In this document: in pieces, positions 1-64,000 of the stretch
Position numbering within the stretch: position 1 is the stretch's first letter
How the letters are laid out: each line of letters begins with the position of its first letter
Notes under the pieces: generated by a model
The model's input: the letters and a program-made list of their open reading frames with translations, nothing else
Database searches by the model: none
Told to the model about the DNA's origin: nothing
Position numbers and translations under genes: made by a program
NCBI GenBank assembly: GCA_002269645.1
Contig: NIVC01002395.1
Location: forward strand, 114,453-178,452
From: Macrostomum lignano
Lineage: Eukaryota
DNA: 64,000 bases
Reading direction: 5' to 3'

Positions 1-229
1 GGAATTCATGGAAGCTCAGCCACTTTCATCCTGTCTGTCTCTTTCTTTCTCTCCTCTCCCCTCTACGACTCATTCGAGATGTACATAGCGCCTGCGTACG
101 TTTTTAATCCACATTTGCGCGCTCCTCACTCACACATCGAGCTATCGCATTTATATCGGAGACCATCTCGCTTAAAAATATTTGCGTTCATAATCGCCCT
201 GGGGAAGAATATCGGCACTTTGCTTGAAT

Positions 230-261
230 TGTCTGTCTATCTGTCTGTCTGTCTGTCTCTG

Positions 262-302
<41 letters not shown>

Positions 303-353
303 GCCTGTCTGTCTGTCTGCCTGTCTGTCTGTCTCTGTGTCTGTCTGTCTGTG

Positions 354-390
<37 letters not shown>

Positions 391-511
391 GTCTGTCTCT
401 GTGTCTGTCTGTGTGTCTGTCTGTCTGTCTGTCTCTGTCTGTCTGTCTGTCTATCTGTCCGTCTGTCTGTCTGTGTCTGTCTCTGTCTGTCTGTCTGTCT
501 GTCTGTCTGTG

Positions 512-544
<33 letters not shown>

Positions 545-567
545 GTCTGTCTGTCTGTCTGTCTCTG

Positions 568-652
<85 letters not shown>

Positions 653-780
653 GACTGACTCTCTGTCTGTCTGTCTGTGTCTGTCTCTGTCTGTCTGTCT
701 ATCTGTCTGCCTGTCTGTCTGTCTGTCTGTCTGACTGACTCTCTGTCTGTCTGTCTGACTGACTCTCTGTCTGTCTGTCA
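230..780. repeat. (GTCT)n microsatellite in a PNPLA intron
   Basis: Direct reading; it generates the spurious CLSV ORFs. Confidence 0.95.
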
Positions 781-815
781 GTTGCCAACCCAGCCCGCCC
801 CCCTTCAATCCGCAG

Positions 816-3800
816 GTGTGCAGCACCGATTCCACGAGTTCGGGCCCAACCAGCCGGTCTACTCGCTGCTAAGCTTCCTAGACGTGCTGACGGGCCACCC
901 GCGGCCCTATCGAACCCTGTCAGCAGAGGCGGTCACCGACGCCAAGGTGCTGCGCATTCCTTCCCGCCGTCTAGTTGGCCTGTTCGCCCAGCAGCAGTTC
1001 CAGCAGACCATGGTGCGCATAGTCCAGGTGATCACCATCCGACTGCAGCGGGTCACCTTTCAAGCCTTGAATAACTATTTGAGCCTGAGCACGGAATTGT
1101 TTAGCGCCGATAGGCAGTCGCTGCCGGACTGCGAGGTGCTCAAACTGCAGGGACGAATTGCTGAGCTGTCTGGCGTTCCCCTTCTGGTGTCGAGTAAAAC
1201 AGCAGCTTCTGCCGCGGCTGCGTCTTCGTCTGGCGGAGCTGCTGAAGCTGCGGCTGCTGCTGCATCGGCCAGTCTGGGGGACAGCGGCAGTAGCGGTGAG
1301 TGCAGACCGGTTGTCTAGCCTGGTGGGCTGCTCTATAGATATTGATCTAGGCTGCTCTAGAGATACATACGCTGTTCCATAGATACTGATGGCTGCTCTA
1401 TAGATGTTGATCTAGGCTGTTCTATAGATACTGATAGGCTGCTCTATAGATGTTGATCTAGGCTGTTCTATAGATACTGATAGGCTGCTCTATAGCTATT
1501 TATCTAGGCTGCTCTATAGATATTGATCTAGGCTGCTCTATAGATATTGATCTAGGCTGCTCTATAGCTATTGATCTAGGCTGCTCTATAGATATTGATC
1601 TAGGCTGCTCTATAGATATTGATCTAGGCTGCTCTATAGCTATTGATCTAGGCTGCTCTATAGATATTGATCTAGGCTGCTCTATAGATATTGATCTAGG
1701 CTGCTCTATAGCTATTGATCTAGGCTGCTCTATAGCTATTGATCTAGGCTGCTCTATAGATGTTGATCTAGGCTGCTCTATAGCTATTGATCTAGGCTGC
1801 TCTATAGATATTGATCTAGGCTGCTCTATAGCTATTGATCTAGGCTGCTCTATAGATATTGATCTAGGCTGCTCTATAGCTATTGATCTAGGCTGCTCTA
1901 TAGATATTGATCTAGGCTGCTCTATAGCTATTGATCTAGGCTGCTCTATAGATATTGATCTAGGCTGCTCTATAGCTATTGATCTAGGCTGCTCTATAGA
2001 TATTGATCTAGGCTGCTCTATAGATATTGATCTAGGCTGCTCTATAGATATTGGTAGACTACTATATATAAATTGATAGACTACTCTATAGAGATTGATA
2101 GGCTACTCTAGAGAGATGTATATAAATTACCGGAAGAGGTAGGTTGACCACCCAGGAAATTGATAGACTAACTTGGGAAATTGAGGGCATTCATTGAAGA
2201 AAATTTGAAAGGTCATCAAGATCCGAAGACAGTCTTGAACTCAATAGTAGCTTAGCTCGCCGGTGACACCGCATCCCGCTCATCTGGTTTATTGTTTTCC
2301 AGCCGCCGGTGGTCAGTCTCTTATTGAACAGGCGCAGCAGCAGCAGCGGCATTATCACCAAGACCAGACACCGCCAGTCCGCGTGTACACCCGCTCCCGG
2401 TCTCGGTCTCCGTCGGCGGCGGAATCTTCCACCGCAGCGTCCGACGCTCAGACAGTTGCCGCCGCTGTCGCCGCCTCGCCCGACGCGCCTTCCGTTTCAG
2501 CTTCGAACGACACCGATACGGACTTCGACGCCGCGGTTGAGAAGGCGTTGGGCAATCGGCGTACTAAGAAAGGCAGTCTGGAAGGCTTGGAGATGGGCGA
2601 ACTACCAAGGCGTCACATGTCGCTAAGTTTGCACTCAGGTGGAGGCGGCGGTGGCAGCGGCAGACGGCGGACATCGCGGGTGCCAGCAAACGAGCAGAGC
2701 GACGCGTTTCTGAGCACTTTGATGGCGGCGGCTAAGAAGGTAAAATTAGTGCGGCTCTGGCTTGAAGATGGGATGGGATTGATGGGTTCTCACTCTTGGA
2801 CTCTTGGATAGGTAGTGTGGCCTGTGGGATGGGTTCTCAGATGGGTGGTGTTGGATGGGTTCTCAGATGGGTGGTGTTGGGTGCTTTCTTACTCGTAGAT
2901 CAGAGGTGTGGGATGGGTGTTGGGTGGGTTCTCAGTGGGTGGTGTGGGATGGGTTCTCAGATGATGGTGTGGGATGGGTTCTCAGATGGTGGTGTGGGAT
3001 GGGTTCTCATATAGTGGTGTGGGATGGTTTCTCAGAAAGGTGGTATCTCAGTAGGTGGTGTGGGATGGGTTCTCAGTGGGTTGTATGGGATAGGTTCTCA
3101 GTGGGTGGTGTTTCTGTGTTCTTATATGGTGGTGTAGGATGGGTTCTCATATGGTTATGTAGGATGGGTTCTCTGAAAAATCACTGCCATATAAATTTGA
3201 GCACTCAACGATTCCCCAATCCCCCATCCGCAGGACATTGCGGCAGTATTCGGCCTGCCGGACGCCTCGCTACTGGAGGACCGGGTGACCCTGGCCAGGG
3301 TGAAGGCTGGCGCCAAGCTGGTCCGCCAGGGCGACCATTCGCCCAATCTATTCTTCGTAGTCAGTGGCCGCCTGCACCTGCTGCAGCAGTGCCACCCGCT
3401 GTCGGCCAGCGCGCCACCCGCAGTGAACACCCTGTACTCGGTGCTGCCCGGCGAGATGACCGGCATGATTTCAGCGCTGACTGGCGAAGCGTCGCTGTTC
3501 ACCATCCGCTGCGAGGAGGAGGCCCACGTGGCTGTGATCACCTGTCGGGATTTCTACGCTGTGTTGCGCCAACAGCCCAGCGCCGCTTTACACGTGGCGC
3601 ATTTTATTGTACGCCGAATGTCGCCGTTCCTTCGGCAGATTGACTTCGTATTGGATTGGCTGTTTCTGGAGTCCGGCAAGCCGCTTTATAAACAGGGCGA
3701 CATTGCCAGCAATGTTTATATTGTGCTGCAGGGCCGCCTGCGGCAGGCGCACACAACGCCTGAGGGGCACAAGCAGCTCACTGGGGAGCTGGGCCGCGGC

Positions 3801-6800
3801 GACTGGATCGGCTTTCTGGAGGTATATTTGCCTGCTTTCTGCGGCTTCTCGGTGCTGTTTGGCCAGCCTCCCATATCCTCAGTTGCTGGGCCAGCCTCCC
3901 AGATCCTCAGTTGCTGGGCCAGCCTCCCAGATCCTCAGTTGCTGGTGGCCAGCCTCCCATATCCTCAGTTGCTGGGCCAGCCTCCCAGATCCTCAGTTGC
4001 TGGGCCAGCCTCCCATATCCTCAGTTGCTGGGCCAGCCTCCCAGATCCCCAGTTGCTGGGCCAGCCTCCCAGATCCTCCGTTGCTGGGCCAGCCTCCCAG
4101 ATCCTCCGTTGCTGGGCCAGCCTCCCAGATCCTCAGTTGCTGGGCCAGCCTCCCAGATCCCCAGTTGCTGGGCCAGCCTCCCAGATCCTCCGTTGCTGGG
4201 CCAGCCTCCCAGATCCTCCGTTGCTGGGCCAGCCTCCCAGATCCTCAGTTGCTGGTGGCCAGCCTCCCAGATCCTCAGTTGCTGGGCCAGCCTCCCAGAT
4301 CCTCCGTTGCTGGGCCAGCCTCCCAGATCCTCAGTTGCTGGGCCAGCTTCCCAGATGCTCAGTTGCTGGGCCAGCCTCCCAGATCCTCAGTTGCTGGGCC
4401 AGCCTCCCAGATCCTCAGTTGCTGGGCCAGCCTCCCAGATCCTCCGTTGCTAGGCCAGCCTCCCAGATCCTCAGTTGCTGGGTCAGCCTCCCAGATCCTC
4501 CGTTGCTAGGCCAGCCTCCCAGATCCCCAGTTGCTGGGCCAGCCTCCCAGATCCTCCGTTGCTGGGCCAGCCTCCCAGATCCTCCGTTGCTGGGCCAGCC
4601 TCCCAGATCCTCAGTTGCTGGTGGCCAGCCTCCCAGATGCTCAGTTGCTGGGCCAGCCTCCCTGATCCTCCGTTGCTAGGCACTCTACCAGAACCTGCAT
4701 CCAATTCTAAATTCGCGCAGGTGTTCACCCTGCGCCCCCGCGCCACCACGGTCATCGCTGTCCGAGACAGCGAACTCGCCCAGATCCCCGTTGACCTGCT
4801 GAACATGATCAAGCGCCGGCACCCGCATATCGTCACCCGGTTGATCACAGTGCTGTCCCAGCGACTGCTAGGCAACATTGTTGACAATCCCGGCGGCTCA
4901 GGCCGCGGCGCCGACATGGTGGACCTGCACCGGGTGCCCATGGCCAACCTCCGCTCCGTGGCGCTGTTCCCAGCCAGCTCGCGGGTGCCGCTCGAGGCCT
5001 TCGCCTTGGAGCTGCAGCACGCCCTGTCTATTGTTGGGCCCAGCATGCGCCTGACCTCGCAGATTGTGCTCAAACGGTTCGGTCGGCGGGCATTCGAGCG
5101 CGACAATGAGTATAGAATGACCAGCTGGCTGGCCCAGCAGGAGGACAATCACCGGCTGCTGCTGTACCTGTGCGATCTCGAGCGCACCGTCTGGACTCGG
5201 CGTTGCATTCGACAGGCCGACTGTCTGCTGATTGTGGCCTTGGCCGACGAGAAAGTTGACGCTATGAATCACGTTAAGCGGGTTAGTGTTGGGATTTGAT
5301 TTTTATCTGCTTTTCTGTGTGGATTGGGGCTGGATTGTGTTGTGGATTATGGAGTGGTTCTGGCTTGGGTTGTGGGGTGGATTGACGCTGTATTGTGGGG
5401 TGGATTGAGGCTGGGTTATGGGGTGGATTGGGGCTGGGTTATGGGGTGGATCGGGGCTGGGTTATGGGGTGGATTGGGGCTGGGTTATGGGGTGGATTGG
5501 GGCTGGGTTATGGGGTGGATTGGGGCTGGGTTATGGGGTGGATCGGGGCTGGGTTATGGGGTGGATTGGGGCTGGGTTATGGGGTGGATTGGGGCTGGGT
5601 TATGGGGTGGATCGGGGCTGGGTTATGGGGTGGATTGACGCTGTATTTTGGGGTGGATTGAGGCTGGGTTATGGGGTGGACTGGGGCTGGGTTATGGGGT
5701 GGATTGGGGCTGGGTTATGGGGTGGATTGGGGCTGGGTTATGGGGTGGATTGGGGCTGGGTTATGGGGTGGATTGGGGCTGGGTTATGGGGTGGATTGGG
5801 GCTGGGTTATGGGGTGGATCGGGGCTGGGTTATGGGGTGGATTGGGGCTGGGTTATGGGGTGGATTCAAGCTGGATCATGTGATGTTAGGCGTGCTGTAT
5901 CCCATTGTTTTCCTCACTTCTGTGTCTCCAAACCTCAGGTGGTGCTGCCGGACTCCAGCCGGTTGCTGAACATGCTGATCCTGCTGCACCGCGAATCAGT
6001 CGAGTACCCAACGCCAGGCAAGGCGGCGGAGCTTCTTAACAAAGCTTCCGAGCCGCACTTCGATAATCAGCTAGTTATCCAGCAGCATCTGCACATCCGG
6101 GTGCCTAAGCGCGTGTTCGCCCGGCGCAGTTCCAATCGAGTGCTGGAGACCTACAGGGCTGTGCTGTCCGAGCCGCCCAATCCAATGTCGGACATGTGCC
6201 GGCTGGCCAGGGTTATCACTAGCACTGCCGTTGGCCTGGTGCTGGGCGGCGGCGGGGCCCGGGGCCTGTCGCATCTGGGCGTGATCCGCGCCCTGACTGA
6301 GGCTGGCATCCCTATCGACATGGTTGGCGGCACCTCGATTGGCTCTTTTGTTGGCGCTCTGTGGGCGGAGGAGACGCAACGATTGGACCGATTTCAGGTA
6401 ATTTTTTTCAATTGACTCCCGAATAGCGGGATTGGACTAATTCAGTTTTCCAATCATTCCAATTATTTTATTTTTTTCACCTTATGCAATACCGAATTAC
6501 AAATGGAATGAGAATATACAATATTTGCCCTACGCTCATTCTCTCTCCTCTCCCCTTCTCTCCCCCTCTCCCTCTCTCCCTCTCCCTCTCTCCCTCTCTC
6601 CCTCTCCCCTTCTCTCCCTCTCTCCCTCTCTCCCTCTCCCTCTCTCCCTCTCCCCTTCTCTCCCTCTCTCCCTCTCCCCTCTCCCCTTCTCTCCCTCTCT
6701 CCCTCTCTCCCTCTCCCTCTCTCCCTCTCCCCTTCTCTCCCTCTCTCCCTCTCTCTCCCCTTCTCTCCCCCTCTCCCTCTCTCCCTCTCCCTCTCTCTCT

Positions 6801-9588
6801 CCCCTCTCCTCCCTCTCTTATTTCTCTCCTCCCTTTCTCCCTTTCTCCCTTTCTCCCTCTCCTTCCCCTCCCTCTCTCCCTCTCGCCTCTCATTCTCCTC
6901 TCCCTCCCAGCTGCCTATTGCTTGCACTGCCTCATCCCCTTTTTCCCTATTTCCCCAACTCTAAAGATGCATAATTCTTCCTGTTATCCTTATTCGTAGT
7001 AATAACCAAATTAATAAACTCACCCCATGCAACATTGGCCAGGACCGAGCCAGGAAATTCTCTCGCGAGATGAGCTCGCTGTGGAGCAAGCTGGCCGACC
7101 TGACCTACCCACAGACGGCCATGTTCACCGGGCGCGCCTTCAACCGCGGCATCGAGGCGGTATTCCGCGACAGAAACATTGAAGATCTCTGGCTGCCGTA
7201 TTTCTGCATCACAACGGATATAACAAAGTCGCAGATGCGGGTGCACACCAGCGGCTCATTGTGGCGCTACGTTCGAGCCAGCATGTCTCTGAGCGGCTAC
7301 CTGCCACCCCTATGCGATCCGGAGAACGGCAACCTGCTTCTGGACGGCGGCTACGTCAACAACCTGCCAGCCGACGTGATGCGATCCAAGTACGGACCGT
7401 CCACCGTGTTTGCAGTGGATGTCGGCTCTCAGGATGAGACTAATCTGACTAATTATGGCGACGAGCTGTCCGGCTGGTGGCTGCTTTATAAGAAGCTTAA
7501 TCCCTTCTCTGTGCGGGTGAGTGCGCGTCTGCATTCTGATCTCAACAAGCCCTCTTTGGTCTTCAATAGCTACCTCAACACAATAGCTACCTCAACACAA
7601 TAGCTACCTCAACACAATAGCTACCTCAACACAATAGCTACCTCAACACAATAGCTACCTCAACACAATAGCTACCTCAACACAATAGCTACCTCAACAC
7701 AATAGCTACCTCAACACAATAGCTACCTCAACACAATAGCTACCTCAACACAATAGCTACCTCAACACAATAGCTACCTCAACACAATAGCTACCTCAAC
7801 ACAATAGCTACCTCAACACAATAGCTACCTCAACACAATAGCTACCTCAACACAATAGCTACCTCAACACAATAGCTACCTCAACACAATAGCTACCTCA
7901 ACACAATAGCTACCTCAACACAATAGCTACCTCAACACAATAGCTACCTCAACACAATAGCTACCTCAACACAATAGCTACCTCAACACAATAGCTACCT
8001 CAACACAATAGCTACCTCAACACAATAGCTACCTCAACACAATAGCTACCTCAACACAATAGCTACCTCAACACAATAGCTACCTCAACACAATAGCTAC
8101 CTCAACACAAGTCCCCTTAGGTTCTTCCATAGCTACCACATCAAAGCTCTATCACTCTTAAATAGCTGCCACATCAAAGCTCTATCACTCTTCAATAGCT
8201 ACCACATCAAAGCTCTCTATCACTCTTCAATAGCTACCACATCAAAGCTCTATCACGTACTCTTCAATAGCTACCACATCAAAGCTCTATCACTCTTCAA
8301 TAGCTACCACATCAAAGCTCTATCACGTACTCTTCAATAGCTACCACATCAAAGCTCTATCACTCTTCAATAGCTACCACATCAAAGCTCTATCACGTAC
8401 TCTTCAATAGCTACCACATCAAAGCTCTATCACGTACTCTTCAATAGCTACCACATCAAAGCTCTATCACTCTTCAATAGCTACCACATCAAAGCTCTAT
8501 CACGTACTCTTCAATAGCTACCACAGCAAAGCTCTATCACTTCCATAGCTACCACAGCAAAGCTCTATCACTCTTCCATAGCTACCACAGCAAAGCTCTA
8601 TCACTCTTCCATAGCTACCTCGCCCCGCCCCGCTCTCCAGGTGAACGTGCCCAACCTGACGGAGATTCAGTCCCGCCTAGCCTACGTGTCCTGCGTGCGC
8701 CAGCTCGAGAGCGTCAAATCCGACGGCATCTGCGAGTACATGCGCCCTCCAATCGAAGCCTACGGCACTCTGCAGTTCGGCTCATTCGACGAAATCAACA
8801 ACGTCGGCTACCGGTACTGCCTGGATCAGATCGAGCGCTGGGCCCGCGCCAAGAAGCTGCCAGTGTTGAAACGCCAGGTTGCCCAGGAGGTAGCCGACGT
8901 GCTGATGGCTGGCGGGCGGGAGGACGCCTCGCTGCGGTTCACCGACCTGGCCGAGATGGTCTGCCGGATCGACCGGCCTGCGGGAGCCGCCGCCGCCGCC
9001 GCCGGAGCCGCCGACGACAGCCCCGCTGGCCGCCGTTTTGCCAATTTTGTCGACTTCAACGACGACGACGATTGCGACAGCTACTGGTGCGGCGAGAATT
9101 TCGACGACGACGACGACGACGACTACGAAGAAGAAGACTCCGATGATGATGACGGGGTCCACGGCAAAGCGGCCTGCTGGTCTGACGACGACTTCCTGCT
9201 GGAGGAGGACAGCGACACGGAGGCCGACGCCGCGGCCGCTGCCGCTTCATCTGACTGCGGCGTCCGTGGCGGCGGTGCCAAACGATCTCAAGGCGGCGGG
9301 CCTGCCGCTGATGGCAGCGGCGCCGAAGCCGGCGGCGGCCTGAGCCGTCGGACTAAGCGACATCATTCCGATCCGGAGCTGTTCGGAGCCGACGTGGTTG
9401 CCGCCGCCGCCGCTGCAGCTGCCGCTGCTGTCGCTGCCGAAGGCTACGCCGGTGAAAATCGATTATTGTCGTCCGAAGCCCCGCCGGCTGGCCAGGGTGT
9501 TCGCCGACGCCGTCGTCTGCCGCGGCATCGACGTGAGCAGCAGCAGCAGCAGGAGAAGCGGGTGAAATTCGCTGAGCAGCAGCAGTGA
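816..9588 (+). CDS. PNPLA6: Neuropathy target esterase / swiss cheese (PNPLA6/7-like), 5'-incomplete; exons 816-1295, 2303-2739, 3234-3821, 4721-5281, 5939-6397, 7043-7516, 8641-9588
   Basis: cNMP-binding-domain segments ([20 protein letters not shown]; [20 protein letters not shown]...ELGRGDWIG...[15 protein letters not shown]), patatin motifs [26 protein letters not shown], and C-terminal [11 protein letters not shown]. All GT-AG junctions are phase-compatible (1,0,0,0,0,0). The N-terminus lies upstream of the window. PNPLA6 vs PNPLA7 cannot be distinguished. Confidence 0.95.
1320..2055. repeat. 24-bp minisatellite (GATCTAGGCTGCTCTATAGATATT)n
   Basis: About 30 near-identical units filling the intron 1296-2302. 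Confidence 0.93.
2815..3170. repeat. Degenerate ~25-bp minisatellite (GTGGGATGGGTTCTCAGATGGTGGT-like)
   Basis: Direct reading, intronic. Confidence 0.85.
3860..4680. repeat. 28-bp minisatellite (GCTGGGCCAGCCTCCCAGATCCTCAGTT)n
   Basis: Fills intron 3822-4720 and explains the read-through ORFs 3607-4679. Confidence 0.95.
5395..5870. repeat. 23-bp G-rich minisatellite (GGGGCTGGGTTATGGGGTGGATT)n
   Basis: Direct reading, intron 5282-5938. Confidence 0.93.
6540..6905. repeat. CT-rich polypyrimidine low-complexity tract
   Basis: Direct reading, intron 6398-7042. Confidence 0.9.
7557..8620. repeat. Compound array: perfect 17-mer (TAGCTACCTCAACACAA)n then 33/37-mer (TCTTCAATAGCTACCACATCAAAGCTCTATCAC[GTAC])n
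   Basis: Direct reading; both units share AATAGCTACC. Confidence 0.93.
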
Positions 9589-10259
9589 TGTTTTACAGAA
9601 TAATATCGCAATTCAAATTGGTGCGAGTTGCCGTTGACTTTTTTATAACAAATACTATATGTACATTTCGCATAAACAGAGTTCATTTTTATTTTAGTTA
9701 AGTTTCGCTGTCAATAGCCTTTCCATCTACTAATAGTAGCTGTCTAGCTGCTTGCTTCTGTGTTTTTAGCAGTTTGATTTTTTGTAGAAGTTAATCACAA
9801 TATTAATTTTCTTAGAATACTAGTTGCCTAGGAATAGTTTGTTTGTTGTTGTCCGACGTTTTAAAGTAGCTTTAGATTTGATTTAATGAGTGCGCCCGTG
9901 TACAGTTTGACTCTGATTGTACAGCTGGTTTTGCGAGTGCCTTGCCCCGGGGTTTTTTCGGCTTCAGCTTTTTAGTTCAGCTTCTCCTCGTAAAATCTCT
10001 ATTGCTCCATAAATTCATTTCTGCCGCTTTGTATTTTTTGCTGAGAATGTTCGTAGCATACTACTGCTTATTTTGTTTATCTTACTCTGCAGTAGTAAAT
10101 ATATAGAACCTAAAAAAGTTCAAAAAGGTCACATTTTGTTATACCGCATCTTTCCCGAGTCAATTGTCATTGAAAAGTTTCTCGTAATTAATTTAATTCG
10201 TGCTTTGCTTGAGCTGACGTTAGGTTAGGTTGCAGTTTATGTGTTTCGCAAGGTGCTTA

Positions 10260-10452
10260 AAGATTGATTGATTGATAAATTTATTGATTGATTTTTACTG
10301 ATTGTTTGATTGATTAATCGATCGATCGATCGATTGATTTACAAACAATCGATTGATTTACAAACAATCGATTGATTGGTTGATCGATTAATTGATTGAT
10401 TGACTGATTGATGGATTGATTGATAAATTGGTCGATTGATTTTCATTGATCG

Positions 10453-10486
<34 letters not shown>

Positions 10487-10580
10487 CGATTTATTGATTG
10501 ACTGATTGATTGATTGATCGATTGATCGATTAATTGATTGATTGATCAATTGATTGATTGATTAATTGATTGATCGATTG
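10260..10580. repeat. (ATTG)n microsatellite
   Basis: Direct reading. Confidence 0.9.
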
Positions 10581-10951
10581 TTCTGCTCAGTCCTCAGTCC
10601 ATAACTAGCGACTTGCTAAGCAGATGAAGATTTTAAATCTCCGCTGTTGCAAAGAAAGTAGAAAATGAGGAAGCCTCAGTCGCAGCAATTTTTTTAAGTA
10701 AGAAAAAACCAATGGTTTGTCGAGTCGAGTTTTTTTGTGTCAAAAACTGCCCAGCCCAGTCCTGCGGTGGTACAGAAAATGAAAAAAATATGATGGCTCC
10801 TGCCGAGCCCAGTCAGTCCAATGACGATTGGCCGGCAATAAAAAACGATCAGTTCTTCACAAAAAGCAAACTGTATAGTCAGTCGAACAAAGGAGAGGAT
10901 TGGGCTCGGGAGAAAAAATGCTCAGTATTGTCCCAGCTGCTGGCTGAAGGA

Positions 10952-13900
10952 TCATCGCGCGACGCTCTGTGTGAGCTGCACCGGCTGCAGGCCGCACTGC
11001 TTCACGTCCGTCACGTCCTGGTCTGTAAGACGAAACGTGAATAACGGGCTGACGCTGCACTCTTCGATTGCTTTGACGGTGTATCGGCACCACCGGCTGA
11101 CGCTGAACTCCTGGCCAAGCTGGCAGGGCGAAGACCGCGCCTTGCCGCCAAGTCGGGGCTCCTCCACAATCAGATAGCAGCTGGCGTTGCTGCCGTCCGA
11201 GTCGGCGTCGTTTGAAACATTTGACCTGCCAGCCTCGGATGGCAGCAGGCGGGCCTTCAGCTTGGCCAAATCAACGTCCAGGTGCAGGCAGATCCCGGCT
11301 TGGTACGTTGTTGCCGCGGTTGACGCGTCCAAGCCTTCGGACAGGCTGCTGGGATTGCGGCCGAGCCCGGAGTCGTCATGCCGACTGCTGCTTCGGCAGC
11401 CTACGCCAACGCCGCTGCCGACGCTGCCGCCGCACGAATAAGTCGACGCGTCGGCCGCCTCAAGAGCGGCGTTGGTAGCCGCCGCCGCAGCCGCCGCAGA
11501 GACGGATGTAGCCGTGGAGCCGCGGCTGGTGGAGCGCAGGCCGGCCTGGCCAAAGCGGCGACTGAGCGGCCGGCTGCCGCTCGTGTGCAGAATTCTATAG
11601 CGAGTTCGGCTGCCGCCGATGCCAATGCCCAGCGGGCAGCAGAAGCTGCCGTCAGGCTGGCGCTGGAAGGGCGGCTGCAGCTCCAGGACGCTGTTGCTCG
11701 ACAGCTGCTGCTGCTGCGCCGTGGCCGCATCGAGGCTGTTGTCATTGTTGCTGGCCGTTGTCGAACTCGCCGACGGTAGGTCGCGCTGCACAGTGACGTG
11801 GAGGCGAACGTCGCCGCCTTTGACCTCCTTGACGTAGAGGGACCGGCTGCGGACGGACAGCACGGAAGCTGGCAGCACACTGCGGTTGTCGGGATCCACC
11901 ACGCTGATGAGGTAGTCGGACTCGTGGTCCAGGCTCACGCTTTCCATGGTGCGCATCGTCACCGGGTGGACGCTGCCCTCAAACACGATGGTGCGCGAGT
12001 CTGGGCGGGCCGTGCCGTCCTCGTGCCGGCCGAGCAGCTTCTCAACTCGGTAGATTTTGCGCTCCAAGCCGTTCACGGTGCCAATGATGAGGGTGTTTTG
12101 AACCGAATCAACGTCCAAAAAGAACTCGCCCAGCCAAGGCGTGTCGACGTCAATCGATTTCTCGTCGAATGTGACGTGGAGCACGAAGGTGGCGCGTTGG
12201 TCGACCCGGCGTTCCATGAGGAAGTTCATGAACTTGGGCGCCAGGCGGGACTCCTGGACTCGAAGCACCTTGCGCTCGGTGACGAGGTCCAGCAGCTCCA
12301 GAGGCTGGCCCATGTTAGGCAGCTTCACCATCAGGGTGTAGGGGGTGTCCCTGGCTGCGATCAGCTCGCAGCTGGCCTGCTCGTCCCCGGGTCGCAGAGA
12401 CGCCGTCTGCAACTGCGGCTGGTCGCCCTCCTTGCGGCACAGCAGCTGAACGTCGATGTTGCGTTTCAACTGGTCGGGCTCCGGCAGGGTCACCGTCATG
12501 CGCTCCTTGCGCACCTGGTAGATGATGCGCATGTTTGGCAGGTACCTGCGCCAGGGCAAGGATGGAAAGATGGAATTGATTTGTGCTGACTTTAGAGCAC
12601 AGACATGCTCAAGCGAGCCAATACTGTACGCAGGCTGTACTCATGCACACGCTCCCAGATCCCCGTGCTCACTTGCTAGTGGTATTCAGGCCGCTGGAGT
12701 TGTCGAACCTGCGCAGCTTCATAGCAGATTTGGACGTCGCTGTAGCAACAGATTTAGTTTGCATCGGCCTCGTGAACTGCTCCACATCGGCTTCAGCTTC
12801 GCCTTCGCCATCTCCGCAGCCGTCGCCTTCGCCCTGTGCCTCATCTTGGTACTGCTCCGCCTCCTGCTCTTCCAGCTGCTGGTCTTGCAGCTGTCGCTGC
12901 TGCTGCTGCTGTTGTTGTTGCTGTTGTTGTTGCTGTTGTTGTTGCTGTTGTTGCTGTTGTTGTCGATGACTTTCTCGCTGTCGCTGCTGCGGCGGTGGCG
13001 GCGGCGGTGCGGTAGCGATGGGGACTATGGAGACATCGGCGCAGGTTGCCGCGCCCTGGCTGCAGGTGCTCACCGTTGCGGACGCTTTGGCGCGCTGGAA
13101 CCAGGTGGCGAACCAGCAGGCTAGGAGGCCGAGCTCTTTCACTTCAACGTCCTGCTCGTGCGGCGTCAGCGACAGCAGTGCGGTGGCCGGCTGCTGGTGA
13201 CACTTTAGGCAGTACAGGTACTCGCTGTGCGGACTATAGGCTAGGCCAGGCCCCTGTAATTCAGATAAGAGCAGCTTGCGTGCAGGAGCAAGGGTGCTGA
13301 TCAGGTAAAATAAGAGCAGCTTGCGTGCAGGAGCTGGGGTGCTGTTCAGGTAAGATAAGAGCAGCTTGCGTGCAGGAGCTGGGGTGCTGTTCAGGTAAGA
13401 TAAGAGCAGCTTGCGTGCAGGAGCTGGGGTGCTGTTCAGGTAAGATAAGAGCAGCTTGCGTGCTAGAGCTAGGGTGCTGTTCAGGTAAGATAAGAGCAGC
13501 TTGCGTGCAGGAGCTGGGGTGCTGTTCAGGTAAGATAAGAGCAGCTTGTGTGCTGGAGCTGGGGTGCTGTTCAGATAAGATAAGAGCAGCTTGTGTGCTG
13601 GAGCTGGGGTGCTGTTCAGGTAAGATAAGAGCAGCTTGTGTGCTGGAGCTGGGGTGCTGTTCAGATAAGAGCAGCTTGTGTGCAGGATCTAAGATCAAGA
13701 AACTAAAACTTGAATTGAAAGGAAGAGTTCAGCTAGAGAGGGAATTGGTAGGGCTACAAAAATGCAGGCATGTAAAAAATGTGACTCACGTTCGGCTTGA
13801 CAGCGCAGTCCCTGTACAGCACCCTTGGCCGGCACCTGCCACAGGCGACCTGCCTGCAGTTGGGTTGGCAGCGCTCCCGGCCGTACAGCAGCACGTCAAA

Positions 13901-14029
13901 GCAGGCGGCTTCCTCGTAGCCGATCCCGGAGACGCCCAGCGGCATCAGCATCTTGTTTTCAAAGTCCACGTGCAGCCGGATCTCGCAAAAGTCCTGCGCC
14001 CATCTGGGGCACATCGAATGGTCCAGCAT
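10952..14029 (-). CDS. Uncharacterised ~804-aa protein with a polyQ tract and beta-rich repeated domains; exons 14029-13790, 13253-12673, 12545-10952
   Basis: Three minus-strand ORFs join with canonical, phase-matched sites: AAC|gtgagt...ttacag|GGG (phase 0) and AA|gtgagc...cgcag|G (phase 2). The start codon is uncertain (first in-frame ATG at 14029). No family recognised. Confidence 0.75.
13261..13680. repeat. 45-bp minisatellite in intron 1 of the minus-strand gene
   Basis: (ATAAGAGCAGCTTGCGTGCAGGAGCTGGGGTGCTGTTCAGGTAAG)n, about 9 copies. Confidence 0.92.
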
Positions 14030-14700
14030 AGCTTTAGTCTCTTGGTTGCAATTGTCACTTAGCAGTAAAAGTGAGGGCTCAATCTCGCTCTGCTCCACGC
14101 CCCAGTCTCTTTAAGACTCGATAGAGCTAAAAAGGACACTGTACGCGAATAGCATAGATAGCGCTGCCCCAGCTTGCTCGGCGCGGCAGAGGTTCTGGCC
14201 ATAGACAATTCCAACAGACAGACAGGGGCAGACTTGACTCAGCTGCTAAAATCGCCGCTTTCAATCAATGCTTCTAAATTTCACATTGAAATTCAGGTCC
14301 CCTACGAAATATAGCATGTGAAGTGGCACCAACCTCTTTACTCATTCAGGCTGAGTCAAACTAAACATCTTAGATTAGATTTTTGGAGTCCGAGTGAGCG
14401 AAGGGCCGCGCGGTCACACTTCAGTGGCCCCTCAAGGACTGCAATTGAGAAACAATTCTGAAAAAGAAACTTATTTAGAATGGAACAATAAAACGCGCTG
14501 TACATTATTCTGTGGATGAATTTGTGACACCCCGCTGACAGGTTAAATGAGTTTTCCTGCGCTGTTCTTTTTCTCTCTGCCAAGTTTTGTCTTTCTTTCT
14601 GCCGCTGGCTGCTTATTAAAAGCAGCAATTTTGACGCAAGGCTTGGCGAACCCTCAGGCTGCCTTTAGAACTCTTTAACCTTGCTTGAGGCAGTTCCGAC

Positions 14701-15621
14701 ATGCCAACGTCTGCCGCCGGTCGTCAGCTGTCAAGCCAAGCCGGCGGAGGCCGCAGCGGCACCGGAAGTTGTCGCTCCGACGCCCGGCACCCGCCGATGG
14801 CTGAAGTTCGAGTCCGCGAGGCCAGCCTGCAGCAGCAGCAGCGGCTCTGTCAGGACAGGGTCAGACTGGACCGCGATCGTTCCACGTTCGACCGCGACTT
14901 CGAGAAACGCGAGCGTCGGGTACTGATAGAGCTGGCGAGGCTGCTGGACAGTCAGCTGACTCCCAGCATCGATGATTGGTTCGCTAAACGGCGGGTGCCG
15001 CAGGCGAGCCGGCAGGCCGGTTCCTGGTATTATCGGCGAGGCGGTGACTGCGGCGACCGCAGCTTCACGCCAGCTGGGGACGGCGAGGTCAGTGATCTGA
15101 AGGCGAATGACAGAGAGGAGGCTGCCGATCAGATGCTGGACAGGCAGCGCGTGTTAGAGATGAAGAGCAAAGACTGGTGCGGCTTCACATCAATTCCGTC
15201 AAAAAAGTAAATAATACTATACTGTTTGCTTGAAGTGATACTACTTACTCCTACATACTACTACTTACTAACTCATTTTCACGAAATTCAAGAAAATTTA
15301 CCCAGGGGGCTGTCGTGCAATTCACAGCCATGAGGGCCAACCCTCAGGTACACAGGGTGTACATGCCAGACCCTGTGTGAGCGTGTGTGCGGTTGCATTC
15401 TCAGGAGTCAGTGGAATTTGGCCTCTAATTATTCCAGATTTCAGCCACATGAGCATCACCAGGGTCCGGGCGAGTCATCGAACACTGCACCACCAGAGCT
15501 CGGCGGAGCGGCGCTCACCCCGAGGCAGCAGAGGCAGAAGCAACTGCAGCGGCATCACCATCACAATCATCGAGTTCAGTCGGTTCCGTCCAGGCCGAAA
15601 ACTGCCGGGGCTCGTTTTTGA
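14701..15621 (+). CDS. Uncharacterised ~240-aa protein; exons 14701-15206 and 15405-15621 (alternative ATG 14797)
   Basis: AA|gtaaat donor and cattctcag|G acceptor are both phase 2, joining ...WCGFTSIPSK/KSQWNLASNYSRFQPHEHH...RPKTAGARF. GC-rich coding-like composition. Confidence 0.55.
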
Positions 15622-15794
15622 ACTTTTTTTCAAGTTTGCTTTAACTTCCAGAAAGTAAATTTCTACTGTATTTGGCTGCACAAAAATATCTTTTTATGCC
15701 TTATTCAATTAAAAACATTCAGTACATCTACAAAGCTATCAGTACAAAAGCCACCATTTTTTACTTTTTCTCTTTTACTTTGAAAGTCACGGGA

Positions 15795-16036
15795 GAGTGA
15801 GCTCAAACATACACACCGGTGTGTGAATGGGAGAGTGAGATCAAACACCCATGTGTGTGAATGGGACAGTGAGCTCAAGCACACACACAGGTGTGTGAAT
15901 GGGACAGTGAGCTCAAGCACACACACAGGTGTGTGAATGGGACAGTGAGCTCTAGCACACACACAGGTGTGTGAATGGGACAGTGAGCTCAAGCACACAC
16001 ACAGGTGTGTGAATGGGACAGTGAGCTCAAGCACAC
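15795..16036. repeat. 38-bp minisatellite (GTGAGCTCAAGCACACACACAGGTGTGTGAATGGGACA)n, array 1
   Basis: Direct reading; the same family recurs at 18500-18735. Confidence 0.9.
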
Positions 16037-16719
16037 TGAGAAATTTATAAATACGAGGTTAGCAACAGAAATTGTATACTTCATAAACATAATAATAGAT
16101 TCGAATTTCAAGTGATAAGCAATGGCTCGGTAATCTGAGTCACCAAGGTGTCGCATAGCACTGTACAGTCTATGCAAGTAATGTACTTTGCTACTTGGTT
16201 GGCCATGCCCACATTTTGGGCGTGGGTTGAACGAAGCAATAAGCTGAGCTCCTGTGCGCTCAAGGGAGGGAGAGGAGGGTAAGGAGGGTAGAGAAGCGGA
16301 CTATAGGTTGGGGTACAGTGTAACCCTACCCAACCTCTCTCCTCTCTCTCTCTCTCTCTCTGACCTCGCCCTCTCTCCGCTCTCTCTAACACCAGTTCTG
16401 TCCTGTTGAAGAGAGAGAGAGGGAAGGCACTCCTGCCGTACATGCCTGGCATTGCAGCCCACAGAGAGAAATTAGAGACTAAGAGAGATCGGTGAGCTCC
16501 ACCTTTGCGCCTCGGACACTGTCGAGAAACTATTTTTCATTTCGATTTTCTGTTTTCTATCTTATAAAAAACTTCTCCAAAACATTTTACAAAATTAACA
16601 CGATTTGGTCTGAAAGGTAAGTTGGTATTAAACATTTCGTTTTGATTAGAATAGTTCACTTGATAGTTTAGTTTAATAACTGACTGAACCCGGAAGTGAT
16701 TAGATTCTGAAGTGAAACC

Positions 16720-17735
16720 TTCACAATCTCACCTGACCCATTCACAACCTAACCTGACCCATTCACAATCTAACCTTCACAACCTACTCTGACCAATTCA
16801 CAATCTAACCTGACCCATTCACAATCTAACCTGACCCATTCACAACCTAACCTGACCCATTCACAACCTAACCTGACCCATTCACAATCTCACCTGACCC
16901 ATTCACAATCTAACCTGACCCATTCACAATCTAACCTGACCCATTCACAACCTAACCTGACCCATTCACAATCTAACCTGACCCATTCACAACCTAACCT
17001 GACCCATTCACAATCTAACCTGACCAATTCACAATCTAACCTGACCCATTCACAATCTCACCTGACCCATTCACAACCTCACCTGACCAATTCACAATCT
17101 CACCTGACCAATTCACAATCTCACCTGACCAATTCACAATCTCACCTGATCAATTCACAATCTCACCTGATCAATTCACAATCTCACCTGGTTCATTCAC
17201 AATCTCACCTGACCCATTCACAACCTAACTTGACCCATTCACAACCGAAACTGACCCCGTTCACAACCTAACCAGACCCATTCACAACCTAACCTACCCC
17301 ATTCACAATCTCACCTGACCCATTCACAACCTACCTAACCCATTCACAACCCACCTGACCCATTCACAACCTACCTAACCCATTCACAACCTACCTAACC
17401 TATTCACAACCTCACCTAATCTATTCACAATCTCACCTGACCCATTCACAACCTACCTAACCCATTCACAACCCACCTTACCCATTCACAACCCACCTGA
17501 CCCATTCACAACCTACCTAACCCATTCACAACCTACCTAACCTATTCACAACCTCACCTAATCTATTCACAATCTCACCTGACCCATTCACAACCTACCT
17601 AACCCATTCACAACCCACCTTACCCATTCACAACCTACCTGACCCATTCACAACCTACCTAACCCATTCACAACCTACCTAACCCATTCACAACCTCACC
17701 TAATCTATTCACAATCTCACCTGACCCATTCACCA
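16720..17735. repeat. ~21-bp minisatellite (CCTGACCCATTCACAATCTAA)n
   Basis: Direct reading, with 20-bp variants toward the right. Confidence 0.92.
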
Positions 17736-17979
17736 AATAAGCTGGACAATGTCTACCCTATCTAATTTTAGAAAGTGCAAAAAACCCAGCATAGAAGATA
17801 ATTTTCTAACAAATCCCCATTCTTGGAACCCCATTCAGCCCCAGAAACGGTCAGTAAACACGGAATCGTCAAAAGCAAAGGCAGCAAGAGCGAGGCAAGG
17901 CGCCACAGTCAGCCACATCAGCAACAACAACAGCATCAACAACAACAACAACAACAAGGAAGATTCAAAAGTCTCCGCC

Positions 17980-20826
17980 ATGCGCAAGACGTCGAGTCCG
18001 AAACTGCGAGCGGCCACTCTGGCCCTGTGCGTGCTGGGCATCGTCCTCTGCCTCGCCGCCATGGGCCTCGCCCTCACCGTCCAGGGTCCAGCCAGAAGCC
18101 TGCGGCCGGTGCTGAGCTACGCTGACTCTGCCTACGTACCGATGTACCTGGACATGGCGGCTGCTGGCCTGGTTGTCCTGGCCGCTCTGACCGCATTAAT
18201 CAGCCAGCTGTACGGGAATCGAGGCCTGGACCTTGCCGCCTGTATCACCCTGGCCTTGGCGGCTGTTCTGGCTTTGGCCGCGCTGGGGCTGGCTGGCAGC
18301 TTGAAGGCCGGCAGCGCCCAGACCGGGCTGGAGGCCAGCCTGGACAGCTCGCTGCAGCGGTACGGCCCGAGCGATACGGCTCTGTACGAGGCCTGGAACC
18401 AGCTGCAGAAAGATGCCAAGTGCTGCGCTGTCCGCACCAACAGGGCTCAGATGGTGAGACTTCAAGTGCTTGTGTACTTCTAAAGTTGGAATGGGGAGGG
18501 TGAGCTCAAGCACACACACACATGTGTTAATGGGACAGTGAGCTCAAGCACACACACATGTGTGAACGGGACAGTGAGCTCTAGCACACACACGTGTGAA
18601 TGGGACAGTGAGCTCTAGCACACACACAGATGTGTGAATGGGACAGTGAGGTCAAGAGCACACACACAGATGTGTGAATGGGACTCAAGCACTCAAGCAC
18701 AAGCACTCCAGGACTCAAGACTCAAGCACACACAGGTGTTTCTATCATTACTTGCAAGTACTCGTTGGCCTTTTTTGAGTTCCTCATGACGTCGCGGCCC
18801 ATTGCTGAGTAGGTAGCACTCAACCCGCCCTCCTCCAGGCCTACAAGAACACGCCCTGGTACCGCCAGCTCAGCGAAGGCACACCGCACACGACGCCAAA
18901 CATTCCGGACAGCTGCTGCACCGCAGAGGCGCACGCCGACCCGGCCAAACTGGCCGACTGCACCAACAACCGGCCGGCCGTGCCCTCAGAGAATCCCTAC
19001 ATGCATCCTATCGGCTGTTTTGAGGCCTGCACTGCCGACTTGGAGGCCTTCAGTAATCGGCACATTATCGTCGGCGTGTTGGTGTTTTTTGGTGCCGTTC
19101 TGGCCGCCGGCCCCGTTGCTTTCGGCCTGGTGCAGAGCTGCAGACAGCAGGCAGGCAATCAGCTGAAGCAGAAACAGCGGGAACAACAATTTGGCAACTC
19201 GAGGCCAGGTAACAATATTTCATCTTCAATCGTAGAAACTTGAACAAAGTTGAGAGATTCTCAAAGTTACTGACAGATTCCCAAGGTTACTGCAAAACTT
19301 CCAAAGGTCGCTAAGAGATCCCCCAATTTTATGAAGAATTCCCAAGGTCATCGAGAGATTTCCAAGGTCGCTAAGAGATCCCCCAATTTTATGAGGAATT
19401 CCCAAGGTCATCGAGAGATTTCCAAGGTCGCTAAGAGATCCCCCAATTTTATGAGGAATTCCTAAGGTCATCGAGAGATTTCCAAGGTCGCTAAGAGATC
19501 CCCCAATTTTATGAGGAATTCCCAAGGTCATCGAGAGATTTCCAAGGTCGCTAAGAGATCCCCCAATTTTATGAAGAATTCCCAAGGTCATCGAGAGATT
19601 TCCAAGGTCGCTAAGAGATCCCCCAATTTTATGAGGAATTCCCAAGGTCATCGAGAGATTTCCAAGGTCGCTAAGAGATCCCCCAATTTTATGAGGAATT
19701 CCTAAGGTCATCGAGAGATTTCCAAGGTCGCTAAGAGATCCCCCAATTTTATAAGGAATTCCCAAGGTCATCGAGAGATTTCCAAGGTCGCTAAGAGATC
19801 CCCTAATTTTATGAGGAATTCCCAAGGTCATTGATAGATTTCCAAGGTCGCTAAGAGACCCCAAATGTTTTTGAGGAATTCCCAAGGTCATTGAGAGATT
19901 TTCAAGGTCGCAAAGAGATTTCCAATGTTGTGGAGAAATTTATAAGATTATTAAACTTTCCGTAGGGACGTTCGGTGAATCTCAAAGTCATTGAGTGAGT
20001 TCCAAGATCATTAATAATTCCCAACCGCTCATGCGTTTTCCAAGGTTCCAAGATATTTCCCAAGATCACCGATTCATCCGACACTCTAGCCGTATTGCGG
20101 GATTCCCTCAAGGTCATTAGGAATTTCCATGACAACTACTTACGATGCCGCACGCTTCAACGTCATTTATCAGGCAGCGTAGTTGGCAGCTTGCGCGGCG
20201 GCCATCAGCAGTCTCTGCTGACGTCCCAGCCGCTCCGGTCGGGCTCCTCGGTGTACAACAGCCGGCACTCGCTGTTCAGCGAGCCGCCAGGCACTTGCGG
20301 GGGCGTCAACGGGCTCAACAGGCCGCCATCGGAGTCGTCTTTGCCAAGCGTGGCGGCCCGGTCACTGTTCAGTGAGCCGCCGGTTCGTCCGCCGCCCAAT
20401 GCTATCCACGCTCAACCGGTCAGACCTCGGCAGCAGAAGCAGCAGCAGCAGCAGCAGCCGCAGCAGCAGCAGCCGCAGCCGCAGCAGCAGCAGCCGCAGC
20501 CGCAGCAGCAGCCACCGGTACCGAAGCCCCGCGCCAGTCTGGCCAACAGTAGTGTAGCGGCCCAGTATCCCAGCGAAACCGGCGAAGAAGCCTCATTTGG
20601 CAGCTTGACAGTGGCCAGCCAGCCCGCGCAGCCGCAGCCGCAGAAATCAGCCGCCCCTCAGGCGCTGCAAGCGCAGCCAATGAAGCGACCGCCTCAGCAG
20701 CAGCACAAGCCGGCCATCGCCTTGTCCGCCCAGCCTCTGAAGCCGCGGAACCCACAGCAACAGCAACAGCGTCATCTTGGGCCGCCGCCGGTGCAGGCGG
20801 GCAAAAAACGGCAATCGAACTTTTGA
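17980..20826 (+). CDS. Tetraspanin-family protein with a long Q/P-rich C-terminal tail (~498 aa); exons 17980-18453, 18839-19208, 20174-20826
   Basis: GCCATG start, three hydrophobic helices, WNQLQKDAKCCA (CCG-like), IPDSCC (PxSCC), GCF just before TM4. Junctions ATG|gtgaga...ctccag|GCC (phase 0) and CCA G|gtaaca...ttatcag|GC (phase 1) are frame-compatible. Confidence 0.85.
18500..18735. repeat. 38-bp minisatellite family, array 2 (tetraspanin intron 1)
   Basis: Same unit as 15795-16036, more degenerate. Confidence 0.85.
19300..19925. repeat. 60-bp minisatellite (tetraspanin intron 2)
   Basis: About 10 units that align with the 60-nt lines, each built from three ~20-bp related subunits. Confidence 0.95.
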
Positions 20827-20919
20827 CCTTCCTTTGTAGTTCAGTATCACATATATATTGTATCTTAACGCCCGTAAATTTCATCCAGTACCGCTAGCTA
20901 TATGTGTACTTCTTGGCAC

Positions 20920-21740
20920 CTCAGGAGGCGCAACTTAGGTCCATCGGTCCCTCAGGAGGCGCCACTAAGCTCCATCGGTACCTCAGGAGGCGCCACTAAG
21001 CTACATTGGTCCCTCAGGAGGCGCCACTAAACTCCATCGGTCCCTCAGGAGGCGCCACTAAGCTCCATCGGTCCCTCAGGAGGCGCCACTAAACTCCATC
21101 GGTCCCTCAGGAAGCGCCACTAAGCTCCATCGGTCCCTCAGGAGGCGCCACTAAACTCCATCGGCCCCTCAGGAGGCGCCACTAAACTCCATCGGCCCCT
21201 CAGGAGGCGCCACTAAACTCCATCGGTCCCTCAGGAGGCGCCACTAAGCTCCATCGGTCCCTCAGGAAGCGCCACTAAACTCAATCGGTCCCTCAGGAGG
21301 CGCCACTAAACTCCATCGGTCCCTCAGGAGGCGCCACTAGACTCCATCGGTCCCTCAGGAGGCGCCACTAAACTCCATCGGCCCCTCAGGAGGCGCCACT
21401 AAACTCCATCGGTCCCTCAGGAGGCGCCACTAAGCTCCATCGGTCCCTCAGGAAGCGCCACTAAACTCCATCGGTCCCTCAGGAGGCGCCACTAAACTCC
21501 ATCGGTCCCTCAGGAGGCGCCACTAAACTCCATCGGTCCCTCGGGAAGCTCCACTAAACTCAATCGGTCCCTCAGGAGGCGCCACTAAACTCCATCGGTC
21601 CCTCAGGAAGCGCCACTAAGCTCCATCGGTCCCTCAGGAAGCGCCACTAAACTCAATCGGTCCCTCAGGAGGCGCCACTAAACTCCATCGGTCCCTCAGG
21701 AGGCGCCACTAAACTCCATCGGTCCCTCAGGAGGCGTCAC
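20920..21740. repeat. 31-bp minisatellite (CCATCGGTCCCTCAGGAGGCGCCACTAAACT)n
   Basis: Direct reading. Confidence 0.93.
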
Positions 21741-22209
21741 CAACCCTCTCATGTACATGTAACGCTCTTTGTGATAGATAAAATGAATAATTGCTATTGT
21801 TATAGTTCTAAGTTTATCATCATCTTATATAGTTGACCTACGATGTTGACTGACTAAGGACAGTAGAACACTTGTACTTATAAAAGATTGATTTCCCGTT
21901 GCCACTTGCACTTTAACAATTAATTTATAACGAATTTTGCTAATTTGGACCAACAGTTTTGTATAGTCTGTTTACAATTCAAATCTAGCTTTTAACCCTT
22001 TGCATCTACATTAATTGCTATGATCGTTTTGAATGCGATAAACTTTGTTATGAACATTATTGACAATACATTCCCAGTTAAATTTTACACGAGCTAAGCA
22101 TCATTCAATAATACTCTACTTTGCATCCGACTAGCATATGCAGCTAGTGTAACTGTTATAATTCATTTTGGCTTTTTCCTACTATCAGTAGCTTGCTTAA
22201 CAATTGGAG

Positions 22210-23890
22210 CAGTCGGGACACAGATCTCAAGGACACAAATGGTGCAGTTGGGACACAGATCTCAAGGACACGAATGGTGCAGTTGGGACACAGATCTCAA
22301 GGACACAAATGGTGCAGTTGGGACACAGATCTCAAGGACACGAATGGTGCAGTTGGGACACATATCTCAAGGACACGAATAGTGCAGTTGGGACACAGAT
22401 CTCAAAGACACGAATAGTGCAGTTGGGACACAGATCTCAAGGACACGAATGGTGCAGTTGGGACACAGATCTCAAGGACACGAATGGTGCAGTTGGGACA
22501 CAGATCTCAAGGACACGAATGGCGCAGTTGGGACACAGATCTCAAGGACACGAATGGTGCAGTTGGGACACAGATCTCAAGGACACGAATGGTACAGTTG
22601 GGACACAGATCTCAAGGACACGAATGGTGCAGTTGGGACACAGATCTCAAGGACACGAATGGTGCAGTTGGGACACAGATCTCAAGGACACGAATAGTGC
22701 AGTTGGGACACAGATCTCAAGGACACGAATAGTGCAGTTGGGACACAGATCTCAAGGACACGAATGGTGCAGTTGGGACACAGATCTCAAGGACACGAAT
22801 GGCGCAGTTGGGACACAGATCTCAAGGACACGAATGGTGCAGTTGGGACACAGATCTGAAGGACACAAATGGTGCAGTTGGGACACAGATCTCAAGGACA
22901 CAAATAGTGCAGTTGGGACAGATCTCAAGGACACGAATGGCGCAGTTGGGACACAGATCTCAAGGACACGAATGGTGCAGTTGGGACACAGATCTCAAGG
23001 ACACGAATGGTGCAGTTGGGACACAGATCTCAAGGACACGAATAGTGCAGTTGGGACACAGATCTCAAGGACACGAATAGTGCAGTTGGGACACAGATCT
23101 CGAGGACACGAATGGTGCAGTTGGGACACAGATCTCAAGGACACGAATGGTGCAGTTGGGACACAGATCTCAAGGACACGAATAGTGCAGTTGGGACACA
23201 GATCTCAAGGACACGAATAGTGCAGTTGGGACACAGATCTCGAGGACACGAATGGTGCAGTTGGGACACAGATCTCAAGGACACGAATGGTGCAGTTGGG
23301 ACACAGATCTCAAGGACACGAATAGTGCAGTTGGGACACAGATCTCAAGGACACGAATAGTGCAGTTGGGACACAGATCTCAAGGACACAAATGGTGCAG
23401 TTGGGACACAGATCTCAAGGACACGAATGGTGCAGTTGGGACACAGATCTCAAGGACACGAATAGTGCAGTTGGGACACAGATCTCAAGGACACGAATGG
23501 TGCAGTTGGGACACAGATCTCAAGGACACGAATAGTGCAGTTGGGACACAGATCTCAAGGACACGAATGGTGCAGTTGGGACACAGATCTCAAGGACACG
23601 AATGGTGCAGTTGGGACACAGATCTCAAGGACACGAATAGTGCAGTTGGGACACAAATCTCGAGGACACGAATAGTGCAGTTGGGACACAGATCTCGAGG
23701 ACACGAATGGTGCAGTTGGGACACAGATCTCAAGGACACGAATGGTGCAGTTGGGACACAGATCTCAAGGACACGAATAGTGCAGTTGGGACACAGATCT
23801 CAAGGACACGAATGGTGCAGTTGGGACACAGATCTCAAGGACACGAATGGTGCAGTTGGGACACAGATCTCAAGGACACGAATGGTGCAC
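22210..23890. repeat. 35-bp minisatellite (GGGACACAGATCTCAAGGACACGAATGGTGCAGTT)n
   Basis: About 48 units; source of the many ORFs 22193-24013. Confidence 0.95.
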
Positions 23891-26853
23891 TTTGGGAACA
23901 TGCGACGAACAAGTGAGGCAATTGCTCCACTTGTTCCAAGCATGCACTGTGCAATTCTCGAGAGTATATCTTCACGAAAGCTTCCAGGAATAGAGCAACA
24001 GTGGAAAAATTGATGTCACGGTTTGCAGTCGACGGTCAATGTGACACTATGCGTGTCCTGTCGTTGCAAACGCTACAGAAGTTGACACCAAGCTTCCAGT
24101 AGGCCTACATCCGCGTGTATCCGTGTTGGCAAATGTTTGCCCACTGCACAGAGCAATGCTGGCTACGAGTACACTTGGATCACCAAACAGCTGGTATATG
24201 TTCCACGCTTCCTTGTAAAGCGCTGCTGTTTGCTTTGTAATTCAAATTTCACCCAACTTCCGTTTGGCACCAAAAAGTGACTTTTCTTATTAAAAAAGCT
24301 TCCTGTTTCGATGAAGTGAATTTATGAAATCTTTGGGAAGAAGATGATTGACTCGATTCAAAAGCTACAATCATGTTGCAGATGCAAAATTTCTCCGATT
24401 TACAATAGCTAGACTACAGTAGATGTTTTACTGATTAAGTTACATCATATATTAGCAGCAGAAGCAGCTATATATAGAAATACACTAGCAATCTGCGCAG
24501 CCCGATAAGGAAAGCAGCAAGGCAAGAGAATAAATATTTTTGAATAAATTACATGTAGCTTTTGGCCTTGTACAGCCACTATATTGTTAGTTTTTTAAAG
24601 GAAAATCATGTTTGAAGCAAAGAAGCATCCGCCCTGAAATCCAGCTATCTGGGCTAAGCTATCAGCATCTCCTATGAGCTTTGGGATCAAAGCCTCCCTT
24701 GAAGACATCGCTCAACCCTGACTCTCCCTTCGATACTTAGCCTACTAACTCCCAATTGATCCCTGGCATCTGAGCAACCCTTTTCCCGTGAGTCACAGCA
24801 TTTTAGCAATCCCCCCCCCTGCATGAACGAGATTTCAGCAATTTCTCCATGAGTCTTCTGTGGTTGACAAGGTGATTCTTTTATGTTAAGTTATTTTCTT
24901 TTTGTTAAGTCTGCTTCAGTTGATGAAAGCTTTTAATAAAAATATTTTTATATGATCAAAATTCCAACTTAGGTAGCTGCATTAGCAGTTCAGTCTGCTC
25001 TCATCTAGGCTAACTTTCGTTCATTGTAGCACTTTACTAGGTAGATAGATATCTAGAGCCAAACCATTTTTAGTATAGTGGACTAGCACAAAAATAATGC
25101 CCCCCTTTGGGGCGACCAGTAAGAAAGGGATGAAATTTATTTTTGTGAATCCTTTGCCTTGACAGCTCAGCAATCCCCTCGTAAGTCATGACATCTCATC
25201 AATTTAGTAGAGTGGAAACGACTAATTAATTGCTTATGAATTAGTTCTCTCATCAAGCCGCTTAGAGTAAAAATTACAGGAAGCAGTTATGGCATAATAA
25301 AGTTCTCAAGCAGTCAGTATCAGTCTCTATTACAGTTAACTAAAGGGTCGACGCAGTCTAAATCAAGTCTAAGTTGCAATTGTTACGCAATTCAGGCCGG
25401 CGTCTGCTGAGTTACCAGGCGCTGTCTTATGATGCAATCATCATTCAACTCTAATCGAAATGCCTAGTAGTGGAGAACAATTCTGCTCAAACTTTGCAAA
25501 AAAACATGTTTTTTTAATATGTAATATCCTGATCATTAAGACATTTCTTAGCCACGACCCGTAGCGTCACCGGAAATTGTCTAATCGAATGGTGCAAGTT
25601 TCATGAAAATTCGTTGGGCTGTTTTTTTCTGAAATCAATCAATTATTCTCGTAGATGTAATGTAGATATAAATAACTTGTAACGACGTCGTACTCAGTCT
25701 TAGTACAGTGATGGAGGAACTCGGCCAGATTTTTAAGTTTCCACCCGAAACAGTAGTCAAATTTCCTCATCTCAGTCCCAAGTGACGTAATTCATATACC
25801 ACACCTGTGGTTTTGGTCAACTGTGAGTGACGCAATCACAAATTGGCTTCCCCAGCTTAGGCTGGTGAGGAGAGACTGAAGAGTTATGGCCAGAGTTGGA
25901 GTAAAGCTGCCACTTGGTGTCCTCTGGTTCAATGCAATGTTTTCCGCTCATTCTTATTATGAATCACATGGAAATTCTATAGAGACATTTGTTTATTTGC
26001 TTCTAAGGCTATCTGAATCGCCTTTACATGTAGGATTGTAAGGACGTGTTGTTCACCTGTACTCGTAATCACCATGCAAATCATCTAGAACTTTCTCATG
26101 CTTCGTGAACGAAATATGAGCTATGCAGCAGTTTTTAGACATCTATAAATTTCTATACGACTACCGTCACAGCATCTCCCTGCGCCTTTCTGCCGCGTTA
26201 TTTACGAGGTCCTAATCCAGATTTTCTAGGGCTCTCTAAGAAAGCTACAGGGCCAGGAGCAGCTGTCCTACCTGTCTATTTCGCCGAACCACAGGTAATA
26301 CTAGAAAAGCCAGTGCTTTTATACTACTTTCGACTTATGATTGGCATGCCAAATGCAAAGACCCCATGTAATTCGGTTTGGTCTTCTTTTGCCTTAAGTA
26401 GCTGGTTATCTATTTTAAAGTATTGCTTTTTTCCAACTGTTTCTTAAACCCTTCCCGCTACAATTCCGAAGCTATTGCATCAATACTCAGACTAAGCGTT
26501 GGAGAAACTCGAAATCAATCAATCAGACTATTTTAAAGAGGCTTGAAGCAACGAAGAGTTGAGAATAAGCCAGTAGCAATAGTGTAAAGCTGTGCCTTTT
26601 CAATTAGCAGGCTCTCAAGCCGAGTTTCCAATGCCGTCTATTTGAGACTAAGAAATCTCAAAGCAGGTTTCGTGGCGGGTTTTCATTTGCAAGCCGCATT
26701 GAGGAGATTTCAAGGAGATCGACAGAGACATGGAGACATGGGAGGCAGCCAACGTACGGCTGGGTGGGGGGACGCAACAAGCTGTGGGCAATTCTGTTTA
26801 GACATTTCGAGAGTTTATCAATTTGCAGCTCCGCACACACGCAGCTTCAATCC

Positions 26854-27305
26854 TTAACGACGCCGCCTATTGCCGGATCCTTCGTGTGGATTCACGGGCC
26901 ACCAGCGCTTGCTAATGTAGGAATCGGGATAATTATCCCAGGCGCTGGCTGGCAGCTCCAGGGAGGGCCTGCCGTGGCCAACCCTCTTCACCTGGATGTT
27001 GTCAGCGTCATAGTACTTCACGGGCCACCAGCGCTTGCCTCTGCGGGGCAGTTGCAGGTTGTTCAGATGATTTCTTAGAAGTACAAGTCATGTATCATCA
27101 TCAAAACTGAATTTTCCTCACCCAAATCGGCGCACCTCCAGTGGACGGGCGCTACAGATGGCTGCGGCGGCTGTAATTTTAATGGTTCCTTGTAATCCAT
27201 AATTCATAATTCATAAGGGAAACTTTATACCCAACTCAAGAGGATATTCTTGGATCAGTTTTGCTTACCAATCAAAGCAACCAGCAGCACAGTGATCAGC
27301 TTCAT
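26854..27305 (-). CDS. Putative neuropeptide/peptide-hormone precursor, 101 aa; exons 27305-27269, 27170-27122, 27073-26854
   Basis: Hand translation: MKLITVLLVALIAAAAICSARPLEVRRFGNHLNNLQLPRRGKRWWPVKYYDADNIQVKRVGHGRPSLELPASAWDNYPDSYISKRWWPVNPHEGSGNRRRR*. It has a hydrophobic signal peptide, RR/KR sites and GKR. Introns are gtaagc...ttacag (phase 1) and gtgagg...ttctaag (phase 2), both frame-preserving. Confidence 0.85.
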
Positions 27306-27420
27306 CGTCTCAGTCGTTTATGCAGATCAGATATTTTCTCCGTTGCTTTATGGACCAGTGGTGAGTCTATAAGCTGTTTTGCTGCCAGGAATCGCGCACT
27401 GTGAAAGCAACTTCCGCAGA

Positions 27421-27490
27421 GTATTATAATAGGCATCGCCTCCTCATTTGCGGGGGATGGAACAGGTCCAGATGGCTATCAGCCAATCAG
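27421..27490 (-). promoter_or_regulatory. Candidate core promoter of the prohormone gene: TATA-like TATTATAATA (27422-27431) and CCAAT box AGCCAATCAG (27481-27490)
   Basis: Motifs lie ~120 and ~180 bp upstream of the ATG, ~55 bp apart, as in typical CCAAT/TATA promoters. Sequence-only inference. Confidence 0.4.
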
Positions 27491-27524
27491 AGCGGAGACG
27501 GCCGAATGCCAACGTGTAACAGTA

Positions 27525-28010
27525 CTCAGAAATCTCTCCAGATGACCACAGATGCTGGACTGACAGTGCTCAGAAATCTCCCCAGATGACCAAGGATGCT
27601 AAACTGACAGTGCTCAGAAATCTCCCCAGATGACTAAACATGCTGGACTGACAGTGCTCAGAAATCTCTCCAGATGACCAAGGATGCTGGACTGACAGTG
27701 CTCAGAAATCTCTCCAGATGACCAAGGATGCTGGAGTGGCAGTGCTTAGAAAGCTCTCCAGATGACCAAGAATGCTGGACTGACAGTGCTCAGAAAGCTC
27801 TCCAGATGACCAAGGATGCTGGAGTGGCAGTGCTGAGAAATCTCCCCAGATGACCAAGGATGCTGGAGTGGCAGTGCTCAGAAATCTCCCCAGATGACCA
27901 AGGATGCTGGAGTGGCAGTGCTCAGAAATCTCCCCAGATGACCAAGGATGCTGGAGTGGCAGTGCTCAGAAATCTCCCCAGATGACCAAGCATGCTGGAG
28001 TGACTCAGAA
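27525..28010. repeat. 43/44-bp minisatellite (GATGCTGGAGTGGCAGTGCTCAGAAATCTCCCCAGATGACCAAG)n
   Basis: Direct reading. Confidence 0.9.
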
Positions 28011-28853
28011 ATGCCACCCATTACTTCTACCAAAGCTGATGGAATGACAGTGCAGATAATTTTGAGCGCACATTTTTCTGTGGATAAAATTTTGATCATC
28101 AAAACATCCATGTGCTTCAGATAGGCAATGAAAGCCATATAGATAAAGCAGAAAGTAGTGTGACAGGTGAGGTGACACTTGTGATCGCAATTAAAATGCC
28201 CAGAGCCGTATTGCACACCTTGAAATCGAGTACTAGGTAAATGATCTGAAATGAAATTGCAAAACCAGCGCACACTCACCTGCCTCAGGTCTACAAGGTG
28301 ATAACTCATCCCGAACCGTCTCCCCCCATCCCCTACTCAACAACTGGTCGCTGAAGCTATCCGCTACCCACTCAACACTTCGTGCCAATTAGTGGATTTC
28401 CATTAGGTGAGGATGGCCCGACACGAGCAGGCTCAGGGCGATGCTCTAATGCCTTGCGCTTATCCGTGTCAGCCAAACTCCATAGCTACCTATTCCCATG
28501 CGAATTGCGTGCTCAGGGATGTCCGAGCAGCCATCAGGCTGGCTGGCTGGCTCGGCTCTCGCAGTTATTGACAGGATCGCCCGAGAGAAGAGACAGAGAG
28601 AGGGAGAGAGGAGGGGGGGGGGCAGAAAACAGCGGATGCCGTAAAGCCTGCTGCTGTTGCTTGGCGTGTTGACTCGTTGCCAGTCAGTTACTAAACTTGG
28701 GCACTTCATGGGAATTCTACCGGAATCTAGCGGTATCAGATTTCTTGCGCCAACCTCTGCCGCCGTGGGTACGGCGCATATTGTGAAAAGATGCAAGCAA
28801 AGCCTGAGAATCAATACAGGTGAAGGTGCAAGCGCGTCGTCTCCAGGGAGCGG

Positions 28854-29540
<687 letters not shown>

Positions 29541-30485
29541 AACAGATGACAGAACAGGCTATATTGAGCGAATTGTTATCAGTCTTTAATAAAAGCACTC
29601 GAAACGGAGAGAATTCTGAGGGGAATTTCAAAAGCCTGCATTTAGCCGCTCCTCACGCCACCCCAGTCGTCGCCTGAGTTGGCTTTCAACTCTGCCAATA
29701 ACCCTCTTAAGCCCATCCGGAACGCTGATTAGAACAAAAAAAATCCGGATTTTATTGAGGCTCGCCAAAAACATAGGCGCCAATATGAAACAAAAGCAAC
29801 ACGCGCGGTTCCGCTTTCAGCAACAGGCTCTCAAGAGAATTCGGAACGATTAGAAACCGCCCGCCCTAGCACTAATAGCCTATATAGCACTTGGGACACC
29901 CTAATGCGTAGAGAACTCTCCCCGGCTAGAGCAGACATCGATTCGAGTGGATTCAGCCTGCCCAGCAGCTACTGCCTGCAGGGAATTGATAATTGACAGG
30001 TCACACTATCGCCTCCCACTCCAGCGCAGCTTTACACGTCAAATACTCGAGTTATAGCATGCAGGCGATTTGATAATTAGCTATAGAAATCTAGCCTAGA
30101 AGCGCCGGTTGTCACAAGCCAAATAGCAAATGGAGCCAGTCAGTCATACAGCACTACACTATATTATTTAAATACTACACAGGCAAAAGAAGACCCGCTG
30201 TCATCTCTGTGCCCCCCTGCCCTGCTGATTTTCGAGTCTCTGTCTTATTTAGTGCGACCAGGGCCGCATGCATCAGCAGAGTGTGCTATCAATAATTGAT
30301 AACCCCCCCCGTCAGGCCTCCGCTTCTCTAGGCAAAGAATCTCTCTCTTAGTACAAGAAGACAAGAATATGGAGGGAGAAAGAGAAAGCAGCAAGTTGGG
30401 TGAAAACTCGAATCGGGGGGGGGAATCCATAATAACCCGTTAAGATGCACGGGTCACAGAGAATGCTTCGAACAGCCTATCTTAA

Positions 30486-31096
30486 CAGTAGAAAGACCCC
30501 GACTACGTGGACCTACGTGGACTAGCTAGTCGGGGCCGCGTGATGGCACTCCGTTGAAGGTCCCGAACGTCGCTTGTATGTCTACAGGTCAACCTAGAGG
30601 GTCGCCGTCGTCCATTTCATTCACCGATTATGTCTACTGACTGAATGCTGTATGCAGAAGAGGATTCTTCCATTTCAGTTTTGGGAACGCAGCCGTCTCT
30701 GCGATGCCGATCGGGTGCTTTTGTTGAAGGTCCTGACGGTCGCCGCCGATGCTCCAGACGGTGATGAAGGGGACCCTAGTTCCTGGGATGCTGAGAACAA
30801 AGGCCTTTACGACTGATATGCATAGTTTCCTGAGCCGACGTGGTTTCCTGATGAGATTTTGTGAACAGAAAAAATTTGCCAATGTTGGTGGTTTTTGCCA
30901 CCGGACACCCCGAGGAGAATCGTTGAAAATCTCGACGATTTCGATTTTTCGTGATTCTCGGAGTTGCTTCATCGAATAGAGCGGAAAATTTTAGCCCGTG
31001 TTCTGGATTTTGATGGCAATTGGTTGAATATTTTCGGAGATCCAGACAAAAGAAAAATGTGTGTATTTGAAATACACCCCTATGGTCTTTCTACTG
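30486..31096. mobile_element. 611-bp non-autonomous DNA element (MITE) with 13-bp TIRs, flanked by TTAA
   Basis: TTAA|CAGTAGAAAGACC ... GGTCTTTCTACTG|TTAA; no credible ORF. Confidence 0.75.
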
Positions 31097-31439
31097 TTAA
31101 TAAATATCTAAATTACATTTTAACATTTTGGTCCAATTCGGAGTAGACAAAGATCGACCAAAAAATTGTCAGTCAATCAGCAGTCATTCGGTTAAAATTG
31201 AAGTACAAACTGGTCTAACGTGTTAAGTGATTTATTTTGTTTATTTACGAGTATAATTGTTGTTTCGTTGATCGGCAAAGTTGGTCATGGAAGTATTTGG
31301 AACGAGTTGAAAATTTGTTAGAACAATGCTCGCAACTGGGGATTACATTAAAGCACAGAAATTGAAGCGATATGATTTTATGTGCTTTCAATTACGATGG
31401 AGCCGATTGAGAGTGGAAATAATTATCGCTAGGGAATCT

Positions 31440-32070
31440 AGAGATGGAGTCCTAGGGATGGGGTCTTGGGATGAGCATTTGGGATAGGGATCTTGGCATT
31501 AGATTCGAGGATGGGATCATGAGATGGGGATCTTGGGATAGGGATTTTGGGATGGGGATCTTGAAATGGGGATTTTAGGATGGAAATCTTGGGATGGGGT
31601 CTTGGGATGAGATTCAAAGATTGGGGTCTTGGGGTGAGATTCAAAGATTGGGGTCTTGGGTGAGATTCAAAGATTGGGGTCTTGGGTAAGATTCAAAGAT
31701 GGGGATCTTGGAATGATCTTAGGATGGGGATTTTGGGATGGGGATATTAGGATGGGGATTTTGGTATGAGGATCTTAGGTTGGGGATTATGGGATGAGGA
31801 TCTTAGAATGGCGATTTTGGGATGGGGATTTTGGGATGGGGATTTTGGGATGGAAATCTTGGGATGGGGATTTTGGGATGGGGATCATAGGATGGGGATT
31901 TTGGGATTGGGGATCTTGGGATGGGGTCTTGGGATGAGATTCAAAGATAGGGGTCTTGAGATGAGATTCAATGATGGGGATCTTAGGATGGGAATTTTGG
32001 GATGAGGTCTTGGGAAGAGATTCAAAGATGGGGATCTTCATATGGGATATGAGATGAGATGGTGTGATGA
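31440..32070. repeat. GGGATGGGGA(T)TTT low-complexity G-rich repeat
   Basis: Direct reading. Confidence 0.85.
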
Positions 32071-32699
32071 GACTAAGGAATGTAACCTAGCAATTGGGAT
32101 AAAGATCTAGGGATGATGTTTAAACATGGGGATTGAGGCTAGCTCTAGGGTTGAGATGAAGATATTGAGAATGTTTTCATGGCTGCATAAATAAAGCTAC
32201 ATACTCGTACAATATTGGAAGACAATGATTAGCAAAAATGTTAAACAAATATTAACTAAAGAGACAGCTGCAAAAAACGTATTTAACTTGTGCCAGACAG
32301 AAATTTGTCGCTCACTGAAAGCAAAACAGTAGAAGAACTACTACAAATGGCTCGGCACTTAGTAGCCTACTGAATTATAGATGAGTTTGTGACCGCAAAC
32401 ACAGGGCACACGCGAATACATCACATTTTGTTGGCACTCAGTTGGCAGATACAGTGCAATAAGTATCAAGGTGTGGTTTAACCGTAAAATTATCTTTTTA
32501 AACAATTAGTGCAAAAGCAGTGGGCGTTACTAACAGTAGAGTGAAACGGGCGATCTAGTAAAATTTGATCAAGCAAATAATTATTTAAGCACGAAAGGCT
32601 CACGGAGCCTGAGGATTAAGATTATTATGGATTGATTTAAGTAGCATTCTTCAACCATTCAGGATTTGATAAGATTAGTAAAGAACCTAAATGGTTCAT

Positions 32700-33875
32700 G
32701 ACAAGTCTGAATGATTCATGACGAGTTTGAATGATTTATGACCAGCCTGAATGATTCATGACCAGCCTGAATGATTCATGACGAGCCTGAATGATTCATG
32801 ACGAGTTTGAATGATTTATGACCAGCCTGAATGATTCATGACCAGCCTGAATGATTCATGACGAGCCTGAATGATTTATGACGAGCCTAAATGATTTATG
32901 GCCAGCCTGAATGATTTATGACCAGCCTGAATGATTTATGGCCAGCCTGAATGATTCATGACCAGCCTGAATGATTCAGGACGAGTCTGAATGATTTATG
33001 ACCAGCCTGAATGATTCAGGACGAGTCTGAATGATTTATGACCAGCCTGAATGATTCATGACGAGCCTGAATGATTTATGGCCAGCCTGAATGATTCATG
33101 ACCAGCCTGAATGATTCATGACCAGCCTGAATGATTCAGGACGAGTCTGAATGATTTATGACCAGCCTGAATGATTCAGGACGAGTCTGAATGATTCATG
33201 ACCAGCCTGAATGATTCATGACGAGCCTGAATGATTTATGACCAGCCTGAATGATTCATGACCAGCCTGAATGATTCAGGACGAGCCTGAATGATTTATG
33301 GCCAGCCTGAATGATTCATGACGAATCTGAATGACTCATGACGAGTCTGAATGATTCATGACGAGCCTAAATGATTTATGACGAGCCTGAATGATTTATG
33401 GCCAGCCTGAATGATTCATGACGAGCCTGAATGATTCATGGCCAGCCTGAATGATTTATGACGAGCCTGAATGATTTATGACGAGCCTGAATGATTCATG
33501 ACGAGCCTGAATGATTCATGACGAGCCTGAATGATTCATGACGAGCCTGAATGATTCATGACGAGCCTGAATGATTCATGACGAGCCTGAATGATTCATG
33601 GCCAGCCTGAATGATTTATGACGAGCCTGAATGATTTATGACGAGCCTGAATGATTCATGACGAGCCTGAATGATTCAGGACGAGCCTGAATGATTCATG
33701 GCCAGCCTGAATGATTCATGACGAGCCTGAATGATTCATGACGAGCCTGAATGATTCATGACGAGCCTGAATGATTCATGACGAGCCTGAATGATTCATG
33801 ACGAGCCTGAATGATTTATGGCCAGCCTGAATGATTCATGACGAGCCTGAATGATTCATGACGAGCCTGAATGAT
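32700..33875. repeat. 20-bp minisatellite (ACGAGCCTGAATGATTCATG)n
   Basis: About 58 units. Confidence 0.95.
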
Positions 33876-34062
33876 ATTGTAGATTTGGTAGGCTTGGATT
33901 CATAGACGCTGAAGCACTTAAGGCTTTTGTCTTGTAACTGTGTACTGGATCAATGTTAGACATAATTATAGAACAGAAGATATCAATAGCAAACGAATTG
34001 GTGCTTTATATTCATCAATCATCAATTATCAATACGGCCACTGATTGCAATCAATGGGAAAA

Positions 34063-34421
34063 TTATCCCACACCAGTGGAGCGCCGATTAACAATGCCGA
34101 ACACGGTCTCCCAGTCAAACTCTTCGTAAGTTTGAGTTTCCATCTCGCAGCCGGCAAAGCCGCTGCCGAATGCGTCGTTAGTTTGAGTCTCCATGTCGAG
34201 CAGCTGCTCAAGCGGATCTGGGCCAGCCTGAATGCCCAGAGTGATGGGCGGTGAGGCGCCGGAGCCAACGCAGACGCCTTGAGTTATGCCGGAATTGTTG
34301 GAATGAGACGATTGAGTCGCCTGCTGTTGCTGCTGCTGCTGCTGATAAGAGTACTGGACCCCAACAGAGTAACCATCCGTAGCAATAGGAGAAGTGTACT
34401 CTGTCTGAGTATGCATAGTGC

Positions 34422-34452
<31 letters not shown>

Positions 34453-36394
34453 ATTGGAATCTTGAAATGACACAACAGCAAAATTGGAACAGCTGGAGCC
34501 CCGGAAGCTGGCATGATCGTGCACCATCACTGGGCCAGTGTGATGATGCGCCCTGTACAGCATTGGCTGCTGCTGGCTGTACAGGTAAGACGGCGGGTGA
34601 AACTCATTAGTCAGGGCCGAGTCTGTCTGGCAGGCTCGGGTCTCAGTTGGCAGCGGCCGGGGCACCAGCGGCCGGTAACGGCTTGTTGGGCCCGATGCAT
34701 TGTTAGCATTAGCGCTGGCGTTAGCGCTGCTGGCAGCCGTAGCTTTAGCCGCGGCGGCGGCCGCATCAGCTGAGACGGACATCACCGAGGCTGAGGGAGC
34801 GCCGCCGCCAAGGCCGGTGAGCACAATCACCAGGTTCATTGGCTTTGGCGACTCACTGACGGCCGGAGCACTGGCGAGCGACGCGCTGACGTCGCCACCG
34901 AAGCCGCTGGCTGCGGCGGGACTCTGGACAACTCGATCGTCCAGATCAACGTCTTCGGCGTTGCCAGTCCGCCGCTGTTCATTCTTCAGTCCACGGCACT
35001 GCGGCCTGCGTCGTTGGCGCTGATTGAAGATGCTGTTAGCGCCGTGGCCAGTCTTCTTGAAGTGGCTGCGCAAGTTTTTCAAATCCCGATAGAACCGGGA
35101 GCACTCTTCGCAATTGAAGAATCTGCCGCAGTCGCGCAGGTGAAGGCCGAGCAGAGAGTCGGTTGGGAAGCGGCGGGAACAGTAGCGGCACTGGGATTTT
35201 TTCTCCACGTGCTTCCAGCTATAGTGCTGCAGGATTGAGCGTTTGGAAATTGTTTAAGGGATTTCCTGCTGACACTGCTAGGAGGATTCCCTGCTGACAC
35301 TGCTAGGAGGATTCCCTGCTGACACTGCTAGGGGGATTCCCGGCTGACACTGCTACGCGGATTCCCTGCTGACACTGCTAGGGGGATTCCCGGCTGACAC
35401 CGCTACGCCGATTCCCGGCTGACACTGCTAGGGGGATTCCCTGCTGACGCTGCTAGGGGGATTCCCGGCTGACACTGCTAGGAGGATTCCCTGCTGACAC
35501 TGCTAGGGGGATTCCCGGCTGACACTGCTAGGAGGATTCCCTGCTGACACTGCTAGGGGGATTCCCGGCTGACACTGCTACGCGGATTCCCTGCTGACAC
35601 TGCTAGGGGGATTCCCGGCTGACACTGCTAGGAGGATTCCCTGCTGACACTGCTAGGGGGATTCCCGGCTGACACTGCTACGCGGATTCCCTGCTGACAC
35701 TGCTAGGGGGATTCCCGGCTGACACCGCTACGCCGATTCCCTGCTAACACTGCTAGGGGGATTCCCTGCTGACACTGCTAGGGGGATTCCCGGCTGACAC
35801 TGCTAGGAGGATTCCCTGCTGACACTGCTAGGGGGATTCCCGGCTGACACTGCTGGGGGGATTCCCTGCTGATACTGTTGAGTTGAGGATTTTCTCCTGA
35901 CACTGCTAGGGTGCTAGGGGGATTCCCTGCTGACACCGTTGGGGTGGGGATTACCAGATGAAACTGCTAAGGGGGATTTCCAGCTGACACTGCAGGGAAT
36001 TCCCTGCTGACACTGCCGTGGAGATTCTGTAACTCATCTCACACTAAGCCGAAAATAAAAAACATCTAACCTGTTTAACTCTAGACAGAGTTGTAAAAAA
36101 CTCTCCCCGCAACTCGCTATACGGACAGTTGATCTCCGGACAATGGTAGCGCTTGATTTCCGGAGCCGCTGACACGGCCGCGGCCAGAGCGGCGCTCGGA
36201 TCAGAGCAGCGGTGAGTCTTGACCATGTGGAAGCGCAGATTGCTAGTGGAACGGAATGGCAAATTGCACAGAGTGCATACTAGCGGAAATTCCGGACAGC
36301 TGAACTCTCTAATGAGCTCGGCTTTTGTTGGAGTGATTTTCAGTACAGCCGGCTGCTGCCGCTGTTGATCACCATCCCCCTGGCCGGGAAGCAT
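34063..36394 (-). CDS. ATMIN: ATMIN/ASCIZ zinc-finger transcription factor (~495 aa); exons 36394-36071 and 35226-34063
   Basis: Four N-terminal Zn fingers (CTLC...HMVKTH; CPEINC...RVKQ|HYSWKH; CRYC...HLRDC; CEEC...HFKKTGH) and C-terminal LC8-binding TQT-type motifs (ACQTD, HTQTE, METQTN, METQTY). Phase-0 intron CAG|gttaga...ctgcag|CAC. Confidence 0.9.
35265..36015. repeat. 25-bp minisatellite filling the ATMIN intron
   Basis: (GCTAGGRGGATTCCCKGCTGACACT)n. Confidence 0.92.
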
Positions 36395-36463
36395 GCTAGT
36401 CAGCGTCTGTTAACTCGCTGCACAGTTGGCAACTTCATGCAATAACAGAAATTTAAAGCAGCC

Positions 36464-37975
36464 TGCACTGGGGTGTTTTATGGGTGGGGTTGCGTCGGGA
36501 GCAGTGTGCACTGGGGTGTTTTATGAGTGGGGTTGTGTCGGAAGCAGTGTACACTGGGGTGTTTTATGGCTGGGGTTGCGTCGGGAGCAGTGTGCACTGG
36601 GGTGTTTTATGAGTGGGGTTGTGTCGGGAGCAGTGTACACTGGGGTGTTTTATGGCTGGGGTTGCGTCGGGAGCAGTGTACACTGGGGTGTTTTATGGGT
36701 GGGGTTGCGTCGGGAGCAGTGTGCACTGGGGTGTTTTATGGATGGGGTTGCGTCGGGAGCAGTGTGCACTGGTGTGTTTTATGGTTGTGGTTGCGTCGGG
36801 AGCAGTGTGCACTGGTGTGTTTTATGGGTGGGGTTGCGTCGGGAGCAGTGTGCACTGGTGTGTTTTATGGCTGGGGTTGTGTCGGGAGCAGTGTACACTG
36901 GGGTGTTTTATAGCTGGGGTTGCGTCGGGAGCAGTGTACACTGGGGTGTTTTATGGGTGGGGTTGTGTCGGGAGCAGTGTGCACTGGGGTGTTTTATGGG
37001 TGGGGTTGCGTTGGGAGCAGTGTACACTGGGGTGTTTTATGGGTGGAGTTGCGTCGGGAGCAGTGTACACTGGGGTGTTTTATGGATGGGGTTGTGTCGG
37101 GAGCAGTGTACACTGGGGTGTTTTATGGGTGGGGTTGCGTCGGGAGCAGTGTACACTGGGGTGTTTTATGGATGGGGTTGTGTCGGGAGCAGTGTACACT
37201 GGGGTGTTTTATGGGTGGGGTTGTGTCGGGAGCAGTGTGCACTGGGGTGTTTTATGGGTGGGGTTGCGTCGGGAGCAGTGTACACTGGGCTGTTTTATGG
37301 GTGGGGTTGCGTCGGGAGCAGTGTGCACTGGGGTGTTTTATGGGTGGGGTTGTGTCGGGAGCAGTGTGCACTGGGGTGTTTTATGGGTGGGGTTGCGTTG
37401 GGAGCAGTGTACACTGGGGTGTTTTATGGGTGGGGTTGCGTAGGGAGCAGTGTACACTGGGGTGTTTTATGGATGGGGTTGTGTCGGGAGCAGTGTACAC
37501 TGGGGTGTTTTATGGGTGGGGTTGCGTCGGGAGCAGTGTACACTGGGGTGTTTTATGGGTGGGGTTGTGTCGGGAGCAGTGTACACTGGGGTGTTTTATG
37601 GGTGGGGTTGCGTCGGGAGCAGTGTACACTGGGGTGTTTTATGGGTGGGGTTGCGTCGGGAGCACTGTACACTGGGTGTTTTATGGGTGGGGTTGCGTCG
37701 GGAGCAGTGTACACTGGGGTGTTTTATGGCTGGGGTTGTGTCGGGAGCAGTGTGCACTGGGGTGTTTTATGGGTGGGGTTGCGTCGGGAGCACTGTACAC
37801 TGGGGTGTTTTATGGGTGGAGTTGCGTCGGGAGCACTGTACACTGGGGTGTTTTATGGGTGGAGTTGCGTCGGGAGCAGTGTACACTGGGTGTTTTATGG
37901 GTGGGGTTGTGTCGGGAGCACTGTACACTGGGGTGTTTTATGGGTGGGGTTGCGTCGGGAGCAGTGTACACTGGT
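36464..37975. repeat. 43-bp G-rich minisatellite, array 1
   Basis: (CTGGGGTGTTTTATGGGTGGGGTTGYGTCGGGAGCAGTGTRCA)n. Confidence 0.95.
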
Positions 37976-38811
37976 GTGTTTGTGGAATAAGCTTTTGTTA
38001 ATTTAATATAGAATAAATTTAATACTTGGTGTCTATAAATTTCTAGTGTTTTGAATTCCTCAGTAACGAAACAATAATCACCTAAACGAAGTGTTGCGCT
38101 GAAACTGGCAAGGATGCAACATGAAACTTACGCGAGAAGGAGAGTAAAGCATACAAACTAAAACGAAATATTACCATAAACTTGAACTAAAACACTATTA
38201 AAAATTAGGACGACAAAAAGCAAAACAATTAATCGATTTAATGAACTCGCCAGTTTATTGCGATTAATATTAACTTAAATTCGAATAATAATAATGAAAC
38301 AGTAGTGATAAAGATAATAGTAATAGTAATGATAATATGAATAATAGGCTCACCTCACACTCGAACAGTTATACTAACAGTGAAATCTGCTGCTGCTTAT
38401 TTAATAGTATCCATAATTTTGCTTCTGTTCTGCCGATAATAATACACTACATAAAAACAACTGACGCACAAGCATGGCTTTGCGCAGATACACAACAATT
38501 AGCGATAAAAACTACTGGAATGAACTTAAACAGTTTGCATTATATGCCCACAGCAATGCTTAAACAAGAAAACAGGAGTACACAGAAAGGCCACTAGCAA
38601 GCTTTAACAGGGAAATTGAAAACCTGAAAAACTGGCTGAATAACTTTTCTATCTTTGACCGCACTTTAACTTTTTATTGGCACCAATTCGAAGGACAAAT
38701 AGCAAAACAGTAGCAATCAAAATTAAAAAATTAAGCGTCAAATATATTCTATTATAATTCCTTCAGTAAAAAATGAACCTGCTCGCATCAAATGGAAGCA
38801 TTTTTATGTGT

Positions 38812-39850
38812 TACACTGGGGTGTTTTATGGGTGGGGTTGTGTCGGGAGCAGTGTACACTGGGGTGTTTCATGGGTGGGGTTGTATCGGGAGCAGTGTAC
38901 ACTGGGGTGTTTCATGGGTGGGGTTGTGTCGGGAGCAGTGTACACTGGGGTGTTTCATGGGTGGGGTTGTGTCGGGAGCAGTGTACACTGGGGTGTTTTA
39001 TGGGTGGGGTTGTGTCGGGAGCAGTGTACACTGGGGTGTTTTATGGGTGGGGTTGTGTCGGGAGCAGTGTGCACTGGGGTGTTTTATGGCTGGGGTTGTG
39101 TCGGGAGCAGTGTACACTGGGGTGTTTTTTGGGTGGGGTTGTGTCGGGAGCAGTGGGTGGGGTTGTGTCGGGAGCAGTGTGCACTGGGGTGTTTTATGGC
39201 TGGGGTTGTGTCGGGAGCAGTGTACACTGGGGTGTTTTTTGGGTGGGGTTGTGTCGGGATCAGTGTACACTGGGGTGTTTTATGGGTGGGGTTGTGTCGG
39301 GAGCAGTGGGTGGGGTTGTGTCGGGAGCAGTGTACACTGGGGTGTTTTATGGGTGGGGTTGTGTCGGGATCAGTGTACACTGGGGTGTTTTTTGGGTGGG
39401 GTTGTGTCGGGATCAGTGTACACTGGGGTGTTTTTTGGATGGGGTTGTGTCGGGAGCAGTGGGTGGGGTTGTGTCGGGAGCAGTGTGCACTGGGGTGTTT
39501 TATGGCTGGGGTTGTGTCGGGAGCAGTGGGTGGGGTTGTGTCGGGAGCAGTGTGCACTGGGGTGTTTTATGGCTGGGGTTGTGTCGGGAGCAGTGTACAC
39601 TGGGGTGTTTTATGGGTGGGGTTGTGTCGGGATCAGTGTACACTTGGGTGTTTTATGGGTGGGGTTGTGTCGGGAGCAGTGGGTGGGGTTGTGTCGGGAG
39701 CAGGGGGTGGGGTTGTGTCGGGAGCAGTGTACACTGGGGTGTTTTATGGGTGGGGTTGTGTCGGGAGCAGTGTACACTGGGGTGTTTTATGGGTGGGGTT
39801 GTGTCGGGAGCAGTGGGTGGGGTTGTGTGGGGAGGAGTGTGCACTGGGGA
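38812..39850. repeat. 43-bp G-rich minisatellite, array 2, with deletion-variant units
   Basis: Same unit as array 1, separated by an ~830-bp AT-rich spacer. Confidence 0.93.
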
Positions 39851-40622
39851 GTTTGGTCGACACAATGCGTACATTGAAGCTATAAAAACAAATTGAGCAA
39901 CACAAGAGAAGTTGTTCAAAGAAAACACCTCAGTTAAGATGCAAGAAATCTATGGATATTTTCCGTTAGCATCAGCAGAAACAAAGGAAGACAGTAAGGC
40001 GTATTTTCATAAAAACACAAGCAAATCAACTGATTAATGGTGCAAACTCTGCATACTACTTATGGAAGCAGAAGCTACAGAAAACAGTACAAAAACAATT
40101 TGCAGAGTAAATATAATATTTCACAAAAAACGCAGTGCCAACTGATTGAACAGGTCGAATAACTTATTTCTTAACTACTAATTGAAATAAACAACGGATC
40201 ACCTTAATTTTAATGGACAATAGGAATATCAAACCAAAAACGCAAAACTTTAACACTGGGAAAGTTCGACATAACCCACTCGAGAGGGTAGGAAAATCTG
40301 TTAATATACTTTTATTACTAACCTTTGTTGAACACATGCGAAGTTCTCAAGCAAGGGAACGCTGCCAACAGAAAACATGGAGTTCTAAACCCAGAGTCTA
40401 GGAAGGGAACTCAACCAGTGAAACATGGAGTTCTAAACTTAGTGTCTGGACAGGGAACCCAAACCGTGAAACACGGGGTTCTAAACGTAAGAGTCTGGAA
40501 GGGAAATACAGAATCGTAATACTTCAAACAAATTTGTCCTAGTACCAAATAGTACTATTCAGAGCTAAACCAGAAATACCTGAACAAAACAATCACTAAA
40601 ACAATAATGCCAATGACCCTCG

Positions 40623-41549
40623 CTACAGTTGGGCATGTACAGGTGGACCAGCAGCAGATGATGTCGCTGAGGAACTGACCATCGTTGCGGTTGTAATGAT
40701 TGGCTTAACGTCAACCGGCTGGATGCTAGTAGAAACCGTTACGGATGTAGGAGCGGCAGCGGCGACAGCTGCAGCGGCCTCCTGATGACTGAGGAAGATC
40801 TGCATCGGCTGCTGCTGCTGAGACTGCGACTGAACTTGCAGGCCGGCACTGCCTCCAACCAGCTGGCCACCGGCAGCCGCACCAACTGGCAATTGGATAA
40901 CGTATTGAACTGGCGCCGAGCCACCGCCGCTGCTGATCACAGCCGCCATTGTTGATGATGCCGACGAGCCGGCCGAGGATGAAGTGGACTTATTAATATT
41001 ATTATTAGTATTGTGATTATTGTTATTCTCGCTGCTGCTACCGGCGCTGGCGCTGTTATGCCCAGCAATTGCTGTCTGTTGTTGATAATGCGCAATCTGA
41101 TGCTGCTGATGAGGCGGAAGCGGCGGCGGCGGCGGCGTATCTCTCGGCACAATGTCGATAAGAAAGTCGAATTGGTCAGTTTCCGGATCGCCAACGCTTA
41201 GCGCAATATCGTTACGCTGAAGAGTCCGCCGTCTGGCCCGCTCTGTGTGCATCCAGGCTCGATAGGTGAGCTCGCGAATGAAGATCTCAGCCGCCTTGGA
41301 GAACAATAGCGGGGCCTCGGCTGCGATCATCATAGTCTTAACATCGTCATCTAATTTCATAATCTTTTTGATTCGAGCCAACGGCAACTCCGCGCTTTTG
41401 AATGCGGACAGTTCCGGTGGGATGGCTTGAATGGCGCGCATCTCCTGCTCCCAGAAGGTATGATCGCTAACGCGAGTCTGCAGATGCTGCTGTTGTTGTT
41501 GCTGATGCTGCACATGATGAAGCTGATAGACGGCCGAGCGCTCCGCCAT
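40623..41549 (-). CDS. NFYC: Nuclear transcription factor Y subunit gamma (NF-YC), apparently single-exon
   Basis: [17 protein letters not shown]...[27 protein letters not shown]...[11 protein letters not shown]...[12 protein letters not shown] histone fold plus a Q/S-rich tail; ATG at 41549. Confidence 0.93.
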
Positions 41550-42999
41550 GGAAACCGGATTAGCAGCAAAGTAGGACTTCAATTAGCAACAGTATCACTA
41601 TTCAACTACGAGAATGATCTATTAGGGATAATGGGGTGGGTTATCTTTGCTTTTCATGGGTTATGAAAATAGTACTAAGGCCAAGAAGCGACTTATGTCC
41701 ATCCAGAATCGTTGCAAGCAACACAGGTGAAATAGGAAAGAAGTGACTCTACAGGACCCTAAAATGACAATCGCCAATAGTCATCAAAGAGTCGCCTAAC
41801 AGTCAATTTTATGAGGCTTTCTATTGTCTGCAACTCTGAAACACATACTAAAAGAACTAGATGGGCCACTCAGGCATAAATACTTAGCAAAACAGCTTTC
41901 TACTTTCAGTTCAGTAGCAAAGAATACATAAGCTATTTTATAAGAATAAAGGCAGCTGAAACAACTTTGATAAGTTTAGAAGCCAAGCTTGCAGGCGTAA
42001 ACAACTTGCTAATTGGTTCACCAATAATGTACATTAGCCAGTCCACTGAAATGTACATGGCAGCTTTAGGCTGAAATTCCGAGAAAGGCAATAAAAATTG
42101 GGGTGGGGCCGGGGGGTAGTGTGGAAAGGCGGTTGGAGGGTTTAGGCTGGGGGGTAAGAGCCGACAAATTAGCTTCAAAAATACCGTAAAATGCTTCTGT
42201 TTAACTTGCTACTGAACTGAAAGTAGTTTACACGCAAATGTGATGAGTGGCCCATCTAGTTATTCTAGTATCTGTGCTCTGAAACGACTCTGGGGCCGTA
42301 TAGTCGTATATGAGGCCTGCTATCTCTGTAAAAACACAGACAAGTCTAACGACTTTGGGCGAATTTTTTATGATTCTGCAACTCACGTGATACGCTCGCG
42401 ACTCAGTCGTTAAAAAAGTCAAAAGAGTCGCTAGAGCCACCTAGTCAAAGTTTTCAACGGGCTGAGACTAGAGCTGATCTCTCCGTACAGTATTGGGATA
42501 ATAGAATGGGTTAGGCACCTGACTCATAAGAAAGCCTAACTAAGCAATTGTTCAAAATAAATAAAAATGAACACTGATCAACAGCAGCATCTATGAAAAT
42601 CAATATTAAAATCAATATATAAAAATTGATTTATTTTATTTTAAAATTGGAAAAAGTTTGAAATCGGGGACAACAAACGCATGATCTATACGGAATTAGA
42701 AAGTATTATAATAAATTGTCACAAATAATAATTCTGTGCTGCGACAGTGACTCAATACTCTCAAGCCAATCGTTTTAAAAAATGTAGAAGAATACGGTTA
42801 AAAAATATGGTCATGACTTGTTTAATGATCTACTATGACTAATTAAATGACGAAATCGAATCGAATTATTCTATGACAAAACTTTTTAAGCCGAGACAAT
42901 GAGGGAACGATAAAATTAAAAAAATGAGCAATTTGAATTTTTTTAAACAATTAATTGGGCAAGATTTTAAAGGTCACGTGTTAAGGGTCCATCGCTAGA

Positions 43000-43225
43000 A
43001 TCACTCCGAGGAGTCACTCGCTAGAATCACTCTAAAGAGTCACTCGCTGGAATCACTCCGAAGAGTCACTCGCTAGAATCACTCCGAAGAGTCACTCGCT
43101 GGAATTACTCCGAAGAGTCACTCATTTGAATCACTCCAAAGAGTCACACTAGCAAGGAATCACTCTAAAGAGTCACTCATTAAAATCACTCGCTAGAATC
43201 ACTCGCTAGAATCACACGAAAAAAA
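43000..43225. repeat. ~26-bp minisatellite (GAGTCACTCGCTAGAATCACTCCGAA)n
   Basis: Direct reading. Confidence 0.8.
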
Positions 43226-43339
43226 CGCTCCGATATGTCACTCTCGATAAATTCGTCGGATTTTTACCAATAAAAATTTCTATCCAATGAAACTCGCAAA
43301 GTTTTCTTGTCAGTCCTTCCAACACATCAATATTTCGAA

Positions 43340-46300
43340 TCAGACGTTCCTCCTCTGCACCCGCAGTCGAATACCGTGAGCCGGACGCAGAATGAGCTCC
43401 CCGGCCGGGTCAACCTCCTCCTCAGTCTGCAGGCTGGTGACGTCATAGTGCCTTAGAAACCAGCACAGCACGGCTTTCTCTTCTAGTTGGGCAAACTTAG
43501 CGCCGATGCAGTTGCGAGGCCCAGCAGAGAAAGGCACATAGGCATAAGGATTGCGTCCGCGCACAGCCTCAGGCAGGAATCTGTCCGGGTTGAACTTCTC
43601 CGGCTCGGGGAAATATTCGGGATCGCGGTGCAGCTGAGTGGCCAGAGCCAGCACCGTGGTGCCGGCGGTGATTGTGTAGCCGTCCACTTTGATGTCTTCA
43701 GCTGCTTCGCGGCCAAAGAACGGCACAGACGGATAGATGCGGAGGGCCTCCTTGACGCAGCGGTCCAACAGGCTCAGCTGGTTCAGGCATTCGGAAGTCA
43801 GGTGGCCCTCGGGGCTGAGGCGACCCTGCGAGTTTTGTTGCTTTCTGGCTATAGAACTACTAAATATATAGGATCTGAAGGCTTCTGGTAGCTCAGTCTG
43901 AGGATCTGAAGGCTTCTGGTAGCTCAGTCTGAGGATCTGAAGGCTTCTGGTAGCTCAGTCTGAGGATCTGAAGGCTTCTGGTAGCTCAGTCTGAGGATCT
44001 GAAGGCTTCTGGTAGCTCAGTCTGAGGATCTGAAGGCTTCTGGTAGCTCAGTCTGAGGATCTGAAGGCTTCTGGTAGCTCAGTCTGAGGATCTGAAGGCT
44101 TCTGGTAGCTCAGTCTGAGGATCTGAAGGCTTCTGGTAGCTCAGTCTGAGGATCTGAAGGCTTCTGGTAGCTCAGTCTGAGGATCTGAGAGTTCTGGTAG
44201 CCCAATCTGAGGATCTGAGAGTTCTGCTAGCTCAGTCTGAGGATCTGAAGGGTCCTGGTAGCTCAGTCTGAGGATCTTAAGGGTCCTGGTAGCTCAGTCT
44301 GAGGATCTGAAGGGTCCTGGTAGCTCAGTCTGAGGATCTGAAGGGTCCTGGTAGCTCAGTCTGAGGATCTGAAGGCTTCTGGTAGCCCAACCTGAGGATC
44401 TGAGAGTTCTGGTAGCCCAATCTGAGGATCTGAGAGTTCTGGTAGCCCAATCTGAGGATCTGAGAGTTCTGGTAGCTCAGTCTGAGGATCTGAGAGTTCT
44501 GGTAGCCCAATCTGAGGATCTGAGAGTTCTGGTAGCCCAATCTGAGGATCTGAGAGTTCTGGTAGCCCAATCTGAGGATCTGAGAGTTCTGGTAGCCCAA
44601 TTTGAGGATCTGAGAGTTCTGGTAGCCCAACCTGAGGATCTGAGAGTTCTGGTAGCCCAATTTGAGGATCTGAGAGTTCTGGTAGCTTAGTCTGAGGATC
44701 TGAGAGTTCTGGTAGCCCAATCTGAGGATCTGAGAGTTCTGGTAGCCCAATCTGAGGATCTGAGAGTTCTAGTAGCCCAACCTGAGGATGAGAGTTCTGG
44801 TAGCCCAGTCTGAGGATCTGAAAGTTCTAGTAGCCCAGTCTGAGGATCTGAGAGTTCTAGTAGCCCAACCTGAGGATGAGAGTTCTGGTAGCCCAACCTG
44901 AGGATGAGAGTTCTGGTAGCCTAATCGGAGGATCTGAAGGAATCACGGAGTACAGTTTTGGTTGAACCTGAGAAATACAGCACAGACAGACTGATACCTC
45001 TTCCCAGATGGCGTCGATTTCCTTGTGCACCTCGGCCTGGACGTCGGGATGCCGGCCCAGCAGGAACAGGCACCAGGTCATAGCGGCGGCAGTGGTGTCG
45101 TGGCCCTCGAACATGAAGGTGTCCACCTCCTCCCGGATATCCGAATCGGTTAGCTTGGCGCCAGTCTCGCTTTCGAATAGCAGCAAATCAAGAAAAGTTA
45201 AGCGTTTCCTCCGTCGCCTAATCGCCATCTGGTCGCGACGCTCCTCCTCGGACATGGCGGCGAAGTCGGCCCGACGCTCGGCAATGACGCCGGTGGTGAA
45301 GGCGTGCATAACGCCCAGACAGGCATTCTGCTCGGCGGACAAGCGGCTGCGAGCGAATAGCGACTCCGAATAGTATAGGGGATTTTTCAAACGGCGCATC
45401 ACAATCTCGGACATGTTGGCTACGGAGGCGACATACTCGCTGTTCTGCTCAGTTTGGGCGTGAACCTGGGGAAACGGACGGATCAAAGCTATTTTAATAA
45501 ACTGCTGCTAATACTACTTACTAAGTAGCTAGTATTAGATTTATTCAACTCCAGTGCCAGATCTACTGATTCCAAGAAAATCCTACCCATTGTTCACTCT
45601 GAATATCTATAGATACATCTAGAGACTTACTTTACCTATATATAGATATGTAAAAGTTGATTACTGCAGATAAAAACAAAATATTTACAGTACACAGAGT
45701 GTACAGCGGCCCTGACTTTCTAATCGTAAGGCATGTACACTCTCTCTGTGCCTTGTCTTGAGGGGAGGGGGAGCTGGCTGGCTCCTATGACTGTGAACTC
45801 CCCAACGACAAATTTTCAAACCAAGGACGACTTAAGTAGAAGGACGGGAAACCTCGTTTCTTAGAAAAGTTTTGAAGGCACTTTTTCCCGAAAAAATACA
45901 CTACGGAGATAGGAAGTTTTCATTTTTTCAGCACAAAAATTGTTATTGCGTTTGATAGGAGGCAGATCCAGTGTTCATCTTTTGGTATGTTGTGCCTTTT
46001 TTATTGCTCTATCTATATTTATAAAGCTTTTCGTTCAGAAAATTAGGATTCTATGTTAATTTTTTATTCTACGTATATTTTCGCGTGTCTTGTGCTTGAA
46101 ATACATAGAATGCCACGGCTCGGCTCTTTAGCTTCATGAGTCTTTTTATCATTCTTACCCGACTGTGTAGCAAATATTTGTAACAGAGATGATAAAATAG
46201 GTTCATAAAACCAAATATTGGAGCTGTGTCATGCATTTTTGTGATTTTTAGATACAGGAAATATACGTAGAATAAAAAATTAACATAGAATCCTACTTTT

Positions 46301-47825
46301 CTGAACGAAAAGCTTTATAAATATCGATAGAGCAATAAAAAAGGCACAACATACCAAAAGATGAACACTGGATCTGCCTCCTATCAAACGCAATAACAAT
46401 TTTTGTGCTGAAAAAATGAAAACTTCCTATCTCCGTAGTGTATTTTTTCGGGAAAAAGTGCCTTCAAAACTTTTCTAAGAAACGAGGTTTCCCGTCCTTC
46501 TACTTAAGTCGTCCTTGTTTCAAACATGCTGGATAATTAAGAGATTGATTAAATAGTCACTGTTCCACCACTTCAAAGCTCTATCTTATATAATAATACC
46601 AGGGTATATTAATCATTGATTACACCTGCCATAATGGCTGGTGTAATCCACACACACACACCCTCAATCCACACACACACACACCCTCAATCCACACCAC
46701 ACACACCCTTAATTACCCCAACTAATGCCGGCTGGCACCCATTTTACAGCTGGGTGAACTGAAGCAATGCAGAGTTAAGTGTCTTGTTCAAGGACTCAAA
46801 TTGTTCCGAGTGGGTCCAGAATCGAACCCCCGACCTTCAAGTCGGGAGTCTGACGCTCTAACCACTAGGCTACAACCCTTTACTAGGCTACAACCAAAGA
46901 TCTTATATACACAAGATGGGCTACTCATTAACCACTAATGTGGCCATAGAAGCTAATGTAAAAAAATTTGCAACTCGCAACAGCGCAAAAATCAACTACT
47001 GAACTCAATGTCGTCAGTAGTCTCTGCAGTGCATGCATCATTCTTAGTTTGATTGAGTAGCTTTTTATTCAATTCATGAGAATTTCTATTAAATTCTCAA
47101 AAAATAGCGTCTGTCACTAAGCTACTGAACTCAAATTTATAAGCACAAGTGACGAAAAACAGCGGTCGCACTTTCCCTATTGTCACGATACAAAGTGGCC
47201 TATCTAGGGAATATAAGATCTATGGCTACAACCCCCTTACCTGACAGCCCATCGCAGTCTCGCAGATAATATCCAGAGCGCACCGTCCCATATAGGGAAA
47301 GATATCCAGCTCAGCCTGACCGTCAGCATTCAGCTGATCATCCAGCACCTGCAGCAGCACCCGAGACTGCTCGCTAAACACTGGGCAGAAATCCTGCAGG
47401 ATACTAAAATGAAAAGCTGGCGTCAGCATCTTCCTACGGGAGTGCCATTTCTCTCCTGCGCTGGTTAGCAAACCAGTGCCAAGCCAGGTGTGCAGAAAGT
47501 CATATTGAAACGCCTTAGTAATATGCTTACTGCTAGATAGAATACTTTCAACAGACTTCGCCTTCTGCAGTACAACAATAGGATAGATGCCAACCCAGAT
47601 GCGGAACATTGGATGGTCTTGATACTGCCGCCCAAACTCCATGATTTGCCGATAGAAAGCGGCGCCCCCGTATTCAAATTGGTGCGCATTGCCAACCAAT
47701 GGCAGTTGAGCTGGGCCAATAATATTGCGCATAGTGAACAGGTCCATGACATACTTGGCCAGGCGTTTCCAAAGCTTAGCTGTTAGGAAACAGCTGGCCA
47801 GAATAACTGTAGCAACTAAAAGCAT
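43340..47825 (-). CDS. Cytochrome P450, CYP4 clan (CYP4V/4C-like), ~512 aa; exons 47825-47241, 45465-44998, 43825-43340
   Basis: N-terminal anchor, WLGTGLLTSAGEKWHSRRKMLTPAFHF, EEVDTFMFEGHDTT, KEALR (ExxR), PDRF, PFSAGPRNCIG. Both introns are phase-0 GT-AG. Confidence 0.95.
43870..44935. repeat. 31-bp then 30-bp related minisatellite in CYP intron 2
   Basis: GGATCTGAAGGCTTCTGGTAGCTCAGTCTGA grading into TGAGAGTTCTGGTAGCCCAATCTGAGGATC. Confidence 0.93.
45822..46517. mobile_element. 696-bp foldback MITE with 259-bp TIRs and 8-bp TSD (P-element-like CAAGG ends) in CYP intron 1
   Basis: TIRs 45822-46080 and 46259-46517 with two mismatches seen; TSD TTTCAAAC on both sides. Confidence 0.9.
46690..46878 (-). 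mobile_element. tRNA-derived SINE with CORE (MIR-like) central domain
   Basis: Minus strand: A box TAGCCTAGTGG, B box GGTTCGATTC, then CCTTGAACAAGACACTTAACTCTGCATTGCTTCAGTTCACCCAGCTGTAAAATGGG, which resembles the CORE consensus as I recall it. A (GT)n tail follows. Confidence 0.7.
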
Positions 47826-48029
47826 TTGGATCTTGCACGAGATTAGTCTTTGTTAAATTGTATTTTTGTGTGCTCAAAACCTAAACTGAAATGGTTACCG
47901 ATTTCATATGCATAAATTGTTGACAGGCACATTTAGCATAAGTAAGGTCATAACTCATATGATTTTTCTGCTTTAGTTGGCCTAATTATTAACATTGACA
48001 GTCAGCAATAATATTAATATTGTTTTATT

Positions 48030-51000
48030 CACGGTTGGGCTGGAATAAGATTTCGGGGTAAAAAAATGCCCAATAAAACGACCACTGCAGTGTGATAGAG
48101 GAACACCTCAGCTGCTAGGGGAATATTTTCCTAAAATGAAATCGGTTTGTCCTGACCAGTTATGCCTAATTATGTTAATTAGCTAGCATAATTAATTTAT
48201 GTACTCGAAATTAGCCGCTTCCTTCATGTGAAATCGCCTAAAAACTGCTTTTATGAGCTGTGTTCGCATTAAAATCTGTAGCTATTTAATATCAATATAT
48301 ATTAGTATTAGTTATAGAAAGTGAGCACTTTGTAGTTCATATTATTAGTACTCAAAAATTAAAGAAAAAAATAGAAATATCCAGCGTTTCAGAGAAAGGG
48401 TCTCTTCAAAACTGAGCAGCAGGTTGGACATTTGGATAGCACCTATTAAAATTTATATCAATAAAATTAAATATATGATATAATTATAATATAACTTATA
48501 TAGCAATTCATGATCAGTTTATGTTTTAGCATGCAGGTACTACGAGATACATGTCACAGATAAAGAAGAGAATATTGCTAATCTGAGCAGAAAAGTCTGG
48601 GTCAAAAGTTTTTTTAGATATTGAATATTTCTTTTGAATTACTTCCATTGCCAATAGAATCAATATTCAAACTTTTGGATGTTGAACTTTTAGATAGATC
48701 CCTTCACAAATTGTCATGGAAGTATTGCTCCTATTATACTGTTTTTCTTCATCCATGTAGTAGTGCTGGTAACAACAGCATGCAGCAAAGTAGGCTGCAC
48801 AACACGACAGTAAATTTAGTCAAATGAAAAGCCATCACCGCATTAAATATGTCACTGCATTAGATATGCCAGCTGTTATACGCCACTGTTGCCTGCAGCA
48901 GCCTATTGCCGAACTGTGGGTGATCGGCTGGCAGCCTGTAGCGCTGCCAAGTCCGCTGGAAATCCGAGTGTGCGCTCTCTACTGCCTGTTCGCTACAAGT
49001 TCCAAGTGCACGACCAGTGCGATGGCAGAAGTCGCTCACGTGGCAAAGGAGAACATGCACTTTGGGCGTGACAGTCAATCCCAGTGCCAGGTATGCAGCT
49101 CCAAAATTTTCGATTCGCTCACCAAAATCCGGGACCAATTCCTGGCCAAATGCTCCATTAACAACGCTGTTGAAGCAAATCAAGCACTGGGCGAAGGGCT
49201 GTAGTTCATGAGGAACGTCTTCAAGAAGAACCTCAGCCATCAGCAGCAATTTGCGACAAGCGTTGCCTTCCATTGTGCCGCCGCGGTACCCCGCTCGCAC
49301 GATGCCGTGAGATTGTAGCCATGCAAATCCGCGGTCTTCGCCCCAAGCTTCGTTCAAAGAATCAAGCAATTTGTTACTGATTCCGAGCAGAAGATGCAGT
49401 TCAGGAGGGGGCAGCAGCATCAGCACTTCCTCGTCATCATCACCAGCCAGCAGCGGCAGATTGACACAGTTCATGAACTGCTTCGCTCTGCTCCAAACTC
49501 GTCCAGCAGAATTGAACTCCTGCACTTTCTGCCGAATTCTACCGAGGGTTCGTGGCCTGCCGCTTGTCGTCAGTGGTGCAGTAGACTCGCAGTACGGACA
49601 TGGGTGAGCACACGAGTGAGGCTGGAGTCCGCAGAGAATGTTTGCTAGCTTCATGTCTGTGACAGTCACAGCAGACAGCTCTACCACAGAAACAGCCTGT
49701 AGCAGTGTTTTTACATTTTTGTACGTTTCTGAGATGTCGTTGACGATTGCGAGAACTATAATTTTTTTCACTCCGGCGTCATTGAACTGTGAGTGGCGTC
49801 GCACACTTTCGTGAACTGCAGCAGCACCGCCGTGCACCTGATGGTCAGACGTGGACGCAACGACAGACACGCAAATCTTAAAAAAACCTCCGCCACCATC
49901 AAGCCCCAGCCGGCATTCGAAGTTAGAGGCTCCTCGCTGTTGGACAATAAATTCAATGAGGCGCGAAGCATCAGTGCAGAGGACAGCAGCACGATCACCA
50001 ATGGCAGAAGATGACAGCTCGAATTGAAGTGTCTTAAGTTTAAAAAAGTCTTCCAATACACGATTCTGAGTCACTAATGAATCTTTCAGCCTAGATTCAA
50101 CTGCTCGCGAAGAGCTTGCACCAGCTCTCAGTACCTGCGCGACCTGCAGCGTCTGATTGTTGCTAAGATTCAGCACACCTTTCAGTGTCTTCATTGTGCT
50201 GATAGAAGTTGCAGGGAAGCTGGTTGCTCCATTGCCCACACTAGCACCAACAGTCACGCGCATTGGGCGACCACCTTCCATCCGTGACAAGGAAACACAG
50301 CTGGAGCCACTTGCTGCAGCCTTTGTTGATATGCAGCTGCTGGCCAGCATGTCCTGCGTATCAGGACTGACACCCTGCTGCAGATTAGTCAGTCGCGTTG
50401 CTCTTGAGCAGTTGTGTTTCTTGCCACGGCCAATTTCTGATCGACAAAACGAGCAAATGAACTGTGGTTGTGCTGCATCAGCTGCCGACAATGGATGTTT
50501 TCGAGGTCGTCCTGGACGAGATGCAGCAGCGCCAGTACTGTAAGAGCTGACAGAAGTTGTCAACTTGCTGCTGTTCTTCGATCTGGCAAGCTCGCACAGT
50601 TCGCAAGAGCAATGCGGATTATTTCTTGTGGACGGAGGCAGACTCTGCAGGTCGGCAACCATCTGCTCATAGTTTAGCCTTGGTGGCAACTCACGAGGCG
50701 CTGGACCAGATAGAGATGAAATGATGCGTCGACACCCGTCACACAAGCCGGTCGGCAGAATGTGCTGTACAGAGGCGAAATTCGGCACCAAATCCTCAGC
50801 AGAAAAATTGGCTACCGACCAAATTGAGCGCGAGGCTTTCCGCAAACAGAGCAAACACAGACTCTCTCTGCACTCCTCATGTGATTTTTTTGCATTCGGC
50901 ATATTCTGAAATTCTGAAATTGATCGCTGGCCACTGATGCAAGAGACAAATGTTTTGAATTTGGCCTTGACTTGAGTATTGGTTGTGATATTTATTTGAG

Positions 51001-51486
51001 TGCTGATATGAGTTGGCTATGAAAGTTGCAATAATCAATGTACATCTGACAGTCCGACGCATATGAAATAGAACAGTACGAACGTACGTGTGTTCATGTG
51101 CTAATTTCGATATTGAGCAAAGAGAGTGCGTGAGACCTAGAGCACAACAGTTCATATTGAAGCTAGAGCAGAGCATTGGCTGCTGCATACATTCTGATTA
51201 GCAACTGCTCATCCAGTATAATAGCAGTTTATATCATAAAAACATAAAAGCAGACCAGGCCATAAAAGCAGTTTTTAGGCGATTTCACACGAAGGAAGCG
51301 GCTAATTTCGAGTACATAAATTAATTATGCTAGCTAATTAACATAATTAGGCATAACTGGTCAGGACAAACCGATTTCATTTTAGGAAAATATTCCCCTA
51401 GCAGCTGAGATGTTCCTCTATCACACTGCAGTGGTCGTTTTATTGGGCATTTTTTTACCCCGAAATCTTATTCCAGCCCAACCGTG
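48030..51486 (-). mobile_element. Apparently intact Chapaev/RAG1-like DNA transposon, 3457 bp, with 226-bp TIRs
   Basis: Termini CACGGTTGGG...CCCAACCGTG; TIRs 48030-48255 and 51261-51486 with two mismatches seen; flanks TATT / TATA (imperfect 4-bp TSD); one uninterrupted transposase ORF. Confidence 0.9.
48860..50902 (-). CDS. 680-aa DDE transposase, Chapaev/Transib/RAG1-related
   Basis: N-terminal CxxC...PxxxCxxC...HxxxCxxCxxAR module, GRPRK AT-hook, GGRP, and core motifs LGLDGGGG, TDMKLAN, CPYC, ELHLLLG, GNACRKLL, PKVHVLLCH, SEQAVESAH. Confidence 0.88.
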   Translation of the reverse strand: MPNAKKSHEECRESLCLLCLRKASRSIWSVANFSAEDLVPNFASVQHILPTGLCDGCRRIISSLSGPAPRELPPRLNYEQMVADLQSLPPSTRNNPHCSCELCELARSKNSSKLTTSVSSYSTGAAASRPGRPRKHPLSAADAAQPQFICSFCRSEIGRGKKHNCSRATRLTNLQQGVSPDTQDMLASSCISTKAAASGSSCVSLSRMEGGRPMRVTVGASVGNGATSFPATSISTMKTLKGVLNLSNNQTLQVAQVLRAGASSSRAVESRLKDSLVTQNRVLEDFFKLKTLQFELSSSAIGDRAAVLCTDASRLIEFIVQQRGASNFECRLGLDGGGGFFKICVSVVASTSDHQVHGGAAAVHESVRRHSQFNDAGVKKIIVLAIVNDISETYKNVKTLLQAVSVVELSAVTVTDMKLANILCGLQPHSCAHPCPYCESTAPLTTSGRPRTLGRIRQKVQEFNSAGRVWSRAKQFMNCVNLPLLAGDDDEEVLMLLPPPELHLLLGISNKLLDSLNEAWGEDRGFAWLQSHGIVRAGYRGGTMEGNACRKLLLMAEVLLEDVPHELQPFAQCLICFNSVVNGAFGQELVPDFGERIENFGAAYLALGLTVTPKVHVLLCHVSDFCHRTGRALGTCSEQAVESAHSDFQRTWQRYRLPADHPQFGNRLLQATVAYNSWHI

Positions 51487-52122
51487 TATATCATTATAAA
51501 TTATTAATAGGCAAAAATAATCTTACTGATACCAACAATAGCAACTTGTTTTCAAGAAAAATTGTTGCACTTTGCAATAATAAAAAGATTACTATAATAC
51601 TAAAGTCTTGATATTGCTAAATCAATCAAAATTAACTGGGTATAAAGCTATTAGGGCATGGCATAAGCAAAGGACTAAGCTCTTCTAGATATAAATTTTC
51701 TTATGCTCCCTTTATACTCATATACTACTTACCATTCAACCTAGGTTGAACTGCAGTGGTTTTTGCAGTCAATTTACATTGATTTTAAGCTTAATTTATT
51801 CATTCAAACTTACTTTATACCTAGGTTTTTTGGTATATAGGTGCTATGGCATCCTGACTTTCATTACTATCATGGATTTGGACCCCCTATGCCAAATTGA
51901 CATCCTGTTTTTCTGAAATTGATTTTCTGAAGTGGCTTTTTTTCTGAGCCACTGCACCCATATAATTCTTCATTTTCCAACAGCACCAATGGTGCACCTG
52001 TAGGTGAGCAAAAGTTTAAAAAACTTGATTATACACCCGCGTGTGATGCTGTTCGCAGGCAGGTAGTGCTACTAATTGTGCCCGGAGGTGTTCCACAAAC
52101 CGAGCTGTCACATGTGGCTGGA

Positions 52123-53870
52123 TTATGAAGCTGGTGTCAGAGCTGCGAATGCGGCCTCCATCTTCATAAATGCAACAAGTACCACCGGCGACGGTTCAAT
52201 TAACCCACATGATGCATGTGAGTAGGTCTTGTGCTGGATGTGAATGCCCATAGGTGCGGATGTAATAAGCAAAGAGTTACAAAGCTGACAGTGAAAAACT
52301 TGGCTTTGCTTTAGCACATACCTGCCAATGTACTCAACAGCTTTCAGTGAGGCATTGCTAACAGCCTGCAAGGAGTCCAGCTTTTCTTGGAGCCAGCTGC
52401 TGCTGTGGTGCCTAGTGTACTTGTACAACACTACTTGAATTTGGTGGACCCGCTTTGGTAGTCACGCAGTCTCTGGCACCGGTGGGGGCACAGGCTGCTA
52501 TGATGGCAGCATTGCAGTTGTCGTCTTTGCAGTTGCGGGATGTCGAGTCAGGCTGGGCCAGGCTGCTGGCAGCCATGGACTGCAGGGCACCAACGAAGGA
52601 GCTGATCTCTGGTTTGTCATTAAAACCATTGTGCTGCGTAGCTGAGCGATGCTGTTATTCCTTCATTGTTCAGCATGACCCTGGTTGGCTGAGCTGTTGG
52701 CTGTTTGCATTGCTTTCTGATTTGCGGCCTGTGCCGGCTCACAATCAGTGCTGTTGAATCATGAATGACTGCAGTTAAGGTTGTCAGCCTCTTCGTCATT
52801 GCAAACAACCAAATGTGTCAGGTTGTGCAATGAGGCGGAGTAGATTCAGCTCCCTGTCTGGAACGGTATTCCACCACAAAAGTGTTGTATCTTTGCAAAT
52901 GGCTCCAATGTCCAAGTCAATTCCAGCATCTGCCGCCATCAATTCGCTCCGTCGTCCACTGGAAACCTGTGCATTCGCACAGCCACTCTCGTCTGTAAGA
53001 GATTGTGCTGTATGGTGCAGGTGGCTGCCTGCAACACACATACCGACAGACCATTTTTAGTATATGGATTTAGTATATTTAGATGAGACTTCGAGCTGAA
53101 CTGAGAAACAAAGCTCTAACACTGGTGCCAACACGCGGCTTGTGGAATTTATCTGATGGCACTGCCGGAAAGCTTGCTTCTATTTCTCTGCAACAGCCGC
53201 CACCACTGCATCACTGGGCACTACTAGGCTGCCTTCTTTGTAGCTTTTCAGGTGAATAAAAGCCTTGCTTTCCATGGAGGCTGAAGTGAGGTCGCAGCGA
53301 CAGTCCTCACAGTGGTATTGAGTCTTGAAAAGCTTGAATAGCTTGATCTTTTGTCCTCTCAATTTTGCTGAATCTGCAGCTGAGATGACTGGTTCCCTAT
53401 CAAAACACTACACATTGTCCTCAGTGCAACCTTCTCTCGGCTTCCTCTCCTTCGCAAGTTGAGACATTCTTACTCTCGGACGGGAGCGTCAGTAAGGTTC
53501 TGCTGTTTCTTTGTACAGCTGGAGCGTTGGGTAAGCTGTGGGTATCAGTCTGACACCAGGCTTATGTCTCTGGTCAGGACACACGTACATGCTATCGGGA
53601 AAATGGTGGGTGCACACAATAGCATTCTTCCATCTCGCTTTGTTCTTCTTGCCCAAGAGTTCTGCTCGGAGGATGCGACGAGCCCAATCCTCACACCTAC
53701 AGTTGTTAGGTTTCAGTGAATGACTGTGCGGCAATAGCAGGCAAGTCACGCATTTACATGAACATACCTTTCACGGTTTGCTGGGAATCGACGAAATCTT
53801 GTTTGTGCAAGACATTTTTTGCGTAGTTTTGGCAGCCATATACAGCGCATTGCCTTCTTGATGCTGTCAT
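52123..53870 (-). pseudogene. Decayed THAP-domain / P-element (THAP9-like) transposase
   Basis: THAP pieces (CAVYGC...WARRI...IVCTHHFPD...AYPTL) and P-transposase C-terminal-like pieces (HNGFNDKPEISSFVGAL...NCKDD; VEYIGRYVLK...HCQLC...GLIEPS), broken by stops and frameshifts. Confidence 0.7.
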
Positions 53871-54579
53871 AATGTTACAGTTGTCTCTGTTGGTGCCTTT
53901 GTTGCTGCTAATCACTGCCTCATTCATGTGATAACGCAATCTCAGTCGTCTATGGCACAACCCCTCTAAGCCGCATATGTGTAAGTATAATAAGTGAATG
54001 CTATCTTTTTTCACCTTTCTTCACTTTCTTCAAGTAGCTAAATATGCAAATACTTTTTGCGGCAGATTTTTCTACAAGAGGGCTGATCGGGCATTCTGTA
54101 TTCTGTGGTATTGCTAGTGTTGTGTCAGTCTTGCTCTGTTTGCTGGCAAGCCTCAAAGTGTGAAGTATAAAATCTATCCTTTCTCCATCCTGCCTCTTTC
54201 ATTTAAACTCTGTATCTTGTCCCACTTGACTGCTAGCTACATACAAAGTCAATCTATTTCTTTAGCTGTCTACGGCTAAAACTCTATGCTTTTTTGGGGT
54301 GGGGGCAGATTTTAACAGTGGGTTTTATCATGGACTTAAGTATAGACTTAAGTATAAGCTTGAGAATTTTGATCTACTGCCAAGCTTGGCCATAGATAAA
54401 AGAATTAAAAGCTGCAAAGTATGCGTGTGATATGGGCAGCTAGCCTATCATTTTCTCAAAAAAACAAAAAATAGAGCAAATATACGCTTATGCCACTGGA
54501 CAGAGAGTAGCAAATCAAACTGACACTTAAGATATTGCTGAGTGAACTATCTAGGGTATTTAGTATCTATGGTCTAGAC

Positions 54580-55053
54580 TAGAGGTTGGCAAACTCCAGC
54601 CCACGGGCCAAATTCAGCCCGCAAAGTCTCTCTATCTGGCCCTTGGGTCCTTTAAAACCTTCATAATAGCAATCCAGCCTGTTTAAGGTTTGTGCCTCTT
54701 ATCTTCTCAGCTCCTTTCTCTTTGATATCCTTTGTCCTCTTTTCTTTTCTCTCCTCTCCTTTCTTTTCTTTTCTTCTTTCCTTTATCTTCTCTCTTTTTC
54801 TCTCTTCTTTTTTCTCCTCTGCCCTTTCCTCTTTTCCTTTTCTGTTTCCTTTTCTCCCTTCTCCTCACTTCTTTTCCCTTTTTTCTTCTCTCCCTTCATT
54901 GCTTTCTCCCCTCTCCTCTCCCTTCCCTTCTTTATTCTCTTGACTCTTCTTATTCTTATTTCTGTTCTTTCTCTTCTCTCCCCTCCTCTTGCTTGCAATC
55001 ATGCTCTAGGTTCTCTATCTGGCCCATGAGGTAAAAAAGTTTGCCGACTCTTG
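54580..55053. mobile_element. hAT-Charlie-like MITE with pyrimidine-rich interior
   Basis: Ends TAGAGGTTGGCAAAC / GTTTGCCGACTCTTG; 8-bp TSD GTCTAGAC (54572-54579, 55054-55061), matching the Charlie NTCTAGAN target. Confidence 0.85.
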
Positions 55054-55440
55054 GTCTAGACTATAGATATTTGGACTAGACCATAGACATTTGGAAAACA
55101 TATATCACATAGTATTATATCATCATTGTATATGGTATGGGCACTAATACAAGTTGAAAAACATTTAAATGTTTTGGCCACAGACTACTGCAGCTTTCTA
55201 ACATCAGATATAATGGAACACATTTTAAAATATAAAGTAGTGCCATAGTCCAGATCATGCTTGGTGCATGCCCAAATGAAAATTGAAGTTACAAATTCAC
55301 ACCAAAAAAATTTAGTGCATGCCCACCGTCTTAAATCTATGCCTGTGCTATGACAATAAATGATCTTTTTTGCATTTCAATAGTAAATTATATTTTGTGT
55401 TATATAAAGAATCCTTCTTAGTAGATAATTTGGTTGTTTA

Positions 55441-55706
55441 CAGGGGTGTAGCGAGGGGGATATCGGTATATCGGCCGATACCCCCAAATTTCCAAAGCAA
55501 CATTTTTTTTTCCTTTTTTCAGTTGCAATTGTGACCATTAAGGAAGAGAAAGGTATCCAAATCGAAAGAATAACAATTAACAAACAAATAGAGTAATTAT
55601 ATTATTTTGCACTAGAAATACATTAAGGGGATATATGGATCTCAAGCCCTTGCCTTCTGATAACAGCTAACCGATACCTCCCAAAAAAATCCTGGCTACG
55701 CCCCTG
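55441..55706. mobile_element. 266-bp hAT-type MITE
   Basis: TIRs CAGGGGTGTAGC / GCTACGCCCCTG; 8-bp TSD GTTGTTTA on both sides. Confidence 0.88.
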
Positions 55707-56819
55707 GTTGTTTATTTATCTTTCTTGACTATAGTATCTTAAGTAGAATATCAACATAAACAAACATTTGTTTAAATGCCTTATTATGAGCTTAAAAACT
55801 AGAAAGCTTGAAATTTATGCTTAAAAAACTTTTCAATATTTTTCCACTTAACACTAACTCTTCTACTTGTAGGCCTTACTTTTACTAAATGTACCCTCCT
55901 GGTTTCCTGTTGAATTACTATTAATTACATTGAATTATACTGGCCAAACAGGCTTTTTGCCTAAGCCAAACTTACTACTCCACTACTACTATTACTACTA
56001 AGTTTGAATCTTGAAATATTTTCTTAACTTTGGCATGCAGTCTGCGCATAATTATTTTGGGATTTTGAACTTTGGTATAAATTGGCATACACAGAAAAAA
56101 TTTGCATTCATCATTCTGGTATATACTGGACTTCCTGATTATAGATTTTCTAGTATTTAATAGTATTAAATATAGATTATGTCTAGAGTCTAGTAGTAGT
56201 ATGTCAATTCTAAAATTTAAATATTAAGTTTGTAAAAAAATAAATGGGCCTAGTAACAATGAATTTTGAAGTTTTGTATTAGGCCTAGTATAAAATAAAA
56301 GGCAAAAGCTCTAAATTACTAAAAAATGTTCAAAAATAAGTCCATAGCATAGGCTACATTGGATTGGATACAAAACTTCAAAAGCTATAGTCATAGACAA
56401 TAATCCAACAGCTTATAGGCCATATAGACCTAATGCTATTCTAGCACTATAGTTCATAGGATATGTGCATTACACAGGAATTTTGTAGCCCCTTTTGGAA
56501 ACACTGGGAAAAAAGCTAGCTAGAGCCTAGAGGTTAGGTTGGTAACATCGGCATACTGGCGTACACGAAGAAAGTTGAACTAGCCGCACTGGACTGTAGC
56601 GTTGGTAGGTGCAGCGGGCATAGGCCTATATCTGTGTTATTTGCATATAGATGATGCACATTGGTGTACATCAATAGAATATCTGATACTGCAGACGCAG
56701 GTCCAGGCATAGCAGACTTTAGTTAGCGTAATAATTTAATTCGACCAGTAAACAAACTTTGACAACCCATGGGATTCAAAAAAGCGTTGGTATATTTTAA
56801 CAAAGTAGCTCGATCAAAG

Positions 56820-57020
56820 TGTGAATTGACAGACTGTGTGAATTGACCAACTGTGTTAATTGACAGACTGTGTGAATTGACAGACTGTATGAATTAACTG
56901 GCTGTGTGAATTGACTGACTATGTGAATTGCCTGACTGTGTGAATTGACGGACTGTGAATTGACAGACTGCGTGAATTGACTGACTGTGTGAATTGACAG
57001 ATTGTGTGAATTGACTGATA
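56820..57020. repeat. Degenerate 17-bp minisatellite (GTGTGAATTGACAGACT)n
   Basis: Direct reading. Confidence 0.8.
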
Positions 57021-57116
57021 TATTTCTTTCGTCTCGTCTCAAACTTACAATTTCATTCGTCTATTTTGAAAACATTCTGTGATATATACAAGTAGTATAT
57101 TATGTGGCTATTTATA

Positions 57117-58391
57117 CTTCGGCTGTCCGGAAAATCGTGAGGATGTGTCAATTAAGCAAGAAAGCAGCAAGCTATTGACGTGGGACACAGAAATTTTCAA
57201 TAATAGACTCATATATGTCTATGGTGAAAATTCTTGTTATTCTAGTAGCAAAATTGGGGGCAGGGGCGAGCTCAGTATAAAGTGCTCAATAGCAAATGCA
57301 ACGCGGTGATCAAGCTTGAAAAATTTGACAGGAGTTCTCAAAATGGAAGACTTCCAGGCTTATGCCTATGCTAGATGCCGTCTTGGAATCTCCGCTCTCA
57401 GCTGTAATGACGAGCTGCTCAAAGTTTATGGAGATGCTGCCCCAGGTCAGTCAACGGTTTACAGATGGTTTTTGAAGTTCCGTAACGAAGCATTTCCCCC
57501 GGTCTCAGCTCCTCGGACTGGCCGGCCACGGTCAACAAGGACAGCGGAACTGATCGAAACCTGCCGAGCTCTTATTGAAGAGGATCCAAAAGTTAGTGTC
57601 CGAGACCTCGCTGACTTTTTGGAAGTTGGAAAAACAACAGTGCACGAAATTTTGACTGAGGATTTGCACCTTCGAAACGTTTCTGCTGTCTGGGTTCCGC
57701 ATGCTCTATCCGAGGAGAACAAGACTGCTCGCATCAATTGTGCCAAGCAAATTCGCAGGCTTTTTTACAACGAGGGCATGAAAAACTTTTGCGACAAGTA
57801 CGTGGTGGAGGATGAGACGTGGGTGCACCTGAACAACACTGGCACAAAGCAAAACAACAGGTGCTGGCTTGGCCAAGGGGATCATCGGCCCCATGTTGTC
57901 AGGCACTCAGTCGGCAATGCAAAGACAATGCTTCTGGTTGCTTTTACTCCAAACAAGCGCTTCTCCATTGAATCCACAGCCCCAAAGCAAACTGTTGATG
58001 CAAATGGCATGGTTGAGTTCATTCGGCACACCGGAGACCTATGGCGTACTCTCAGGTCAAGGCCAATTCATCTGTCGGATGTTCTTTGACAGTGGGACAA
58101 TGCGCGACCTCACGTGGCTCGTTCTGTGCAGCAGTACATGGAGTCCCGTGGAGTTCAGCTGGTGTTTCAGAGTCCTTACAGCCTCGACTTCAATTTGTGC
58201 GACTGTTTTTTGTTCATTTGGATGAAGACAGATTTCTCCAGGCGAGTGTTCACGACCACAATGAAGTTCGAGAAGCTGCGTTGCAATGGGCAATAGGCCT
58301 TGACGAAGATTGCTTGAAAAGAGAGGTTCAGCGACTCGTTGACCATTGCCAAGCTGTAATCAACGCAAGGGGAGATTACATTACCAACTAG
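57117..58391 (+). pseudogene. Tc1/mariner (DD34D-type) transposase pseudogene; ATG 57343, in-frame TGA 58087-58089, later frameshift
   Basis: HTH TVYRWF...GRPRS, WVPHAL, VEDETWV, WDNARPH, SPYSLDFNLCD and C-terminal GDY. Candidate left end TA|CTTCGGCTGTCC; no matching right TIR seen. Confidence 0.88.
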
Positions 58392-58959
58392 TGAATGAAG
58401 ACGCTGTCGTCTTCAAAGGTGGGACGATGGGTATATATTGGCTTATTATCTTTTATGGCTATGACCTATTTATTTAACCCAAATTAAGAACTAGTTAAAA
58501 CGCTAGATTGTGTTTTTATCTTTTACGGCTATGACGTATGAAGAACTAAGAAGCTTAATCGGCTACATTTTTAATTTGATTTAATCAAAGTTTATACATA
58601 ACTGTTGAAATATAATAAAAAAAAATATTTATAAAGCAAACATAAATTGCAGCTATATATTTACTGCTAAAATACATCTTACTGACCAATATTTCTAAAT
58701 CCTAAATACCTTACGCCAAATATCCAAAATAAATAGTGCACAATTCAGTCTCGACGAGATCTCGTGCACAGCAGGCCATCCCACCAAGTACCACGAGTAT
58801 TTATAGGACGAAAACTAAAACATGGTGTGAAACTTTTGAGGGTCAATTAGCCACTTGTCGAAGAGCATCCGCGTCGACCTTGTGCTGAGTATCCACTTTG
58901 TTGTTGTGTAGTAAGTGTTGTTAAGGGGCTTGTTAAAGGGGTTGTTGTTGTTGTTAGGG

Positions 58960-61060
58960 TTGTTGCTGGACATCAGGTTTCAATCCGAGCGCCCGGGACA
59001 CGCCTCCTTTGCCGGAAAAGACAGGCGGCTTCACATCATCTGCGTCTATACTCCAACGGCCCCCCTGACCAGCGAAGATCCATGTGAGACAGAAGCCCTT
59101 TACGACTTTCTGGGCTGCATGCTTGATTCAATCTCTGCTCGGGACTCTGTCATTGTCGCTGGTGACTTCAGCTCGCCGTTGCCAGCCGCGACGGCCGCCT
59201 GGTGAAGAACAGCTGTCGCATCCCCAATTCCAACTCACCTTTCCTATCCAGTTTTATCCAGGCCAGAGATCTCTGGCCTGCGCCACCTACCTCACCCGCT
59301 CTGGGCCGACCTGAGAAACCCGGACACGCGGCAGGCCTTCCTACACAAGCTGCTTGCCGAAACTCCTTGCTCCATTCAAGTCCTTCGAGTCTTTTCATCA
59401 CGCTGTTGAGGATGCGGCAGCTCATGTCCAACGGAGACAGGCAAACCACCCAAAGGCCCATAGGACTGCGATCTCATCATCTCCCAGGCATGCAAGGCGT
59501 CATGTGCAGAGCACTGCTGCCCTCCATGGACATGACAGCGACCAAGGCCAGTGCTCCTAACTCTCCACTGACAACTGCCGTCATAGTTCTGCCTGGAGGG
59601 CCATCCAACCAAGCTGACTGGCAGGAAGCCCAGGCCCAACACCATCGTCGGCGCTGATTCCACGGAGCACCGCAAGACTCTGCTGGCCACCGCGAGGTGC
59701 TCAACGCGCCCGTTCCAACTGCGCCTCTTCTGAGAATCTCAGACTTCGCTCCAGCCCAGCCAGGCGCCTTCAACACCGGCCCCATCACTGCAGGCGAGGT
59801 TGACCGAGCACTGAGGACCATGCGAGCTGATGCCGCCGCTGGGGTGGACGCCATCCCTCCAGGGTCCTGAAGCTGGCTGAGCTCACCCAAATCATTACAA
59901 GCCTACTGAACAAGCACTGCAGGCTGCAGCCTTGGAGGCAACGAGGCCGCCTCAGCTCCTCAGCAATGGTGCACCTCTACGATTGTCTTCATCCCAAAGA
60001 AATCTAGCGGGGCATCGCGCTAGAATGCACAACGCCGAAGCTGCTGAACGCGATTCTGCGCAACCGCCTCCTGCCCGGCCTCAACCCGCTGCTGCTGAGC
60101 CCCCAAAGCGGCTTCCGCCCGGGCAGGTCCACCACCGAGCAGGTTGCCACCATCCGCTCTGTCATTGGGGCCTGCAAGACCCGCCAGCGCTCCGTGTCAA
60201 TCATCTTCGTCGACTTCTACAAGGCATTTGACTCCGTGTCCAGGCCTGCGATCGCATGGCTTCTATCTTACTATGGCATACCTGCTATCCTGGTGAGCTC
60301 GGTGATGGACCTCTACCGCGACTCCAGGACTTTTGTCATGTCGAGCGACGGCCCCACAGTAAAGTTCGGCGCCGGCACAGGTGTCCTTCAGGGCGACACG
60401 CTGGCTCCTCTGCCCTTCCTCGTGGTTGTGGACTGCATGCTTCCTTGATACCTCCGCGAGGACGACAGCTACTTGCTGGCCCCACGCCGAAGCTCCAGAC
60501 ACCCTGCTGTTTTGCTGCCCGATCTCGCTTACGCTGACGATATCGCGCTACTCTGCCGCGATCCAGCTGCGCGCTCTCACAAGGCTCTGCGACGAGGGCG
60601 CCCGTGTTGGGCTGCTGGTGAATGCTCGCAAGACGGAGGCGCTGCACGTGGGCACAAATACGGCCCCAAATGGAGACCGCATCGCGATGTGCGAGGACTT
60701 CCGGTACCTCGGCGCCCTGGTGATGAACCTCGATGTCATTGTCTCCGATAGAAGGACTCAGGCCTGGCGTGCCGCGCACCTCCTCAGGAACGTCTTCAAT
60801 TCAGCTGCTAGAGACGACCTGAAGGTGCGCCTGTTCCGCGCGGCCGTAGAGCCGATCCTCCTGTACGGCATGGAGGCTGTGCCGCTGACCGAGACTCGAG
60901 AGCGGGCTCTGGACGCGCTCTTCCGATCGCTGCTGTGCTACGCGCTGGGCGTGCACTAGCCGGAGCGCCTGCCGACCAAGGTTCTGATGACTTGCGCTGG
61001 AGCCCCGCCCCTGAGCGCTACCCTGCGCCGACGCCGTCAGATGCTGCTGGGCCACTGCCT
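58960..61060 (+). mobile_element. Decayed non-LTR retrotransposon (APE + RT, RTE-like)
   Basis: APE fragment IICVYTPT...VIVAGDFS; RT fragments QSGFRPGRST, FVDFYKAFDSV, GVLQGDTLAP, YADDIALL, FRYLG, ILLYG, spread across frames. Confidence 0.9.
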
Positions 61061-63109
61061 CCAGACCCTGGGCTAAAGGATCTTGGCTGAGCGCTGACCC
61101 CCCTCCCGTCTGTTCTGCGAGCGTGTGCGCGCAAGGCGTCTCTTGTGTAACCTCGATATAATATTTACAACGTACAATATTTGTTTGTAGAATTTAATAC
61201 AAGTAGATTCTATAGTTAATAATAAGAATGCAGTTCTTACACAGCTTAAATACATTGAAAGTTCGTCAAGTACTTTCGAAGGATAACTTACAATCCTTTA
61301 GCTAGGATTAAGACGGCCATAGCTTGTTTCCCCGGCTGCATACAGCAAATTCCTGTCCTCGTGGATAAAGGCTCAATAGGAATTATAAAAATTGTTTACT
61401 GGGATAGGACCTTCTACACGAAAACTAGCAAGAAAATTTCATGGAAAATGAGTCTTAATTCATTTTTCCAAATAGATAACTGATTTCCATGGGTCTCGAT
61501 AGATATGTCTATCGAATTCGAAAAATGGCTACTTTGATATCTATAACTATAGCCCTCGGTAGCTACGAGGTTTAAGGATGTTCGTATTGAATGTCGAGAT
61601 GGAGCTTCATAAAAGCTGTTCGAAACTTTTTGAAATTTTCTCACACATAGCTACAGTTATAATTTACAGCTGGGATAACTTTGTTCGCTAGCAATATTTA
61701 AAATTTCCCAAATAGCAAATTGCAATAAAGTTGCTTGCCTTACAGATGCGCTCGTAGGAGGTGATCACAACAATTATAACAAACAATGTAGCGACGTACT
61801 TATTATTATCGAACCATGCATGGCGTCGAGAAATGTCGTTAATTTCTTCTTTTGTCCTCGATCCGATCTATTGCTGATGAATAATGTGTTAGCTTTGGAA
61901 AGAATTTTACCCGCTACTGGCACATGGTCTGCTGTGTGTGGTGACATATTTTCTTTATACATGCGGCTAGATATACTGGAGTCATTTGTGCTCACGTTGC
62001 AGATATAATTTAGCTCCGTACATGCCAGACCTTGCTAAGTTTATAAATGTACTTTTTGCCAACTTTGACTGACCCTATGCGACCCTCGACCTCTCTATAC
62101 TAGCTATAACAGCAAAATGGAGTGTTTGTGCTGCCCTTGTGCTCGAAACGAAAAGGATAAAAACCATGCAAGATAAGACGTTTCAATATTGTAGACACAT
62201 TGGTTGCATTGCATGCAGGTGTGTGTTTTCTACTCCGAAATTTTTTATATACTGTAAGGGAAAGAGCACCGAGATTTTGTCAAGGGTGAAGTCAAATCAT
62301 GCGATTTCGAGAGATGGCCCAATCCGATGTGGCAGGCAGTGACAGCTGTCGCATGACTGCCCTGGATGTCAGCTGCATGCATACTGCACTCTGCACTGAG
62401 GGATAGAAAAAATCTGCTTGCTGCGCGCGCCTAAAAGACGGGAAATGGATTAATGGGAAGTGCAGCGAGACCAGCCAATCCTCGCGAAATCTCCCCAAAA
62501 AAGGGGGAGAATAGGGGAGGAGACTTTGGGAAGAGTGGCAACTGTGGAGCAGTCGCAACTGCCCCAATGTGCAGTGGAGGAAGAACAGGAAGGCATGCAT
62601 TAGCACTGCGCGTTGGAAAGTTGCTGAGAGCTGGGTATATAATCTGTTGTCGCGCCCCACCCTCCAATCTAGGGCATTCTCTCTCCTCTCATCCCTCCGT
62701 TCCATGATCTTGCGGATCACTTGTCCAATATGCATTCTGTCCGCCCTTCATTTCTCTTCCACGCTCAGTTCGCGACCCTGATTCCGCCTCTAGGCGGGGG
62801 TGGCTAGCAGTTCAGAGAGCGGGCCGCTGCACACTCCGTGCAGGCGTCAAGCGGTACGTCACCCTCTTTTCATTAAAGTGACCATTCTAATCGCAAAAGA
62901 CGTCTGTATGCGGCTCGAGTCAAACCAAAACAAACAGATAACCGAGCAGCCGAAAATCTCTCTCCTTTTCTTATTCTCTGTACTGCATCACGCACAAACA
63001 CACAAATAAAGCAGATAAAAAGAGCGTTGTACCTGACAGCTCGTACAACAGAGGCTCTACAGCTACATCTTTGAAGGCCAGATTCTGTACTAGATTTCTA
63101 AACAGAAGC

Positions 63110-63435
63110 ATGGAGAGCCAATCGGTGCCGTCTGAACGCGTCATCGATGGCCTCCGCTATCGAGTCGCTCGACCAGACGATCGCGACGCCATCTGGAAGC
63201 TGATGCTGCAGGATTTCTTTCCGAAGACGCCGCTAAATAAGCACATTGGCGGGGTCAACCCTGAGGATTTAAATATTGATCTGGCACTACCGCCCGGTCT
63301 GCTGGGTCAGGGAGTGACGGTGGTGACGGAGGATCCGAGTAGCGGAGCTCTGGTCGGAGCTCGAGTCTCCTGTCAGGTGCCGAGGCAGAGCGCGAAACGG
63401 CATCCGTTGGTGCTGGACCAGCAGCTTGCGACGAG
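63110..63435 (+). CDS. First coding exon of a GNAT acetyltransferase resembling insect-type arylalkylamine N-acetyltransferase; 3' exons not identified in the window
   Basis: LRYRVARPDD...LQDFFPKTPLN (cf. FFxDEPLN of insect-type AANATs) ...GALVGARVS; AG|gtgtgc donor at 63436. Confidence 0.6.
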
Positions 63436-64000
63436 GTGTGCACTTTTAATGAGCTAATTATCGTATCAGCTCACTAAACTACATGTACCGGATTTAATCT
63501 ACTTCACTATCACTTCAGTATTTCTAGTTGCCGACTTTTCCCGTAATTTACCGTCCATTTACTCGTAATATCGGGAAGATTTTTCAAAAACGTACAGAGT
63601 CATGTCGCATACCATCATGAACATGCCATCACGCGACACCATTGCATAAAATGGAGCAACACAAGGGCTTATCAAAGTTTGCCTTCATATAAGTTTCATA
63701 TTTTGATATTTTTATCGTAAAAATATGCAAAACAACTTCCGAGTCGTCGAGATATTAAAAATTCGTTCATGGCGGTTCAGCACATTTCTTGTGAATTTAA
63801 ACCGTCCTCGATCCAAACCGTTACCACCAAATGTCTCCAGGATGCCAAAATATCAAGCGGGTGCGCTATTTCGACTTAATAATATTACCTAGTCATGGGT
63901 GATATGGACGAATTGCCAAGGAAATTAGAAGAATGGGTATGGGTAATTCTAGAGGCGCACGCAACTACTTGGTCATCGTCAAGGTCTCGATACGCTCGTA

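What the first reader, a model, noticed from the sequence alone, without database searches (positions are those of the whole stretch)
26854..27305. Hidden neuropeptide precursor with twin WWPV peptides, missed by the ORF track
Three tiny exons (37, 49 and 220 nt; introns 98 and 48 nt) encode a 101-aa protein with a classical signal peptide (MKLITVLLVALIAAAAICSA|RP) and prohormone-convertase sites. Predicted products are FGNHLNNLQLPRR-amide (from GKR), WWPVKYYDADNIQV, VGHGRPSLELPASAWDNYPDSYIS and WWPVNPHEGSGN. The gene has an internal duplication: a 21-nt identity on the plus strand (TCACGGGCCACCAGCGCTTGC, encoding KRWWPV) and an xG....L[QE]LP spacer motif. A TATA-like and a CCAAT motif sit upstream. 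I do not recognise N-terminal WWPV peptides as any named neuropeptide family, so this may be an undescribed peptidergic signalling system with an unknown GPCR.
Basis: partly seen in the sequence, partly recalled or inferred. Interest (0 to 1): 0.88.

Follow-up and report, generated by a model that had tools for sequence, protein, structure and literature searches.

The report
Small flatworm secreted-peptide precursor gene

Summary
The sequence features are real. On the minus strand, 27305..26854, a GT-AG spliced gene encodes a signal peptide, clustered dibasic sites and two KR-WWPV units marked by an exact 22-nt in-frame repeat.

The window is Macrostomum lignano contig NIVC01002395.1. The gene is not hidden: GenBank lists it as hypothetical protein BOX15_Mlig007078g1/g2, 90 aa, at three near-identical loci. 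That annotation was built from RNA-seq transcript assemblies.

The annotation confirms exon 1, intron 1 and exon 2. The proposed FGNHLNNLQLPRR-amide therefore has no transcript support. The two WWPV peptides and the 24-residue spacer peptide stand.

The architecture looks like a prohormone:
- basic residues cluster in pairs (shuffle p about 0.001-0.004);
- the internal sites lack the furin P4 arginine;
- there is one GKR amidation signal, no cysteine and no Pfam domain.

No homologue turned up in 1.84 billion representative proteins, and no WWPV peptide appears in the searched literature. Tissue expression, processing and any receptor are untested.

Verdict: a candidate orphan peptide precursor, a new member of a known kind, of modest interest.

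The parts
27483..27488 (-). Inverted CCAAT box (GATTGG), about 55 nt upstream of the TATA-like element
   Evidence: Read directly. Identical in all three paralogous loci, but so is almost everything nearby. A weak motif-level observation.
27422..27431 (-). TATA-like element TATTATAATA, about 120 nt upstream of the ATG
   Evidence: Read directly. Function not tested.
27269..27305 (-). Coding exon 1 (37 nt): start codon and the first 12 1/3 codons of the signal peptide
   Evidence: Agrees with GenBank protein P0001.
27171..27268 (-). Intron 1, 98 nt, GTAAGC...TTACAG, 32% GC
   Evidence: Required to reproduce the annotated protein. It carries the 7-nt indel that distinguishes L002/L003.
27122..27170 (-). 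Coding exon 2 (49 nt): the end of the signal peptide (predicted cleavage ...CSA|RP after residue 20) and RPLEVRRFG
27041..27121 (-). Intron 2 as annotated, 81 nt, GTGAGG...CCCCGCAG
   Evidence: Joining 27122 to 27040 reproduces P0001 exactly. TTCTAAG at 27080-27074 resembles a CTRAY branch site 33-34 nt upstream of the CAG, and no other AG lies between them (read).
27041..27073 (-).
   Evidence: Open in frame, but 70% of shuffled 33-mers are also open. The AAG acceptor is unsupported by the annotation. The 101-aa product is not in the protein collection.
26854..27040 (-). Coding exon 3 as annotated (187 nt including the TAA stop): GKR, WWPV peptide 1, KR, spacer peptide, KR, WWPV peptide 2, RRRR
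26989..27030 (-). Predicted peptide 1, WWPVKYYDADNIQV, flanked by GKR and KR
   Evidence: Net charge -1.
26911..26982 (-). Predicted spacer peptide VGHGRPSLELPASAWDNYPDSYIS, flanked by KR and KR
   Evidence: Net charge -2.
26869..26904 (-). Predicted peptide 2, WWPVNPHEGSGN, flanked by KR and the C-terminal RRRR
   Evidence: Net charge -1.
27017..27038 (-). Copy 1 of the exact 22-nt direct repeat (encodes (G)KRWWPV(K))
26891..26912 (-). Copy 2 of the exact 22-nt direct repeat (encodes (S)KRWWPV(N)), 126 nt from copy 1

Best explanation
This is a real, expressed, lineage-restricted gene of Macrostomum lignano (Mlig007078). Its main product is a 90-aa prepropeptide. Shown: the exon-intron structure, the reading frame, the repeat, and the match to an RNA-seq-derived annotation. 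Inferred, step by step: the 20-residue signal peptide directs the protein into the ER and is removed after ...CSA. The 70-residue, cysteine-free, probably unstructured propeptide is packaged into regulated secretory granules. A PC2/PC1-3-type prohormone convertase cuts after the KR/RR pairs. A carboxypeptidase then trims the basic residues, and the Gly before KR is converted to a C-terminal amide. The expected products are WWPVKYYDADNIQV, WWPVNPHEGSGN, the 24-residue VGHGRPSLELPASAWDNYPDSYIS, and a short amidated N-terminal fragment (RPLEVRRFG-NH2, or RPLEV plus FG-NH2). The duplicated WWPV N-terminus is the most likely receptor-recognition element. The peptides would act as neuropeptides or peptide hormones on a still unknown receptor.
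For: The protein search returns a single hit, M. lignano hypothetical protein BOX15_Mlig007078g1, 90 aa, carried on three contigs. The window is identical to L001 (NIVC01002395.1) across the aligned gene region. That annotation derives from genome-guided RNA-seq transcript assembly (PMC5730564), so a spliced transcript exists. The 90-aa protein is reproduced exactly by 27305-27269 / 27170-27122 / 27040-26854. Coding signal: exons are 46-69% GC against 32-33% for the introns, and GC3 is 0.69, like neighbouring genes. The chosen frame has the best codon-usage score and no stops. Signal peptide: one Lys, then a 15-residue hydrophobic core (Kyte-Doolittle 3.2), then C-S-A with small residues at -3 and -1. 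AlphaFold2 gives a helix at residues 3-17 and a mostly low-confidence remainder. Of the 15 basic residues in the mature part, 12 sit in five runs (RR, KR, KR, KR, RRRR); only 0.36% of shuffles match this, and 0.09% for the long model. None of the internal sites has Arg at P4 (read from the sequence). By the established specificity of furin (R-X-[K/R]-R) versus PC1/3 and PC2, this points to the regulated pathway. One Gly-Lys-Arg amidation signal is present, and there are no Cys and no N-X-S/T sites. KRWWPV is duplicated by an exact 22-nt in-frame repeat. M. lignano has a nervous-system-expressed, essential pc2 homologue (PMC4490696). Planarian prohormone genes have this same architecture, and many of them are lineage-specific (PMC2953531).
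Against: No expression site, no peptidomics and no receptor could be examined. No homologue exists in any other organism in the databases searched, so there is no evolutionary evidence that the peptides are constrained. The three paralogous copies are too similar to test selection: one synonymous difference. There are only two repeat copies. The conserved element is N-terminal and the WWPV peptides are non-amidated and acidic, whereas most neuropeptide families conserve an amidated C-terminus. From memory, Trp and Val directly after a dibasic site are not favoured P1' residues for convertases; this was not tested. Mlig007078 did not appear in the supplements I could search, so its tissue of expression is unknown.
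Confidence: 0.55

Rival explanations
1. It is a secreted product of a non-neural gland rather than a neuronal signalling peptide. Candidate sources are prostate/seminal fluid, epidermal, pharyngeal or adhesive glands. It would be released whole or after limited cleavage, and would act outside the animal or on a mating partner.
For: It has a signal peptide, small size, no homologues and no fold or domain. From memory, this profile also fits the many orphan secretory proteins reported from Macrostomum prostate and other glands; I did not check this here. The acidic Tyr-rich stretches (YYDAD, DNYPDSY) would suit tyrosine sulfation of an extracellular protein, which is inference only.
Against: Basic residues are confined to KR/RR pairs far more than chance allows. 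The pairs flank a duplicated motif, a GKR amidation signal is present, and the internal sites lack a furin P4 Arg. Together these fit regulated-pathway processing better than a structural or enzymatic gland product.
Confidence: 0.25
2. The first reader's 101-aa model (48-nt intron 2, AAG acceptor at 27074) is the main or a substantial isoform. In that case the gene also yields FGNHLNNLQLPRR-NH2.
For: The 33 nt are in frame and open. A TTGAT branch-like site lies 27 nt upstream of the AAG (read). FGNHLNNLQLP and VGHGRPSLELP align from the first residue after their cleavage sites with a score reached by 4.6% of shuffles. This hints that the segment was coding in the ancestral duplicated unit.
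Against: All three annotated loci give only the 90-aa product, and the 101-aa sequence is absent from the protein collection. The annotation pipeline removed only alternative transcripts with identical CDS, so a distinct long isoform should have survived. By established knowledge of 3' splice sites, AAG is a weak acceptor. The four other acceptors I could define locally are all CAG. TTCTAAG fits a branch site for the downstream CAG. An open 33-mer is expected 70% of the time.
Confidence: 0.12
3. It is a young orphan ORF on an expressed transcript with no selected function. The prohormone-like features would then be a by-product of a recent internal duplication and composition.
For: There are no homologues anywhere, and no test of purifying selection is possible. 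The antisense frame across exon 3 is also open for 104 aa. This shows that open frames are cheap in this GC3-rich sequence.
Against: A canonical signal peptide split across a phase-1 intron, non-random clustering of basic residues, best codon usage in the sense frame, and retention of an intact identical protein at all three homeologous loci while flanks differ by 2-5%.
Confidence: 0.08

Closest known systems
Lineage-specific flatworm prohormone genes (planarian spp/npp-type precursors; Collins et al. 2010, PMC2953531)
   Same: Small size (about 100 aa), an N-terminal signal peptide, no cysteine framework, several peptides bounded by KR/RR, occasional Gly-KR amidation signals, and often no homologues outside a narrow clade. 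Dependence on PC2 is established in planarians, and a neural pc2 exists in M. lignano.
   Different: No sequence similarity. None of six related motifs (KRWW, RRWW, WWP, RWWP, KRWF, KRWY) occurs in the planarian prohormone supplements. The planarian genes were validated by mass spectrometry and in situ hybridisation; this one has neither.
MIP / WWamide (W-X5-6-W-amide) peptides of protostomes
   Same: Trp-rich short peptides cut from a multi-copy precursor.
   Different: The defining C-terminal Trp-amide and the W...W spacing are absent. Here the two Trp are adjacent at the N-terminus and the peptides end in V or N without a Gly.
PRXamide peptides (pyrokinin/CAPA/neuromedin-U type; cnidarian PRXamides)
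   Different: That peptide exists only in the unsupported 101-aa model. There is no FXPRL core, no receptor evidence and no homology.
Trp-rich cationic antimicrobial peptides (indolicidin, tritrpticin; synthetic KRWW peptides)
   Same: A WWP tripeptide, and a KRWW string in the unprocessed precursor. The literature hits for KRWW were mostly papers on antimicrobial peptides.
   Different: After processing, the WWPV peptides carry net charge -1 and only two Trp. They are not amphipathic cations.

Membership tests
Neuropeptide / peptide-hormone precursor (generic prohormone class) | N-terminal cleavable signal peptide | tested here: met
   The n-region is MK. The 15-residue hydrophobic core has a maximum Kyte-Doolittle(11) of 3.23. 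C-S-A lies before the predicted cut at 20|21, and the AF2 helix covers residues 3-17. This is a heuristic test only: SignalP was not available, and the cut site is uncertain by about 2 residues.
Neuropeptide / peptide-hormone precursor (generic prohormone class) | Peptides bounded by dibasic convertase sites, more clustered than chance | tested here: met
   12 of 15 basic residues lie in five runs; shuffle p = 0.0036 (90-aa model) and 0.0009 (101-aa model).
Neuropeptide / peptide-hormone precursor (generic prohormone class) | Repeated or conserved peptide motif next to the cleavage sites | tested here: met
   KR-WWPV occurs twice, through an exact 22-nt in-frame repeat. There are only two copies.
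Neuropeptide / peptide-hormone precursor (generic prohormone class) | Gly-basic amidation signal | tested here: met
   One GKR is present in both models. The amidated product differs with the model...RRFG-NH2 or ...LPRR-NH2.
Neuropeptide / peptide-hormone precursor (generic prohormone class) | Spliced, expressed mRNA | tested here: met
   Indirect. The GenBank model comes from RNA-seq-guided transcript assembly and is reproduced exactly. I could not inspect reads.
Neuropeptide / peptide-hormone precursor (generic prohormone class) | Expression in neurons or endocrine cells | not testable with these tools
   No expression data were reachable. The gene id is absent from the searchable supplements and from full-text search.
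Neuropeptide / peptide-hormone precursor (generic prohormone class) | Processed peptides detected biochemically, and dependent on PC2 | not testable with these tools
   Needs LC-MS/MS with and without pc2 RNAi. Predicted masses are given.
Neuropeptide / peptide-hormone precursor (generic prohormone class) | Conservation of the peptide motif in related species | tested here: inconclusive
   There are no hits other than the gene itself. It is unknown whether the databases hold other Macrostomum proteomes, and such short peptides are hard to detect.
MIP / WWamide | C-terminal Trp followed by Gly-basic (Trp-amide), with a second Trp 6-7 residues upstream | tested here: not met
   The peptides end ...NIQV-KR and ...GSGN-RRRR, and the Trp residues are adjacent at positions 1-2.
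FMRFamide-like / RFamide peptides | C-terminal Arg-Phe-Gly-basic | tested here: not met
   RRFGGKR has an extra Gly, so it gives ...FG-NH2 rather than ...RF-NH2.
Achatin (G-[FYW]-[GA]-[DE]) | GFGD-type tetrapeptide between dibasic sites | tested here: not met
   Only FGG lies between RR and KR; there is no leading Gly and no acidic fourth residue. An M. lignano achatin is listed among the sequences compared in the achatin figure of PMC6188537.
PRXamide peptides | C-terminal Pro-Arg-X-Gly-basic | tested here: inconclusive
   LPRR-GKR is present only in the 101-aa model, which lacks transcript support.
Trp-rich cationic antimicrobial peptides | Net cationic, Trp/Arg-rich mature peptide | tested here: not met
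   Predicted mature peptides have net charge -1, -1 and -2.

The most novel reading that the evidence does not exclude
The WWPV peptides would be a previously undescribed, macrostomid-specific neuropeptide family acting through an orphan receptor. Alternative use of two in-frame 3' splice sites 33 nt apart would switch an additional amidated peptide (FGNHLNNLQLPRR-NH2) on or off. One tiny gene would then encode two different peptide cocktails.
Probability: 0.15. Interest if true: 0.55.

Novelty: new member of a known kind. Interest (0 to 1): 0.3.

Why it matters
M. lignano is a transgenic, transparent, regenerating flatworm model whose peptide-signalling repertoire is poorly catalogued. A validated new precursor would add a ligand to that repertoire. 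It would also give an easily followed marker for a peptidergic cell type and a candidate for receptor deorphanisation. But lineage-specific orphan prohormones are common in flatworms. This one is already in the public gene set, and nothing here bears on a long-standing open question. The practical gain from this check is a corrected gene model and a concrete list of predicted peptides and masses.

Tried and rejected
(1) Homology. A word-indexed search of 5.8 billion proteins and a full HMMER scan of 1.84 billion representatives with the exon-3 product found only the gene itself. Pfam found nothing.

(2) Literature. WWPV, RWWPV, KRWWP, WWPamide and Mlig007078 gave no relevant paper. The motifs are absent from the planarian prohormone tables. 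McVeigh 2009 and Wasik 2015 are not held. No M. lignano cell atlas was found.

(3) Expression. Mlig007078 is absent from the supplements of Grudniewska 2018 and Wudarski 2017.

(4) Selection test. The three paralogous loci are too similar, with one synonymous change in the CDS, so the comparison is uninformative. The 33-nt segment shows no differences either.

(5) Intron statistics. A chimeric query meant to pull out neighbouring M. lignano proteins returned only tandem CYP4 proteins from other animals, so that search was wasted. Mapping those proteins showed that the local CYP4 gene has only two long introns. This gave just four local acceptors, all CAG.

(6) Other checks. Rfam and tRNA scans of the window were empty. 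The antimicrobial-peptide idea was rejected on charge. MIP, RFamide and achatin memberships were rejected on motif. The AF2 single-sequence model gives no confident fold, but low confidence is expected without an alignment, so it counts for little. I ran no further search on testing whether other Macrostomum species are in the database, because unnamed hits could not be assigned to species.

Full report
**What is in the sequence.**
They are separated by GT...AG intervals of 98 and 48 nt.

The internal repeat is real and one base longer than stated. GCAAGCGCTGGTGGCCCGTGAA occurs at 27038-27017 and 26912-26891. The copies are 126 nt (42 codons) apart and in frame.

**Where the window comes from, and what is already known.**
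A protein search returned a single hit: [quoted passage not shown], 90 aa (P0001). That protein is encoded on three contigs of assembly GCA_002269645.1. Its accessions are PAA58252.1, PAA83139.1 and PAA88489.1, and the UniRef entry is UniRef100_A0A267GT56 (RepID A0A267GT56_9PLAT). Across the 852 nt of gene and flanks that I aligned, the window is identical to one of those contigs, NIVC01002395.1 (L001).

So the gene is not hidden. It was invisible only to a bacterial-style ORF list. The paper describing this assembly states that the GenBank annotation was made from a genome-guided transcriptome. That transcriptome used STAR-mapped RNA-seq, StringTie/TACO and a de novo assembly, and only transcripts with identical CDS, non-coding transcripts or repeat-overlapping transcripts were removed (PMC5730564). 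An annotated model therefore implies an assembled, spliced transcript.

**The gene model.**
Joining exon 2 to position 27040 instead of 27073 reproduces P0001 residue for residue. The annotation thus confirms exon 1, the 98-nt intron 1 and exon 2. It places the intron-2 acceptor at CCCCGCAG|AGGC (27041|27040), which makes the intron 81 nt.

This is my reading of the sequence plus established splice-site knowledge, not a test.
- The other acceptors I could define locally (intron 1 and the two CYP4 introns) are all CAG.
- The exact 101-aa sequence is not in the 15-billion-protein collection.
- In favour of the long form, the 33 nt are in frame and open, but so are 70% of shuffled versions.
- Also in favour, FGNHLNNLQLP aligns with VGHGRPSLELP from the first residue after their respective cleavage sites. 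Only 4.6% of shuffles reach that score. This is a marginal hint that the segment was once coding.

I therefore treat the 90-aa protein as the main product and the 101-aa form as a possible minor isoform.

**Is it coding?**
- Exons are 46-69% GC and introns 32-33%.
- GC3 is 0.69, within the range of the neighbouring genes (0.54-0.82).
- The sense frame has the best codon-usage score of all six frames and no stops.
- The antisense frame across exon 3 is also open (104 aa). It scores worse and has no annotation.

**Protein features.**
- Residues 1-20 (MKLITVLLVALIAAAAICSA) have one Lys, a 15-residue hydrophobic core and small residues at -3 and -1. SignalP was not available.
- The 70-residue remainder has no Cys and no N-X-S/T site.
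- It has 15 basic residues, and 12 of them lie in five runs (RR, KR, KR, KR, RRRR). Only 0.36% of shuffles cluster as strongly, and 0.09% for the long model.
- None of the internal sites has Arg at P4. By the known specificities of furin versus PC1/3 and PC2, this fits the regulated secretory pathway better.
- A Gly-Lys-Arg amidation signal precedes the first WWPV.
- The predicted products are WWPVKYYDADNIQV, VGHGRPSLELPASAWDNYPDSYIS, WWPVNPHEGSGN and an N-terminal fragment (RPLEVRRFG-NH2, or RPLEV plus FG-NH2). The first three are net acidic.
- Pfam finds nothing.
- A single-sequence AlphaFold2 model is moderately confident only for the signal-peptide helix (mean pLDDT 54). This is weak evidence, because single-sequence models are often poor.

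**Relatives.**
A full HMMER scan of 1.84 billion representative proteins with the exon-3 product found only P0001. The three M. lignano loci are homeologous or allelic copies. Two of them (L002, L003) show a tetraspanin gene downstream, and the window also has a tetraspanin-type ORF on that side of the gene, at 17749-18483.

Flanks are 95-98% identical between copies, while the CDS differs at one synonymous site in one copy. Differences do fall in the introns and 3' UTR, but the counts are too small to demonstrate purifying selection.

Full-text searches for WWPV, RWWPV, KRWWP, WWPamide and the gene id gave nothing relevant. The planarian prohormone tables contain none of the six related motifs searched (KRWW, RRWW, WWP, RWWP, KRWF, KRWY).

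**Most likely mechanism.**
Shown: the gene structure, the frame, the repeat, and indirect transcript support. Inferred: secretion, packaging, cleavage after KR/RR by a PC2-type convertase, trimming, amidation of the Gly-extended fragment, and release of two WWPV peptides that act on an unknown receptor. M. lignano does have a pc2 homologue that is expressed in the nervous system and is essential for post-embryonic development (PMC4490696). I put this reading at about 0.55.

Rivals:
- A non-neural gland or seminal-fluid secretory product (0.25).
- A functionless young ORF (0.08).

**Comparison with known families.**
The gene works like the many lineage-specific flatworm prohormone genes (PMC2953531), but it shares no sequence with them. 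It fails the defining motifs of several families:
- MIP/WWamide: no C-terminal Trp-amide.
- RFamides: RRFGGKR gives FG-NH2.
- Achatin: no GFGD.
- Cationic Trp-rich antimicrobial peptides: the peptides are acidic.

A literal PRX-amide match (LPRR-NH2) exists only in the unsupported isoform.

**Verdict.**
The neuropeptide interpretation is plausible but untested. The WWPV motif appears undescribed. However, the object is one more orphan candidate prohormone in a phylum rich in them, and the gene is already in the public gene set. I class it as a new member of a known kind and score its interest at about 0.3.

Noticed in passing
window 27519-28004: A 44-nt minisatellite of 11 copies (92% matches) lies directly upstream of the putative promoter of the peptide gene. 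Alignments between the three paralogous loci are staggered here, which suggests differences in copy number.
   Followed up: partly
window 26764-27078 (+): A 104-aa ORF is open on the strand opposite exon 3. It scores worse on codon usage than the sense frame and is most likely a by-product of GC3-rich coding sequence.
   Followed up: partly
window 79-734, 3285-4679, 5418-6415, 13261-14062, 19226-19891, 22204-24013, 29021-29631, 36426-38006, 38773-39896, 44325-44750: Many long ORFs in the bacterial-style list are translations of tandem repeats (CLSV..., [13 protein letters not shown]..., GVFYGWGCVGSSVHW..., and others). Several lie inside introns of real genes. They are artefacts for gene finding, but they show how repeat-rich this genome is.
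   Followed up: no
window 1-9600 (+): Part of a patatin-domain gene (Patatin E = 4.7e-10 for the ORF at 7070-7603). It has large repeat-filled introns and runs off the window start. From the ORF sequences it looks like a neuropathy-target-esterase/PNPLA6-type gene, but that was not tested.
   Followed up: partly
window 43340-47825 (-): A CYP4-family cytochrome P450 gene with three exons and two long introns. Donors are GTAAGG and GTATCA, and both acceptors are CAG. One intron holds a repeat array at 44325-44750.
   Followed up: partly
window 48860-50902 (-), 57316-58089 (+), 60381-60959 (+): A 680-aa intronless ORF has no Pfam match. Nearby are a mariner-type transposase fragment (HTH_32/HTH_48) and a further ORF with no Pfam match. 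This part of the window may be a patch of mobile-element remains.
   Followed up: no
L001, L002, L003 (three contigs of GCA_002269645.1): The whole roughly 10-kb neighbourhood is present three times at 95-98% identity. This is consistent with the published redundancy and hidden polyploidy of the M. lignano assembly. Any read-mapping test of the splice junctions must allow for multi-mapping.
   Followed up: partly
window 17749-18483 (+), 34063-35208 (-), 40623-41582 (-): Other neighbours are a tetraspanin (its first large exon), a Gln-rich protein with a weak C2H2 zinc-finger match, and an NF-Y/histone-fold protein. None has an obvious functional link to the peptide gene.
   Followed up: no
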